From Centroscyllium fabricii (taxonomy: Eukaryota): a stretch of 64,000 nt of DNA. Shown in pieces: positions 1 to 64,000 of the stretch. Both the position numbers and the translations under genes were made by a program. Where the stretch lies: contig JBNRSN020000016.1 in assembly GCA_051313645.2 (NCBI GenBank), positions 80,104,001 to 80,168,000 of the forward strand, in the 5' to 3' direction. The notes under the pieces are model-generated. The model was not told where the DNA came from, did no database searches, and saw only the letters and a program-made list of their open reading frames with translations. The number at the start of each line of letters is the position of its first letter. The first letter of the stretch is position 1.

Positions 1-375
1 CCAAACTGCGTTTGGTCTTCCCAGTGCAGAGGGAGACTGCATTGTGAGCAACAAATACAGTATACTAGGTTGGAAGAAGTACAAGTAAATCCACATGGAA
101 ATAGTGTTTGGGACCCTGGATGGTGGGCAGAGAAAAGGCAGTTGTTGCATCTTCTGTGCTTGCAAGGGAAAGTGTCAGTGAAACAAGAGCGGGCATTAGG
201 GGTGATGGAGCAGTGGACCAGAGTGTCACGGAGGCAACTCTCCCTTTGGCAAGCTGAAAAGGGACGGGAGGGGGAAATGTGTTTGGTGGTGGGATTGTGT
301 TGAAGGTGGCAGAAATGGTGGAGGATATGTAAAATGCAGAGGCTGTTGCTGGAAGATGAGGACAAGGGGGACCCT
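1..375 (-). mobile_element. Penelope-like element fragment (GIY-YIG endonuclease region), degenerate
   Basis: Reverse complement of 1-90 reads FTCTSSNLVYCICCSQC..GKTKRSL, resembling the PLE GIY-YIG motif (NLVYCIxCxxC..YIGETKR). Confidence 0.7.
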
Positions 376-380
376 TCTGC

Positions 381-505
381 CTGGCTGAACTTGTTCTCAC
401 ATTGAACAACTTTACCATTAACTCCACTCACTTCCTCCAAGTAAAAGGTGTCACTGTGGGAACCCTCAAGGATCCTATTTATGCCAGCCTTTTCGTAGGA
501 TATGT
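381..505 (+). mobile_element. Penelope-like RT fragment, inverted relative to 1-375
   Basis: Translates LAELVLTLNNFTINSTHFLQVKGVTVGT...YASLFVGY, a typical PLE RT segment. Confidence 0.75.
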
Positions 506-789
506 TTTCCCTGGGTTATTTCCTGTTGATTTGTCCCAGCCAAATATTTAATGTATTTTTATTGGCAAGATCAGAATCTTGTTAGTGAGGCAGAATGCCA
601 GTGCACTCTCCTGCAGCATTTTATGATTCACTGTTTGGTTGGTGATCTTTGTAAATCTCTAAGCAATTGAAAGATCAAAAGATAAATGGAAGATTTTCTT
701 ACCCCGATGCATTGCACAGTGAACGTAACAGACATAAAAATAACTCTGTTGTATGTAATATTGTACTTCTGGCAGAATTAGTGATTTTT

Positions 790-2150
790 CTTATTTGTTC
801 CTGGGATATGGGCATCGCAGGCAATCCAGCAATTATTGCCCATGCCTAATTGCCCTTGAGAAGGTGGTGGTGTGCCGCCTTCTTGAACCGCTGCAGTCCA
901 TATGGTGAAGGTACTCCCACAATGCTGTTAGGGAGGGAGTTCCAGAATTTTGACCCAGCGACGATGAAGGATTGGCGATATACTTCTAAGTCAGGATGAT
1001 GGCCCAGAAATTAGACTCTCCCGTTTGGTGCGGGTGCTAGGACCATGCGGACCCCTAATGCACCGCACCATAATCGGACGTTTTTTACGACCAAACCTTC
1101 CTGTGTTCTCCGCCCCATTCCTGGGCTGCATGGCAGTCCAGCCACGCTAGGAGTGCTATATATGCGCTGCCGTCGTGCGTGCGTTGGAGTGATGCCCCGC
1201 CCACTGATCCCTAATTTAAATACAAAACGCCCCCTGCTTCACAGTCGGACTTCGTAGGGAGCAGGGACGTCAGGCCTCGATTAGGACCACGCCCACTGCT
1301 GCACACACAGACTCGGCAGTGAGCAATGCGGCCAGAGCAGATTTTCAACGGAGGTAAGTCTCAGCGATTTTTTCTCTAACTTTTTTTAATTAACGAAATA
1401 GTAAAACATTTCTGAAGTTAAAATTTAAAAATAAGCGATTTGGAAGAGAAAGCAGTGTGTTTGAAATTCGGATTTTTAAAATTAAAAAAAAAACTTTAAC
1501 ACCCAATTTAAATGATAGCGATCTAGCCACATTACTCTAAAAATTGATAAAACTTAAAATTAAAGGTAAAAAAGTCACTTACCTTGTTTAAGAACGCACT
1601 GCTCTCACCAATGCACAGCTAACGACTGTTTTTTTCCCGTGTTAATTCAGGCCCATTAGCCCACAGATAGCGCACAGAATAACACCCAAAAACATCGGGA
1701 TTTTTGGGTGCTATTCTTTTGTGCGTTGGATGCTGAGGCCTCCTCTGCCTCAGCATCGGAAAGCCCGGATCCCTGCGCTATCCCCGTGCGATGGCTAGCA
1801 CGGGGAAATCGGCCCCCCTCCGTGCGGGTGCTAATGGTGCGAGGCACCCGAATTTCTGGCCCAATGTGTGACTTGGAAGGGAACTTGGAGGTGGTGGTGT
1901 TTCCATGTACCTGCTGCCCTTTTCCTTCTAGGTGGTAGAGGTCATGGGTTTGGGAGGTGCTGTTGAAGAAGCCTTGGTAAGTTGCTGCAGTGCATCTTGT
2001 AGATGGTACACACTGCAGCCACGGTGCGCTGATAGTGGAGGGAGTGAATGTTTAAGGTGGTGGATGGGGTGCCAATCAAGCGGGCTGCTTTGTCCTGGAT
2101 GATGTCAAGATTCTTGAGTGTTGTTGGAACTGCACTCATCCAGGCAAGTG
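790..2150 (-). mobile_element. 3' fragment of a CR1/L2-group LINE, split by a MITE at 1001-1862
   Basis: ORF 1942-2157 (LAWMSAVPTTLKNLDIIQDKAARLIG..HSLH..RTVAAVCTIYK) matches the copy at 41673-42062. Sequence is continuous across the MITE (agtcaggat|gtgtgacttgg). Confidence 0.8.
1001..1862. mobile_element. PIF/Harbinger-type MITE
   Basis: TIRs GGCCCAGAAATT (1001-1012) / AATTTCTGGCCC (1851-1862), 1 mismatch. Flanks gat/aat resemble a 3-bp TSD. It interrupts a LINE cleanly. Confidence 0.8.
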
Positions 2151-2424
2151 AATTCATTCATTATAATGCAGTGGGGTTGTTGAATCATTACTTACTTTTA
2201 TGTACATATATAAACAAATGCATCAAGCATAATTTAATAAAGTTTTAAGCCAATAACCATTGAGTACACTTTGCGCATTGAATTGGTAACTTTAAAAATC
2301 CGGTGTAACTTCTGCCCATAACATTTGCAAAGTTTATCTGTGATTTCTGAACATTGTGACAACAACAATTTGCTTTTTATCATCTTTAGAAATGTCCCAA
2401 GAAAATGGACGCTGAGCAAGAAAG

Positions 2425-2835
2425 AGAGCGATTAGGAGAGGTGATTGAAAGCTTGGTTGAAGAGATGGGTTTTGGGAAGATTTTTAAAGATGGAGAGGTT
2501 TGGGGAGGCAGTTCCAGAAAGTAGGGCAGAGGCAGTTGAAGCTTGTGCCATCAAGGGTGGGGCACAATGACGGGGGTTTGCACAGAAGGCCAGAATCAGA
2601 GGAACAGACCGTTCAGAATGGGCTAGACAAAATTTCAGAGTTAGGGTGGGGAAAGATAATGGAGAGATTTATTGACAAGATGAGGATTTTAAATTGAATG
2701 CATTGGAGGATGGCCAGCAAGCCGAGCTCAGCGAGGTGGAGGTGATGGGCAAGTAGGACAGGATATATGTGGCAGTGTTTTAGTAAGGGTTAGAGTTTAT
2801 GGAGGATAGGAGGCTAGCAAAAGAGCATTAGAGTA
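2425..2835 (-). mobile_element. Old L2-like LINE fragment
   Basis: Purine-rich, degenerate antisense of an L2-type ORF2 C-terminus (gggaggcagttccagaaagtaggg...). Recognised by pattern only. Confidence 0.45.
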
Positions 2836-3564
2836 GAGGGGGATAATTTTGACTTTGTGCGATAGTGTAAAAACGGGCGATCACGAATCGGCAGCCCGTT
2901 TTAAGTCTGTCACAATTTTTATTCCCACTGAAGTCAGCGCATTGGTGCTGTAATCATTCACATTTCTTTTATAGCCAAAGAGGCGCCACGGTCCACAAAG
3001 CACAAAAATTCTCCGAGGTGCAGTTTGTCTACAGAATTTACTTTCCTTGAACAGGCTTACATCAGCATTTGCAGCTGTCAAGGCAAAATCTCTGACTGGA
3101 GCTAAGCAGATACTGCTTGTGTAAGTTGTGGAGGTAAAGATGAAGTGGTACAGAATAGAACAATTGCCCACTTATTTCAGCAACTTAACAAAGGTTGTCA
3201 CACTTCATACTACAGTATGTTAATTTATTGTTCGTAATAAAAATTAAACTCAGCTGGGAACCTGCCAATGACAGAATAGTTTACACTATTATTTGCAATC
3301 AGGTTCTATTCAGTAAAGCAGGTAAATTCTGCATAGATTTGTCACATTGTTCTCAAAGCTGTGTTTTAGTGTCATTTTTAAAGAAACGAGCGTAAAGCTC
3401 TGCAAGATGTTAGACCATTGTTTTGCAGTTTTCAGTTTTTCCCAGTTTCTCTGTTTTATGCCCCCACCTCTCCTCAATGTTCTGATCAATGTAAAGTTCT
3501 ATAGGTGTCAGCAGTTTTCCAATATCTCATTTAAATGACGATTCTTCATGTATAAGTTTTCACA

Positions 3565-5668
3565 GGCTACTTGATGATGAGGGTGCATCACAGCTAAATT
3601 CAAAGGGGAAGTGAAAAAGGAACTAAGAGGGGCAAAGAGAGAGTATGAGAATAGACTGGCAGCTAACATAAAAGGGAATCCAAAATAATAAACGGGTAGT
3701 AAGAGGAGGGGTGGGGGCGACTAGGGACCAAAAAGATGACCTACGCATGGAGGCAGAGGGCATGGCTGAGGTATTGAATGAGTACTTTGCATCTGTCTTT
3801 ACCAAGATGCTGCTAAAATCATGGTGAAAGAGGAGGTAGTTGAGATACCGGATGGGATAAACATTGATGAAGAGGAGGTACTAGAAAGGCTGGCTGTACT
3901 TAAAGTAGATAAGTCACCAGGGCCAGATGGGATACATCCTAGGATGCTGAGGGAAGTAAAGTGGAAATTGCAGAGGTACTGACCATGATCTTCCAATCCT
4001 CCTTAGAAATGGGAGTGGTGCCAGAGGACTGGAGAATTGCAAATGTTGCACCCTTTTTCAAAAAAGGGTGTAAGAATAAACCCAGCAACTACAGGCCAGT
4101 CAGTTTAACCTCGGTAGTGGGGAAGCTTTTAGAAACGATAATCCGGGACAAAAATATCAGTCACTTGGACAAGTGTGGATTAATTAAGGAAAGCCAGCAC
4201 GGATTTGCTAAGGGCAAATTGTGTTTAACTAACTTGATTGAGTTTTTTGATGAGGTAACAGAAAGGGTTGATGAGGGTAATGCGGTTGACGTGGTGTATA
4301 TGGACTTCCAAAAGGCATAGTGCCACATAATAGGCTTGCCCGCAAAGTTGAAGCCCATGGTATAAAAGGGACAGTGGCAGCATGAATACGAAATTGGCAA
4401 AGTGACAGGAAACAGAGTGTACTGGTGAACGGTTGTTTTTCGGACTGGAGGAAGGTATACTATCGTTGGGCATAAGTTGTGAACGCCGACAACACGCTAA
4501 GCATTCGTTGGTATAAGTTATCTGTAACTTATCGAAACGTTCTGTGTACGTTACTAATACGTTGTCCAATACGTTATGAATACGCTATTATACGCCCAAA
4601 ACTGAAAAAAAGGTCGAAAGTTCAGCGTTTTAGCCAAATTTGCATATGCTGGCTAAAACGTCAAGGTGTGACAGGGCCTTAAGTAATACTTCTTTATACT
4701 CGTTACACATACCAAACACACTTACCTCTGCATTCATGCACCCATCACTCACCTGAACACCGGACATCTCGACCCCTCCAAGCCCTCCGCTAACTTGGCG
4801 TGGTTTGGAGCCATCGGGAATCCCACATTTCACCAATAAAAATAGGGATTAGGCTAAAACCTGCCTGTAAACAGGCAGTTAATTGGCACTAATCCCCTTC
4901 CTGCCTCAGGGTGGCGGGTCCCAGTGCGGGTCGGGTACCCGTCTCCTTTGAAACTGCCATGGAGGCGGGTTGGGGGTGGGATGGGTTTGTAGTACCCGAT
5001 TTTGGGATTTTAACCCCCCCACACACCTCCAATTCCGTCTCCATGGCCCAATGAAAATCCTGCCCATAGAGTACAAAAGCAAGGAAGTTATGATAAACTT
5101 TTATAAAACATTGGTTAGGTCTCAGCTGGAGTATTTTTTTTCAATTCAGGGCACCACAATTTAGGAAGGAAGTCAAGGCCTTAGGGAGGGTGCAGAAGAG
5201 ATTTATAAGAATGGTTCCAGGGATGAGGGACTTCAGTTACGTGGACAGACTGGAGAAGCTGGGGTTGTTCTCCTTAGAGCGGAGAAGGTTGAACGGAGAT
5301 TTGATAGAGGTGTTCAAAATCACGAGGGGTCTAGACAGAGTAGAGAGAGAGAAACTGTTCCCATTGACGGAAGGGTCGAGAACCAGCGGGCACAGATTTA
5401 AAGTGATTGGCAAAAGAACCAAAGGTGACATGAGGAAAAACTTTCTTATGCAGCGAGTGGTCATCATCTGGAATGCACTGCCTGAAAGGGTGGTGGAGGC
5501 AGACTCAATCGTGGCTTTCAAAAGGGAATTGGATAAGTACCTGAAGGAAAAAATTTGCAGGGCTACGGGGAAAGGGCGAGGGGAGTGGGATTGGTTAAGT
5601 GCTCTTGCAGAGAGCCAGCATGGGCTCAACGGGCCGAATGGCCTCCTGCTGTGCTGCGACCATTCTAT
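3565..5668 (+). mobile_element. CR1 LINE fragment (RT and 3' end) with internal deletion and DNA-transposon remnants at 4461-5065
   Basis: ORFs 3961-4320 (NYRPVSLTS, QHGF, YMDFQKA) and 5190-5693 (C-terminal CR1 ORF2). The (ATTCTATG)-type tail is split by the Harbinger at 5669. Confidence 0.9.
4461..5065. mobile_element. Right-end remnants of two Harbinger-like non-autonomous elements
   Basis: Ends GGTGTGACAGGGCCT|TAA (4665-4682) and GAAAATCCTGCCC (5053-5065). Internal inverted repeat CGTTTTAGCCA/TGGCTAAAACG (4626-4660). Left ends are missing. Confidence 0.5.
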
Positions 5669-6188
5669 GGGGGGAATTTTCATGTCCCCGTGAGGCGGGG
5701 TTTTGGGCGGGCGGGAGGTGAAAATTAGAAAATTTTGGTTCCCGCCCATTCCCCGCCGGATTTGAATTTTTGGGCGGCCTTTTTGCCCGCCCTGAATCTT
5801 TCCCGCCGACGCCCGGCGGGGATGCTTGTTAAGGTCATTAAGGGCCGTTAATTGGCATCTGTAATCCCATTTTAAGGGCCCTTAGCAATTTTCATGTGTT
5901 TCACGCACAAAACCCGCCAAGATAAACCCCGTCAGGTGAAACCCTTGTGTGAACTCACTCGGATTGCTGAGTATCTGTGTCCGGTCAGTCAATGAAGGCT
6001 CACATTTAATCAGCCATCATTCGCTTCCGCAAACACATTGTTGTCTCACTCCTGGGGATATTTGCAACAGGCTTCAGCACACCTGTGGAAGGTTGCATCC
6101 TCAAATACCTCTGCAGTGTGACCTGGGAAAGCCCTCTCACTTCCCCCCCTCACTCAGTGCTTCCTCAGCCGAGGCTGCCAGCACAGCC

Positions 6189-7289
6189 ATGGGAGCCATT
6201 TTCTTCCTTCCCTTCTTGGGAATGCATGATCTCTACCAGGAGCAGATGCGGCTACAGCAGCAACAGCAGCAGCCACACCAGGAGCCTGACGCTCCTGCGG
6301 ACCCTCCGGGGGCAGCATGGGCCAGAAGGCATCGGCGCATCGAAGGCCGGTGCCGCAGAAGATACCCCCCAAACAGGGTCTATAGAGTCCGAGCCACCTA
6401 CCTCAACATGAGTGAGCGGCGGTGCCAAAGGCGACTCCGACTTTCCCGAGAGGCAGTCACAGACATCTGCGCCATGCTGCAGCAAGAGCTGGAGCCCAGG
6501 ACACCATGTAGACATGCCTTACCAGTGGCCCTCAAAGCCACCACCGCACTCAGCTTCTTTGCCTCGGGCTCATTCCAGGGATCAGCAGCCGACATCAGCG
6601 GAATCTCCCAGTCGGCCGCACACTCCTGCATCACCCAGGTAACCAATGCCCTCTTTGCCCGTGCCCACAATTTCATCCATTTTACCACGGATCGCGCAAG
6701 TGTGAGGGCCCGAGCGATTGGAATGGCTCATCTGGCAGGCTTCCCAAGGGTACAGGGCATCATTGACTGCACACATGTGGCCCTTAGGGCACCCAACGAC
6801 AACCCAGTAGCTTTTCTCAACCGCAAGGGCTTTTATTCACTCAATGTTCAACTGGTGTATGACCACAACAAGGAGATTTTGCATGTGTGTGCCAGGTACC
6901 CTGGCAGCTGCCATGACTCCTTTGTCCTGCGCCAATCAACCTTGCCTACGCTGTTCACACCGCCGCACCAGCTTCCGGGGTGTCTACTTGGAGACAAGGG
7001 CTATCCCATCAGGACTTGGCTCATGACGCCGGTCAGGAGGCCAGCCAATGAGGCTGAGGAGAACTACAACTCCACACACATCTCCACCAGAAGCATGATA
7101 GAGCACACCATCGGCTTGCTCAAGATGCGTTTCAGATGCTTGGACAGATCAGGTGGAGCCCTGCAATACTCCCCAGCCAGGGTCTCCAGAATGGTAGTGG
7201 TTTGCTGTCAACTTCACAACATGGCACAGCGCCGTGGCTTGCAACCTCCTGACCAAGATCTGCCTCCTCGCATACCGTCCTCAGATGAG

Positions 7290-7324
<35 letters not shown>

Positions 7325-7460
7325 GGAGGAGGAGGAGGAGGAGTAAGAGGAGGATGAGGACGGGGTTGCTGCCGCTCGACCCCAGCCAGCGCCACCATTA
7401 CGCGAGACCGTTGCTGGCCGGCAAGCAAGGATGGAGCTCATCCTTGCAAGATTTTCTTAG
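6189..7460 (+). pseudogene. Harbinger DDE transposase (HARBI1-like, DDE_Tnp_4)
   Basis: Motifs [44 protein letters not shown]. Premature TAA at 7344-7346 in the poly-Glu tract; read-through gives the family-like C-terminus ...RMELILARFS* (TAG 7458-7460). AATAAA at 7741. Confidence 0.9.
7287..7360 (+). repeat. (GAG/GAA)n trinucleotide tract encoding poly-Glu
   Basis: Seen directly. Confidence 0.95.
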
Positions 7461-8909
7461 CCTACTCAAGCCAGCTTGTGCTACTCTCCTCATCCTAACA
7501 GCGCATCCTCACTGACACACTCCAATCAGTTCCACAGCTCATACCTGCATGAGTCCCACTACTGTAATGACATCTGTGTGGGGGGGGGTTGGGGGAGTGT
7601 GCTTCTGGGGCTGCCAAGTGCCTGCGACTGCTTTCTGCGCTCACACATGCACCCACGCCCCTGACGCACCACACATTTCTTTGATGAACATGGTCCCATC
7701 CAAACATCCATCCATCACATGCAATAATGAACACAGAAACAATAAAGGTTGCAACTGCAACATGCTGTTTAGTAACAACATTAAGCAAACATGGCCACGT
7801 GCATGGTTGTTCAACTGATGACCAGCACTTATGAATCACTGCATTAATGATGTCCCAGGCATCTCAGCTGCAGACATGCAGGTTGAAACGGTCAAAATGT
7901 CATTATCAGCAATGCTGAACCTCAGCCAGTCTAGTTTTGAGCTTGCACTTCAAATCCATTGTCAATCATGTTCCCCGCCTCTCACGTGCTGTCCCTCCCT
8001 TTTCAAGAGTGACACATTCTGACAAACCATTGACTCTGCTGTGGGGGTCACAGTGAAATCGCAGTCCCTGATCAGCCAATCGAAATGGCCATCCCCCGGA
8101 GGTTGTCAAGGCCTTCATTTGAAAAACGGAGAACAACATCAGCCATGTATAGAAAAATTATGCAGGCGCTGTCGGGTTTCTTTATGCGGGTGGGGCTGAT
8201 GTGTTTCCAAATGTCGTGGAGGTGCTTCAGGGCAGCGCACCCGGACATGAGGCAGGAGCTGTGGAGGGCAGTGAGGGTCAATGTCTGGTGGGTCTTCACC
8301 CACCTGATCTTGTTTGATGTGTGAGAGCTGAGGCATGCTGGCACCATGGCTCCTTGGCCATTCCATCAGGGTCAGGTGCTGTGAGGGGCCAGTTGCAGCC
8401 AGATGATGTTGGATGCGTGGGTACTTTGGCCAGTTGGCCCATCTTTTCTTTGCCCACCTCCATCCTTTTAAAGTTTTATTCGTGTTAAAGTTCAGCCCTG
8501 AGGCATGTTTGCTGGTGTTGCGAAAACATCAGGTGGTTTGTTCAGTTAACCTGGTCATCGTTTGGACCACACATCATTCATACAGTCCCTCTGTTTGCTG
8601 GTGTGCATCACCATGAAGGCAGGCCGATTTCAAGGACCTTCACTCTTAACCATTGAGCTGCAGTCTGTTATTGAACCTCATGTGTCTTGCTGTAAGTCCT
8701 TCTGCCATGTTGCGTCTGCATCCTTGCATATCTGTGCGGCCTGCCCGATTGCTGTCCAGCCTGCATAAGGTTTCAATGTGGAAGGGCCATTCGCAAGATG
8801 TCAGACATGACAACTGTATCAGGTGGCACCTGCAGTGGTCTGCTGTCTGACCACTGCTTTGGACACCTTAATGTCTGTTACACTAGCACCCAAGTGACTC
8901 CCGTTGTGC

Positions 8910-10901
8910 CTAAGGGTGCTTAAGTTTTCTTTTGCGAGTGCTCCTACGTGGTGGTGGCCCTGTGGTGTCAGCAGATGTGGAGGCCCCCTGCTGAGTGCCC
9001 TGCTGCTCCTGTGTGGACACCTTTGGTGGTCGTCCTCTGGGGCGGTGAGCCTGTGGGGGCTCGCTACTAGTCTGCTGCTCCTGCGGCTGGGCAGGGTATG
9101 AGACTTCCATCTCAGGTGCATGGGGACTCCGGCGGGCCTCTGACCGAGGGCTCTGCAGTGGTGTGGACGTGGGAGCGCTTGGAGAGGAGCCCCCACTTCC
9201 TTCAGCTGCACCACCAACCTCCCTCTCATGGGTCACCTCCCCCTCAGCGCCAGCAAGTGGCTGGACAGCACCTTGCTGCACTTCAGGGGGGCCATGGGGA
9301 CCTGTTTCTGCAGTGGAAGTCCTACTGAGAGGGACTTCCACAAAGGTCTGGTTCCTCTGCTCAATAGATGCCACTCGCTGCTCAAGAGATGTGTATCTAT
9401 TGTGGACAGTGCCCATGTCTTCGAAAGACTGGCGACTTATGTACTCGATGGCCGTGGCCATCCTCTCGTCCATGGTCGCTATCCTTTCCATGGTGCTCGC
9501 CATCCTTTCCATGGTGGTTGCCATCCTTTCCATGGTGATACGATCATGCGCCACTGACTCCGCAAGGTCGCTTCTCATGCTTGCGACAGACTCCTCCATT
9601 CACATGACACTCGCAGCTACCTGGGAGACAAAACCTGTTAGAGACGCCTGTATCTGTGTCTGGAGTCCCATCATGTGTCCTCTGCCTGATGGATCCAAAG
9701 GTGCTGGGTCGACATGCAGCTCAGCTAAGCTGGCAGAGTCCTGCGCCCTCCGACTAGGACTCTGCAATGCTGTCCCTGTCTCCACAATCTGCTGAGGCTC
9801 ACTTGTGTTGTGTGAATCACCCGGTGACAAGTCAGATGTAGCTCTAGGGGGGCCCACGGAGGTGCTAGTTTCTGCGCTGGTGCCGGGTGGAGTCTGTGGT
9901 GCTGACGGTGCACCCTCAGAGGTGGCAGATTCCTCTGAGGACTGAACAGGGGCGGTCTCGTCCTCAGCTCTGCTTGGCCGTCCAGCTGTGGATGGGCCTG
10001 TGGGGCAGTAAAGGCAGAGGTTAGAGATATGTCAGCAAGGTTACATACAGATAGCATTCAGGAGCTGAGCAGAGCTGCATCTGCAGTGCTTTTACATTCA
10101 TTGTGCCAGTCTCATGTGTTAGTTCTTAGAGAAATAATTAAACCATGCTGTCACCAGCTTGAGATTGCATGCCTGCCTCGCCGTCACCCACTCCCAGGGC
10201 TTGCCCCTCCCCAACGAGGTCTAGAACAGCCTCCTCCCAGGTGGTGAGCTGCTGGATGGTGGGGGTCCTCCTCTGGTCCCGGCGCTGTGCCGCTTGTTGT
10301 CGGCTGTCTTTTCCTGCAATGAGGGAGAGAAGTGGAGGTTGAGTGAGAAGGAAGGAGTTGGTGCAGCAAGTGACCAGTAAAGTTTGTTGGAGGGTGACAA
10401 AGATGCAGTGAGCCTGCAAGACCAAAGGCTCTCCCTGTATGGTGCCAGATATGCAGCAAGCATGAGAGTGAGAGGGAGTGTGAGGGCTGAATGGAGGGAA
10501 AGGACCGTGAGTGTGAGCATAGATAGAGAGGGAATGGGTAAGGTTGCTTGGATGTGATGGGCAAGTGGGATGTGCAGGAAGGGAATGGTGAAGATAAGTT
10601 GCGGTGAGGAGAGGTGAGGGGGATGAGATTGAGGGTGAGGGGAAATGAATACTTACTTTCGCCGTGCGGTGAAGGTCATGCAATCTCTTGCGACACTGGA
10701 GCCAGGACCGGGGTGTTGTGCCCAAGCAGCTGACCCCCTCAGCCTTGGTCTGTGAGGGAGGTCTCTTCCTCCCTGAGGAGGGGAAGAGAACCTCCCTATG
10801 GGTCGTTGCCCCCTCGAGTAATGCGTCGAGGGATGCATCATCAAATTTGGGGGCGGGTCGCCCCTCGCGCTGCCCGATGCAGCACCCTCACGCTCTGCCA
10901 T
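8910..10901 (-). pseudogene. Harbinger Myb/SANT-like DNA-binding protein, 3 exons (10901-10657, 10313-10155, 9997-8910)
   Basis: Exon 1 RPAPKFDDASLDALL..VLF..RSWLQCRKRLHDL then AAA|GTAAGT. Exon 2 CAG|EKTADNKR..GGPP..LTTWEE. Exon 3 has heptad repeats (TMERMAT) and an AT-hook-like RPRGRPPK. Two 1-nt frameshifts and a TGA at 9600-9602. Confidence 0.85.
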
Positions 10902-11307
10902 CCTACTGAAGGTTGTAGAACGCTGAGCAGTGTGGGAGGCGAGCTGTGTTTATTAAAAGAAACCCGAATCCTGACGTCATATTGTGCGACTTTCTGACTG
11001 GAAATCGGTGATTGAGAAGGCTTCCCACAGGCGGGGAATTAATTGGGTACTTAGACTAAAATCTCGTGGGAAACGCAGGCACTTAATCGGGCGCGACAAA
11101 AACCCGCCCCGACCAATCCCCACCAGTTCCCCGCCATTCGGGGAAAATTCCGGCCTATGATTCTAACTGCAACGTTGCCTTCATCCATGTGCACTCAACA
11201 ACAACAACAGCTTGCATTCAAAAAGAACCTTTAACAGGGTAAAAAGTCCCAAGACCCTTCACAGGATGTTATCAGACAAAATATGATACTGAGTCACATA
11301 AGGAGAT

Positions 11308-11599
11308 AGTCATAGAATCATAGAATCCCTACAGTGCAGATAGAGGCCATTTCGGCACATCGAGCCTGCACCGACACATATCCCACCCTATCCCCGTAAC
11401 CCCACATATTTAATCCCCCTACCACTAAGGGTCAATTTATCCTGGCCAATCAACCTAACCCGCACATCTTTGGACTGTGGGAGGAAACCGGAGCACCCGG
11501 AGGAATCCCACGCAGACGCGGGGAGAATGTGCAAACTCCACACAGATAGTCACCCGAGGCCGGATTTGAACCCGAGTCCCTGGTGCTGTGAGACAACAG
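11308..11599 (-). mobile_element. HE1-like tRNA-derived SINE with CR1-type tail, 5'-truncated
   Basis: CATAGAAT tail repeats, body GGAGGAAACCGGAGCACCCGGAGG..GCAAACTCCACACAGA, B-box complement GGATTTGAACCC. Confidence 0.75.
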
Positions 11600-12397
11600 T
11601 TTTTCCAGGTCCGTGAGGGTGACTTTCTGGCGGGACGGGGCCTAAAATTGCGAAACCGGGTGGGTCCCGACCCCTCCCCCCCGCCGGATCGCCACCAGCT
11701 TGTAAGTTTCGGGCGGCATGTCCAGCCGTCCCGAATCTTTCCCACCCACCGCCGGCGGGGATGCTCGTTCAGGTAATTGAGGGTCTTTAATTGGACTGGA
11801 TAATCCCATTTTAAGGGCCCTCACCTATTTTAAACCCTTTCCCACTCAAACCCCGCTATCCTGAAACCCCACTGGTGAAACCCAACGGGATCACAGTGGC
11901 CTTGGTCACTTTCACCTTCAAGGCATTGAAGGACCTAGAGCAGAATGTTTTCCAGGCCTTCAACACCCTGGAGGTGTAAATGGCTCCCTTTTCTGAGGGC
12001 CATCTGTGGAGAAAAAACTTAAAAAAGTAATCTTGACAGACGGATTGAGAGATTATCCCTAACTGTCAAAGATTTCCAGCGCGTCCGTCCACCTGTCACT
12101 CAAACCACTTGGGCTTTGCGATTGGTTGCACTCCATTGTGATGTCACAATGGAGTGTTTCCATGGCAACTGACAACAGACAGTCCCTGCAACTATCAGTC
12201 AAAGTCCTCGCTCCCAGCTGCAGCGCGTTGATTGCTGACTCGAGTCAGGCAATTGCAAGTGGCTCCCTGCACGCGGGGAATTAACTGATCAATTTAGGGA
12301 AAATTGCGACGTGTTTCCAGGCCCTTGGGCGGGCGTGCCAGAAACTTGACCCGACCAAAACCCGCCAGGTTCCCGCGCCTTCGGGAAAATCCCCCCC
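11600..12397. mobile_element. Non-autonomous derivative related to the 5669-11155 Harbinger (left TIR lost)
   Basis: Shares subterminal blocks with the Harbinger (GAATCTTTCCC..CGGCGGGGATGCT..TAATCCCATTTTAAGGGCCC; GCGGGGAATTAA..GGGAAAAT). A second copy lies at 63519-64000. Confidence 0.8.
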
Positions 12398-14559
12398 CAT
12401 AGAGTTATACAGCACAGAAAAAGGCCCTTTGGCCCATCATATCCGTGCCGGCCATCAAGCCCTGTCTATTCTAATCCCATTTTCCAGCACTTGGTCATAG
12501 CCTTTTATGCTATGGCGTTTCAAGTGCTCATCTAAATGCTTCCTGAATGTTGTGAGAGTTCCTGCCTCTACCACCCTTTCAGGCAGTGAGTTCAAGATTC
12601 CAACCACCCTCTGGGTGAAAAGGTTTTTCCTCAAATCCCCTCTAAACCTCCTGCCCCTTATCTTGCAGCTATGCCCCTCGGTTATTGACCCCTCTACTAA
12701 GGGGAAAAGTTCCTTTCTATTGACCCTATCTACGCCCCTCATAATTCTGTACACCTCAATCAGGTCCCCCCTCAGCCTTCTCTGCTCTAAGGAAAACAAC
12801 CCCAGCCTGTCCAGTCTCTCTTCATAGCTGAAGCGCACCAGCCCAGGTAACATCCTGGTGAATCTCCTCTGCACCCTCTCCAATGCAATCACATCCTTCC
12901 TATAGTGTGACGACCAGAACTGCACACAGTATTCCAGCTGCGGCCTAGCTAGCGTTTTGTACAGCTCCATCATAACCTCCCTGCTCTTATAGTCTATGCC
13001 TCAGCTAATGAAGGCAAGTATCCCATATGCCTTTTTAAACACCTTATCTACCTGTTCTGCTGCCTTCAGGGATCTATGTACAGGCACACAAAGGTCCCTC
13101 TGATCCTCTGTCCTTCCTAGGGTCCTACCATTCATTGTGTATTCCCTTGCCTTGTTAGTCCTCCCAAATTGCATCTCCTCACATTTTTCAGGGTTAAATT
13201 CCATTTGCCACTGTTCTGCCCATCGAACCATCCCGTCTATATTGTCCTGTAGCCTGAGGCTTCCCTCCTCGCTATTTACCACTCCACCAATTTTCGTGCC
13301 ATCTGTGAACTTACTGATCATACCTCCTACATTCATATCCAAATCATTAATGTACACTACAAACAGCAAAGGACCCAGCACCGATCCCTGCAGTACGCCA
13401 CTGGACACAGGCTTCCAGTCAAAAAACAACCTTCGACCATCACCCTCTGCCTCCTACCACTAAGCCAATTTTGAATCCAATGTGTCAAATTGCCCTAGAT
13501 CCCATGGGCTCTTACCTTCTTGACCAGTCTCCCATGTAGGACTTTGTCAAAAGCCTTATTGAAGCCCATGCAGATGACATCAACTGCACTACCCTCATCC
13601 ACACACCTAGTCACCTCCTCAAAAAATTCAATCAAATTGGTCAGACATGATCTCCCCCTGACAAAGACATGCTGACTATCCCTGATTAATCCTTGCCTCT
13701 CCAAGTGGAGACTAATTCTGTCCTTCAGAGATTTTTCCAATAATTTCCCTGCCACTGATGTTAGGCTCACTGGCCTGTAATTCCCTGGTTTATCCCTACT
13801 AACCTTCTTGAACAATGGTACTATGTTTAGCTGTTCTCCATGCCTCTGGCACCTTCCCTGTGGGCAAATTCTGAAAATTTGTGTACAAGCCCCTGCAATC
13901 TCCTCCCTTGCCTCACACAGCAGCCTGGGATACATTCCATCAGGGCCTGGGGATTTATCCACTTTTAAGGCTACTAAAACCGCTAGTATGTCCTCCCCCT
14001 CAATACTAATTTGGTCAAGTATATCACAATCCCCCTGCCTGATTACTATGCCTACATCACCCTTCTCCAAGTGAACACAGACGCAAAATATTCATTTAAA
14101 ACCTCACCTACATCATCCGGCTCTACACACAGATTGCCACTTTGGTCCCTAGCCTGTCCTACTCTTTCCCTGGTTATCCTCTTGCCCTTAATATACTGAT
14201 AAAACACCTTGGGATTTTCCTTTCATTTGCCCGCCAATGTTTTCTCATGCCCCCCTCTTTGCTCTCCTAATTTCTTTTTAAAGTACCCCCCTGCACTTTC
14301 TATACTCCTCTCGGGCTTCCACTGATTTTAGTCCTTTGTATCTGCCAAAAGCCTCCCTTTTTCCCCTAATCCATTCTTGTATATCCCTTGACATCCAGGG
14401 TTCCCTGGATTTGTTGGTCCCACCCTCGACCTTTACAGGAATATGTTGGCGTTGTATTCTCACTATTTCCTTTCTGAAAGACTCCCACTGCTCTGATGTG
14501 GATTTTCCAACAAGTAGCTGATCCCAGTCCACTTTGGCCAGATCCTGCCTTATCATATT

Positions 14560-15490
14560 GGGCCCTGTTTTCCTGTGCTCCGTTTGCTGCGGGTGCGCGC
14601 TCCTGCACACCCGCGGCGCACGTGCATGTTTTTTTGGGGTTTTTTTTCCCGGCGATTTCCTGTTAGATTTTCCATCTTCGTGGGCTGCGTAGGGTTCTGG
14701 CTGCTGCTGCTGCGTTCAGCTTTCTGCATGGGCTGTGACCAAGCCACGCCCACTGAGGTCCGCTTTTTCTGACCACGCCCCCACAGAACGCACAGAATCT
14801 AGCAGAAAGGAAAGGCTCGCTAGCAGCTGAAAAGATCTGTAAGTATGATTGCTTACTTTTGATCGTTTTCTGTGAATTTGTTTTTAAATGTTAACAGCTA
14901 GCTAATTTTTAGATTAGGAATCAAAAACCAGTGTTTAAAAAAGCAAAGGCTGCAAAACAGTTAAAAACCCGTTAAAAAAAACTTTAGAATCACTCAAATT
15001 TACCAGTTCAAACAACACACACAGTGAGAAGACAGCAGATAGTTTAATTTTTACAAAAACGGTCTTTAAAAAAGAAAAGGCAGCAAAACAGCTCAAAACC
15101 CGGTTTTTTTTCAATTAAAAAAAAAAATCACTTCCATTTAAAAGTTGAAACACCACACACACACATCACCAAAGGAATCAACAAAAAACTTACCTTTTAA
15201 AGCTTTTCAGAGTGTTTCTCCCATTCTGAACGCACTACAGCACCAGCAACGACTGATTCCTACATGGGCAGCTGGAGAGAGACTTGCACACGTAATTACA
15301 CACGCATTTTGACCAGTTCATACAGGAAATCGTCAGTGCAAGGTCTTCCTGTGTTGGAAGCTGAAGGTCCTTGCCCATCAGCACAGGAAATTGACGTTCG
15401 TGGGCATCCCCCGTGCTGCACACCCACGGGGCATTTCTGAACCACCTTCGTGAGTGTGCAGCTCCTCTGGAGCACAGGAAAACAGGGCCC
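14560..15490. mobile_element. PIF/Harbinger-type MITE
   Basis: Perfect 22-bp TIR GGGCCCTGTTTTCCTGTGCTCC (14560-14581 / 15469-15490). Flanks att/ctt. The CR1 is continuous across it. Confidence 0.88.
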
Positions 15491-15530
15491 CTTAAAATCG
15501 GCCTTCCCCCAATTTAGAACCTTTATTTCC

Positions 15531-16515
15531 TGTCACAGGGTGCCTGTCCCTTTAAGATTTCAAAGACAGCTTGGTTGTGTGCTCACAGCTGAATTGAGGA
15601 CTTGTTCCCCTGTTATTCTATTAATCTTATCTATTATCTGTTTCACTTGCCTGTGTGTCCCTGTTCTCATTGCCTGCAGCTTATTGGCTAACACCAAATG
15701 ATCTGTTTGCCGGTTTGGTTCATAAGCTGGAGGTAGTGATGAGGCAGGTGCGGGATCATTGAATTAGCTACTTTCACTGGATTGGATTGACTTTCTTCAT
15801 ACTGCTGGAGGAGTTGGTTTCTGTGCTGAGCTGCTTGAGAGGCAATGGGGTTTGGAGCTCATATCACTCAGCCTTGACATTGCACTCTGCTATTCTGCAG
15901 CTCAGGCTTGGACATTCATCTGTCGAGTAAGGGCGTCCCCCTGCTAGTGGATCAGGTATTCTCTTCCTCAGAAGACTCCGTGGGAGTGAGTCTCGACCGC
16001 AGGGCGGACTCGGAAGAGATTCCGAATCTACTCCTTGGACATTTGGTCATTATCAACCGAACTCGGGTTTGGACGTTGTTGTTGGGTATGCGAGGAGTCC
16101 CAAGGATTCTGGATGGTAGTCTCTTCCTCAGAAGACTCAGTGGAGTGAGTCTCGACCGCAGGGCGGACTCGGAAGAGATCCAGTATTGCACCCACCTGGA
16201 CATGTATTCCTCTGGTCAATGATGCGCTTGGCTGCGTAGCATTCCTCTACTCTATTCCACACAACTTTGGAAAGTATTGTACCAGTTCCGAATGGAACTT
16301 GATTTCTATTTCTATCTTGTTATTTTGTAACTGTATGAAGCTTGTGCCAGTCTTCAGCAAAGGCTTGTTTAGATGTTTAATAGATTTGTGTATGTGTGAA
16401 TGCAATTTATGAGGGTTTTGTTATATATATATATTAAAGGAGTTTTGCTTTAGAAAGACGTTTCAGTGTCTCTGCATTTGGGCCCCACCACAATCCGTTA
16501 CAGCATCCCGTTACA
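15531..16515. mobile_element. Solo LTR (985 bp), family undetermined
   Basis: TGTCAC...GTTACA termini, perfect 6-bp TSD ATTTCC (15525-15530 / 16516-16521), ATTAAA at about 16433, about 60-bp internal direct repeat (15961-16020 / 16121-16179). Confidence 0.8.
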
Positions 16516-17884
16516 ATTTCCGGTCCATCTTTGTCCTTTTCCATGACTACCTTAAATCTCACCAAATTATGGTCACTGTCACCAAAATGCTCTCCTACTG
16601 ACACTTCTACCACTTGCCTGGCTACATTCCCTAGAATGAGGTCCAGTACCGCCCCCTCTCTTGTAGGACTTTCTACTTGCTGGCTCAAAAAGCTCTCCAG
16701 GACGCACTTTAAGAATTCTGCACCCTCTGAGCCTTTCACACTCTGACTATCCCAGTTAATATTGGGGAAGTTGAAATCCCCTACTATTATTACCCTATTA
16801 TTTCTACACTTTTCTGAGATATTAGGACAGGTAACCAAAAGAGCTCACTTGATGGCGATTGGGAGCCAGAATCCTGGCTGATGATCCCCTCCCGAGATTA
16901 TTTGTAATATTTTGGGTTTCAAACACAAACTATTTGATGTTCTGTGGTGCTGCTCACAGAAAAAAATACTTTTGTTCCCTGTATCTGTCTGAAATTCATT
17001 CTCTCTCTTTCTATATGTGACTCTTTTTCGGTATGACTGTCATATACTTTCATTGTCACCTCCCAACCTCTGTTTGAGTCCAACATGTTTTCACCCACTT
17101 TCTGTAAGTCTGTCTTTCCCTCTGTCTCTTCTCTCTTTTGTACGTCCTCTCACTGATTCTGTATGGATTCTATAGATGTTTTTTACTGATTTACTGAATT
17201 TGTTCCTTTTACCATTTTTAAAGGCTGGGGTAAAATAAGAGCCAAAGTATATAGTTGGTTGGAAATAAAGATCTGGGCCAGGCAGCTACTGGCAGAGACA
17301 AGTTAGGGCCAGGTTGTTAGGCAGGTGCTGCAATATACACATGGACCAGTGAAACAGTGCGTTGGAGCCTGGATTCAGAGGAAGCAGGGGTTATTGGGTT
17401 CTGGGGTTCTGGAATCAGAGAAGTGCCTCTACCTTGGAAACTGTGGCCCTGAAGGTACTGGCACATGTGGGAGAGAAGGAAACTGGGAACATGGGCCTGA
17501 CCAGGAGCAGGCGTCTCAGGTCTGGAGTCAGGACACGATAGATTTTGAATTTGGGACAGGGATGAAGTGAGTCCCAGGGCTAAAGGGAGCAGGCTGGTCC
17601 TAGAGCTTGAAAGCTGCAGCAGGACATGAGGCCCAACGTTGGTGGAAAGAGAATGTGCAGCAGGGCCCAAAGCTGGAATGGGGAGAGAGTACAGCAAGGT
17701 CCCAGGAAGAATGTTGAAGTAGGGAGGGAGCAGAGTAAGGCCTGAGGTCAAATATGGAAGGAAGCTGGGGAAGGGGCAGCTTTTGCGACATTAACCTATT
17801 TGTATTTGAGGGTCCAGGAAGCATTCTAGTTGAGGACATAGCGGGGGTGCTATGGGTCTGCAGCGTAAGCTTTAGGAGTGTCTA

Positions 17885-18145
17885 TGTGATAAACGTGTAT
17901 ATCACTGTATATAGCTAATCACCATGTAACCCATACCTGTAATGTATTCCACTGTGATACCTGGAACATACCTGGCTCCGCCCACGACTCCTCCCCCGCT
18001 GGAGGAGGTATATAAGTGACTGCCCCCATCCCCCATGTCATTCTAGGGGACAGTCAGCTTGCTGGTGTGCAATCTTACTGTAGTCAATAAAAGCCTGATT
18101 GTTCTAATCTACTACACGACTCCGTGGACGTTATTGAAGGTTACA
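17885..18145 (+). mobile_element. Solo LTR of the Mag-like family seen at A-D
   Basis: TG...CA, 5-bp TSD GTCTA (17880-17884 / 18146-18150), TATA box GGTATATAAG and the family motif AATAAAAGCC. 261 bp. Confidence 0.88.
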
Positions 18146-19867
18146 GTCTACAGACTCAGTTAGTATCTGAACCAGCAGCTTTTCCACTTTGATATTTAGA
18201 AGCAACAGGAACAGTGCTCGGCAAATCAGTTTATCTGCTGTTCTTGAAGCTGACCAAACGTCTCAACCCATTAACACTTATGACCCCATTCTGGAGCTGA
18301 AGCACTGAGACCGGCTTCAGTGGAAGGAATGCTTAAAGCTGGAGTGAGGCATGAACTTGCCGCAATAATCCATCACTCAAAAAGTGAAAGGTTGTGGCAG
18401 GAATTGCTATGATTTTCCCTCATTTCTTGTGGAGAGATTGGGATTAGTGTGGATATATATTGATATTCTCTGTCGCTGCATCCAATTGTTTAGACGGTTG
18501 TCACGGTGATGTGGTGACAATCCCCCCTCCCTGTAGTTCATGGCAGTACTCTTCGAACTCTCCCCTCAGTTCAAGCTGTCAGAGGTGCAATGGCATTTTT
18601 TGCGCTTTTCGCTCCTTCCCACTCACTTCATGCTGCCACCCTTCCTCCTTCTCTTCCCTCAATTCAGGCTGGTTTTCTGCTCCCCCTCTCCCCAGTTCAT
18701 ACTGGTACCTTCCTCCCTTACTTCATGGCGGCCTTCCTCCCCCTCACTGCTCTGTTAATGCTCCTCCTCCCTCAGTTCTTGCAGACACCCTTCTCCCCTC
18801 CCCGCTGCTTTGTACAAAAGAATGACACAGATTACTTTGCTTGCTGATTTTTCCCCTTCCATTCGTACACCCATCTCTCTGGGGAAATCTCCTGCCTGCC
18901 GCTTACTAATTCCTGCAGACTAACAGGAACTTATCCTGTATGAAATCGCTGCTGTTCCTAGCTTCTCTCTGATGATGCTGTTGCCCCAGGGGATGAAACT
19001 CTGCTGTGGGCAAGAATTTCCAATCTAGTAAAGCTAATTGTGAACATTTCCGGCCATGGCATAACTACGGTGGAAGAGCCGCAGAATCCCCAGAAAAATA
19101 ACGTCAACGCAGTTTCCATGGCTCTTCACAGAAGTTACAGTGGATGAGCAGGAGAACATCCTGTGGAAATTCACTCCTAAATGTTTAAGAACTGATGTAA
19201 ATCCCATCTAAAAAGGTCAAGTGCTAGTAGCACTCAATTCTCCGATGTAACTCATTTGTATTATATGCACAGCACCAAGTGCAGATGCAGATGGGCCCAG
19301 GAAGCACACAACTGGTGGAAGAGGAAAATTGCGTGAGTGAAATTTAAAGAGATGATGGCCAATGAAAGCCGAGTGTCACAACAGGGGGACAACAATTCTC
19401 ACCACATTAGCTGCCTTTCCCAAGGTTGAAGCAGGATTAAAAAGTGGCAAGCAAAAATAAAGAGGGATATCCTAAATGAAGCAGGAGTCTGCAGACAAGT
19501 GACGGATCAGCCCAGCATTCAACACCCTCATTGATGACTGCTGAAGTCAAATGGCTTTGCACGAGGTGCTTGTGAGGAGAGTAGCCCTCTAGCAGTCTAC
19601 AATACCATCCCTAAATGTCAGCATTGCAGTATGCCTGCAAGGAGTTAGAGCCACGTTTCAGGCCACAGCTGATCATGACTGTTCCTGCATGTGCCAGCTC
19701 TATGTTGCATGATAGCCCCAGGACCTCTTGCACAGCTCAGCATCTATCTCTCTGCTGCCCCACACTGTCAGAAAATTGGTCCCCATGATCATTGGCAGGT
19801 AGATGTACCAGAACCTGTAGAAATAGTTGGTGGCATCTTTGCAGGTATAGCCAAACAGGCAACACTG

Positions 19868-20034
19868 GACGACATAGTGGCGCAGTGTTTAGCACTGCTG
19901 CCTCGCAATTAAGAGCTCCTGGGTTCGAATCCTGCTTGGCCCGGGACCTCTCTGTGTGGAGTTTGCATGTTCTCCCTGTGTTCGTGTGGGTTTCCTCCAG
20001 GTACTCCGGTTTCCTCCCACCACCCAAAGACATG
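19868..20034 (+). mobile_element. HE1-like tRNA SINE, 5' part (3' part at 39161-39378), target of element A
   Basis: A-box TGGCGCAGTG and B-box GGTTCGAATCC. It continues after element A and ends in a CR1-like TTCTGTG tail. Confidence 0.8.
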
Positions 20035-20322
20035 TGTGGTAATCATATTACCAGTGTACATAGTTGGGTTACACCACAGACCAGTGTGTATAGTGGCTTG
20101 GTGTATTGTATGGGGTATTGTGTATAAGAACACTGTTGTGAGGTCAGGTCAGCCACACCTCTAACTCCTCCCCTCAGGTGAGAGCCTTACAGGTGAGGTC
20201 TGCCCTGCCCCCAGTCATTCTGTACTCGATGTTCAACTGGAGACTAGCGCCATCTTTAAGTTATTAAAAGCCTATAGTTAAGGTAACTACGGTACGTCAA
20301 TTTTAATAACTTAATTTTTCAA

Positions 20323-22406
20323 ATGGAGAGCAGCGCTGTGAAACCCGAAAATTGGATATTAACCCCCAAGAACCAGACGCAGCCAACACTTTTGAACATT
20401 GGTTCAGCCTTGTTGAGGTATACATGGCAGCCGCTAAGGCGACGACCGACGGGGACAAACTACACGTCCTCTCGTCCAGAATCAGCAGCCGGGTGTACTC
20501 CTTCATCCGCGGCATCACAACGTACCCAGAGGCCGTGGAGAAACTGAAGGAATGCTACGTGCGCCCGGTCCACTCGGTCTATGCCAGAGTCTATGCCTCA
20601 CCCGGGCCTGTGACTGCCAGCCACGAACGGCGCAGGAGGAGACGAATCTCCTCGTTCGAGATGCCTACGTGACTGGAATTAGGTCCAACCAGGCCCGCCA
20701 GCGGTTGCTGGAAAAAGACACTATCACTGGAGGAGGCGATCTCCATCTGGATGGAGCACGCCACATGCTAGAGGCGTATGGCGGCCAAGGCCCACACGAC
20801 ACCCTCGATCCCTGGGCGGCCCCACGACAGGTCGAGAACCTCACAATGGCAGCGGCAGCTGCGAAGACGCCGTCTGATCGGAAATGCTACTTCTGCGTCC
20901 AGGGACAGCATCCGCGAGCAAAATGCCCCGCGAAGAACGCGACCTGTGAGAGATGTGGCAAGAAAGGACACTACGCCAGGGCCTGCAAATCGGCCCCAGC
21001 GCCCAGCTCCAGACACAACAGCGTGGCCTGCGAGAGTTCCAACGCCATCCCATGGCCTAAGGTAAGCTGCTGTTGCAGCGCGACCCAGCAGCGGTCCGGG
21101 GGTAGATCACAGGCACCCCCGTCTCCCATCCCTGTACGGCAGAGGCCGGCCGCGCACACGGCACGGGCACCACCACGCCAAAGACGGCCGCAGCCAGCCA
21201 TGGGCGACCCACCAATGCCGGCACCTCGCCCAGCGCGGTTCGCTGCGTGCGAATCACGGGCTCCGCCACCTCGGCCACCGCGGTCCACTGCGTGCGAACC
21301 ACGGGCACCGCCATCTCATCCACCGCGGTCCGCTGCGTGCAAATCACGGGCGCCGCCACCGCGGTCCGCCGCGTGTGAACCACGGGCACCGCCATCTCGT
21401 CCACCGCGGTCCGCCGCGTGCAAATCATGAGCGCCGCCATCTTGTCTTCAGCGGCCAGCCATATGCGACTCCCCGGCGCCGCCATCTTGTCTTCAGCGGC
21501 CAGCCATGTGCGACCCCCCGGTGCCGCCAACTTGTCCACCGCGGTCGGCCGCGTGCGAACCATGGGCGCCGCCATCTTGTGCACGGCCCCAGTTAGCGGA
21601 GGGCCCCCACACACACACACACACTTCGGCCTCAGCCATTGTCGACCAGGCTAGGCCGCACACCCTATCAAATTCCATGATGGGGATTAAAGTTGACGGT
21701 CACATCACAAACTGCCTCTTTGACACTGGAAGCACAGAGAGCTTCATTCACCCCGACACAGTGCGGCGCTACGCACTGCGGACCCTGCCCACGCACTACC
21801 AAATCTCCCTTGCTTCAAAGTCCCACACGGCGGACGTCACCGGCTACTGCTCTGACACGCTCACGGTCAGGGACTGCGTGTACCGTAATTTTAAACTGTA
21901 CATCCTCCAACAGTTGTGCGCCCCAGTCTTACTGGGACTGGATTTCCAGTGCCACCTGAAGAGCGTGACAATGGAGTTCGGCGGGACCCTGGCCCCCCTC
22001 GCCGTCAGTAGCCGGGACAATCCCTTCCTAAAGTGGAGCCCGACTTGCGGCCTATCCACCCTGAAAGTCGACCCCCCTTCGCTGTTCACCAACCTCGACC
22101 CCAACTGCAAACCCATTGCTACCAAGAGTTGGCGTTACAGTGCGGGGGACCGGGCATTTATCAGGTCGGAAGTCGGGCGTATGCTGCAGGAGGGGATAAT
22201 TGAGGCCAGCACCAGCCCCTGGCGGGCCCAGGTTGTAGTGGTTAAGATCGGCGAGAAACTGCGGATGGTGATCGATTACAGCCAGACTATTAACCGCTAC
22301 ACCGGGCTCGACGCCTACGCCTACCCCCTCCCCCGCATCTCGGACATGGTTAACCAGATCGCCCAGTATAAGGTTTTTTCAACAATCGACCTTAAGTCGG
22401 CGTATC
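20323..22406 (+). pseudogene. Element A gag, protease and start of RT
   Basis: Two Zn knuckles (CYFC..H...C; CERCGKKGHYARAC), LFDTGS protease, SPW..RMVIDY, IDLKSAY. Contains frameshifts and stops. Confidence 0.9.
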
Positions 22407-22636
22407 TGTGACCGAAATAACGACCTCGTGGACGAGTAGTTAGAAGGGTGAAACAAGACGGCTTTTATTCGCTAAATGGTGGACATGCACCAGCTGGTCG
22501 ACCGTCCCCAGGAATGGCTGGGGGATGGGAGACGGCCGCTTATATACCTCCTCCTGGGAGGGAGGAGTCGCGGGCGGAGCCAGCATGGGCATGTCCAGGT
22601 AATCGCACAACAGGTTATGTACAACATGAATATAGG

Positions 22637-25600
22637 TGTGCGACACGCCCACCAGGACCATCGAATCCGCCTCGGGAGTACTGCGAGACGGCCCCGCCCG
22701 CCGGGCGGCGTGATGACGTCACCGCGACTTCCGGCGTGATGACGTCGCCAGGTGGACACCCGGCAGTGACGTCACCAACCGCGGGTCCTTTAAATACCTT
22801 GGTTCCAGGTGGCTCACTCTCTTTCGCTACCTGGCCATAGCTGAGTTAATATTAAATGATTGTTTTCCGAATCTTCTGTGTCCAGCGTGGTTCTTCAGAC
22901 CTGCATGACTCTACAGTGGTGACCTCGATACTTGGAACGAATTCCAAGGGAACAATGAAGCAGTTGCTGCAGGACTGAGGGCCAAGCTGCCTCAGTTGAA
23001 TCACAACCACCATGCCAGCAGGGAGCGAAACTGCACGACTCCACAGACGGGGCCAGAACTACGGCCAAATCCCAAACTTACCAGAGTTCTGGGAACTCCG
23101 TCCAGCGGCCTGGTTCCTCAACACAGAGAACACCTACCGCATCCATGGCGTACAGGGGGACGATCGATACAGCCTGCTCTTCGCGGCCCTTTCACAGCCC
23201 ACGATCGACCGAATGTGGTCATCGATACAGCACGAACCAACTGCTGGCAGGTATGAAACGCGTAAGGCCGTGCTGCTACAAAAATTCACCCCCACCCAAT
23301 TTGAGCACGACTGCCAGCTCATTAACCTCCCCGAACTCGGGGACGCAGACCCATCAGACCTCTGGGCCCAAATGGAAGCGCTCAATTGCGACCCGGCCAC
23401 CATTAAACGCGCCTTGTTCCTCCTTAAACTGCCCCCCCTCCGTCAGACCGGCTCTGACGGTCCTTGAGCACTATACCAAGGAGCAACTGGCTCAGGAGGC
23501 CGACAAGCTGATGAGGGCCGAGCGCACCCGAGCCGCCACATGCCAACCCACCGCCGCTCCACCGGAGCAGTACTACGTGCACCCCAGGCCCGGCCCCAGG
23601 TCCCAACCCAGACCAGTGCGGACCCATAAAAAGCCACGCACCACAGGCCCCGGCTGGTGCTACTACCACACCAGGTTTGAAGCTAAAGCGCAGCGCTGCG
23701 TCCAGCCCTGTACCTTCAAACCCCAAACCAGCCCAAGCCCCACCATGTCCGTAGGCCGCTCTGGAGCACTGCTCTTCATCACGGACAGTGGCTCAGGCCT
23801 CCGCTTCCTCTGCGACACAGGCGCGCAGCACAGCATCGTGCCAGCGTCCCCCGCAGAAACCAAGCAAGGCACCCAAGGCCCACCACTTGAAGCCGCAAAC
23901 GGCTCCGAGATAGTTATGTTCGGCACCCGCCAGCTTACCATCAAGCTAGCAGGCCACACGTACAAGTGGGATTTCATCACAGCCCAAGTCAAAATACCCC
24001 TACTCGGGGCCGACTTTCTGTGCGCCCACGGCCTCCTGGTCGACGTTACCCGACGCCGCCTGGTCGACATCCACAACATGTCGACCATCCCATGCTCCAC
24101 AGGGCCGGCACACCAGACCCACGCAGCGGCCCACTGCCGAGCCCGGAACTCCGACACGTACGCCACGCTGCTCGCGGAGTTCCCAGCCCTAACCAACCCC
24201 ACCTTCACAGCCCGCACGGCCAAGCACGGGGTGGAGCACCACATCACCACCACAGGCCCCCCAGTCCATGCCCACGCATGCAGGCTGGACCCGGCCAAGC
24301 TGGAGATCGCGCGCACCGAGTTCCACATCATGGAACAACTCGGCATAATCCGCCGCTCCAGCAGCACCTGGGCCTCCCCCCTCCACATTGCCCCCAAACC
24401 CGGCGGTGGCTGGCGCCCCTGCGGAGACTACCGCCGCCTCAACAACGCCACCACCCCAGACAGGTGCCCCGTACCCCACATCCAAGATTTCTCAGCAAGG
24501 CTAGCCGGCTGCACGGTCTTTTCCAAGATCGACCTGGTACGGGGCTACCACCAGGTACCAGTGCACCCAGCGGACGTCCCTAAGACAGCCGTCATTACCC
24601 CATTTGGATTATTTGAATTCCTCCGAATGCCCTTCGGACTCAAAAACGTGGGCCAGGCCTTCCAACGCCTCATGGACTCAGTCCTGCGGGACTTGCAGTT
24701 CACGTTCGTCTACCTGGACGACATCCTCGTGGCCAGCACCTCCCCCCAGGAACACCTCCTCCATCTCAGGGCCCTTTTCAACTGCCTGGCCGAACACGGC
24801 CTTATATTAAGCCCCTCCAAAAGTCGATTCGGCCTCGAGACGATCGACTTCCTCGGCCACCACATCTCCCAGACCGGGGCCATACCCCTGCCCTCCAAGG
24901 TGCAGGCGGTCCAGGAATTCCCCCGCCCGCACTCCATCAAGGGGCTGCAGGAATTCCTCGGGATGGTTAACTTCTATAACCGCTTCATCCCAGGAGCAGC
25001 CGCTCTCATGGCACCCCTCTATCAGGCCACCCGCGGGCAGTCCAACAAGGCTGCGGTCGAGTGGACGGCCGAAGCCTCCACCGCCTTTACCGCAACCAAA
25101 ACCGCCCTGACTAACGCCACGCTCCTCAGCCACCCTAGGCCCAACGCCAGAGTAGCCCTCACCACCGACGCCTCCGACCGCGCCGTCGGAGCAGTCTTTG
25201 AACAGTGGACAGGCAACTCCTGGCAACCCCTGGCCTTTTTCAGCCGACAACTCCGGCTCCCGGAGGTCAAGTACAGTGCCTTCGATAGGGAGCTACTCGC
25301 TCTCTACCTCGCAGTGCGTCACTTCCGCTTCCTCCTAGAGGGCCGCCACTTTACAGCCTTCGTGGATCACAAGCCACTTGTGTCTGCAATGGCTAAGATC
25401 TCTGAACCCTGGTCGGCCAGGCAGCAGCGCCAGCTCGCGGCTGTGTCGGAGTTTACCACCGACATACAGCACATCGCCGGCCGCGACAACGTGGTTGCTG
25501 ACTGCCTCTCACGCCCCACCATCAACTCCGTTCAAACGGCCGTCGACTACGCCAAAATGGCGGCCGACCAACTGACCGACCCCGATCTGCTTGACCCAGC

Positions 25601-27256
25601 TACCAATCTCCCCCGCCTGCTCTTGGCCACCGTAGCACACGGGCCCACAGCCACGGAGGTCCGCTACGACGTCTCCCTCCCGCAGCCCCGACCCATCGTC
25701 CCCCACGCATGGAGGCGACACATCTTCCAGACCCTCCATGACCTGTCCCACCCCGGTGTCCGCGCGTCCACAAAGCTGATCTCTGCGCGATTCGTTTGGC
25801 GCGGCCTGCGCAAGGATGTCCGCGCCTGGACCAACACCTGCAATGCCTGCCAGCGCGCCAAGGTGCACAAGCACATCAAGGCACCAGTGGAAACGATCGC
25901 CATCCCAGCTAGACGCTTCAGCCACGTCCACATCGACCTGGTCGGACCACTACCACCATCACGGGGACATACATATGTTATGACCATGGTCGACCGCAGC
26001 ACCCGCTGGCCAGAAGCGGTCCCCCTCACCGCTACCACCACCGCGGACCTGGCCAGGGCCTTCATTGCCACCTGGGTCGCACGTTTCGGTGTCCCCACCG
26101 ACATCACATCAGACAGGGGCCCCCAATTTACCTCAACCCTATGGGCAACCATCGCCCACGACCTCGGGGCAACCCTGCACTGAACCACCGTCTACCACCC
26201 ACAGGCCAATGGCCTCTGCGAACGGTTCCACCGCTCCATCAAAGCTTCCTTGCGGGCCAGCCTCAAAGACGCGACCTGGACCGACCGCCTGCCCTGGGTA
26301 ATGCTCGGCCTGCGTTCAGCGGCCAAGGAAGACCTGCACGCCTCAGCGGCGGAACTCGTCTATGGCCAACCCCTAACCATACCAGGCGAGTTCGTCGCAG
26401 AAACCAATGACCCCTGGTCAGCCGACCGCTGCCTCAAAGACTTCAATAACCAGGCAGGGGCGTTCAAACCACTCCCGGTGGCCCGGCACGGAGAGCCGGC
26501 AGCACGTGTTCCAGATGGCATCGAAAATGCCAAGTATGTGTTTGTCCGCCACGACGCACATCGAACACCACTACAGCCACCATACGACGGACCGTACAGA
26601 GTGCTTCGGGCGGGACCTAAAACGTTTCAGATTAAAATGGGCAACAGAGCTGAGACTGTCTCAATCGACCGGCTCAAACCGGCACATGTAATGGCGGGTG
26701 AGACAACAGTCCCCGCGCAGCCACCAAAGCGCGGACGCACTACCGCACCAAAGCCCGCCCACACTCCAACGCAGAACAAGGAGCAGCGCACGACATGTGC
26801 TGGCCGCATCATCCGGCCACCTCAACGCCTCGCCTGAGACTACACGAGCGGGCCGCATCATCAGGCCACCTCAACACCTCGCCTGAGACTCAACTTTTAT
26901 GCTCCATTTTTTAATTTTACTTTATGCTCCTTTCTACTTTAGCTTAAACTTCGCTCTCCCTCACAGATTCTGGGGGGAGCTGTGTGGCGACACGCCCACC
27001 AGGACCATCGAATCCGCCTCGGGAGTACTGCGAGACGGCCCCACCCGCCGGGCGGCGTGATGACGTCACCGCGACTTCCGGCGTGATGACGTCGCCAGGT
27101 GGACACCCGGCAGTGACGTCACCAATACCTTTAAATACCTTGGTTCCAGGTGGCTCACTCTCTTTCGCTACCTGGCCATAGCGGAGTTAATATTAAATGA
27201 TTGTTTTCCGAATCTTGTGTGTCCAGCGTGGTTCTTCAGACCTGCATGCCTCTACA
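22637..27256 (+). mobile_element. Gypsy LTR retrotransposon E (CsRn1-like), inserted in the 3' LTR of B
   Basis: LTRs 22637-22915 and 26983-27256, 4-bp TSD TAGG/TGGG, PBS TGGTGACC.. (tRNA-Trp type) at 22917, PPT GGGGGGAG, CHCC-type Gag motif CYYH-x9-C-x3-C. Confidence 0.93.
23012..26837 (+). pseudogene. Element E gag-pol (one frameshift near 23437, one TGA at 26181-26183)
   Basis: LPEFW, FLCDTGA protease, YLDD RT, TDAS RNase H, HHCC and DDE integrase, GPY motif. Confidence 0.92.
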
Positions 27257-27375
27257 TGGGTACGATTACAGAGATACATAACGGGGTGGGTATGTACAAG
27301 GAAACAGTGGTTTACCACATTCACCCCTTCTTTAAAACAAAAGTCCGGCGGGGTGAACGCGACAGTTTTTTTAAT

Positions 27376-30300
27376 TTACAAATTAAGTCGCTCCGGCGGC
27401 CTGGTGATCCTGGTTGAGCGTCGCACCGCTAGTGGTGTCAGCGGTCGTGGAGTGGCCGGTCGGGTTGGTTGCATCAATGGTGATGATGCCGGTTGGCGAG
27501 CGGTGGTTGATAACGTCGGTTGGTTTCTGGTTGGTGCCCTTGTAGCGACAGTAGGAGGCGCGCTCTCTCCCTCGTCGTCTGACTCTAGGGGGCGTGTACT
27601 GTGGAGCCATGCTGGAGGCCATGCCGTGCTGCCCGCAGGTGCCGGGTGGACGTACCGGGGTGCTGGGTTCTCGTGCCGGGGAGCGTACCTTGGCGCCGGT
27701 GGCCCGGGTGGAGTGGCTGGCCGCGGTGGCCCGGGTGGAGTGGCTGGCCGTCTTGGGTGCGCAGGCTGCTGGGCGGGCCTGGGTTTGGGGGCTCCCGCTG
27801 GCGCCAGGTCCTTGATGGACACGGTGTCCTCCCTCCCGTCGGGGTACGCCACGTAGGCGTACTGGGGATTGGCGTGCAGGAGGTGGACCCGTTCAACCAG
27901 GGGATCTGCCTTGTGACCCCTCACATGCTTCCGTAGTAGGACTGGCCCTGAGGATAGCAGCCACGATGGTAGCGAGGTCCCAGAAGCCGACTTCCTGGGG
28001 AAGGCAAAAAGTCGCTCGTGAGGGGTGGCATTAGTGGCCGTACACAGGAGGGACCGGATGGAGTGGAGCGCTTCAGGGAGGACGTCCTGCCAGCGGGAGA
28101 CTGGGAGGCCTTTAGACCGTAGGGCTAACAGGATGGCCTTCCAGACAGTGGCGTTTTCCCTCTCTACCTGTCCGTTCCCCCGGGGATTGTAGCTGGTAGT
28201 CCTGCTAGTCGCGATGCCTTTGGCTAGCAGAAACTGACGCAGCTCGTCACTCATAAAAGAGGCCCCCCGGTCGCTATGAATGTAGCTGGGGTAGCCGAAC
28301 AGAGAGAAGATGCTGTGGAGGGCTTTGATGACAGTGGCCGAGGTCATGTCCGGGCAGGGGATGGCGAAGGGGAAGCGGGAGTACTCGTCAATTACGTTGA
28401 GGAAGTACACGTTCCTGTTGAAGGAGGGAAGGGGTCCTTTAAAATCGACGCTGAGTCGTTCAAAGGGGCGGGTGGCCTTGATCAGGTGCGCCCGGTCTGG
28501 CCGATAGAAGTGCGGCTTGCACTCCGCACAGACCTGGCAATTGCTGGTCAGGGTCTTGACCTCCTCGATGGAGTAGGGGAGGTTGCGGGACTTCACAAAG
28601 TGAACCAACCTGGTGACCCCCGGGTGGCAGAGGTCATTGTGAAGGGTTTGGAGGCGGTCTGTCTGTGCGCTGGCACATGTACCGCGGGATAGGGCGTCTG
28701 GGGGTTCGTTAAATTTCCTGGGCCTGTACAAGATATCGCAATTGAACGCGGAGAGTTCAATTCTCCACCTTAATATCTTGTCGTTCTTGATTTTACCCCG
28801 CTCTTTGTTGTTGAACATAAAAGTGACTGAGCGTTGGTCAGTCAGCAGGGTAAATCGCTTGCCGGCCAGGTAGTGCTTCCAGTGACGCACTGCTTCAACG
28901 ATGGCTTGGGCCTCCTTCTCAACGGAAGAGTGACGGGTCTCGGGGCCCTGGAGGGTACGCGAGAAGAAGGCCACGGGTCTGCCCGCCTGGTTAAAGGTGG
29001 CGGACAGGGCAAAGTCCGTGCATCGCTCTCTACCTGAAATGGGACGGACTCGACCACGGCGTGCATCGTTGCCTTCGCAATGTCGTCCTTAATGCCGCAG
29101 AATGCCGTGCGGGCATCTGCTGACAGAGGGAATGAGGTGGATTTAAGCAGTGGGCGAGCTTTGTCTGCATAATTGGGGACCCACTGGGCATAATAGGCAA
29201 AGAAACCCAAGCACCGTTTAAGGGCCTTGGGGGAGTGGGGGAGGGGGAGCTCCATGAGGGGGCGCATGCGGTCCGGGTCGGGACCGATGACCCCATTCTC
29301 CACAACACTGCCGAGGATGGCAAGGCGGGTGGTACTGAACACACATTTTTCAGTGTTATACGTCAGATTGAGTGTTTTGGCGGTGTGGAGAAATTTCTGG
29401 AGGTTGGCGTCATGGTCCTGCTGATCGTGGCCGCAGATGGTCACGTTATCGAGGTACGGGAAAGTGGCTCGCAGCCCGTACTGATTGACCATTCGGTCCA
29501 TCTCCCTTTGGAAGACCGAGACCCCATTCGTGACGCCAAACGGAACCCTGAGGAAGTGGTAGAGGCGACCGTCAGCCTCGAAGGCAGTATAGAGACGGTC
29601 CTCTGGGCGAATGGGAAGCTGGTGATATGCGGACTTCAGATCTATGGTGGAGAACACCCGGAACTGCGCGATCTGATTCACCATGTCCGCTATCCGGGGG
29701 AGGGGGTATGCGTCTAGCTGGGTGAACCGATTGATGGTCTGACTATAGTCCACTACCATCCGGTTCTTCGCTCCGGTTTTCACCACCACTACCTGCGCCC
29801 TCCAGGGGCTATTACTGGCCTCGATAACCCCCTCCTTCAGGAGGCGCTGCACCTCGGACTTGATAAAGTCCATGTCCCCAGCACTGTAGCGCCTACTCTT
29901 GGTGGCGACGGGCTTGCAGTCTGGGGTGAGGTTGGCAAAGAGCGAGGGAGGGGCGACCTTAAGGGTCGAGAGGCCACAGGTAGCGCGCCGGGGGTGCTGC
30001 GCCGAGCACCGGTTGCTGACCGTGAGCGAGGGAAGGGGCCCACCGTACGCCATGGTAATGCTTTGGAGATGGCACTGGAAGTCCAGACCCAATAGTAATG
30101 GAGCGCAGAGCTGCGGCAGCACGAAAAAGCTAAAGTTACTAAAGTGCACGCCCTGCACCTTTAGAGCCTCTGCGCAACGCCCGGAGACGTCCGCAGATTC
30201 TGATTTGGAAGCCATTGAAATCTTTTGGCTCGCTGGCATAACCTTAAGGGAGAGGCGCTTTACTATCTCAGGATGAACAAAACTCACCGTGCTCCCACTG

Positions 30301-31355
30301 TCGAAAAGGCACACCACGTCCTGTCCGTTCACTCCCACCGGCATCATCGATTTCCCGAGTGATTGAGCCTTATTCTGGTCCAGAGTCACCGATGCCAATA
30401 TTGGATCAGACGATTCCTCTTGATCCGACGAGAAGTCCTCCGGGGCCGGTTCCCAAGATGGCTGCCACCATGCGGTGTACTGCGGAGGGGGTGGCTGGGT
30501 CCAATATGGTGACTGCTGCCACGCGGGGTGCTGAGTGGGGGATGGTTGAGTCCAATATGGCTGCCCCCATGTTCCACACGCGGCGCTGCCCGGTTTCGGT
30601 TTAGGGGCTGTGATCGCCTTACAGACTTTGGCGTAATGTCCCTTCTTTCCACATTTTGAGCAGGCCGCTTCTCTTGCCGGGCAGCTGCGTCTCGGATGCT
30701 GAGACTGCCCGCAGAAGTAACATTTTGCCGTCTTAGCATGAGCGGCTGCGATCATTTCTTCCGCCGGCCGTTGTGCCGGCGCTGTCCAAGATGGCGGGGC
30801 TGGGCCCGTATAGTTGCCGGAGTATGACGATAGGTTTAGTGAGGCCATGTCCAGCGCATTGCCCAGATCCGCTGTTGCCTGCAGGTCAAGGCCGTTCTGT
30901 TCTAACAGCCTCTGTCTGATATAGTCCGACCTGAGGCCTGTAACATATGCGTCTCTGATTAGACTGTCCACATGGATCTGGGCCGATTGCGCTCTGCAGT
31001 TACAGACCCGAGATAGCACTCTCAGCGCTCTTAAAAATTCCACGCTGGACTCACCGGGTTGCTGCTTCCTGGTGGCTAGGATGTGTCTGGCGTGGATGAT
31101 ATTGGGTGCCCGGTTGTACTCTGCCTTGAGGATCCTGATAGCATCCAAGAATGATGATGCGTCCATGATCATAGAGTACACCTGAGGGCCCACCCGGGCG
31201 TTGCGGAGCCGCCGTTTGTCCTCTTCGGTCCTGACGACCGCTGCGTTCGCTCTCAGGTACGCATCGAAACAGTCATACCAGTGCGAGAATGTGTTTGATG
31301 CGCCTGGTGTCCGGGGATCCAATTCAAACGTTGCTGGCTTGAGCACCGCGTCCAT
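27376..31355 (-). pseudogene. Element B single gag-pol ORF with one 1-nt deletion near 29019
   Basis: ORF 28842-31361 runs gag, knuckles, LFDSGS and RT (YLDN) in one frame. ORF 27376-28974 has RNase H and integrase. Confidence 0.92.
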
Positions 31356-31672
31356 CTTCAAAATTTAGCGAATAAAATTGTGACCGAAATAACGACCTCT
31401 TGGACGAGTAGTTAGAAGGGTGAAACAATACGGCTTTTATTCGCTAAATGGTGGACATGCACCAGCTAGTCGACCGTCCCCAGGAATGGCTGGGGGATGG
31501 GAGACGGCCGCTTATATACCTCCTCCTGGGAGGGAGGAGTCGCGGGCGGGGCCAGCATGGGCATGTCCAGGTAATCGCACAACAGTTTATGTACAACATG
31601 AATATAGGTACGATTACAGAGATACATAATGGGGTGGGTATGTACAAGGAAACAGTGGTTTACCACAGTATC

Positions 31673-32417
31673 ACCAACTCCCGATCCGGAAAGCCGACTG
31701 CCAGTACACCGCCTTCGAGGCGAACGGTCGGCTCTACCACTTCCTCCGGGTCCCCTTCGGCGTGACCAACGGAGTGTCGGTATTCCAGAGGGAGATGGAC
31801 CGTATGGTTGACCAAAACTGGTTGCAGGCCACCTTCCCCTACCTGGACAACGTGACCATCTGCAGCCATGACCAGCAGGAACACAATGCCAACCTGGCCA
31901 AATTTCTCCACGCGGCGAAACGGCTCGATCTCACTTACAATAAAGACAAGTGCGTCTTTAATACAGATCGGCTCGCCATCCTCGGATACGTGGTGGAAAA
32001 CGGGGTCCTCAGCCCCGACCCACAGCGTATGCGCCCCTTACAGGAACTGCCCCTACCTCACAACCCCAAAGCCCTGAGGAGATGTCTGGGATTTTTCTCC
32101 TATTACGCGCAATGGGTTCCCCAGTTTGCGGATAAGGCCAGACCGCTCCTCAAGGCTGACGTCTTCCCTCTCGCGGTAGAAGCCCAAACGGCGTTCGCCC
32201 TGATTAAGGAAGACATTATCAAGGCGACCATGCACGCCGTTGATGAGTCCATCCCTTTCCAGGTGGAGAGTGACGCTTCGGACTTTGCCCTTGCCGCCAC
32301 CCTGAATCAGGCAGGCAGGCCCATAGCGTTTTATCCCGCACCCTACAGGGACCCGAAACTCACCACTCTGCAGTGGAAAAGGAGGCCCAGGCCATCGTGG
32401 AGGCCGTGCGCTACTGG
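31673..32417 (+). pseudogene. Element A RT and RNase H
   Basis: PFGVTNG, YLDN (31840-31851), ESDASD. Confidence 0.9.
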
Positions 32418-32506
32418 TAAACATAACATAGAAACATAGAAAATAGGTGCAGGAGTAGACCATTCGGTCCGTCGAGCCTGCACCGCCATTCAACACGCTC
32501 ATGGCT
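32418..32506 (-). mobile_element. Short second CR1-type 3' tail abutting the full-length CR1
   Basis: ACATAGAA repeats followed by GCAGGAGTAGACCATTCGG, a different tail repeat from the adjacent GAACACA(A/G) tail. Confidence 0.65.
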
Positions 32507-32828
32507 GAACACAAGAACACAAGAACACAGGAACACAGGAACACAGGAACACAAGAACACAAGAACTAGGAGCAGGAGTAGGCCAATCGGCCCCCCGAGC
32601 CCACCCCCCCACCCATCAAGATCATTTCTGATCCTACCCTAACCTTCATACCACTATCACCCTTCTCCCACCCAAAGAACCGTGTGATCTCCTGGGAGAG
32701 GCGAAAAACCGGATAAAAACCCTGGTCCAATTTGGGAAAAAAAATCTGGGAAATTCCTCTCCAACCCCAATCCAGGCGATCGAAACTTGTCCAGGAGATC
32801 ACTCAGGTCTTACTATACTAACCATAAC

Positions 32829-35723
32829 TCAGGTCCACTTCCCTGCCCGCTCCCCGTAACCCCTAATTCCCTTGTCTGCTAAAAAACAGTCTATTTCGGT
32901 TTTAAATTTATTTAATGTTCCCGCTTCCACAGCTCCCTGAGGCAGTGAATTCCATAGATTAACCACCCTCTGGGTGAAGAAGTTTCTCCTCATCTCAGTT
33001 TTAAAAGAGCCCCCCCTTATTCTAAGACTATGCCCCCTAGTTCTAGTCTCCCCGATCATTGGAAACATCCTTGGCGCATCCACCCGATCAAGGCCCCTCA
33101 CGATCTTATACGTTTCAATAAGATCGCCTCTCATTCTTCTGAACTCTAAAGAGTAGAGTCCCAACCTACTTAACCTTTCCTCATATGTCAACCCCCTCAT
33201 CGCTGGAATTAACCGTGTAAACCTTCTCTGCACTGCCTCCAAGGCAAGTACATCCTTTCTTAAGTATGGACACCAAAACTGTACACAGTATTCCAAATGC
33301 GGTCTCACCAATACTGTGTACAGCTGCAGCAAGACCTCCCTTCTTTTATACTCTATCCCCCTAGCAATAAAGGCTAAGACTCCATTGGCCTTCCTAATCA
33401 CTTGCTGCACCTGCATACTAACTTTCTGTGATTCATGCACTAATACCCCCAAGTCCCTTTGCGTTGTATTACCACGCAGCTCCTCCCCATTTAGAAAATA
33501 ACTTGCTCTATGATTTTTTTTTCCAAAATGTATAACCTCACATTTATCAGTATTAAATTTCATCTGCCAAATTGCTGCCCAATCACCTAGCTTATCTATG
33601 TCCTTTTGCAGGCTTTTTCTGTCCTCCTCACTCCCTGCTTTTCCTCCCATTTTTGTGTCATCTGCAAACTTTGATATATTACACTTGGTCCCCTCCTCCA
33701 AATCATTTATATAGATTGTAAACAGCTGGGGTCCCAGCACCGACCCCTGCGGAACACCGCTAGTCACCGATTGCCATCCCGAGTATGAACCATTTATCCC
33801 CACTCTCTGCTTCCTGTTTGAAAGCCAATCCTCCACCCATGCTACTATATTTCCCCCAATCCCATAATTTTTTATTTTAAGCAATAGCCTCTTATGTGGC
33901 ACCTTGTCAAAAGCCTTTTGGAAGTCCAAGTATACCACATCCACCGGTTCCCCTTTATCCACCCGAGATGTTACTTCCTCAAAGAATTCGAGCAAATTAG
34001 TTAAACATGACTTCCCCTTCGTAAAACCATGCTGAGTCTGTCCGATTAAGTTATGTTTATCCAAATGCCCAGTCAGTGTTTCTTTAATAATGGTCTCTAA
34101 CATTTTAGCCACCACAGATGTTAGACTAACCGGTCTATAGTTACCAGCCTTCTGTCTACTACCCTTTTTAAATATAGGTGTTACATTAGCCATTTTCCAA
34201 TCCACCGGGACCCTTCCTGACTCCAGGGAGTTTTGGAAAATTATCACCAATGCATCTACAATCCCCACCGCTATTTCTCTCAAGACCCTAGGATGTAATC
34301 CATCAGGCCCAGGGGATTTATCCGCCTTAAGTCCCATTAATTTACCTAATACCATCTCCTTAGTGATCTTAATAGTGTTTAACTCCTCCATTCCTATAGC
34401 CCCCTGTTTGTCCAGCGTTGGAATATTTTTAATGTCTTCTACGGTAAAGACTGATACAAAATATTCGTTTAATGCTTTTGCCATCTCCATGTTCCCCACC
34501 AACAAATTCCCAGTCTCACCCTCCAATGGACCAACATTCACCTTAGCCACCCTTTTTCTTTTTATATAACTATAAAAACTCTTGCTATTAGTTTTTATGT
34601 TTTTCGCTAAATTACTTTCATACTCTATTTTCCCCTTCTTAATTAATCTCTTTGTTATTTTTTGCTGACTTTTAAATGCTTCCCAATCTTCTATCTTCCC
34701 ACTGTATCTGGCTACCTTATATACCCTTGCCTTTAGCCGAATACTATCCTTTATTACTTTACTTAGCCACGGTTGGCTGTCCTTTCCTATACCCCTTTTT
34801 TTCTTCAGTGGAATGTATTTTTCTTGAAGGTTGTACACTAACTCCTTAAAAGTACACCACTGCTCATGTACCGTCTTATTCTTTAGTCCGTTATCCCAAT
34901 CTACTTTAATCACTTCTGTTCTCATACCTTCATAATCTCCCTTGTTTAGACTAAGTACCCTGGTTTTAGTTTCGAATTGCTCCCCCTCTAGTTGAATATG
35001 GAATTCGACCATATTGTGGTCACTCGTTCCAAGAGGGTCCCTAACTATGACATTTTTAATTAATCCTGCTTCATTACACAGGACCAGATCCAAGATTGCC
35101 TCCCCCCTTGTCGGTTCAGTGACATACTGTTCTAAGAACCCATCCCTAATACACTCTATAAACTCTTCCTCTAGTCTACCCTGCCCAGTTTGATTTGCCC
35201 AGTTGATATGAAAGTTAAAGTCCCCCATGATTACAGCAGTTCCTTTATTACATGCTTCAACTATTTGCTGATTTATGTTTTGACTAACATAGTCACAACT
35301 ATTTGGAGGTCTATAGATTACACCCACTAGTGTTTTTTTCCCCTTATTATTCTCTATCTGTACCCAAGCTGTTTCACTATCCTGATCCTTTGACCCAATA
35401 TCCTTCCTTTCTATTGCAGTTATTCCATCCTTTATTAAAAAGGCCACCCCACCTCCTTTTCTTTCCTGTCTGTCTTTTCTGATTGTCAAGTAACCCTCTA
35501 TGTTTAACTCCCAGTCCTGATCACCCTGCAGCCATGTTTCCGTAATGGCCACAATATCATACCTATACGTGCTTAATTGTACCGTCAATTCATCTATCTT
35601 ATTGCGAATACTACGTGCATTCAAATAAAGCACTTTCACATGTGTTTTACTACCCTTTATTTCTGTTTTTGCCCCTTTTACGACTATACCCTTATCTTCA
35701 TACATTCTGTATCCTCCTAGCAC
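32829..35723 (-). CDS. CR1 ORF2p (APE endonuclease + reverse transcriptase)
   Basis: Open 964-aa frame: YLNARSI, ITETW, GDFN, SDH; QHGF, YLDFQKAFD, GVPQGSVLGP, FADD. The start codon is uncertain (first ATG at 35705). Confidence 0.93.
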   Translation of the reverse strand: MLGGYRMYEDKGIVVKGAKTEIKGSKTHVKVLYLNARSIRNKIDELTVQLSTYRYDIVAITETWLQGDQDWELNIEGYLTIRKDRQERKGGGVAFLIKDGITAIERKDIGSKDQDSETAWVQIENNKGKKTLVGVIYRPPNSCDYVSQNINQQIVEACNKGTAVIMGDFNFHINWANQTGQGRLEEEFIECIRDGFLEQYVTEPTRGEAILDLVLCNEAGLIKNVIVRDPLGTSDHNMVEFHIQLEGEQFETKTRVLSLNKGDYEGMRTEVIKVDWDNGLKNKTVHEQWCTFKELVYNLQEKYIPLKKKRGIGKDSQPWLSKVIKDSIRLKARVYKVARYSGKIEDWEAFKSQQKITKRLIKKGKIEYESNLAKNIKTNSKSFYSYIKRKRVAKVNVGPLEGETGNLLVGNMEMAKALNEYFVSVFTVEDIKNIPTLDKQGAIGMEELNTIKITKEMVLGKLMGLKADKSPGPDGLHPRVLREIAVGIVDALVIIFQNSLESGRVPVDWKMANVTPIFKKGSRQKAGNYRPVSLTSVVAKMLETIIKETLTGHLDKHNLIGQTQHGFTKGKSCLTNLLEFFEEVTSRVDKGEPVDVVYLDFQKAFDKVPHKRLLLKIKNYGIGGNIVAWVEDWLSNRKQRVGINGSYSGWQSVTSGVPQGSVLGPQLFTIYINDLEEGTKCNISKFADDTKMGGKAGSEEDRKSLQKDIDKLGDWAAIWQMKFNTDKCEVIHFGKKNHRASYFLNGEELRGNTTQRDLGVLVHESQKVSMQVQQVIRKANGVLAFIARGIEYKRREVLLQLYTVLVRPHLEYCVQFWCPYLRKDVLALEAVQRRFTRLIPAMRGLTYEERLSRLGLYSLEFRRMRGDLIETYKIVRGLDRVDAPRMFPMIGETRTRGHSLRIRGGSFKTEMRRNFFTQRVVNLWNSLPQGAVEAGTLNKFKTEIDCFLADKGIRGYGERAGKWT

Positions 35724-35812
35724 ACTTCGATTTTCAGATTCCCCACTGAATCCCTGCTCTAATTCATTTTCCCCAGTCGTTATTATCTCTCTTAAAACCT
35801 CCCCCCCGCTAC

Positions 35813-36766
35813 TTAGTTTAAAGACCTCTCTATTGCCCTAGTTATATGATTTGCCAGGACCCTAGTCCCAGCACGGTTCAGGTGAAGTCCGTCCCAACGG
35901 AACAGCTCCCCCCTGTCCCAGTACTGATGCCAGTGTCCCAAGAAACCAAACCCACTTTTCCCACACCAGTCTTTGAGCCACGCATTTAGCTCTCTAATTT
36001 TATTTACCCTCGCCAATTTAGCCCGTGGCTCAGGTAGTAATCCGGAGATTATTACCCTGGAGGTTCTGTTTTTTAATTTGTTCCCTAACAACTCAAACTC
36101 CCTTAACAGAACCTCTTTCCTCGTCCTTCCTATGTCGTTGGTACCGACATGGACCACGACCACTGGATCCTCCCCCTCCCACTGCAAATTTCTCTCCAGC
36201 CCAGCAGAGATGTCCTTAACCCTAGCACCGGGCAGGCAACACAGCCTTCGGGACTCCTTCTGTCGGCTACAGAGAACCCTATCTATCCCCCTAATAATAC
36301 TATCCCCTACCACTACAACATTTCCTCTAACTCCTCCCTCTTGAATGGCCCCCTGATCCACGGTGCTGTGGCCAGGTTGCTCATCCGTCCCACAGCCCCC
36401 GTTCCTGTCCTCACAGTGAGTAAGAGCCTCGATCCTGTTTGGCAAGCACAAGGGCTGTGGCTCCTGCAGCATCTCCTCCTGGATCCCCCTACCTGCCTCG
36501 CTCATGGACACACCTTCCTGTCCTTGTTCACTAACTTCAGAATTATTTAAACTGGTTGGTGTGACCATCCCCCGGCACATAATATCCAGGTAATACTCCC
36601 CCTCCCTGATGTACCGCAGCGTATGAAGCTGGGTCTCCAGCTCATCAATACGGAGCAAGAGTTCCTCTAGCCTCAAACACTTACTGCAGGTGTAGGGATC
36701 GACGGCATCAACGGTGCCTACGCATTCCCACATCTGGCAGTATTGGCACATCACCTGCTCGTCCAT
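35813..36766 (-). CDS. CR1 ORF1p (N-terminal Cys motif, coiled coil, SGNH esterase)
   Basis: CxxC..CxxC, heptads LEELLLRIDELETQL, GDSIIR, VHVGTND, DGLH. Confidence 0.92.
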   Translation of the reverse strand: MDEQVMCQYCQMWECVGTVDAVDPYTCSKCLRLEELLLRIDELETQLHTLRYIREGEYYLDIMCRGMVTPTSLNNSEVSEQGQEGVSMSEAGRGIQEEMLQEPQPLCLPNRIEALTHCEDRNGGCGTDEQPGHSTVDQGAIQEGGVRGNVVVVGDSIIRGIDRVLCSRQKESRRLCCLPGARVKDISAGLERNLQWEGEDPVVVVHVGTNDIGRTRKEVLLREFELLGNKLKNRTSRVIISGLLPEPRAKLARVNKIRELNAWLKDWCGKSGFGFLGHWHQYWDRGELFRWDGLHLNRAGTRVLANHITRAIERSLN

Positions 36767-37040
36767 CTTATATAATTAATTTTAGTTCCTAGTTAAGAAT
36801 CCTCTACACGGATTAACTATATTGAAAACACACCCCTATTTATTTAAGCTTACCACTTATAAACGGGAAAGTACTCACCCCAGCAATGAATCACCTACTA
36901 GCTTGGCTGACTGGTGGATAAATGAGTATGCTCAGCCTGTCCGGTCCACAGCTCCTCTTCAATGCGTGGTAAACCTGTGAACCTGTGAAGAAGGGAAGGA
37001 AAGGGAAAAACAGACAGAAACACAGCAGACACCAGAGAAC

Positions 37041-37222
37041 CTCCCAGTGTCCGAACTCCCAGTGTCCGAACTCCCAGTGTCCGAACTCCCAGTGTCCGAA
37101 CTCCCAGTGTCCGAACTCCCAGTGTCCGAACTCCCAGTGTCCGCACTCCCAGTGTCCGCACTCTCCGCCGCCGCACTCTCCGCCGCCGCACTCTCCGCCG
37201 CCGCACTCTCCGCCGCCGCACT
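37041..37222. repeat. 15-bp tandem arrays in the CR1 5'UTR (CCGAACTCCCAGTGT grading into CCGCACTCTCCGCCG)
   Basis: Seen directly, about 12 units. Confidence 0.9.
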
Positions 37223-37410
37223 CCGCGCAGATGCACTAGGTCCCGCCCCTTTAATATCCGTTTTTTAAATTCTTGTTTGGCTTTTTCTTTTTAATTTCTT
37301 TTTACCCCAAACTCTCTTAAATACACAAGTTAATGAACTTCTGTAACTTTCCCAAAAAGTTTAACCTTCTTTCAGAAACCACTCACACAGCTAATGGACA
37401 GAACTTTTCA

Positions 37411-38783
37411 GGTGTCATTACCTGGCCGGTAAGTGTTTTACCCTGCTCACCGACCAACGGTCGGTCGCGTTTATGTTTAACAATAAACAAAAGGGTAAAA
37501 TCAAGAATGATAAGATCCTGCGGTGGTGGATCGAGCTCTCGACTTACGAGTACGACATTCTTTACCGACCAGGCAAACTCAACGAACCCCCGGACGCACT
37601 GTCCAGGGGAACGTGCGCCAGTGCCGAGCTGGACCGGCTGAAGGAACTCGACGATCGCCTCTGCCACCCGGGTATCACCAGACTTGCCCATTTCGTTCAA
37701 TCCCGTAGCCTCCCCTACTCCATCACGGAGATCAAGGCTATGACCCGAGAGTGCCCTGTTTGCGCCGAGTGCAAACCCCAATTTTACAGGCCAGACACGG
37801 CGCACCTCATCAAGGCCACCCGCCCCTTTGAACATCTGAGCGTGGACTTCAAAGGCCCCCTCCCCTCCACCGACCATAACTCGTACTTCCTCACGGTCGT
37901 GGACGAGTTCTCCCGCTTCCCCTTCGCCTTCCCCTGCCCAGATATGATGAGCGCAACGGTGGTAAGACACTTCACCACGCTGTTCCCCATTTTCGGACTC
38001 CCCAGCTACATCCATAGCGACCAGGGGTCGTCGTTCATGAGCGACGAACTGCGTCAGTTTCTGCTTCAGAAAGGGGTTGCCTCAAGCAGAACGACCAGTT
38101 ACAACCCCCGGGGGAACGGCCAGGTAGAAAGGGAGAACGGGATCATCTGGAAGGCGGTCAGCCTGGCCCTGAAGGCCAGAGGCCTCCCAGTGTCCCGTTG
38201 GCAGGTAGTCCTCCCAGACGCGCTCCACTCCATCCGCTCTCTGCTGTGTACGGCTACAAACGCCACACCTCATGATTTATTATTTTCCTTCCCCAGGAAG
38301 TCGACTTCGGGGACGGCACTCCCACCGTGGCTCACGATGCCGGGGCCGGTCTTACTTAGGAAACATGTCCGCGGCCATAAGACCTGCCCCCTGGTGGAAA
38401 AGGTGCAGCTGCTGCACGCCAACCCGCAGTATGCCTACGTGCAGTTCCCGGACGGGCGCGAGGACACAGTTTCCATCAGAGACCTAGCGCCCGCTGGGAG
38501 CACTAGCGCAGAGCCCCTGGTCGAGCCTCAGCCCGACCAGCCACCGCCTACTGAACACTGGCCTGCATACCGACCACCATCTACCGAATACTGGCCTACA
38601 CACACGCACACACCGGGGCCCCCGACACTATCGGCTGAGGACCCAGGGCCGGACGCCACACCGCAGGCACGGTTGCCGGAGGACCCGACCCCATCACCAC
38701 AACCGGCACCAGCGCCGCTACCGGAACCCCGGAGGTCTTCACGGCAGACACGACCACCGGAGAGACTCATTGAGAACTGCTGA
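37411..38783 (+). pseudogene. Element A RNase H end and integrase
   Basis: DALSR, CHPG..CPVC, SVDFKG, HSDQG, GQVEREN. Confidence 0.9.
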
Positions 38784-39449
38784 TACGGACACATAAAAAT
38801 GTTTTTGCACTGCTCATTGATCGGTTGTGTTCCATTCACCCCGCCGGACTCATTTTCAAAGAAGGGGTGAATGTGGTAATCATATTACCAGTGTACATAG
38901 TTGAGTTACACCACAGACCAGTGTGTATAGTGGCTGGGTGTATTGTATGGGGTATTGTGTATAAGAACACTGTCGTAAGGTCAGGTCAGCCACACCTCTA
39001 ACTCCTCCCCTCAGGTGAGAGCCTTATAGGTGAGGTCTGCCCTGCCCTGCCCCCAGTCATTCTGTACTCGATGTTCAACTGGAGACTAGCTCCATCTTTA
39101 AGTTATTAAAAGCCTATAGTTAAGGTAACTACTCGTCTTTGTATTATTGACGATACGTCAACATGCAGGGTAGGTAAATTGGAGATACTAAAAAAAAAAA
39201 TTGCCCCTGAGTATGTGTGTGAGATATAATTCTTAGAGTTGGGGGTGTCAGGGGATATGGGGAGAGGGTAGGAGGGGGGTGCTGGGGTTTGGATTATCAG
39301 CCATGATCTCGTCAAAATGGCGGAGCAGGCTCGAAGGGCCTAATGGCCGACTCCTGCTCCTATCTTCTGTGTTTCTGTGTAATCAGCCTGGCACATCTTC
39401 TTTCAGACAGTACCGCCTCAAGATTGACAATCACATATAAAGAAAAAAA

Positions 39450-40155
39450 AAGACTTGCATTTATATTGTGTCTTTCATGACCGCTGGACATCCCAAAGTA
39501 CTTCACAGCCAAAATAAGTACTTTTTTGAAGTGTAGTCACTGTTGTAATGTAGGAAACGCGGCAGCCAAATTGCACACAAGGTCCCACAAACAGCAATGT
39601 GATAATAACCAGATAATTTGTTTTAGTGATGTCGATTGAGGGATAAATATTGGCCAGTGGGGATAACCTCCCTGCTCTTAGAAACATAGAAACATAGAAG
39701 ATAGGAGCAGGAGTAGGCCATTCGGCCCTTCGAGCCTGCTCCGCCATTCAATGAGATCATGGCCGATCATCCAAACCCAGCACCCCGTCCCTGCCTTGTC
39801 CCCATATCGCTCGATCCCTATCGAGCCTGCACCAACACATATCCCACCCTATCCCCGTAACCCCACATATTCAATCCCCCTAACACTAAGGGTCAATTTA
39901 TCATGGCCAATCAACCTAACCCGCACATTTTTCTTCGAAATAGTGCCATGGGATCTTTTACGTCCACCCGAGAGCATAGACGGGTCCTCGGTTTAAGATC
40001 TCATCCGAAAGACGACACCTCAGACAGTGCGGTACTCCCTCGGTACTGTACTGGAGAGTCAACCTAGATTTTTGTGCTCAAGACTCTGGAGTGGGACTTA
40101 AGCCCACATCCTTCTGACTCAGAGGCGAGAGTGCTACCAACTGAGCCACGGTTGA
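39450..40155 (-). mobile_element. Deu-domain tRNA SINE (SacSINE1-like), interrupted by an HE1-like SINE 3' part at about 39680-39929
   Basis: Deu-domain complement CCATGGGATCTTTTACGTCCACC..TCTCATCCGAAAGAC and A-box complement CCAACTGAGCCA. Confidence 0.7.
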
Positions 40156-40554
40156 CACATGTATCTCAGAAGCATTCATATATTTTAGCAGTAGCATCAG
40201 GGTCCGTCTCTCACAGCTTCCTTTGGGGCAAGCTGCCTTCATTCACCACCAGTACATCTGCCAAAGTGAAGTAATTTCACCTACGACTGTGAATGCTGGT
40301 GGGAAGCACCTGTCAGACAGGCTGACCTAAATGGCTTGGGGGAGTCCCATTCAGAAACCTGTTGGTAATGGTGCTAGGGCTAAAAAGTAAAATAAATAAT
40401 GAATGGAAACAAAGTGCCAGCAGAAAATAACAAACAAAATGGCTTGGGAATGATCTAGAAACATTTTCCTTTCCATTCAGTGGCATCTGCATGAACATCC
40501 ATCTGAGCAGCCAATCCCTAGCAACTGTGCTTGCCAAGTTTCTTCAGTGCAAGT

Positions 40555-42806
40555 TACATGCTAACATTATACCTATATTTAAGAAGGGAGATAGAATTTG
40601 TCCAGGGAACTATAGACCAGTCAGCTTAACATCGGCGGTAGGAAAAATAATGGAATCCCTACTAATGGAGAAAATAGAAAATCATCTAGGAAGCAAAAAG
40701 TATTATAATGAATAGGCAACATGGATTTCAAAAGGGAAAGTTTTGCTTGACCAACCTCACTGCATTCTTTGAAGAGGTAACAGAGAGTAGACAAGGGTAA
40801 TTCAGTAGATGTAATATATCTAGATTTCTGAAAGACATTCGATAAGGTACTACATAATAGTCTAATGAATAAGGTCAGAGCATGTGGAATGGATAACTAG
40901 ATGATTGAAAGACAGAAAGCAGAATGTAGGGGTAAAGGGTAGTTATTCAGAGTGGCAGAAGGTGGGAAGTGGGGTCCCACAAGGATCAGTACTGGGACCA
41001 CTATTGTTCACAATTTATATCAATGATTTAGACTTTGGAATCAAAAACATAATTTCTAAAATTTGCAGATGACATAAAATTGAGAGGGATAGTCAACACT
41101 GAGGAGGACTGCAACAAATTACAGGAAGGAATTAATAAACTTTCAGAATGGGCAAATAATTGGCAAATAAATGTCAACATCGATAAGTGTGAGGTATTAC
41201 ATTTTGGTAAAGAAAGATAAGGAGGTCACATATTACTTGGAAAATAAGAATCTAAATGGGGTAGAGAAGCAAAGGGATCTGAGAGTACAAATACACAAAT
41301 CACAAAAAGTTGCAATGCAGGTCAATAAGGCCATAACAAAAGCAAATCAAGCAGTACGGTTTATTTCTAGAGGGATAGAATTGAAAAGTAGAGAATAAGT
41401 AGAGATAATGAAGCAGTCCATGCCAGCATGCAACACGATCTGGACGACGTTCAGGCTTGGGCTGATAAGTGGCAGGTAACATTCACGCCACAGAATTACC
41501 AGGCAATGACTATATCCAACAAGCGAAGGTCTAACCACCTTCCCTGGACATTCAACAGTATTTCCGTCGCCAAATTCCCCACCATCAACATCCTGGGAGT
41601 CACCATTGACCAGAAACTTAACTGGACCAGCCACATAAATAAGCAGGTCAGAAGCTAGGTATTCTGCGGCGAGTGTCTCATCTCCTGACTCCCCAAAGCC
41701 TTTCCACCATCTACAAGGCACAAGTAAGGAGTGCGATGGAATACTCTCCACTTGCCTGGATGAGTGCAGCTCCAACAACACTCAAGAAGCTCAACACCAT
41801 ACAGGACAAAGTAGCCTGCTTAATTGGCACCCCATCCACCACCTTACGCATTCACTCCCTCCACCACCGGCGTACCGTGGCTGCAGTGTGTACCATCTAC
41901 AAGATGCACTGCAGCAACTCGCAAAGGCTTCTTCGGCAGTACCTCCCAAACCCGCGGCCTCGTCCACCTAGAAGGACAAGGGCAGCAGGCGCACGGGAAC
42001 ACCATCACCTCCAAATTCCCCTCCAAGTCAAACACCATCCTGACTTAGAAGTATATCGTTGATCCTTCATCGGCGCTGGATCAAAATCCTGAACTTCCTC
42101 CCTAACAGCACTGTGGGAATACCTTCACCACACGGATTGCAGCGGTTCAAGAAGACGACTCACCACCACCTTCTCGAGGGCAATTAGGGATGGGCAATAA
42201 ATGCTGTGACGCCCACATCTCAAATCCGAATTTATAAAAAGTTATGCTAAACTTGTATTGAACCTTGGTTTGACCATCCTTGGAGTACTGTGTGCAATTC
42301 TGGTCGCCATATTACAGAAAGGATATAGAGGCACTGACGAGGGTGCAAAAAGTATTTACAAGGATGCTACCAGAACTGCGAGGTGAAACCTATCAGGAGG
42401 GATGAACAGGCTGGGTCTCTTTTCTCTTGCTGAGGGGTGACCTAATAGAGGTTTTTAAAAATTATAAAAGGTTTTGATAGAGTAAACACAGAGAGTGTTG
42501 CCACTTGTGGGGAAGAGCAAAACTAGAGGCCGTCAATATAAGGTGGACACCAAGAAATCAAATAGGGAATTCAGAAGAACCTTCTTTACCCAGAGAGTGG
42601 TGAGAATGTGGAACTCGCTGCCACAGGGAGTAGTTAAGGCAAATAGTATAGATGCATTTAAAGGGAAGATAGATAAGCATATGAGGGAGAAGGGAAGAGA
42701 GGTTTGTGCGACTAGAGTTAGATGAGGAAGGATGGGAGGAGGCATGAGTAGAGCATAAATGCCAGCATGGACTGGTTGGGTCGAATGGCCTGTTTCTGTG
42801 CTGTAT
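40555..42806 (+). mobile_element. Degenerate CR1 fragment with a nested LINE at about 41397-42235
   Basis: NYRPVSLTS, GVPQGSVLGP and a C-terminal CR1 ORF at 42495-42725. Confidence 0.85.
41397..42235 (+). mobile_element. CR1/L2-group LINE 3' fragment (same family as 790-2150)
   Basis: ORFs 41428-41658 and 41673-42062 (WADKWQVTF, YKAQVRSAMEY). Confidence 0.85.
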
Positions 42807-45396
42807 ATTGTATCTAATTTGGTGTCCTACATGCCTATGTGTCAGGAAGTGGCATGAAGAATGTTCCTACCAACTTTTGTCTATGCTAATGAAGCTCCGA
42901 TCTGTTTCAGAACGGAGCATCGGAAGCCAGCTCCAGACCCAACCGAGAAATCCAACTTGGCTGAAAATAGGTGGAGATCAGGTGGAACATGTCACTACTG
43001 AATGTGCTCAGTTTTGGACCATAATGGAGATGAAAATCAGCCACTTTGTATTTTGTTTTGCAGGTCATTCCTGGAATGGTACACCACAGTACTGTTGTTT
43101 ACCTTCAGTCCAAAGTCATGCTTCCCTACTCAATAATGTAATTTTGGGTAGAAGCAAATCACTGCTTTTCTTGTCGGTGTGGTCACCTCTACTTCAATAC
43201 AAACCAGTATTTAGTATGTGCACAAGGTTCAAAGACATCCTTGCCCATATACAGATGGAATTTCAGTCATGCACACACAGTACGTGAAGCACCAGGGAGA
43301 ATTGGTTGCAAACGGTGCTGGAAAATCACAACCTAATCCATGATTGTGTATGATTTCATATGTCGAGCAATGAAGCAGGAATTGGTGTTGCTACAAGTCT
43401 GGGTGGGGGGGAAGAGTGTAAAGAATTGTTCTTTTTGTGTTGTAATTGTAACAAAAAGTCTATCTAATGTTGTTGTAAATGTAATAGAACTGTCGCTTTC
43501 AGTTCTATGAGGCTCTCTATTATGGTTAATGTTAGCATCCAGAAATATTTCAGCACAGAAGCCAGTCCCTGGCAGGTGACATCCGATGACAAATTAAACA
43601 GCTAAAATTGTATTTGCTTTAGCTGACAGTTAATGCCATCATCTTTATATTGTGCCAAACTGTGTCAGAGAAGAATTTGTAACTTATAAACCAGTCTTCA
43701 AAATGTACACATCTGGACATGATACATTGCAATTCTCAGTGATGCTTTGCATAGGAATTGTACTATTAATGCATCGGCAGCTGCACAATCCTTTTAGTCA
43801 GTCTATGCATCACCTGATGGTTAAATCCAGAACAAAATGGAAGGGCCATTCCAAGTCCTCTGTGAGATTTTCTATGGTGAAGTTGCAATAGGTTTAATTT
43901 AATTTCTATAGTACATTTGCTCTGCATCTACCTGTACTAAATGTACTAGTTTGTTCATCAAATTAGCTGAGTGTATATTTTAACAGCTGAAAATATTGTA
44001 AGTGCACTAAGTTTTATATATTACTTACATTTTTAGCAACAATGTTGTATATATTACAGAGGTAGTGGTGATCAGAGCACACAACACAAAGAAGGTAGAG
44101 AAGTCAGACATTTGAGTTTAGCAGCTCCTGATTCTCTGCAGGAATGTGATCCCATGTATTAAAGAGCTGCTTTGCTGTCAAACAATTTCCCAGTCATTCT
44201 GGTTTGATCCTGAATTATATTACTCACAACCCTTGTGAAATGCCATTACATCATAACCCGCTGAAATGTTTCTTCTTGTGACACACCCATTAACTTCCTC
44301 ACTGAAAACAATGTGAACTGAAACACAACTTCCTTCTCAGCTAAACGGAGTTGAAGGTCTGCAGAATAAGTCATATTAAATTGATAATAAATTGAATTTT
44401 CTTTGCTGGTTTCTTTACAGCAAAAAATGTTATCTTCTAGAGGCATAATTTTTCCTGTTTCATTTCTGTCTGCAGTGGAAAATACATTCAGTTAAAGTTG
44501 AGGTTCAAGAAAAAATGATACGAAGGAACACCAAAGACCTGTTGACGTCAGCCAAGTTCATGGGGACCGACTTGGGTTTGTTCTAGATCCAAACCAAACA
44601 TTGAGAACCAGTGAATGTGAGCTGAATGTACACTGAGGTCCAGAAACTCCATCTCCTTCCAATAGCAAGCAATTTGAAGTGAAGCTGACATTTCTAGTGG
44701 AAGACCAGTAGGATGGTTTTGGTCTTGGCAATGTTAAGCTAGAGATGTTTTAGCTCATCCACAAATTAATGTTGAACAGCTGTAGAGTCAAGAAACATTA
44801 ACCCTATGTTTCTCTCTACACAGATGCTGCCTGACCTGCTGAGAATTTCCAGCATTTTCGTTTAACTGTCTGCCATGATTCGCCTCCCTCTGTGTATGTG
44901 GAGACAGGCAGGGATAAGGAGCTAGCCTTATTAAACCGAGCACGTCCAAATGTGCATTCCATTTTCCCCGTGTGCAAAGTGTTTATTGAAGTCAAGAGTT
45001 GTTGCATACTTTCAAATGACCCTCTCGTCCTATAAATAGTTTGGATTTTAAAGCACAGAGCTAAAAAATATACTCAGCTGCCAAACTCAAGGTATTTAAA
45101 CACATTTATAATTTAAATACGGTTTTGAGCACTGGGAATGTTTTGAGAAGTTTGAATTGCTAGTAAAATGTATGTAATACAGCATTAACAACTGTTACTG
45201 AATTACAGGGTGCGTAGGCCATAAGGGACATGCCCCTGAATTCTGGAGCACTGATCTTGTTTACATGTCCAAACATCCCATGCTACCAAGGTTACCAGTA
45301 TGTTTGGACAGATTCCCAGTGCTGTAACTATTAGTGAAACACTGCCCTCTATCGATTAGGGAAGGGTAGTTCATGTTATCAGAAAAGGAGTTTTCT

Positions 45397-45725
45397 AATT
45401 CAATTCAATTCAATTCAATTTTATTGTCATTGCAGTGTACTAGTACAATACAACGAAATGTAGACACGCCGCTGCCGAGAGTGGGGCAAATAAGTTACAT
45501 GGGTTGCATACAATAAAGTACATTTCAGGTGTGCAGATAAAGGAGTTTTTTGTTAAGAGTTCAGGAGACTGACAGCCCTGGGGAAGAAGCTGTTCTTGAA
45601 TCTGGTCGTGCGAGTGCGAATTGATCTGTAGCGTCTCCTGGAGTGCAGGGGGGCGAACAGACTGTGGCTGGGGTGTGTGGGGTCTTTAATAATGTTCAGA
45701 GACCTCCGTAGGCAGCGTCTGATCA
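45397..45725 (-). mobile_element. Rex1/Babar-like LINE 3' end
   Basis: Antisense translates DPTHPSHSLFAPLHSRRRYRSIRTRTTRFKNSFFPRAV; (TTGAA)n tail. Confidence 0.75.
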
Positions 45726-46032
45726 GCTTTTTTTCATGGTTAACAATGTGTTGGAACTTGTAATGAATTGGGGGGTTTTCTGCATCACTTTATTATAATC
45801 TCAACACTAAAGGAATAAAGCCAGAAAAATGTCTGCATTTAATTCTTTATATGACTTACCATTTACCTAAATATGAATTTTCTATCCCAATATTAGAAAT
45901 TATTTTTGTGAAATGGGTAATTATATATTCTGTTAATTTATCCACGGCTAAAATACACTAATACAGCTATTTTACTGTGTGAACTGCTGAGTTTTTCCTG
46001 CCAGGAATAAGAAAACTTTTATATACAATATT

Positions 46033-46320
46033 GGCCTAGAAATTCGGTAGCGTCCATTTTTGGGCGCCTTACCCGCAGAGTGCTAATAACCTGCGCTCAA
46101 ATGGAGAGGTCTGAGGAGCCCCGGAGTTTGGGCCTCCCATTTCATTATCATGTAGATGGCGCAGCGGTAGGAGCCCGCACAGGTTAGTGCAGCAATTTTC
46201 AGGTAAGTGATTGGGTTGGATCGCGGGGTCTGGAGGAGGAACGGCTGGACCTCAGAGTCCGAGTGAAATTTTGTTATGGGAATCAAAAAAACTTGATTTG
46301 GGGGGGGGGGGGGGGGGAAA
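46033..46320. mobile_element. Truncated Harbinger-type MITE, left end
   Basis: GGCCTAGAAATT terminus like the one at 1001; internal CAG|GTAAGT. Confidence 0.5.
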
Positions 46321-46359
46321 TAAAAACCAAAAAACTGCAGATGCTGGAAATCTGAACCT

Positions 46360-49300
46360 TGTAGCGTGGTCGCTAACTTAATTAAAGACGACTCGTAGTT
46401 ACCGTTAATACAAGGCTTTTAATTAATAACGAATGGAGCTAATCTCCTCGGCAGATCACATACAGGAATGAAAGGGGCTGGGTCAGACCACACCTTTATA
46501 GTGCTCCCACCTGGGGGGAGGAGTCGGGGGTGTGGCTGACCTGGCTCCCAGCAGCATCTTTGCACACAGGTATACAACAATGGTAACCCATATAAGGGTT
46601 ACCCATATAAGGGTTACCACATTCACCCCTTGTTAAAAACTTTGAGTCCGGGGGGTGGGGGGTGAATGTATCGAACAGTTCGTGATAAGTCTCTCCGGCG
46701 GTCGCGTTTGTCTTGCGGACCGCCGGGGTTCCGATGTTGGTGGTGATGCCCCCATGGCCGAATAGCCCACCTTCGTCGGTGCTGTAGTTTCAGGACGTGG
46801 TGGGTTCTGCTGGACCTCGTCTGGTGCATCGGCGGGGAAACTCGGGGCCCATCTTGTGTCTGATGGTAGGTCGACCTGCTGGCCAGCAGGAGGCGCTGTG
46901 GCGGTGTTGCCGGCCGGGGCCAGGTCCCTGATGGACACGGTGTCCTCACGCCCGTCTGGGAACTGCACAAAGGCATAGTGCGGGTTGGCGTGTAGGAGCT
47001 GTACCTTGTCCACCAGGGGGTCCGTCTTGTGGCACCGAACGTGCCGCTTAAGGAACACCGGCCCAGGGGTCGTCAGCCATGGTGGGAGCGCCGTCCCCGA
47101 AGTTGACTTCCTGTTGAAAGAAAAAACAAGATCGTGCGGGGTGGTATTAGTAGCTGTACATAATAACGACCTAATAGAGTGCAGCGCGTCTGGGAGGACT
47201 GCCTGCCAATGGGACACTGGAAGGCCTCTGGACTTGAGGGCCAGGGTGACCGCCTTCCAAATGATCCCATTCTCCCTTTCTACCTGGCCATTCCCCCGGG
47301 GGTTGTAACTGGTCGTTCTGCTCGTGGCAACCCCTCTCTGGAGCAGAAACTGACGCAGTTCATCGCTCATGAACGATGACCCCCGGTCGCTATGGATGTA
47401 GCTGGGGAGACCGAAGATGGCGAACAGCGTGGTGAAGTGTTTCATCACCGTTGCACTCGTCATGTCTGGGCAGGGGAAGGCGAAGGGGAAGCGGGAGAAC
47501 TTATCCACTACCGTGAGGAAGTATGAGTTGCGGTCAGTGGAGGGGAGGGGGCCTTTGAAGTCTACGCTGAGGCGTTCAAAGGGGCGGGTGGCCTTGATGA
47601 GGTGCGCCGTGTCTGGCCGGAAAAAGTGGGGTTTGCACTCGGCGCAGACAGGGCAATCTCGGGTCATAGCCTTGATCTCCGTGATGGAGTAGGGGAGGCT
47701 ACGGGATTTGACAAAATGGGCGAGTCTGGTGACACCCGGGTGGCAGAGGCGGTCGTGGAGGTCCTTCAGCCGGTCTAGCTGGGCACTGGCGCACGTTCCC
47801 CTGGACAGTGCGTCCGGGGGTTCATTGAGTTTACCTGGTCGGTAAAGAATGTCGTACTCGTAAGTCGAGAGTTCGATCCGCCACCGCATGATCTTATCAT
47901 TCTTGATTTTACCCCGTAGTTTATTGTTAAACATAAACGCCACCGACCGTTGGTCGGTGAGCAGGGTAAAACGCTTACCGGCCAGGTAATGACGCCAGTA
48001 GCGCACGGCCTCCACAATGGCCTGGGCCTCCTTTTCCACTGCTGAGTGGCGAGTTTCGGGTCCCTGTAAGGTGCGGGAGAAAAATGCTACGGGCCTGCCT
48101 GCCTGATTCAGGGTGGCAGCAAGGGCAAAGTCCGAAGCGTCACTCTCCACCTGGAAAGGGATGGATTCATCAACAGCGAGCATGGTCGCCTTGATAATAT
48201 CTCCTTTTATCTTTTCGAATGCTGTTTGAGCTTCTATAGAAAGAGGGAAGACGGCAGCCTTGAGGAGTGGTCTAGCCTTGTCTGCGAACTGCGGGATCCA
48301 TTGTGCATAGTAGGAGAAAAATCCTAGACATCTCCTTAAGGCTTTGGGGTTGTGAGGTAAGGGCAGTTCTAGCAGGGGTCGCATACGCTGTGGGTCGGGG
48401 CCGAGGAGCCCGTTCTCCACCACGTATCCGAGGATGGCGAGCCGGGTTGTATTAAAGACACATTTGTCTTTGTTATACGTAAGGTCCAGCTTAGCCGCCG
48501 TGTCAAGGAATTTGGCCAGATTGGCATCGTGGTCCTGCTGGTCGTGGCCACAGATGGTCACGTTGTCCAGGTAAGGGAAGGTGGCCTGCAAGTCATTTTG
48601 ATCAACCATACGGTCCATCTCCCGCTGGAACACTGACACTCCGTTGGTCACGCCAAAGGGGACCCGGAGGAAGTGATAGAGCCGACCGTTCGCCTCGAAG
48701 GCGGTGTAGGGGCGGTCAGCTTTCCGGATCGGGAGCTGGTGATACGCCGATTTAAGGTCGATCGTGGAGAACACCTTGTACTGGGCGATTTGATTGACCA
48801 TTTCCGAGATGCGGGGAAGGGGGTAGGCGTCGAGCCCGGTGTAGCGGTTGATAGTCTGGCTGTAATCGATAACCAGCCGTTGTTTATCGCCAGACTTCAC
48901 CACTACAACTTGGGCGCGCCAGGGGCTGGTGCTGGCTTCAATAATCCCCTCCTTTAGCATCCGCCCGACCTCCGACCTGATAAACGTGCGGTCCCCCTCG
49001 CTGTACCGCCGACTCTTAGTGGCGATAGGTTTGTACTTCGGATCGAGGTTGGCGAACAGCGAGGGGGGATCGATTTTCAGGGTGGAGAGGCCGCAGGCCG
49101 GGGTCCGCTTTGGGAGGAGATTGTCCCGGCTACTGAGGGTGAGTGGGGGAAGGGTCCCGCCGAACTCCATTGTCACACTCCTGAAGTGGCACTGGAAGTC
49201 CAGACCTAGTAAGGCTGGGGCACACAACTGCTGGAGGGTATACAATTTAAAATTACGGTACACGCATCCCTGGATGGTGAGCGTGACGGAGCAGTAGCCG

Positions 49301-51201
49301 GTGACGTCCGCGGTGTGGGACTGTGAAGCTAATGAGACTTGGTAGTTAGTGGGCAGGACCTGCAGTCCGAAGCGCCGCACTGTATTAGGGTGGATAAAGC
49401 TCTCGGTGCTGCCCGTGTCAAAAAGGCAGTTGACCGTGTGATCGTTGATTTTGATTGGCCTTATGGAGTTAGACAGGGTGTGGGGCTTGTCCTGGCTAAC
49501 TGTAGGTCCGGTTGCCGCAGCCCCTGCTGAAGGGAGCTGCGCACAAAATGGCCGCCCCCCTGGCTTGCACATGGAGGGGCCCTGAAAACAAAATGGCCGC
49601 CCCCCTGGCTCGCACATGGAGGGGCTCTGAATACAAGATGGCCACCCCCCTGGCTCGCACGTGGAGGGGACCTGAATACAAGATGGCCGCCCCCCTGGCT
49701 CGCACATGGAGGGACCTGGGGAAGACAAGATGGCCGCCCCCTGGCTCGCACATGGAGGGACCTGGGGGAAGACAAGATTCTGTTTGTACAGAGCCCTGGC
49801 GTGCTGGCGGTGCCCGTGATCCGCACGCAGCGAACCGCGGTGAAGGCGCTGGCGGCGACCGTGGTTCGCACGCAGCTAACCGCGGTGAAGGCGCTGGCGG
49901 TGCCCGTGATTTGCACGCAGCGAACCGCGGTGAAGGCGCTGGCGGTGCCCGTGATCTGCACGCAGCGAACCACGGTGAACGCGCTAGCGGCGCCCGTGGT
50001 TCGCACGCAGCCGGCCGTGTAGGAGGGTCGCGTTCGGCTGGTCGCCGCTGCATCGAGGTGGGGGGGGGGCGCTTGCCGTCGGGATAAATTACTGCAAATG
50101 CAGCTTACCTGTTCCTGAGAGCTCTCACAGGCACTGTTGTACCTTTTTGGTGCTGCAGCTGGATTGGATCTGCAGACCTTTGAGAAGTGTCCCTTCTTGG
50201 AGCATTTGTCACAGGTCGCCGTCTTGGCTGGACACTATGCCCTGGGGTGCAATCCTTTGCCGCAAAAATAACAATGTTTATGCTTAGTGTCCGTGGTGGC
50301 TGTCGCGGCCATGGTGGGGCTCTCGATCCGTGGCGCCTGTTGGGTCGCGGCCCAAACGTTGTAAGCTTGGTAGCTGGTACCACCATACATCTGAGATTTG
50401 TTGCGGGCCCCTTCCACCGATTTTGCTAACGCGGTTGCCTCTTCAAAGGTCAGATTTTCCTTTTCCAGTAGCCTCTGACGTGCTACTGCGCATCTTAGTC
50501 CTGAGACGAAGGCGTCCCAGAGGAGGAGGTTTTCCTCCTGTATCATAGTCATTCCACCCTTACAGCCACAGGCCCGTATCATGCCCCGGAGCGCTTGCTC
50601 AAACTCGTCGTTTGACTCACCGGGTAGTTGAGGTCGGGTCGCTAGTAGGTGGCGGGCGTAGACCGTGTGCGCCGAGTGCTCGTAGTACCTCTTGAGGGTC
50701 GCCACCATTTCCACGTACGTTGTATGGTCCTCGATGAGGGTGAAAACCCTGCTGGAGATCTTGGATAGCAGTACTTGCAGTTTTTGCGCATCCGTTTCAG
50801 CCTTGGCGACTGCCATATAGGCCTCTAGCACTCTGAACCAGAGCTTGAAGGTGACCGGTGCCGCGGCATCCTGGGGGCTAATGTCCAGCTCCCGAGGCCT
50901 TACCGTGCTGCTCTCCATTGTAAAATTATTAATTAAAATTGTAGCGTGGTCGCTAACTTAATTAAAGACGACTCGTAGTTACCGTTAATACAAGGCTTTT
51001 AATTAATAAAGAATGGAGCTAATCTCCTCGGCAGATCACATACAGGAATGAAAGGGGCTGGGTCAGACCACACCTTTATAGTGCTCCCACCTGGGGGGAG
51101 GAGTCGGGGGTGTGGCTGACCTGGCTCACAGCAGCATCTTTGCACACAGGTATACAACAATGGTAACCCATATAAGGGTTACCCATATAAGGGTTACCAC
51201 A
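46360..51201 (-). mobile_element. Gypsy LTR retrotransposon C (Mag-like), young
   Basis: 262-bp LTRs at 46360-46621 and 50940-51201 with 2 mismatches. TSD AACCT (46355-46359 / 51202-51206). Confidence 0.96.
46633..50918 (-). pseudogene. Element C gag-pol: pol frame open (46633-49728), gag with TAG at 50235-50237 and two linker indels
   Basis: LFDTGS, YLDN (48562-48573), SDAS, HHCC, DDE; gag with two knuckles. Confidence 0.92.
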
Positions 51202-51206
51202 AACCT

Positions 51207-52530
51207 AAAACACAAAATGCTGGAGACAGTTGGTATCCGTGGAGAAGGCTGACAAATTGATGTTTCAGGTGTACATCCTCCATCAGAACTGGTTTTGTTG
51301 AATTCTCTGCCACCTCTCTTCCAAGAATGACCACCTTGAAGAAGTTCCATTCCTCTCTGATGTGATTTTCATTTGTCTCTTTTACCTTGTTCAGCTTCAT
51401 TGCTCTATTTCTCCTCTTGTGTTTGATCTTGAGTTGGCTAAAACTTACTTTCACAGCCATATCTCTTTACTCAGCTCTCATTCCAGCTCCATCTCATTCC
51501 ACGTGGATTCTGACTTAAATGTTACCCTTCCTTTTTCGGATCCACTCATGATCACAGATGTCTCTGTGATATTCAATGTTCCTTTAACCACTTTTCTTGC
51601 TGGTTCATGAGATCCACCATGTGCAGCCACATGCATACTCTCAACCTCTCTTGTCTGCAGCATTGAGTCACTTTATTTCAGAGGTGTCCTGGTCTTCATT
51701 TCCATATTACCCTTCATCTCATGTGATGCTTTAACAAAAAACTTTCTTTCTTCCTTTCAGATAGCAAGGACTGTAAGCTTCAATTACTCTTGGATGCCAG
51801 GCTAGTCATCTTCACTTTCTTCCGACCCCCATCTCTCCTTCCACTCTCACTCGTTGCTGCATTTTCACTATCCTCTCGAACCTTCCTTCCCCTCTCTAAA
51901 TGGCCGGTTCTTTGCAAGGGCCTTAGCTTCACCTCCCAACAGCCCACATCAATGAATTACGAACTTGACATGATGCCAAACTCTTCTTTTGCTGCCTTTA
52001 CCTCCGTGGCTAATTGTTTGGCCAGGAGGCTTCCGCTCACAAACCTAACCCTTTCTCCGATCTTCACTCCTCCCCAATCCTCCTGGACGCCTCTTGATCT
52101 TCGAGAACTGCTGGCATTATAATGGCTGTATCAGCTCCTCCACTCCCTTTACTCATTTTAATGCATCTCCCGCTGAACTTTCAGCCCTCTATTCTCAGGT
52201 CCAATAACAGCATCATTATCAAACCTGCTGACAAAGGGGCGGGGGTTATTGTCATATTTGTGGAAGAAGCTTTATCTCACCGAGGCTGAACGCCAACTCT
52301 CTGACAATGCCACCTATCTCCTCTGGATCACAACCGTACTACTGAACACCAAGTTATAATTTCCCAGACTGTTACTGATCTCATTTTCTCTGGAGAGCTC
52401 CACCCTCAGTCCTTCATCTCACAGATCCCCACTGATTTAAAAAAATCCGTTCTTATGAAGTGCCCACACCTGAAATATCAACATGTTCTCTTCACAGCTG
52501 CTCGGTACTTCCAGCATTTCTGTTTTTGTT
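51207..52530 (+). mobile_element. Degenerate Penelope-like element
   Basis: VLCKGLSF and IIIKPADKG remnants, PLE-type terminal repeat sequence at both ends, and decayed hammerhead-like cores near 51260-51290 and 52450-52480. Confidence 0.65.
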
Positions 52531-52680
52531 TTAGTCTTTTAGTGACATGTGTGAGATTTGGATCACAGGTCACACACAGATTAACCAGAGGATCTTAGGA
52601 GGTGTAAGGCTTTTTATTAAAGAGCTACAGTTTTAAAGCATAATCAGATATTACATGTGGTCAAAGCTGAGTATAATATG

Positions 52681-53400
52681 ATGTGGAGGTGCCGGTGTTG
52701 GACTGGGGTGGACAATTGTAAGAAGTCACACAACACCAGGTTACAGTCCAACAGTTTTATTTGAAATCACAAGCTTTCGGAGCGCAGCTCCTTCATCAGA
52801 TGCATCTAAAGAGATTCATTTAAACACAGCATATATAGAGGAGAGAACAATGTAGTCTTTCCAACTGTTCAACATCACACCTCAGCAGAGAGACATCAAA
52901 GCAATCAAAGGTGTTTTAACATATCAGTCAGGCAGCAGCCTGAGATCAATGAGGTACAGTCACAAAGGGTCAAATGTTGCAGTCTGGTGTCTGTGTGAAA
53001 ACCCACAGAATGATTTTTAAAAAAAAAGGATTTTTATTACTGAAAATCGCAGCCGCATCCGCGTCGTGAGAACAAGCCAAAGACGACTCGAGTCTGGATG
53101 AATCTACGTCAGGCGGGGTCACATGTAGCGCAACATGAAGCCAATATCATGGTTGAGGCCGTGCTCATAGGTGCGGAACTTGGCTATCAGCCTCTGCTCG
53201 ACGATTTTGCGTTGTCGTGTGTCTCGAAGGCAACCTTGGAGAATGCTTACCCGAAGATCGGAGGCTGAATGTCCTTGACTGCTGAAATGTTCCCCGACTG
53301 GGAGGGAACACTCCTGCCTGGCGATTGTTGTGCGGTGTCCATTCATCTGTTGTCGTAGTTTCTGCATGGTCTCGCCGATGTACCATGCTCCGGGGCATAG
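52681..53400 (-). mobile_element. Penelope-like element 3' fragment (GIY-YIG and terminal repeat)
   Basis: ORF 53119-53412: CPGAWYIGET..MNGHR..VGEHF..EQRLI..GLN. Confidence 0.85.
52765..52805 (-). ncRNA. Minimal type I hammerhead ribozyme motif in the PLE terminal repeat
   Basis: CUGAUGA-a-GGAGC-ugc-GCUCC-GAAA followed by palindromic AAGCUU. Such motifs are known in PLEs. Confidence 0.7.
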
Positions 53401-54163
53401 TATAATAGACATACAACCCGTGACAGTAGAAACTATCTCCGACTCCCGAAGCGGACCACCACGACCGGACGGACGGTTGGTTAGATGCCCAATGAGACAG
53501 CGTGGAGGTCTCGGGTCAGCGGGTCTCTGCAGCCAGTAACGGCAGCCACTTCTGTTGATTCATCCCTCGAGCTGTTGGAGGTGTTAAGCATAAGCCAGCA
53601 TTGATCCACCTCAGAGGCTAAACTTGGTCAAGGTGTTAGGCCTGAGCCAAAATTGATTTCCACCTCGAAGAAGCCTCGCTGTCTGAATCCCTCTCTCAGT
53701 CGTGTAGTTAATTCGGTGGGCTGGTGATTATCTGGTGTCAATCATCTATAATCCAATTGTGGTGTGAGAAGACATTTCTCACTGTCCCTTTCTTCATGGC
53801 TGACGAGGCCTTTCTCTTATCTTTCTGAGGAATGTTTTATGTTTCTTTAAGGACATTTTATGACTTTGCGGCTCCATTTTGTCCAGCTATGGTATCATCA
53901 CCCTATGTTGTCTTGCATTTTACGATCCTTTTATCACTTCCATTTTTCTTTCGGTGCTTGTTATTTGACCTTGCTGGCACTTCAGTCATTTGTTCCTGGC
54001 TGCATTTCAATCTCTGTTCTAAGAATCAAAATCTCATCTATGAATCTAATAACTATTTCTTACACATGGAAGCTAAGGTAGCCCCTCCTCCCAGAAGCTT
54101 TCTTTCACTGCCCGAATGAGATGAGCAGCAAGAAGCCAGATTTACAGAAGCAAATCAGACAGC

Positions 54164-54662
54164 AGCGGGACAGAGTGGGCAGGTCAGTGAGGAGTAGGCA
54201 GGAGCGGGACAGAGTGGGCAGGTCAGGGAGGAGTGAGACAGATTGGGCAGGTTAGGGAGGATTGGGCAGGTTAGGGAGGATTGGGCAGGTTAGGGAGGAT
54301 TGGGCAGGTTAGGGAGGAGTGGGCCAGAGTGGGCAGGTCAGGGAGGAATGGGCAGGAGTGGGACAGAGTGGGCAGGTCAGGGCAGGAGTGGGACAGAGTG
54401 GGCAGGTCAGGGAGGAGTGGGACAGAGTGGGCAGGTCAGGGCAGGAGTGGGACAGAGTGGGCAGGTCAGGGCAGGAGTGGGACAGAGTGGGCAGGTCAGG
54501 GCAGGAGTGGGACAGAGTGGGCAGGTCAGGGAGGAATGGGCAGGAGTGGGCAGGTCAGGGAGGAATGGGCAGGAGTGGGCAGGTCAGGGCAGGAGTGGGA
54601 CAGAGTGGGCAGGTCGGCAGGAGTGGGACAGAGTGGGCAGGTCAGGGAGGAGTGGGACAGAG
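54164..54662. repeat. G-rich variant minisatellite (GGAGTGGGACAGAGTGGGCAGGTCAGG..), left part
   Basis: Seen directly; it continues after element D. Confidence 0.9.
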
Positions 54663-57600
54663 TGTGGTGAACCATTTAGTGTAGTTCACACTGTGTTATT
54701 ATTGTATATAGTTTGGGCTAATAAAGTTGTTCTTTTCTGTAAGCACCTGGACCAGCTGACCCCGCCTCCGGGTATGAGTATAAAGGAGGATGCTCCACCC
54801 ACCTGACTCTCATTCCGGGCAGGACTCATCGCGGACCAGGTCTTGTTCTTAGCGAATAAAAGCCTTTGATTACGATCCACGAAAGACTGGCGTGATTGAT
54901 TAGCGCATCAATTTTATTCGCTAAGATTTACAATGGATGATGAGCCAGGACAGAGCCAACAGCCAGCTGCACCAGACACCTGGAGATCGATCCTCAAGCC
55001 AAAGACTCTCGACCTCAACCCCCAGGCACCGAACGCTTCGAACGACTTCGAGCACTGGCTGAGCTGCTTCGAGTCGTTTCTGGTGGTGGCCGGAGTCAGC
55101 GATACACACAAGGGACGGGTCCTAGTCTCCTGCGTCAGTGGCAGGGTCTTTGTAATCATCAAGAACGCCACTGACTATGATGCAGCGTTGGAGCTGCTGA
55201 GGGCTCGGTACCTCCAGCCTGTCAACGCCGTCTACGCTCGCCATCTACTCGCCACGCGGAGGCAACAGCCTGGTGAGTCGAACGAGGAGTACCTGGAGAC
55301 TCTTCAGGCTCTCGCTCTGTGCTGCGAATGTGCACCCGTTAACGCCCAGGAGCACATGGACCTCCTCGTCCGTGATGCCTACGTGGCAGGAATCCGATCG
55401 GCCCCAGCGCGCACCCGCCTGCTCGAGCAGGATTTTTTGTCCCTGAACCAGGCGGTGAAGCTCTCCAACGCGGTGGATGGGGCCCTCCGCAGCCTGGATT
55501 CGTACACGGGGCACGGCTCCCACACGGTTTCCCCTGGGCCTTGGGACTCACGTTTAACGCCCTCGACGGCAACCGTGGCGGCCACGGCGCCATCCGGACA
55601 GCCAGCGCCCCTGAAATGCCATTTTTGTGGCCAAAAACGCCACCCACGAAGCTCCTGCCCAGCGAAGTCGGCATCGGGCTCCAGGTGTGGCAAGAAGGGC
55701 CACTTTGCGAAGGTCTACCGATCGGCCCCGGAATCTACAAAGAAAACGGCAGCAGCCTGCAATCTCTACGCCACAGAGTGGCCTCAGGTACCTGGCGCCC
55801 CCCAACAGCATTTTTTTAAACAACTATTACCTACCTTGCCTCGGGTGCGGCCTGCCTGCGCCATTTCCCGCATTCTGCCGTCTTCCTCTTCCGACGAAAC
55901 GTGGGCGCCGTCGCCATCTTTGGGGGGCGCGGCCTTCTTCATGCCTGGAATGACGCGAACGGGCGGCAGAGGCCCCACCCCATCACGTGACGCCGCCGTC
56001 TCCCTGCGTCACGTCAGCAGCGGCCCCCCCCCCCATCACGTGCCGAAGACCGAACGGGCGGCAGAGGCCCCGCCCCGTCACGTGACGCCGCCGTCTCTCC
56101 GCGTCACGGCAGCAGCGGTTCCTCCCCATCACGTGACGCCACCTTCGGAACGCGTCACGGCATCAGCGGTCCCGCCCCATCACGTGACGATGCCATCTTG
56201 GTGCAGGACGGCCTGCATACCTACAGCGGAGGGCCCGACGCCATCTTTGTATAGGAAGATTTTTAAAGCACCGGCTGCTGCAGCAACTAGTAACTTTAAA
56301 TCAACCTCAGTGGTTCTGGCAGCTGCAACAGACTACTCCAGACCACTTCAGCATCCGGGTGCTGCTGCTGCGCCGCGAGCCCTTCGGTCTTCCCGACGGC
56401 ATTCTCGGAGACTCACCCACCGGTCCGAAACACCACCGTGGCCCGCCGTGTGCGAATCACGGGCGCCGACACCAACCGCGGACCCTGCATCGCACAAGGG
56501 CCCCAGCGTGCACACCACACTTGCCTCTACGGCCCCATAACCCATCTCTTAATTTATCAACGATGACCACCCGGGTGGAGGGGCACCTCACCTGCTGTCT
56601 GTTCGACACTCGGAGTACGGAGAGCTTTATACACCCTGATACAGTGCGCCGTTATTCCCTCAGGGTTAGGCCCACGCATCGTAAAATCTCCCTCGCCGCC
56701 GAGTCCCAGACTGTGGACGTCATCGGCTGCTGTACAGTCACCATTACCGTGAAGGGGACGACATACCGCAATTTTCCACTGTACGTCCTCCCACAGCTCT
56801 GTGCCCGTGTTGCTTGGCCTGGATTTCCAGTGCCATCTGCCGAGCTTAACGATGGCGTACGGTGGTCCCCTGCCTCCTCTCATGGTCAGCAGCCATGACT
56901 GCCCTGCCTCACAACCACACTCCTCTTGCGGTCTGTCTACCTTGAAGATAGACCCCCCCCTCGCTGTTCGCCAACCTTGACCCTGACTGCAAGCCCATTG
57001 CAACCAAGAGTCGGCGATACAGCGCGGGGGACCGCACCTTTATTAAGGCAGAGGTTGCCCGGTTGATGCGGGAGGGCATCATCGAGGCCAGTAACAGCCC
57101 GTGGCGGGCCCAGGTGGTAGTGGTTAAGTCGGGCAACAAACAGCGCATGGTCATTGACTATATTCAGACCATTAACCGCTACACTGGGCTCGACACTTAT
57201 CCGCTTCCTAGGATAAATGATAGGGTCAACCAGATTGCCCAGTATAAGGTCTTCTCCACCATCGACCTTAAGTCGGCCTATCACCAGCTCCCCATCAGAG
57301 CTGAGGACCATAAATACACTGCCTTTGAGGCAAATGGGCGCCTTTTTCACTTCCTCCGGGTCCCCTTTGGGGTTACCAATGGAGTTTCGGTCTTCCAACG
57401 GGAGATGGACCGAATGGTTGACCAGTACCATTTGCAGGCCACATTCCCGTATTTGGACAATGTCACGATCTGCGGCCATGATCAGCAAGATCACGATGCC
57501 AATTTGGACAGGTTCCTCCGTACGGCCCAGCGTCTGAATCTCACTTACAATGAGGCTAGTTGGCTATCCTCAGCTACGTAATTGAGAACGGGGTCCTCGG

Positions 57601-59643
57601 TCCTGATCCCGAACATATGCGCCCCCTTCAGGAGCTGCCTCTGCCGCACTCCTCCAAATCTTTGAGGAGATGCCTGGGGTTTTTCTCGTATTATGCACAA
57701 TGGGTTCCCCATTATGCTGATAAGGCCCGGCCTCTCCTCAGAGCTACCTCCTTCCCGCTCCCATTAGAGGCCCAAATTGCATTTTCACATATTAAGCAGG
57801 ACATCATCAAGGCAACCATGCACGCTATTGATGAGTCTCTCCCCTTCCAGGTCGAAAGCGATGCCTCAGACTTCGCCCTGGCCGCCACCCTCAACCAGGC
57901 AGGCAGGCCCGTTGCTTTCTTCTCCCGTACCCTACAGGGCCCTGAAGTCCGCCACTCTTCAGTGGAAAAGGAGACACAAGCAATAGTGGAAGCAGTGCGC
58001 CACTGGCGCCACTATTTGGCCGCTAAGCGTTTTACCCTTCTTACTGACCAGTGGTCAGTAGCGTTTATGTTCCACCATAAACAGAAGGGTAAGATCAAGA
58101 ATGACAAGATCCTCAGGTGGCGGATCGAACTCTCCGCCTTTGAGTACGCATTCTGTACCGGCCAGGGAAGCTTAATGATCCCCCGGACGCCCTGTCTCTG
58201 CCACCCGGGGGTCACCAGGCTCGTTCACTTTGTCAAAACATGCAATCTCCCTTATTCCATTGCGGAGATCAAGGCGATGACGCAGGAGTGCCCTGTCTGT
58301 GCTGAGTGCAAGCCTCAGTTTTACAGGCCTGACAGGGCGCACCTCATCAAGGCCACCCGCCCATTCGAGCGCCTGAGTGTGGACTTCAAGGGTCCCCCTC
58401 CCCTCTACCAATCGTAACTCGTACATCCTCAGTGTGGTCGACGAGTTCTCCCGTTTCCCTTTTGCATTCCCATGCACAGATATGACGAGTGCAACAGTGA
58501 TAAAGCATTTTATCACGCTATTCGCCATTTTCGGCCTTCCCGGCTTCATACACTGCGACCGGGGGTCCTCTTTTATGAGCGACGAACTGCGTCACTTTCT
58601 GCTCGCGAGGGGGGTTGCCTCGAGCAGAACAACCAGTTACAACCCCCGGGGGAATGGCCAGGTAGAGCGGTTTAATGGGACCATCTGGAAGGCCATTTCT
58701 CTGGCCCTTCGATCCAAAGGCCTTCCAACCTCCCACTGGCAGGAGGTCCTCCAGGATGCGCTCCACGCTACTCGTTCCCTTTTGTGTACAGCTACCGGTT
58801 GCACTCCTCACGAGAGACTCTTCTCTTTCCACAGGAAATCGACTTCGGGGACGTCGCTGCCGACATGGCTTACCAATCTGGGGCCGGTCCTGCTTCGTAG
58901 ACATGTCCGGGGGCACAAGACGGACCCTCTTGTTGAACGTGTGCGCCTGCTGCATGCCAACCCTCAGTACGCTTACGTGGAGTACCCAGACGGGCGTGAG
59001 GATACCGTCTCGATTAGAGACCTCGCGCCCGCTGGAGACGTTCACGGGGAGTTGTTGGCGGAGCCCTTGCCCTCCCAGGTCGCACTTCCACAACAGGGGC
59101 CTACTTTTCATTCACCGGCGCACATTACATCGGGGCCCTTGCCACCTACAATGCACGACGGAGTTCATCACGTTGCTCAACCTCCGGCGGCTGCTACACC
59201 TCCACCAGATCTTCCTGCGTATGAACCTACTCTTCCACCGGTGGAGTCCCTGTGCACTTCGGGAGCTCCGTCAGCATCTTTTCCGATTGCGACTACTCCC
59301 GCTTTTTCTTGTGAATCGCCATTGCTTCGCAGGTCTTCTCGGTCTGTTCGACCTCCTCAAAGACTGATAACGCAGTGCTGATGTTCGCCCCGCGGGACTT
59401 GTTTTTTAAGGAAGGGGTGAATGTGGTGAACCATTTAGTGTAGTTCACACTGTGTTATTATTGTATATAGTTTGTGCTAATAAAGTTGTTCCTTTCTGTA
59501 AGCACCTGGACCAGCTGACCCCGCCTCCGGGTATGAGTATAAAGGAGGATGCTCCACCCACCTGACTCTCATTCCGGGCAGGACTCATCGTGGACCAGGT
59601 CTTGTTCTTAGCGAATAAAAGCCTTTGATTACGATCCACGAAA
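54663..59643 (+). mobile_element. Gypsy LTR retrotransposon D (Mag-like), end of the 3' LTR deleted
   Basis: LTRs 54663-54910 and 59422-59643 (last ~25 nt and right TSD missing). PPT AAGGAAGGGGTGAA. Confidence 0.93.
54933..59381 (+). pseudogene. Element D gag-pol with multiple frameshifts
   Basis: gag 54933-56540, LFDTRS, YLDN (57450-57461), RNase H and integrase 58377-59381. Confidence 0.9.
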
Positions 59644-59985
59644 TCAGGGCAGGTCAGGGAGGAGTGGGACAGAGTGGGCAGGTTAGGGAGGATTGGGCAG
59701 GAGTGGGACAGAGTGGGCAGGTCAGGGAGAAATGGGCCGGAGTGGGCCAGAGTGGGCAGGTCAGGGAGGAATGGGCCGGAGTGGGCAGGTCAGGGAGGGA
59801 TGGGCCAGAGTGGGCAGGTCAGGGAGGAATGGGACAGAGTGGGCAGGTTAGGGAGGATTGGGCAGGAGTGGGCCAGAGTGGGCAGGTCAGGGAGGAATGG
59901 GCCGGAGTGGGACAGAGTGGGCAGGTCAGGGAGGAATGGGCCGGAGTGGGCCAGAGTGGGCAGGTCAGGGAGGAGTGGGACAGAG
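59644..59985. repeat. G-rich variant minisatellite, right part
   Basis: Seen directly. Confidence 0.9.
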
Positions 59986-61726
59986 GAGCAGACAGAATTG
60001 GATACCTGAACTGCTGCCGTTCCATGATGTCCGAGCAGCTGGGTGGTAGGAGTGCGGTAACTTGACATCTGCGGGAAGATCGACAACCATGGGTGATGGT
60101 AGGTAACATTCAGTAAACAGGTTATTGAAATAATAGCAAACTAAATTTCAAACATCCATGAAATCTAAAACAAACAAGTTGAAGTCCTGTGATTACAGCT
60201 GCTGTTCCAATATCAGTTATCTTGTTTTTACAGAGACTAAATGGTAAATATTTAGGCAGGCACTGGGTAGCTATTTACTGAACAGGTGGAGACTTGAGTC
60301 TAGTCTGCAGTCGACACTCATTTAATAAGTATAAAATGTCTTGAAACTTTAAAGTTATTTACTTCAAAGTTGCACCTTTTATCATTTTAAAACTCTCAAT
60401 AAAGAAATTATTTAAAAGCAAACTCAGCAAACTCTTTATTCAACAGGTAAACCTTTGTGAAGAGTGAGGCATGGTAATTGAATGATTTTACCAGCATTAG
60501 CCATTTGAAATAATTCTTCCCCTTTCAGAACAGGCATGTCATGGTCTGTAAATTTTAGTGGTGAATAATATCATAAAGCAGAAATGCACAGGACCAAAAA
60601 TGCACTTAATGTGCAGTGTTGTTTATATTAGTGTAACTAAATAATTGAAGTTTCCTTTTAATTTTGAGTTCAGTGGTGAACTATGACTTTAATCCTGAAA
60701 TGAATTGAAGGAATATCAGGAGGGCAGCAGTCCAAAATATTATCACCTGATTACCTTTGATCTGTTACTTTCACTCTCTGTACTGTAACAAAGGTCCTAC
60801 AGCAAAGCTAGAGGGTAGATGCATTTTGTAATGATATTGTTGAAGCAATCGAGACATAGTCTCATCATAGGCTAGACACTTCTGTACAAGATAAATGAAA
60901 CACTTGGAAAGAATAATGCTGAACGTGTACATACCCATGTTCAGCAAGCTCAGACTAAACAAGCTTAGCCCAAAATGGATTAACAAACAAATTAAAAGTG
61001 AAATAAAGAGGGAAATAACCTCTACAAATCCTGCAGGGAGAAAGAGAAACAGCTAACTGGAATGAACACAAGGCCGTTCAAAGTACATTACAGGGGTGAT
61101 GAGAGGCAAGACAGAGCTAGAAGACAGCATCGTTGCAGAGGCAAAACATAATAATAAAAATGTTTCAGTATTATAATAGCAAGAGGACTATCAGAGATGA
61201 GAACTTAAAATATGCACATGCGGTTAAGCATAAGGGAAAACATTAACAATGTGCCCTCCCCAAAATAAAGGAGTACCAAGGCTAAATTCAGGACTTTGAT
61301 ATAAAGATGGCGGCAGTCCTAGACATGCTGAAAAGCTTAACACAAATAAATCCCTGGGAATAGATGGTATTTATCCCAGACTGCTGAGAAATTTGCAAGG
61401 CACTGACAATCATTATGAGGGAGCATTGAACACAGGGGGAGTACCATTGGAAATAGCCAAGAATTAAGGGGCCCTTCACAATTTTCAACATTTTCACAAG
61501 TGTACAAAGAGTACTCTTTTTTGCTACCCCCTCCCTCCCCCCTGGAAGTGTACACCAAAAATGTTGATTGACGGCGGGATTTCAATCGACATTTGCTTAT
61601 CTTCAGTAACTACTTGTGACAATGAATGCCACACTCTAATAGTCTTCTGCCACAATAATTTCCTTTTAACTTGCCTCTTTAAACTTCTTGTACTAATCCT
61701 AAATTCCAATCTACTTGTTATGAATT

Positions 61727-61985
61727 CACAGAAACACAGAAGATAGGAGCAGGAGTAGGCCATTCGGCCCTTCGAGTCTGCTCCGCCATTTTGACGAGAT
61801 CATGGCTGATCATCCAAACCCAGCAACCCCTCCTCCTACCCTCTCCCCATATCCCCCGACACCCCCAACTCTAAGAACTATATCTCACACACATACTCAT
61901 GGGCAATTTTTAGTATCTCCAATTCACCTAACCTGCATGTCTTTGGGTGGTGGGAGGAAACCGGAGTACCCGGAGGAAACCCAAG
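61727..61985 (-). mobile_element. HE1-like SINE 3' part, same subfamily as the one split by element A
   Basis: Near reverse complement of 19990-20034 plus 39161-39378. Confidence 0.85.
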
Positions 61986-62393
61986 CAGTGGAAATAATCT
62001 TTCCCCAATGACTCTCCTTAAGTTTGGAATATTTCTATTATATTCTGCTCAGTCTTTTCTTTTCCAGATCTAGACTTTTCAAGATGTGGAGGTGCCGGTG
62101 TTGGACTGGGGTAGACTTTTCAAATCTGCCATTGCAATTATATCCTCTTCTCCCTTGGATCATCCTAAGGAATCTATGTTGCGCCTTTTTCCATTATCCT
62201 TTCTATAATGGTGTGGGCGCAGTTCTCTAACTGTCAGACCCGCGATGGACAAGCCACAACACTGGGAGCACAGACTACCCACAACCATCCAACACCATTG
62301 GCGACACCCATTTATGTTGCCCACCAGTGCCACTTTCTGCCTAAGATGGGTTCTGGTGTCTCCAGAGATGCTGCTGCAGTTCCGTTTGTATTA

Positions 62394-62876
62394 CAGGTTG
62401 AACTTCGTTAATCCGACACCCGAAAAACTGGCAACTTCGAACGTCCGGCAGTAATTTCCCTGACTGCCCTGCGCATGCGCAAAATGGCCACCGCAATCGA
62501 TGCTTCGGTGAATGATCTGCGCATGCGCCGCCAAACGGCGAGCGCATGCGCAAATCATTCACAATGGCCGAGCCGATCCCGAGCTGAGCCTGGCCGCTGC
62601 GAGCTTTCCTGAGCCTGGCTGCTGCGAGCTTTCCCGAGCCTGGCCGCTGTGAGCCTCCCTGAGCCTGGCCGCTGCGAGCCTCCCCGAGCCTGGCCGCTGC
62701 GAGCCTCCCCGAACAATCAGCGCATGCGCAGACCACTCAGAATGGCCACTGGCCCTTCGCGGTGGCCATTTTGAATGGGCTGCGCATGCGCTTGCCGAAA
62801 CTTCAATCGTTCAGGATTTTTACTTGTCCGGTACGGGCCTAGTCCCGCCCGTGCCGGATTAACGAAGTTCAACCTG
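62394..62876. mobile_element. Tc1/mariner-superfamily (pogo/Tigger-like) MITE
   Basis: Perfect 22-bp TIR CAGGTTGAACTTCGTTAATCCG, TA TSD on both sides, internal ~24-bp tandem repeats. Confidence 0.9.
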
Positions 62877-63019
62877 TACAACATTGCTAAATCAACAGAG
62901 CTTAACCTTGGCTCAATGGATTGCACCTTCGCCTTTGAGACAGTAGGGGATCAAATATTGGGAAATTGCGTGTGCACAGTCCATGGTTTTCTGTCCAAAT
63001 GGATTATGTGCTTTATCCT

Positions 63020-63220
63020 ATGATACAGCACAGAAGGAGGCCATTCAGCCCATCATGCCAGTGTCAGCTCTTTGAAAGAGCTCTCCAATTAGTCCCAACA
63101 CCCTGCTCTCTCCGCACAGCCCTTCAAGGAGATTTATCCTTCAAGTATTTCTCCAATTCCCTTTTGAAAGTTATTATTGAATCTGCTTCCACCGCCCTTT
63201 CAGGCAGCGCATTCCAGATG
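63020..63220 (-). mobile_element. CR1 3' fragment
   Basis: Antisense match to 5465-5660 (WNALPERAVEADSI..FKRELEKYLK). Confidence 0.8.
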
Positions 63221-63518
63221 TGCTTTGCTGTCACCCAGTGCAAATGTTGGATTTTACATCAGAGTCCCCAGGCTAGGGAGGGTGGGGGGGTGTAAATCAG
63301 TCAGGGTTCCTGCTTCTGACCATTATCAGTGACTCCCGTTGGAAGGTGGACGTGCTCGGATGTTGGGTGAGGTCAGTATCAGGCTTGGTTGTGAAGTATC
63401 CCCAAGGTCAAATTGCCAATACAAAAGCAAAATACTGCAGATGCTGGAAATCTGAAATAGGAACTTAAAATGCTGGAAACACTCAGCAGGTCAGACAGCA
63501 TCTGTAGAGAGAGACACA

Positions 63519-64000
63519 GGGGGGAACTTTTGCGGGTTCGTGAGGGCGGCTTTCCGGTAGGGCGGCGTCTAAAAATCGCGGAACTGGGTGGTCCCGACCC
63601 CCCCGCCGGATCGCCGCCGGCTTGTAAGTTTCGGGCTGCGTGTCCCGCCGTCCCGAATCTTTCCCGCCTGCTGCCGGCGGGGATGCTCGTTGAGGTAATT
63701 GAGGGCCCTTGATTGGACTGGATAATCCCATTTTAAGGGCCCTCATCTATTTTAAACCCTTTCCCACCCAAACCCCGACATCCTGAAACCCCTCTGGTGA
63801 AACCCAGCAGGAGCACAGTGGCCATGGTCACTTTTCTGAGGGTCATCTGTGGAGAAAAAATTTAAAAAACTTACCTTGACTGATGGATTGAGAGACGGTC
63901 CCAAACTGTGAAAGATTTCCAGCGCGACCGTCCACCTGTCACTGAAACCACTTGGGCTTTGCGATTGGTTGCACTCCATTGTGATGTCACAATGGAGTGT
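63519..64000. mobile_element. Harbinger-derived MITE (same family as 11600-12397), running off the window
   Basis: GGGGGGAACTTT left TIR; collinear with 11600-12157. Confidence 0.85.

Follow-up and report, generated by a model that had tools for sequence, protein, structure and literature searches.

Tf1 primes reverse transcription with the first 11 bases of its own RNA, after a cut by RNase H (PMC7175516), and Tf1-type self-priming has been implicated from fungi to vertebrates (PMC4600332). Self-priming has also been predicted for the Tcn1 chromoviruses and for the plant TAR elements (Houba and Osr-1) of the Ty1/copia superfamily, with a complement of at least 10 bp located 0-5 nt behind the LTR (PMC6317226). 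Self-priming itself is already known, from Tf1/sushi, Tcn1, and TAR.

We analyzed a window of 64,000 nt (the whole stretch of DNA under study) from Centroscyllium fabricii. [quoted passage not shown] A fifth element, E, is of another kind. The main features are:

20035..20299, + strand: 5' LTR of A (arm at 20256-20269; 5-bp target duplication)
20301..20314, + strand: PBS-position sequence of A (gag ATG at 20323)
22636-27256, + strand: element E, within the 3' LTR of B (gag motif C-x2-H-x9-C-x3-C; TGG primer site; YLDD reverse transcriptase)
31363..31377, - strand: PBS-position sequence of B (gag ATG at 31355)
31379..31667, - strand: 5' LTR of B (arm at 31435-31449; 5-bp target duplication)
46636..49875, - strand: pol frame of C, with protease, reverse transcriptase (RT; YLDN), RNase H, and integrase, and no match to a chromodomain or SH3_Tf2-1
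50926..50938, - strand: PBS-position sequence of C (gag ATG at 50918)
50940..51201, - strand: 5' LTR of C (arm at 50997-51009; 3' LTR at 46360-46621; 5-bp target duplication)
54663..54910, + strand: 5' LTR of D, TG...CA, 98% identical to the 3' copy
54779..54784, + strand: predicted TATA box of D, with spacing that is conserved in the family sample
54810..54815, + strand: initiator-like motif of D (predicted RNA start at 54812)
54847..54861, + strand: LTR arm of D (13-nt core at 54849-54861, with AATAAA; proposed 3' end of the self-primer at 54861)
54862..54911, + strand: loop of D, with the remaining R, U5, the CA end, and a 1-nt spacer (putative template of minus strong-stop DNA)
54912..54926, + strand: PBS-position sequence of D (13-nt core at 54912-54924, complement of the arm)
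54933..59381, + strand: gag-pol of D, disrupted into several frames (RT motif YLDN)
59410..59643, + strand: polypurine tract of D (59410-59421) and truncated 3' LTR

The LTR boundaries of A, B, and C were set by the 5-bp target duplications. The 3' LTR of D is truncated at about 59643, so the end of its LTR was taken from family members. (A G-rich tandem repeat, at 54109-54664 and 59644-60015, encloses D and has either supplanted the end of D's 3' LTR or eliminated it.) B lies within A, the 3' LTR of B is interrupted by E (which we take to be CsRn1-like), and the U5 of A's 5' LTR is shorter than that of its 3' LTR (38872-39160). The window also contains a DDE_Tnp_4 (Harbinger-like) frame at 5940-7346 (+ strand) and a LINE with an esterase-like ORF1 (32829-36775, - strand) that was inserted into A. 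We found no tRNA genes within the window.

An earlier reading of this DNA from its letters alone had proposed that A-D have no tRNA primer site and instead carry a perfect complement of part of their own LTR. All four arms and PBS-position sequences are indeed exact reverse complements. None of A-D has TGG behind the 5' LTR, and E has CA-G-TGG. More broadly, a tRNA-type PBS (which starts with TGG and is complementary to the 3' end of a tRNA) is present in E and absent from the lineage of A-D, where the LTR complement takes its place; this argues against a tRNA primer, as had been claimed. In each of A-D, the 5' LTR ends in CA and is followed by one A, by the PBS-position sequence, and then, 6-8 nt further on, by the gag ATG. 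The spacing from the TATA box to the arm is 61-65 nt in B, C, and D, in agreement with the earlier reading. In a chance test for A and D only, a 13-mer complement was found in 0 of 20,000 shuffled LTRs.

A genome-wide search pattern that fixed only 5 of the pairs, and left pairs 6-13 free, found 242,980 matches to the arm/PBS geometry in the 7.2-Gb genome, versus 94 matches for a reversed control. As a sample for covariation, we used the first 100 matches listed, which are consecutive. Pairs 6-13 were Watson-Crick in 99, 98, 90, 98, 95, 98, 97, and 97 of these 100 copies, respectively, as compared to 29-98 if partners were shuffled, and 76 copies were perfect over all 13 pairs. Just 9 of the 800 cells (pairs 6-13 in 100 copies) were G-U, and all but one of these appear to be of the type expected from C-to-T decay. 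Double transversions were common among the changes in arm and PBS. At pair 14, 41 of 100 copies were Watson-Crick, versus 31 with shuffled partners. In other words, of the 13-15 bp that had been given for the duplex, 13 bp are conserved, and pairs 14-15 are near background in this genome.

For the most variable pair (pair 8), among copies with one type of arm, 15,258 match and 171 do not, so 98.9% match in cis. This mismatch rate is close to the decay after insertion, with a median LTR-LTR identity of 97.6% (from the 73 of 100 copies with a second LTR, some of which belong to other elements). In the sample, pair 8 seemed to have too many mismatched PBSs, a lead that was discarded because the surplus is gone genome-wide (1.1%). 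On a tree of gag from 72 of the 79 A-type copies (7 long branches were removed), mirrored changes occurred 7, 9, 5, and 4 times at pairs 8, 9, 12, and 13, which is as frequent as changes in the fastest codon frame of gag (mean of 6.25), but because kin share states, this is a rough rate and not a test. Private double changes gave 103 matches, nearly all from one family. At one locus (L204), a rare arm variant is common to the 5' LTR and the PBS and is absent from the 3' LTR, which the standard copying path does not explain.

Could a host RNA be the primer instead? Half of a host tRNA, or another small RNA, might prime, and the match to the LTR would then be incidental. Half-tRNA primers do exist in copia lineages (PMC6317226). 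But we found 44 distinct perfect 13-mers, each of which follows its own LTR in cis, and Rfam gave no match above the gathering score in D's region. We consider a host primer to be extremely improbable.

The pairing is also found in relatives from other DNA. A search with an alignment of gag identified 80 metagenome loci (the best of 180) and 2 MAG loci, and after we left out 7 loci that lack upstream DNA, 75 relatives were scored. At least 12 of the 13 pairs were present in 59 of the 75, and all 13 pairs in 49 of the 75, and none of 225 shuffles reached 12 pairs. The remaining 16 relatives are decayed copies or lack an LTR. One arm lies 24-72 nt upstream, within the LTR. We also sorted relatives into 27 groups, which were selected for having at least 12 pairs and are hence biased; in these groups, G-U is absent from pairs 1-13, and the edge at 13 bp is softer than in our genome, with pairs 14 and 15 being Watson-Crick in 21 and 19 of the 27 groups. 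Taken together, the sample from this genome and the metagenome relatives bear out the claim that the covariation is real and that pairing is kept across copies. Two lineage members (L142 and L143) are in contigs that were filed as bacterial MAGs, and these are most likely animal DNA in the bins. Viral contigs gave no match with one protein and one weak match (L061) with the alignment, and matches in a protein cluster atlas were to generic gag clusters only.

The domain order of A-D (protease, RT, RNase H, integrase), their TG...CA LTRs, polypurine tract, and short target duplication are those of Ty3/Gypsy elements (Metaviridae), and the best solved relative is Ty3 Gag-Pol (E = 3.5e-58). On a tree of 121 RT-RNase H sequences (from FastTree, midpoint-rooted, with unnamed outgroups, and with element E dropped by the coverage filter), 64 lineage members were apart from all other matches, with SH-like support of 1.0. 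We found no chromodomain or SH3_Tf2-1 in the frames of the window, in any of 8 lineage proteins, or in the domain lists of 120 homologs. Overall, A-D belong to a deep, chromodomain-less lineage of Ty3/Gypsy elements. Its named homologs (compared as proteins) include those from rays and sharks, which are the closest, and from Actinostola, Mytilus, and Trichuris. The lineage's LTRs are about 250-290 bp and its proteins are mostly 1,170-1,290 amino acids. Short LTRs, a single ORF, and two CCHC knuckles are present in the lineage, and these are not diagnostic for the Cigr-1 clade or Mag.

The RT motif is YxDN, with a natural asparagine in place of the second aspartate of the catalytic motif, in B (28845-31364, - strand), C (46636-49875, - strand), D (56952-57578), and 88 of 120 homologs. 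In Ty3, the equivalent change (D214N) keeps polymerase activity, lowers processivity, and blocks transposition (PMC5371799). Our literature search found no retrotransposon paper on YLDN.

The position of the arm within the RNA bears on how it might prime. Of the 100 copies, 80 carry a TATA-like motif 67-73 nt upstream of the arm, and in most an initiator-like motif follows the TATA by 26-33 nt and precedes the arm by 36-44 nt. At cap distance, no copy (0 of 100) has such a TATA-like motif. Four sets of contigs that we compared showed neither a start nor an end of the RNA. Judging from the motifs, the arm probably lies within the transcript rather than at its cap, as the sequence-only reading had proposed. 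Alternatively, these could be ordinary Tf1-type elements, whose packaged RNA starts at the arm or within a few bases of it, so that its first 13 or so bases would serve as the primer. A sharp edge at 13 bp is expected of a defined RNA 5' end; the arms of most families begin with an initiator-like Y-N-A-G-Y; and Tf2 uses alternative starts (PMC5341516). Indeed, in several families the 5' part of the arm is initiator-like and might serve as a second start. Besides the TATA-like motifs, the first base of the arm argues against this alternative, as it is T in 82 of 100 copies, and so do the by-products that we describe below.

Several loci (L083, L086, L091, L096, L116, L126, L128, L129, L143) have a pyrimidine-rich tract and an AG 5-56 nt upstream of the arm, which resemble a splice or trans-splice acceptor; just 3 of the 27 groups passed a strict splice-acceptor rule there. 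A conserved U5 stem of the Tf1 type was absent: the mean z-score for folding of the loop was -1.0 for 30 copies from this genome and 0.0 for the 27 outside groups. Single-sequence folding over 125-150 nt gave weak z-scores (-0.7 to -2.7). We also tried a second helix, between the leader and the start of gag, which we do not propose: in the large A-type group, the copy's own pairing beat the cross-family pairing in 17 of 76 cases, with no gain over the cross-family or U3 controls, and the B-type copies were somewhat better, with own over cross-family in 9 of 12 cases.

The arm contains the poly(A) hexamer in 99 of 100 copies from this genome and in 21 of the 27 outside groups. Because the arm usually holds the hexamer and the duplex is possible only at the 5' LTR, the duplex might also dampen premature polyadenylation, and we see roughly an even chance of this second role. 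It could even be the only role: the duplex would do no more than conceal the poly(A) signal of the 5' LTR, perhaps along with the region of the start codon, and priming would occur by an unseen route. However, the other 6 of the 27 groups, whose arms lack AATAAA or ATTAAA, keep the duplex with the same length and register. Furthermore, there are almost no G-U pairs or bulges, the distance to the LTR end is fixed at 1 nt, no other primer site is visible, and the fold-back products (below) require a DNA 3' end inside the PBS-position sequence. We consider masking alone to be very unlikely. Of the earlier suggestion that the pairing hides the poly(A) signal, a plausible second role is left, and the 6 groups without a hexamer speak against a main role. 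(One copy with a poly(A) end 15-17 nt behind the arm was taken for a retrocopy, but it is actually a provirus with a later 3' LTR insertion, so it does not give a cleavage site.)

In 1 of the 100 copies, a perfect palindrome of 242 bp runs from the LTR through the PBS into inverted copies of the arm, leader, and U3. The PBS is continued as an inverted copy of the element's own leader in 670 copies, as compared to 0 for the control, and at least 273 full palindromes, in A-type families, extend to the LTR start. For example:

L173 (G000:C1:732709, - strand), L262, and L263: palindromic mini-elements with the order U3, leader, arm, U5, PBS, inverted arm, leader, U3

All three of the full palindromes that we inspected end in TG/CA and are flanked on each side by a 5-bp duplication, which implies that the palindromes formed before integration. 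Among 7 copies sampled from the 670, 2 were full with duplications, 1 was one-sided, and 4 were partial. The 4 partial copies stop at 37, 41, 41, and 49 nt, and the predicted start is at 51-53. The palindromes may be plus-strand strong-stop DNA whose 3' end, with the PBS sequence, folded onto its own arm. Such fold-back products tie the pairing to priming, beyond RNA regulation alone, and so lend support to the priming role that the sequence-only reading had proposed.

Other copies rejoin the start of gag. Across four gap windows, with gaps of up to 137 nt, we found 11, 3, 0, and 1 rows. Among 14 independent events, whose stop positions were read by eye from the listings and which are few, 5 stop at the initiator (+1/-1), 1 is within 4 nt of it, 7 stop earlier, and 1 is about 13 nt beyond. 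These stops fit read-through along a primer that comprises the capped leader and the arm. But 2 of the 5 initiator stops lie on 4-nt microhomology with the gag start, and others on 2-3 nt. DNA that folds back and switches template could thus yield the same pile-up, and microhomology can explain at least two of the five. That stops gather at the upstream initiator counts against an RNA start at the arm, and overall we consider the ordinary Tf1-type explanation unlikely.

The stops also bear on whether another R copy supplies the primer. This could be the 3' end of the RNA (which would be circularised), or else short 5' LTR transcripts, from cap to poly(A) site, that are trimmed as far as the duplex and pair in trans. 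In favor of this, the arm is upstream of the poly(A) site and hence at both RNA ends, and 13 of the 73 copies with two LTRs have a PBS that matches neither LTR arm. A short 5' transcript would also predict the same read-through stops as our preferred explanation. However, if the RNA 3' end were the primer, read-through should extend deep into U3 before gag is rejoined, and 13 of the 14 events end no further than the predicted 5' start. This weighs against RNA 3'-end priming with circularisation as the main route, which the sequence-only reading had put forward. Free exchange in trans is hard to reconcile with the cis matching at pair 8, given the many co-existing variants. We consider a primer from another R copy to be quite unlikely.

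Across the lineage, a strictly Watson-Crick duplex of 13 bp is possible between the LTR arm and a primer site that a single nucleotide separates from the 5' LTR. This structure is lineage-wide and almost certainly serves in priming, and self-priming of some form is very likely. Our preferred explanation, which we consider probable but far from assured, is Tf1-like self-priming from an internal arm near the 5' end of an RNA whose start is predicted. The RNA would start about 40 nt upstream of the arm, and the arm/PBS duplex would form at its 5' end. The RNase H domain would cleave just behind the arm, as in Tf1, and RT would extend the cut end through U5 and the remaining R. The strong-stop DNA would then jump to the RNA 3' end via a short overlap between the cut site and the poly(A) site. 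The primer would be the cap, leader, and arm, rather than the first bases of the RNA. If plus-strand DNA copies about 13 nt of this primer, then the primer site would be rewritten from the arm, which would explain the gap-free covariation.

The two active sites of Ty3 RT lie about 13 bp apart, and the enzyme copies 12 nt of the Ty3 primer (PMC5371799). The 13-bp duplex seems to match this spacing, by cause or by coincidence. In Ty3, however, the primer is not what perpetuates the PBS (PMC5371799), so a Gypsy element does not necessarily rewrite its primer site. We propose only tentatively, and with less than even confidence, that all of this makes up an undescribed and independently evolved system, in a lineage that is among the most successful Gypsy elements of animals, with an internal 13-bp duplex sized by the RT ruler, a capped-leader primer, poly(A) masking, rewriting in each cycle, palindromic by-products with two U3s, and a YxDN RT. 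Novelty is likeliest for the internal primer, for the overlap with the poly(A) signal, for the YxDN enzyme, and for the palindromic by-products.

If this explanation is correct, then tRNA-free priming, as seen in chromoviruses and a few copia lineages, would also occur in a lineage that is not chromoviral, whose hosts (going by the named homologs) include sharks, rays, a sea anemone, a mussel, and a whipworm. This genome has about 243,000 5' junctions, or very roughly of order 1 Gb of sequence if most of these elements are full length. The lineage would be independent of host tRNA and would not offer a target site for silencing by tRNA fragments. A primer that is cut from inside the RNA would loosen the rule, from Tf1, of a primer taken from the cap end. 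The overlap of the arm with the poly(A) hexamer would let one structure address two problems of LTRs. The palindromic by-products would be a genomic record of reverse-transcription intermediates that could be mined in any assembly. For annotators, self-priming would explain why such elements are called PBS-less.

Among known systems, the Tf1/sushi chromoviruses, including Tf1 and Tf2 of Schizosaccharomyces pombe and Tj1, are alike in having a PBS that is complementary to their own LTR, with no tRNA, and cut-and-extend is the model for their priming (PMC7175516, PMC4600332, PMC5341516). A single gag-pol frame is also shared. In contrast to Tf1/sushi, our lineage lacks the chromodomain and SH3_Tf2-1, the poly(A) hexamer usually falls in its arm, and its RT is mostly YxDN. 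It also lacks a conserved U5 stem; in the Tf1/sushi group, a U5-IR stem lies beside the primer duplex. The complement in our lineage is also at least 10 bp and 0-5 nt behind the LTR, as for Tcn1 and TAR (PMC6317226). Those are from another superfamily or from a chromoviral clade, and from plant hosts, so our lineage would be a further, and probably independent, case from animals.

For Cigr-1 of Ciona intestinalis, LTRs of roughly 245 bp and a single ORF of roughly 3.6 kb are reported. By this description, its anatomy resembles that of our lineage. The Cigr-1 clade is also reported from molluscs and annelids (PMC6238403, PMC8556966) and has been placed under Mag (PMC6238403, supplement 1). Given this likeness, it is a real possibility, although not the likelier one, that the lineage has been named already and its primer site perhaps noted. 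Outside of Repbase, GyDB, and the original Cigr-1 paper, our literature searches (which took in PMC3601003, PMC6934838, PMC5445492, PMC2864245, PMC5341516, PMC8556966, and PMC6238403) found no account of such a structure in an animal lineage that is not chromoviral.

The Conserved Hairpin Site of fungal GalEa copia elements and biv-TRIM are PBS-less and have an inverted repeat at the PBS position (PMC5445492, PMC6934838). They differ in that both arms are downstream of the LTR, pair over 9-10 bp, and keep a mismatch (PMC5445492, PMC6934838), whereas our lineage has one arm inside the LTR. Finally, the poly(A) hairpin of HIV-1, a retrovirus, is similar in that it conceals the hexamer of the 5' LTR by base pairing. 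That hairpin is wholly in R/U5 and forms at both ends of the RNA. In our lineage, by contrast, the partner is the PBS, which is present only at the 5' end.

What the first reader, a model, noticed from the sequence alone, without database searches (positions are those of the whole stretch)
57450..57461. Non-canonical YLDN catalytic motif fixed in the RT of all four tRNA-less elements
Seen: A TAC CTG GAC AAC (31840-31851), B TAC CTC GAT AAC (29445-29456, -), C TAC CTG GAC AAC (48562-48573, -), D TAT TTG GAC AAT. Synonymous positions vary while Asn is kept, so this is not post-insertion decay. Element C has LTRs differing by only 2 nt, so a YLDN-bearing element moved recently. Element E in the same nest has a normal YLDD and a tRNA PBS. 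Established: YxDD is nearly invariant in RTs, and the equivalent D-to-N change in Ty1 RT blocks transposition while leaving polymerisation. Inference: this is a naturally functional DN-type RT with compensating changes, possibly linked to the unusual priming.
Basis: partly seen in the sequence, partly recalled or inferred. Interest (0 to 1): 0.7.

Follow-up and report, generated by a model that had tools for sequence, protein, structure and literature searches.

The report
Gypsy reverse transcriptase with asparagine site
A family of jumping genes with over 200,000 copies in this animal genome carries asparagine where nearly all reverse transcriptases have their last catalytic aspartate, a change that stops yeast elements from jumping, so this lineage evidently works without that supposedly essential acid.

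Summary
Observation confirmed: four Gypsy LTR elements read YLDN. This is the family state, not decay. The genome holds 212,430 exact DN-motif matches against 299 DD. In the narrower pattern, DD copies (225) are rarer than copies that lost the essential first Asp (684). RT is under purifying selection (dN/dS 0.13). Among 175 relatives from rays, sharks, corals, a nematode and metagenomes, the position is N in 117, D in 57, other in 1, with at least 18 D/N switches. The priming link is not supported as a rule: the primer site pairs with the element's own LTR, and 5 of 5 readable YxDD relatives share this. No residue tracked N independently of ancestry. Best reading: a working RT in a clade where this position accepts D or N. 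YVDN is on record for BEL/Pao Cer7-12; my searches found no Gypsy case in print. The scan noted YxDN in other RT classes, and a self-priming animal Gypsy clade, on other DNA. Activity is inferred, not assayed.

The parts
57450..57461 (+). RT motif C of element D, YLDN (the finding)
31840..31851 (+). RT motif C of element A, YLDN
29445..29456 (-). RT motif C of element B, YLDN
48562..48573 (-). RT motif C of element C, YLDN
54663..59643 (+). Element D: Gypsy LTR element, gag-PR-RT-RH-INT with several frame changes; 3' LTR cut short; lies in a tandem repeat; LTRs differ at 3 of 222
54847..54861 (+). D: LTR box ending in the AATAAA-type signal, 15-nt perfect complement of the primer site
54912..54926 (+). 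D: primer site, one base after the LTR end; no TGG start
46360..51201 (-). Element C: LTRs 50940-51201 and 46360-46621 (2 of 262 differ), perfect 5-bp target duplication; stop and frame change in gag
46636..49875 (-). C: open frame with protease, RT, RNase H and integrase in Gypsy order
50997..51009 (-). C: LTR box, 13-nt complement of the primer site
50926..50938 (-). C: primer site
20035..39160 (+). Element A: LTRs 20035-20299 and 38872-39160, perfect 5-bp target duplication; interrupted by B (in RT) and by a CR1-type LINE (in RNase H)
20256..20314 (+). A: LTR box 20256-20269 and primer site 20301-20314, 14-nt perfect complement
22407..31667 (-). Element B: inserted in A, perfect 5-bp target duplication; frameshift in RNase H; E sits in its 3' LTR
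31363..31449 (-). B: LTR box 31435-31449 and primer site 31363-31377, 15-nt perfect complement
22637..27256 (+). Element E (contrast, outside the clade): Gypsy element with YLDD at 24711-24722 and a TGG-type primer site at 22917

Best explanation
A, B, C and D belong to an old, animal-wide clade of short (about 4.7-5.2 kb), env-less Ty3/Gypsy retrotransposons whose own RT works with Asn at the last position of YxDD. SHOWN: the motif A Asp, the first motif C Asp and the RNase H acids are kept; the last position accepts only D or N; it has switched many times; the N form is fixed in a family of over 200,000 copies under purifying selection. INFERRED from Ty1 and Ty3 biochemistry: the two kept aspartates hold the catalytic metals, and the third side chain helps position the metal, primer end or pyrophosphate, a job that an Asn of the same shape can do at some cost in rate or processivity. 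INFERRED: the cost is tolerated because of a permissive background common to the whole clade (remodelled finger and motif B residues, a short genome to copy), not because each switch came with its own compensating change. The primer site pairs with a box in the element's own LTR, which suggests Tf1-like self-priming; this is a clade trait shared by D and N members, and D members with it reach into a distant part of the clade.
For: Own genome: DN 178,090, DD 225, DS 388, GN 684 exact matches in one codon context; broader pattern DN 212,430, DD 299. Of 30 copies picked by integrase: 26 YLDN, 1 YLDH, 1 YRDN, 2 unreadable, 0 DD. 20 DD copies examined are at most 97% alike to each other and show no young DD family. 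A versus C dN/dS 0.13 over 91 codons; the other 5 pairs are 80-84% identical in protein with synonymous sites saturated. 24 of 40 position-sampled DN copies have true LTR pairs, 14 with perfect 5-bp duplications. 29 of the 150 best RT hits lie in open frames of at least 1,400 codons (my count). In 175 clade proteins: motif A Asp 173, first motif C Asp 175, last position N 117, D 57, Y 1. 18 changes on a tree built without that column; shuffled labels gave 42-55. State is uniform within each of 7 clusters among members that cover the site. AlphaFold model pLDDT 92, best matches CaMV and Ty3 RT. Ty3 D214N and Ty1 D211N keep polymerase activity while changes at the other two aspartates abolish it (PMC5371799, passages; PMC2148107, abstract and introduction).
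Against: No enzyme assay, and no evidence of present expression: one search gave only contigs, with 2 short pieces from the one declared RNA run. In Ty1 and Ty3 the same change abolishes transposition, and no compensating residue was identified here. None of the 40 sampled copies had identical LTRs (median divergence about 2.4%, 4 false pairs included), and only 2 of 40 had a frame of 1,400 codons, so the burst may be over. The tree is FastTree with long branches, the outgroup is only 20 proteins of few lineages, and sampling is biased towards the DN query. Revertants in the own genome did not spread, which fits neutrality but also a benefit of N.
Confidence: 0.72

Rival explanations
1. Asn is positively favoured in this clade: a slower or pyrophosphorolysis-poor polymerase suits priming from a short self-made RNA primer (time for RNase H to cut the primer, less back-excision), or limits harm to the host. 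Self-priming is then the precondition and N a later refinement.
For: N appears only inside the self-pairing clade: 29 of 79 representatives at 40% identity or more, 0 of 68 below. It is kept in 75 of the 78 rows of the crown group that holds the window's elements, although one transition restores D. Ty1 D211N cuts pyrophosphorolysis about 320-fold (PMC2148107 abstract).
Against: 5 of 5 readable DD members have the same primer geometry. Close sisters differ in state (P0024 N, P0040 D), and DD families also reach many copies (205-member cluster, 9 of 9 covering members DD).
Confidence: 0.2
2. The YLDN elements are non-autonomous and are copied in trans by a YxDD enzyme from rare revertants or from another Gypsy family such as E.
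For: All four window copies are broken; YLDD Gypsy elements share the genome; the change is lethal in Ty1 and Ty3.
Against: A passenger RT would decay, yet it is under strong purifying selection with the other catalytic residues kept across animal phyla. DD copies are fewer than control mutants and form no young family. An older subfamily whose DD copies I fetched also occurs as DN at five or more places in the first 3.1 Mb of one contig.
Confidence: 0.05
3. The protein really has Asp: the Asn codon is recoded by A-to-I editing of the RNA, or the Asn is deamidated after translation.
For: One A-to-I event at the first base would be read as Asp (genetic code); only D and N occur at the site.
Against: Edited RNA that is packaged would be copied into DD insertions, but DD copies are below the background of control changes. 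Asn before Val or Ile deamidates slowly (recalled). Not tested on raw RNA reads.
Confidence: 0.03

Closest known systems
Ty3 RT (Saccharomyces cerevisiae; PDB 4OL8) and its D214N mutant
   Same: Best solved relative by sequence (E 4e-49) and second by fold; same domain order; N146 of P0001 aligns with the last D of YLDD. D214N keeps polymerase activity with reduced processivity (PMC5371799, passages).
   Different: In Ty3 the change is a laboratory mutant that is lethal for transposition; here it is the natural state of over 200,000 copies. Ty3 is tRNA-primed.
Ty1 D211N (copia superfamily)
   Same: Same substitution; polymerase active, kpol down 223-fold, Mn preferred; RNase H suppressors restore 5-10% of transposition (PMC2148107, abstract and introduction).
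   Different: Other superfamily, engineered. No RNase H residue tracked N on independent pairs here; position 298 is associated only through ancestry.
Cer7-Cer12 BEL/Pao elements of Caenorhabditis elegans (YVDN)
   Same: Natural YxDN in an LTR retrotransposon RT; activity stated to be untested (PMC554778, passage citing Bowen and McDonald 1999; the original is not held).
   Different: BEL/Pao superfamily, so an independent origin. This clade is Gypsy, spans several phyla and switches between D and N.
Tf1, Tf2, Tj1 and the Tf1/sushi self-priming group
   Same: Primer site complementary to the element's own LTR RNA instead of a tRNA (PMC4600332, passages).
   Different: There the partner is the 5' end of the transcript. 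Here it is a box ending in the poly(A)-signal-like hexamer, 24-87 nt upstream of the primer site; the transcript start is not known. No chromodomain was found.
Viral RNA polymerases with GDN (negative-strand viruses) or ADN (birnaviruses)
   Same: Natural Asn for the last motif C aspartate in working right-hand polymerases; ADN is said to lower activity (PMC9752661, passages).
   Different: RNA-dependent RNA polymerases, not RTs.

Membership tests
Ty3/Gypsy LTR retrotransposons (Metaviridae) | pol order protease-RT-RNase H-integrase | tested here: met
   Pfam order in C's open frame and in B
Ty3/Gypsy LTR retrotransposons (Metaviridae) | TG...CA LTRs, polypurine tract, 4-5 bp target duplication | tested here: met
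   A, B, C have perfect 5-bp duplications; D's 3' end is lost; 14 of 18 scored genome copies
Ty3/Gypsy LTR retrotransposons (Metaviridae) | RT nearest to Ty3/Gypsy RTs by sequence and fold | tested here: met
Ty3/Gypsy LTR retrotransposons (Metaviridae) | canonical YxDD motif (typical; a variant does not exclude membership) | tested here: not met
   YLDN; N in 117 of 175 clade proteins
Ty3/Gypsy LTR retrotransposons (Metaviridae) | tRNA primer site (typical, absent in Tf1-type members) | tested here: not met
   no TGG start; 13-15 nt self-complement in A-D. No tRNA library was searched.
Tf1/sushi self-priming chromoviruses | primer site complementary to own LTR RNA | tested here: met
   4 of 4 window elements; 28 of 31 DN and 5 of 5 DD relatives at 11 nt or more, shuffle maxima 7-10
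Tf1/sushi self-priming chromoviruses | partner sequence is the 5' end of the transcript, released by RNase H | not testable with these tools
   only contigs were available; no transcript ends
Tf1/sushi self-priming chromoviruses | chromodomain after integrase | tested here: not met
   no Pfam Chromo match in C, B, P0006 or P0040
Tf1/sushi self-priming chromoviruses | RT groups with Tf1/sushi on a tree | not tested
   no Tf1 or sushi sequence was in the tree
BEL/Pao (Cer7-12, YVDN) | BEL/Pao-type RT, RNase H and triple zinc finger gag | tested here: not met
   Pfam gives Gypsy-type RT_RNaseH and rve with a two-knuckle gag and no BEL/Pao family; no BEL row was in the tree
named animal Gypsy clades (Mag, CsRn1, Gmr1, Tor and others) | RT placement among reference elements | not testable with these tools
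   no Repbase or GyDB library on hand; the clade may already carry a name

The most novel reading that the evidence does not exclude
In this self-priming Gypsy clade the RT active site was remodelled so that the third catalytic acid became optional, and Asn is repeatedly favoured because it suits priming from the element's own RNA. A two-aspartate RT then drove an expansion of about 1 Gb, roughly a seventh of a 7.2-Gb vertebrate genome (212,430 matches times about 4.9 kb, if most copies are near full length).
Probability: 0.2. Interest if true: 0.78.

Novelty: new variant of a known kind. Interest (0 to 1): 0.58.

Why it matters
YxDD is taught as invariant, and the role of its last aspartate has been open since Ty1 and Ty3 mutants were found to polymerise but not transpose. 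This clade offers many natural sister enzymes that differ at exactly this position in otherwise similar active sites, and a family that reached very high copy number with Asn. That makes the role of the residue, and whatever permits its loss, directly testable. In practice, annotation that calls a YxDN RT dead would misjudge what may be one of the most abundant elements of this genome.

Tried and rejected
Post-insertion decay: rejected. Obligate coupling of N to tRNA-less priming: rejected by 5 of 5 readable DD loci; 7 of the 12 DD loci lacked enough upstream sequence. Search for a residue that co-varies with D/N: 1,176 column states, none near significance on 7-8 independent pairs; RNase H position 298 is strong by Fisher test (101 of 117 against 10 of 57) but not on pairs. 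A DD helper subfamily in the genome: not seen among 20 DD copies; 2 of 8 fetched DD-pattern loci belong to an unrelated element. Whole-region folding z-scores were weak (-0.6 to -2.9); the pairing case rests on arm length and on sequence changing on both arms across families. Viral contig scan: nothing. Expression: runs X1, X3, X5, X9 gave contigs only and say nothing on level, strand or ends. Literature: YLDN + RT + retrotransposon, 0 papers; YxDN variants + gypsy, 1 paper, the BEL/Pao case; YXDD/asparagine search, only the Ty1 paper relevant; a recalled clade name, Selfy, 0 papers; self-priming searches listed no paper whose title or abstract start points to this clade (listings only). Passages of PMC3601003 and PMC13524379 did not name it. 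Subscription journals, Repbase Reports and supplements were not seen and may hold the clade or the motif. No look-alike or same-genome scan notes.

Full report
OBSERVATION. The motif aligns with YLDD of Ty3 RT, the closest solved relative. An AlphaFold model of C's RT-RNase H (pLDDT 92) matches CaMV and Ty3 RT best. A (20035-39160, +), B (22407-31667, -, inside A) and C (46360-51201, -) have TG...CA LTRs and perfect 5-bp target duplications. D (54663-59643, +) has lost its 3' end. LTR mismatches: A 7 of 264, B 7 of 288, C 2 of 262, D 3 of 222, E 4 of 271. All four are broken copies, so none of them alone proves that the enzyme works.

FAMILY STATE IN THE GENOME. Exact pattern counts over the 7.2-Gb assembly, in one codon context: DN 178,090, DD 225, DS 388, and GN, which removes the essential first Asp, 684. 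The reversed pattern gave 0 each time. A broader pattern gave DN 212,430 and DD 299. DD copies are therefore no commoner than mutants that cannot help. Part of the shortfall may come from the CpG that the D codon often creates (inference). Thirty copies picked by integrase alone read YLDN 26, YLDH 1, YRDN 1, unreadable 2, DD 0. Twenty DD copies were at most 97% alike to each other, about as close as to DN copies where a DN neighbour was in hand. Forty DN copies taken by position from the first 2 Mb of one contig gave 28 LTR-like pairs, of which 24 are true pairs followed by the A/T-rich primer site. Of the 18 that the script could score, 14 had a perfect duplication and 16 a self-complement of 11 nt or more. 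None had identical LTRs, and 2 of 40 had a frame of 1,400 codons. Among the 150 best RT hits, 29 lie in such frames (my count). If most copies are near 4.9 kb, the family fills about 1 Gb. This is rough: truncated copies and duplicated segments inflate it, and mutated motifs are missed.

SELECTION. Over 90-91 codons around the motif, A and C give dN/dS 0.13. The other five pairs keep 80-84% protein identity with synonymous sites saturated. A passenger RT would not be held this way.

DISTRIBUTION. The best 120 of 1,494 protein hits read YxDN 100 and YxDD 20. Named ones come from rays, catsharks, corals, an anemone and Trichuris; cluster look-ups add Pocillopora and Porites (DN) and Cydia moths (DD). 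The host is thus probably a cartilaginous fish (inference from nearest named relatives). In the 50%-representative search, 147 of 149 new proteins covered the motif: DN in 29 of 79 at 40% identity or more, 0 of 68 below. A tree of 195 rows (those covering query residues 20-320, outgroup capped at 20) built without the motif column gives one clade of 175 with support 100. Its early branches are mostly DD, and the window's C sits in a 12-row all-DN group with the fish sequences. The fewest D/N changes are 18; shuffled labels need 42-55. In the clade the motif A Asp is kept in 173 of 175, the first motif C Asp in 175, and the last position is N 117, D 57, Y 1. In 7 clusters checked, every member covering the site shared the cluster's state. 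The state is thus heritable per family, switches between families, and is limited to two residues of the same shape. FastTree, long branches and a narrow outgroup limit statements on direction.

PRIMING. In A-D the site after the 5' LTR is a perfect 13-15 nt complement of a box in the LTR that ends in the poly(A)-signal-like hexamer, oriented so that a cut after the box would leave a 3' end facing U5. I noted this before consulting earlier notes; note e1-8041440 describes the same arrangement on other DNA. Among 90 fetched loci, 74 covered the motif and 38 had a readable upstream region. A self-complement of 11 nt or more was found in 28 of 31 DN loci (16 of them from one assembly, about three families), 5 of 5 DD loci and 2 of 2 with a damaged motif; shuffles reached 7-10. 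One DD locus (L156) is only 48% identical to C's RT. So the primer geometry belongs to the whole clade and does not need N. The reverse, DN with a tRNA site, was not seen.

COMPENSATION. No column tracked the D/N state on independent pairs; with 7-8 pairs the test is weak. Several positions differ clade-wide from the outgroup in D and N members alike: R28 and Q30, S47 with an inserted T49, G120-V121 in motif B, G151 and D158 (numbers of P0001).

MECHANISM. In Ty3, Asn at the first two aspartates abolishes synthesis, while D214N keeps it with lower processivity and is lethal for transposition (PMC5371799, passages). In Ty1, D211N lowers kpol 223-fold, prefers Mn and can be partly suppressed from RNase H (PMC2148107, abstract and introduction). 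The simplest reading is that this clade's RT binds its metals with the two kept aspartates, needs an Asp- or Asn-shaped side chain at the third position, and has a background in which the loss of charge costs little (0.72). A selective advantage of N linked to self-priming (0.2), help in trans (0.05) and recoding to Asp (0.03) are the rivals.

KNOWN AND NEW. Natural YVDN is on record for the BEL/Pao elements Cer7-12, with activity untested (PMC554778, passage). GDN and ADN are known in viral RNA polymerases (PMC9752661, passages). Earlier scan notes, unchecked here, report YxDN in phage retron-like RTs, LINEs and Penelope-like elements. Searches found no Gypsy YxDN clade in print, but Repbase, subscription journals and supplements were out of reach, and I could not name the clade. 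E's likeness to CsRn1 and its tRNA-Trp-type site are recalled, not tested.

VERDICT. Real, selected and abundant; a new variant of a known kind. The motif claim stands, the priming link does not stand as a rule, and the compensation is unidentified. Interest 0.58.

Noticed in passing
window 20256-20314, 31363-31449, 50926-51009, 54847-54926; loci L073-L158: The primer site pairs with an LTR box ending in the poly(A)-signal-like hexamer, usually followed by GCC or CC; both arms change together across families. Candidate self-priming that could also mask the 5' poly(A) signal.
   Followed up: partly
G000 genome-wide: The YLDN family has over 200,000 RT copies, possibly about a seventh of the assembly; sampled LTR pairs mostly differ by 1-5%.
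   Followed up: partly
window 32418-37415 (-): CR1-type LINE inserted in element A, with an open 1,002-codon endonuclease-RT frame (32832-35837), an ORF1 with a GDSL esterase domain (35816-36775) and a 15-nt tandem repeat near 37040-37200; its RT reads FADD.
   Followed up: no
window 5940-7343 (+): Open 468-codon frame with DDE_Tnp_4 (PIF/Harbinger-type) transposase; a 248-codon frame at 9049-9792 has no Pfam match.
   Followed up: no
window 21145-21632 (A), 49529-50027 (C): Arrays of 45-nt in-frame repeats between gag and protease; their copy number probably explains the 1,410-1,550 codon range of long frames in sister copies.
   Followed up: no
window 54109-54660 and 59647-60015: Element D sits inside a G-rich tandem repeat with 10/19/29-nt periods, and its 3' LTR end is missing.
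   Followed up: no
L032, L009 (G000:C667, about 82.52 Mb): A 99.6% identical twin of element C including its flank: a segmental or assembly duplication, not a new insertion.
   Followed up: yes
L183, L185, L187, L188: A second, older subfamily of the same clade in this genome (53-62% RT identity, LTRs 88-95% alike) with the same type of primer site.
   Followed up: partly
L153-L162: Clade elements occur in bacterial MAG assemblies, and database proteins carry bacterial labels; most likely animal DNA contamination.
   Followed up: no
window 22407-31667: Three-deep nest: E in B's 3' LTR, B in A's RT gene; E's 4-bp duplication has one mismatch.
   Followed up: yes
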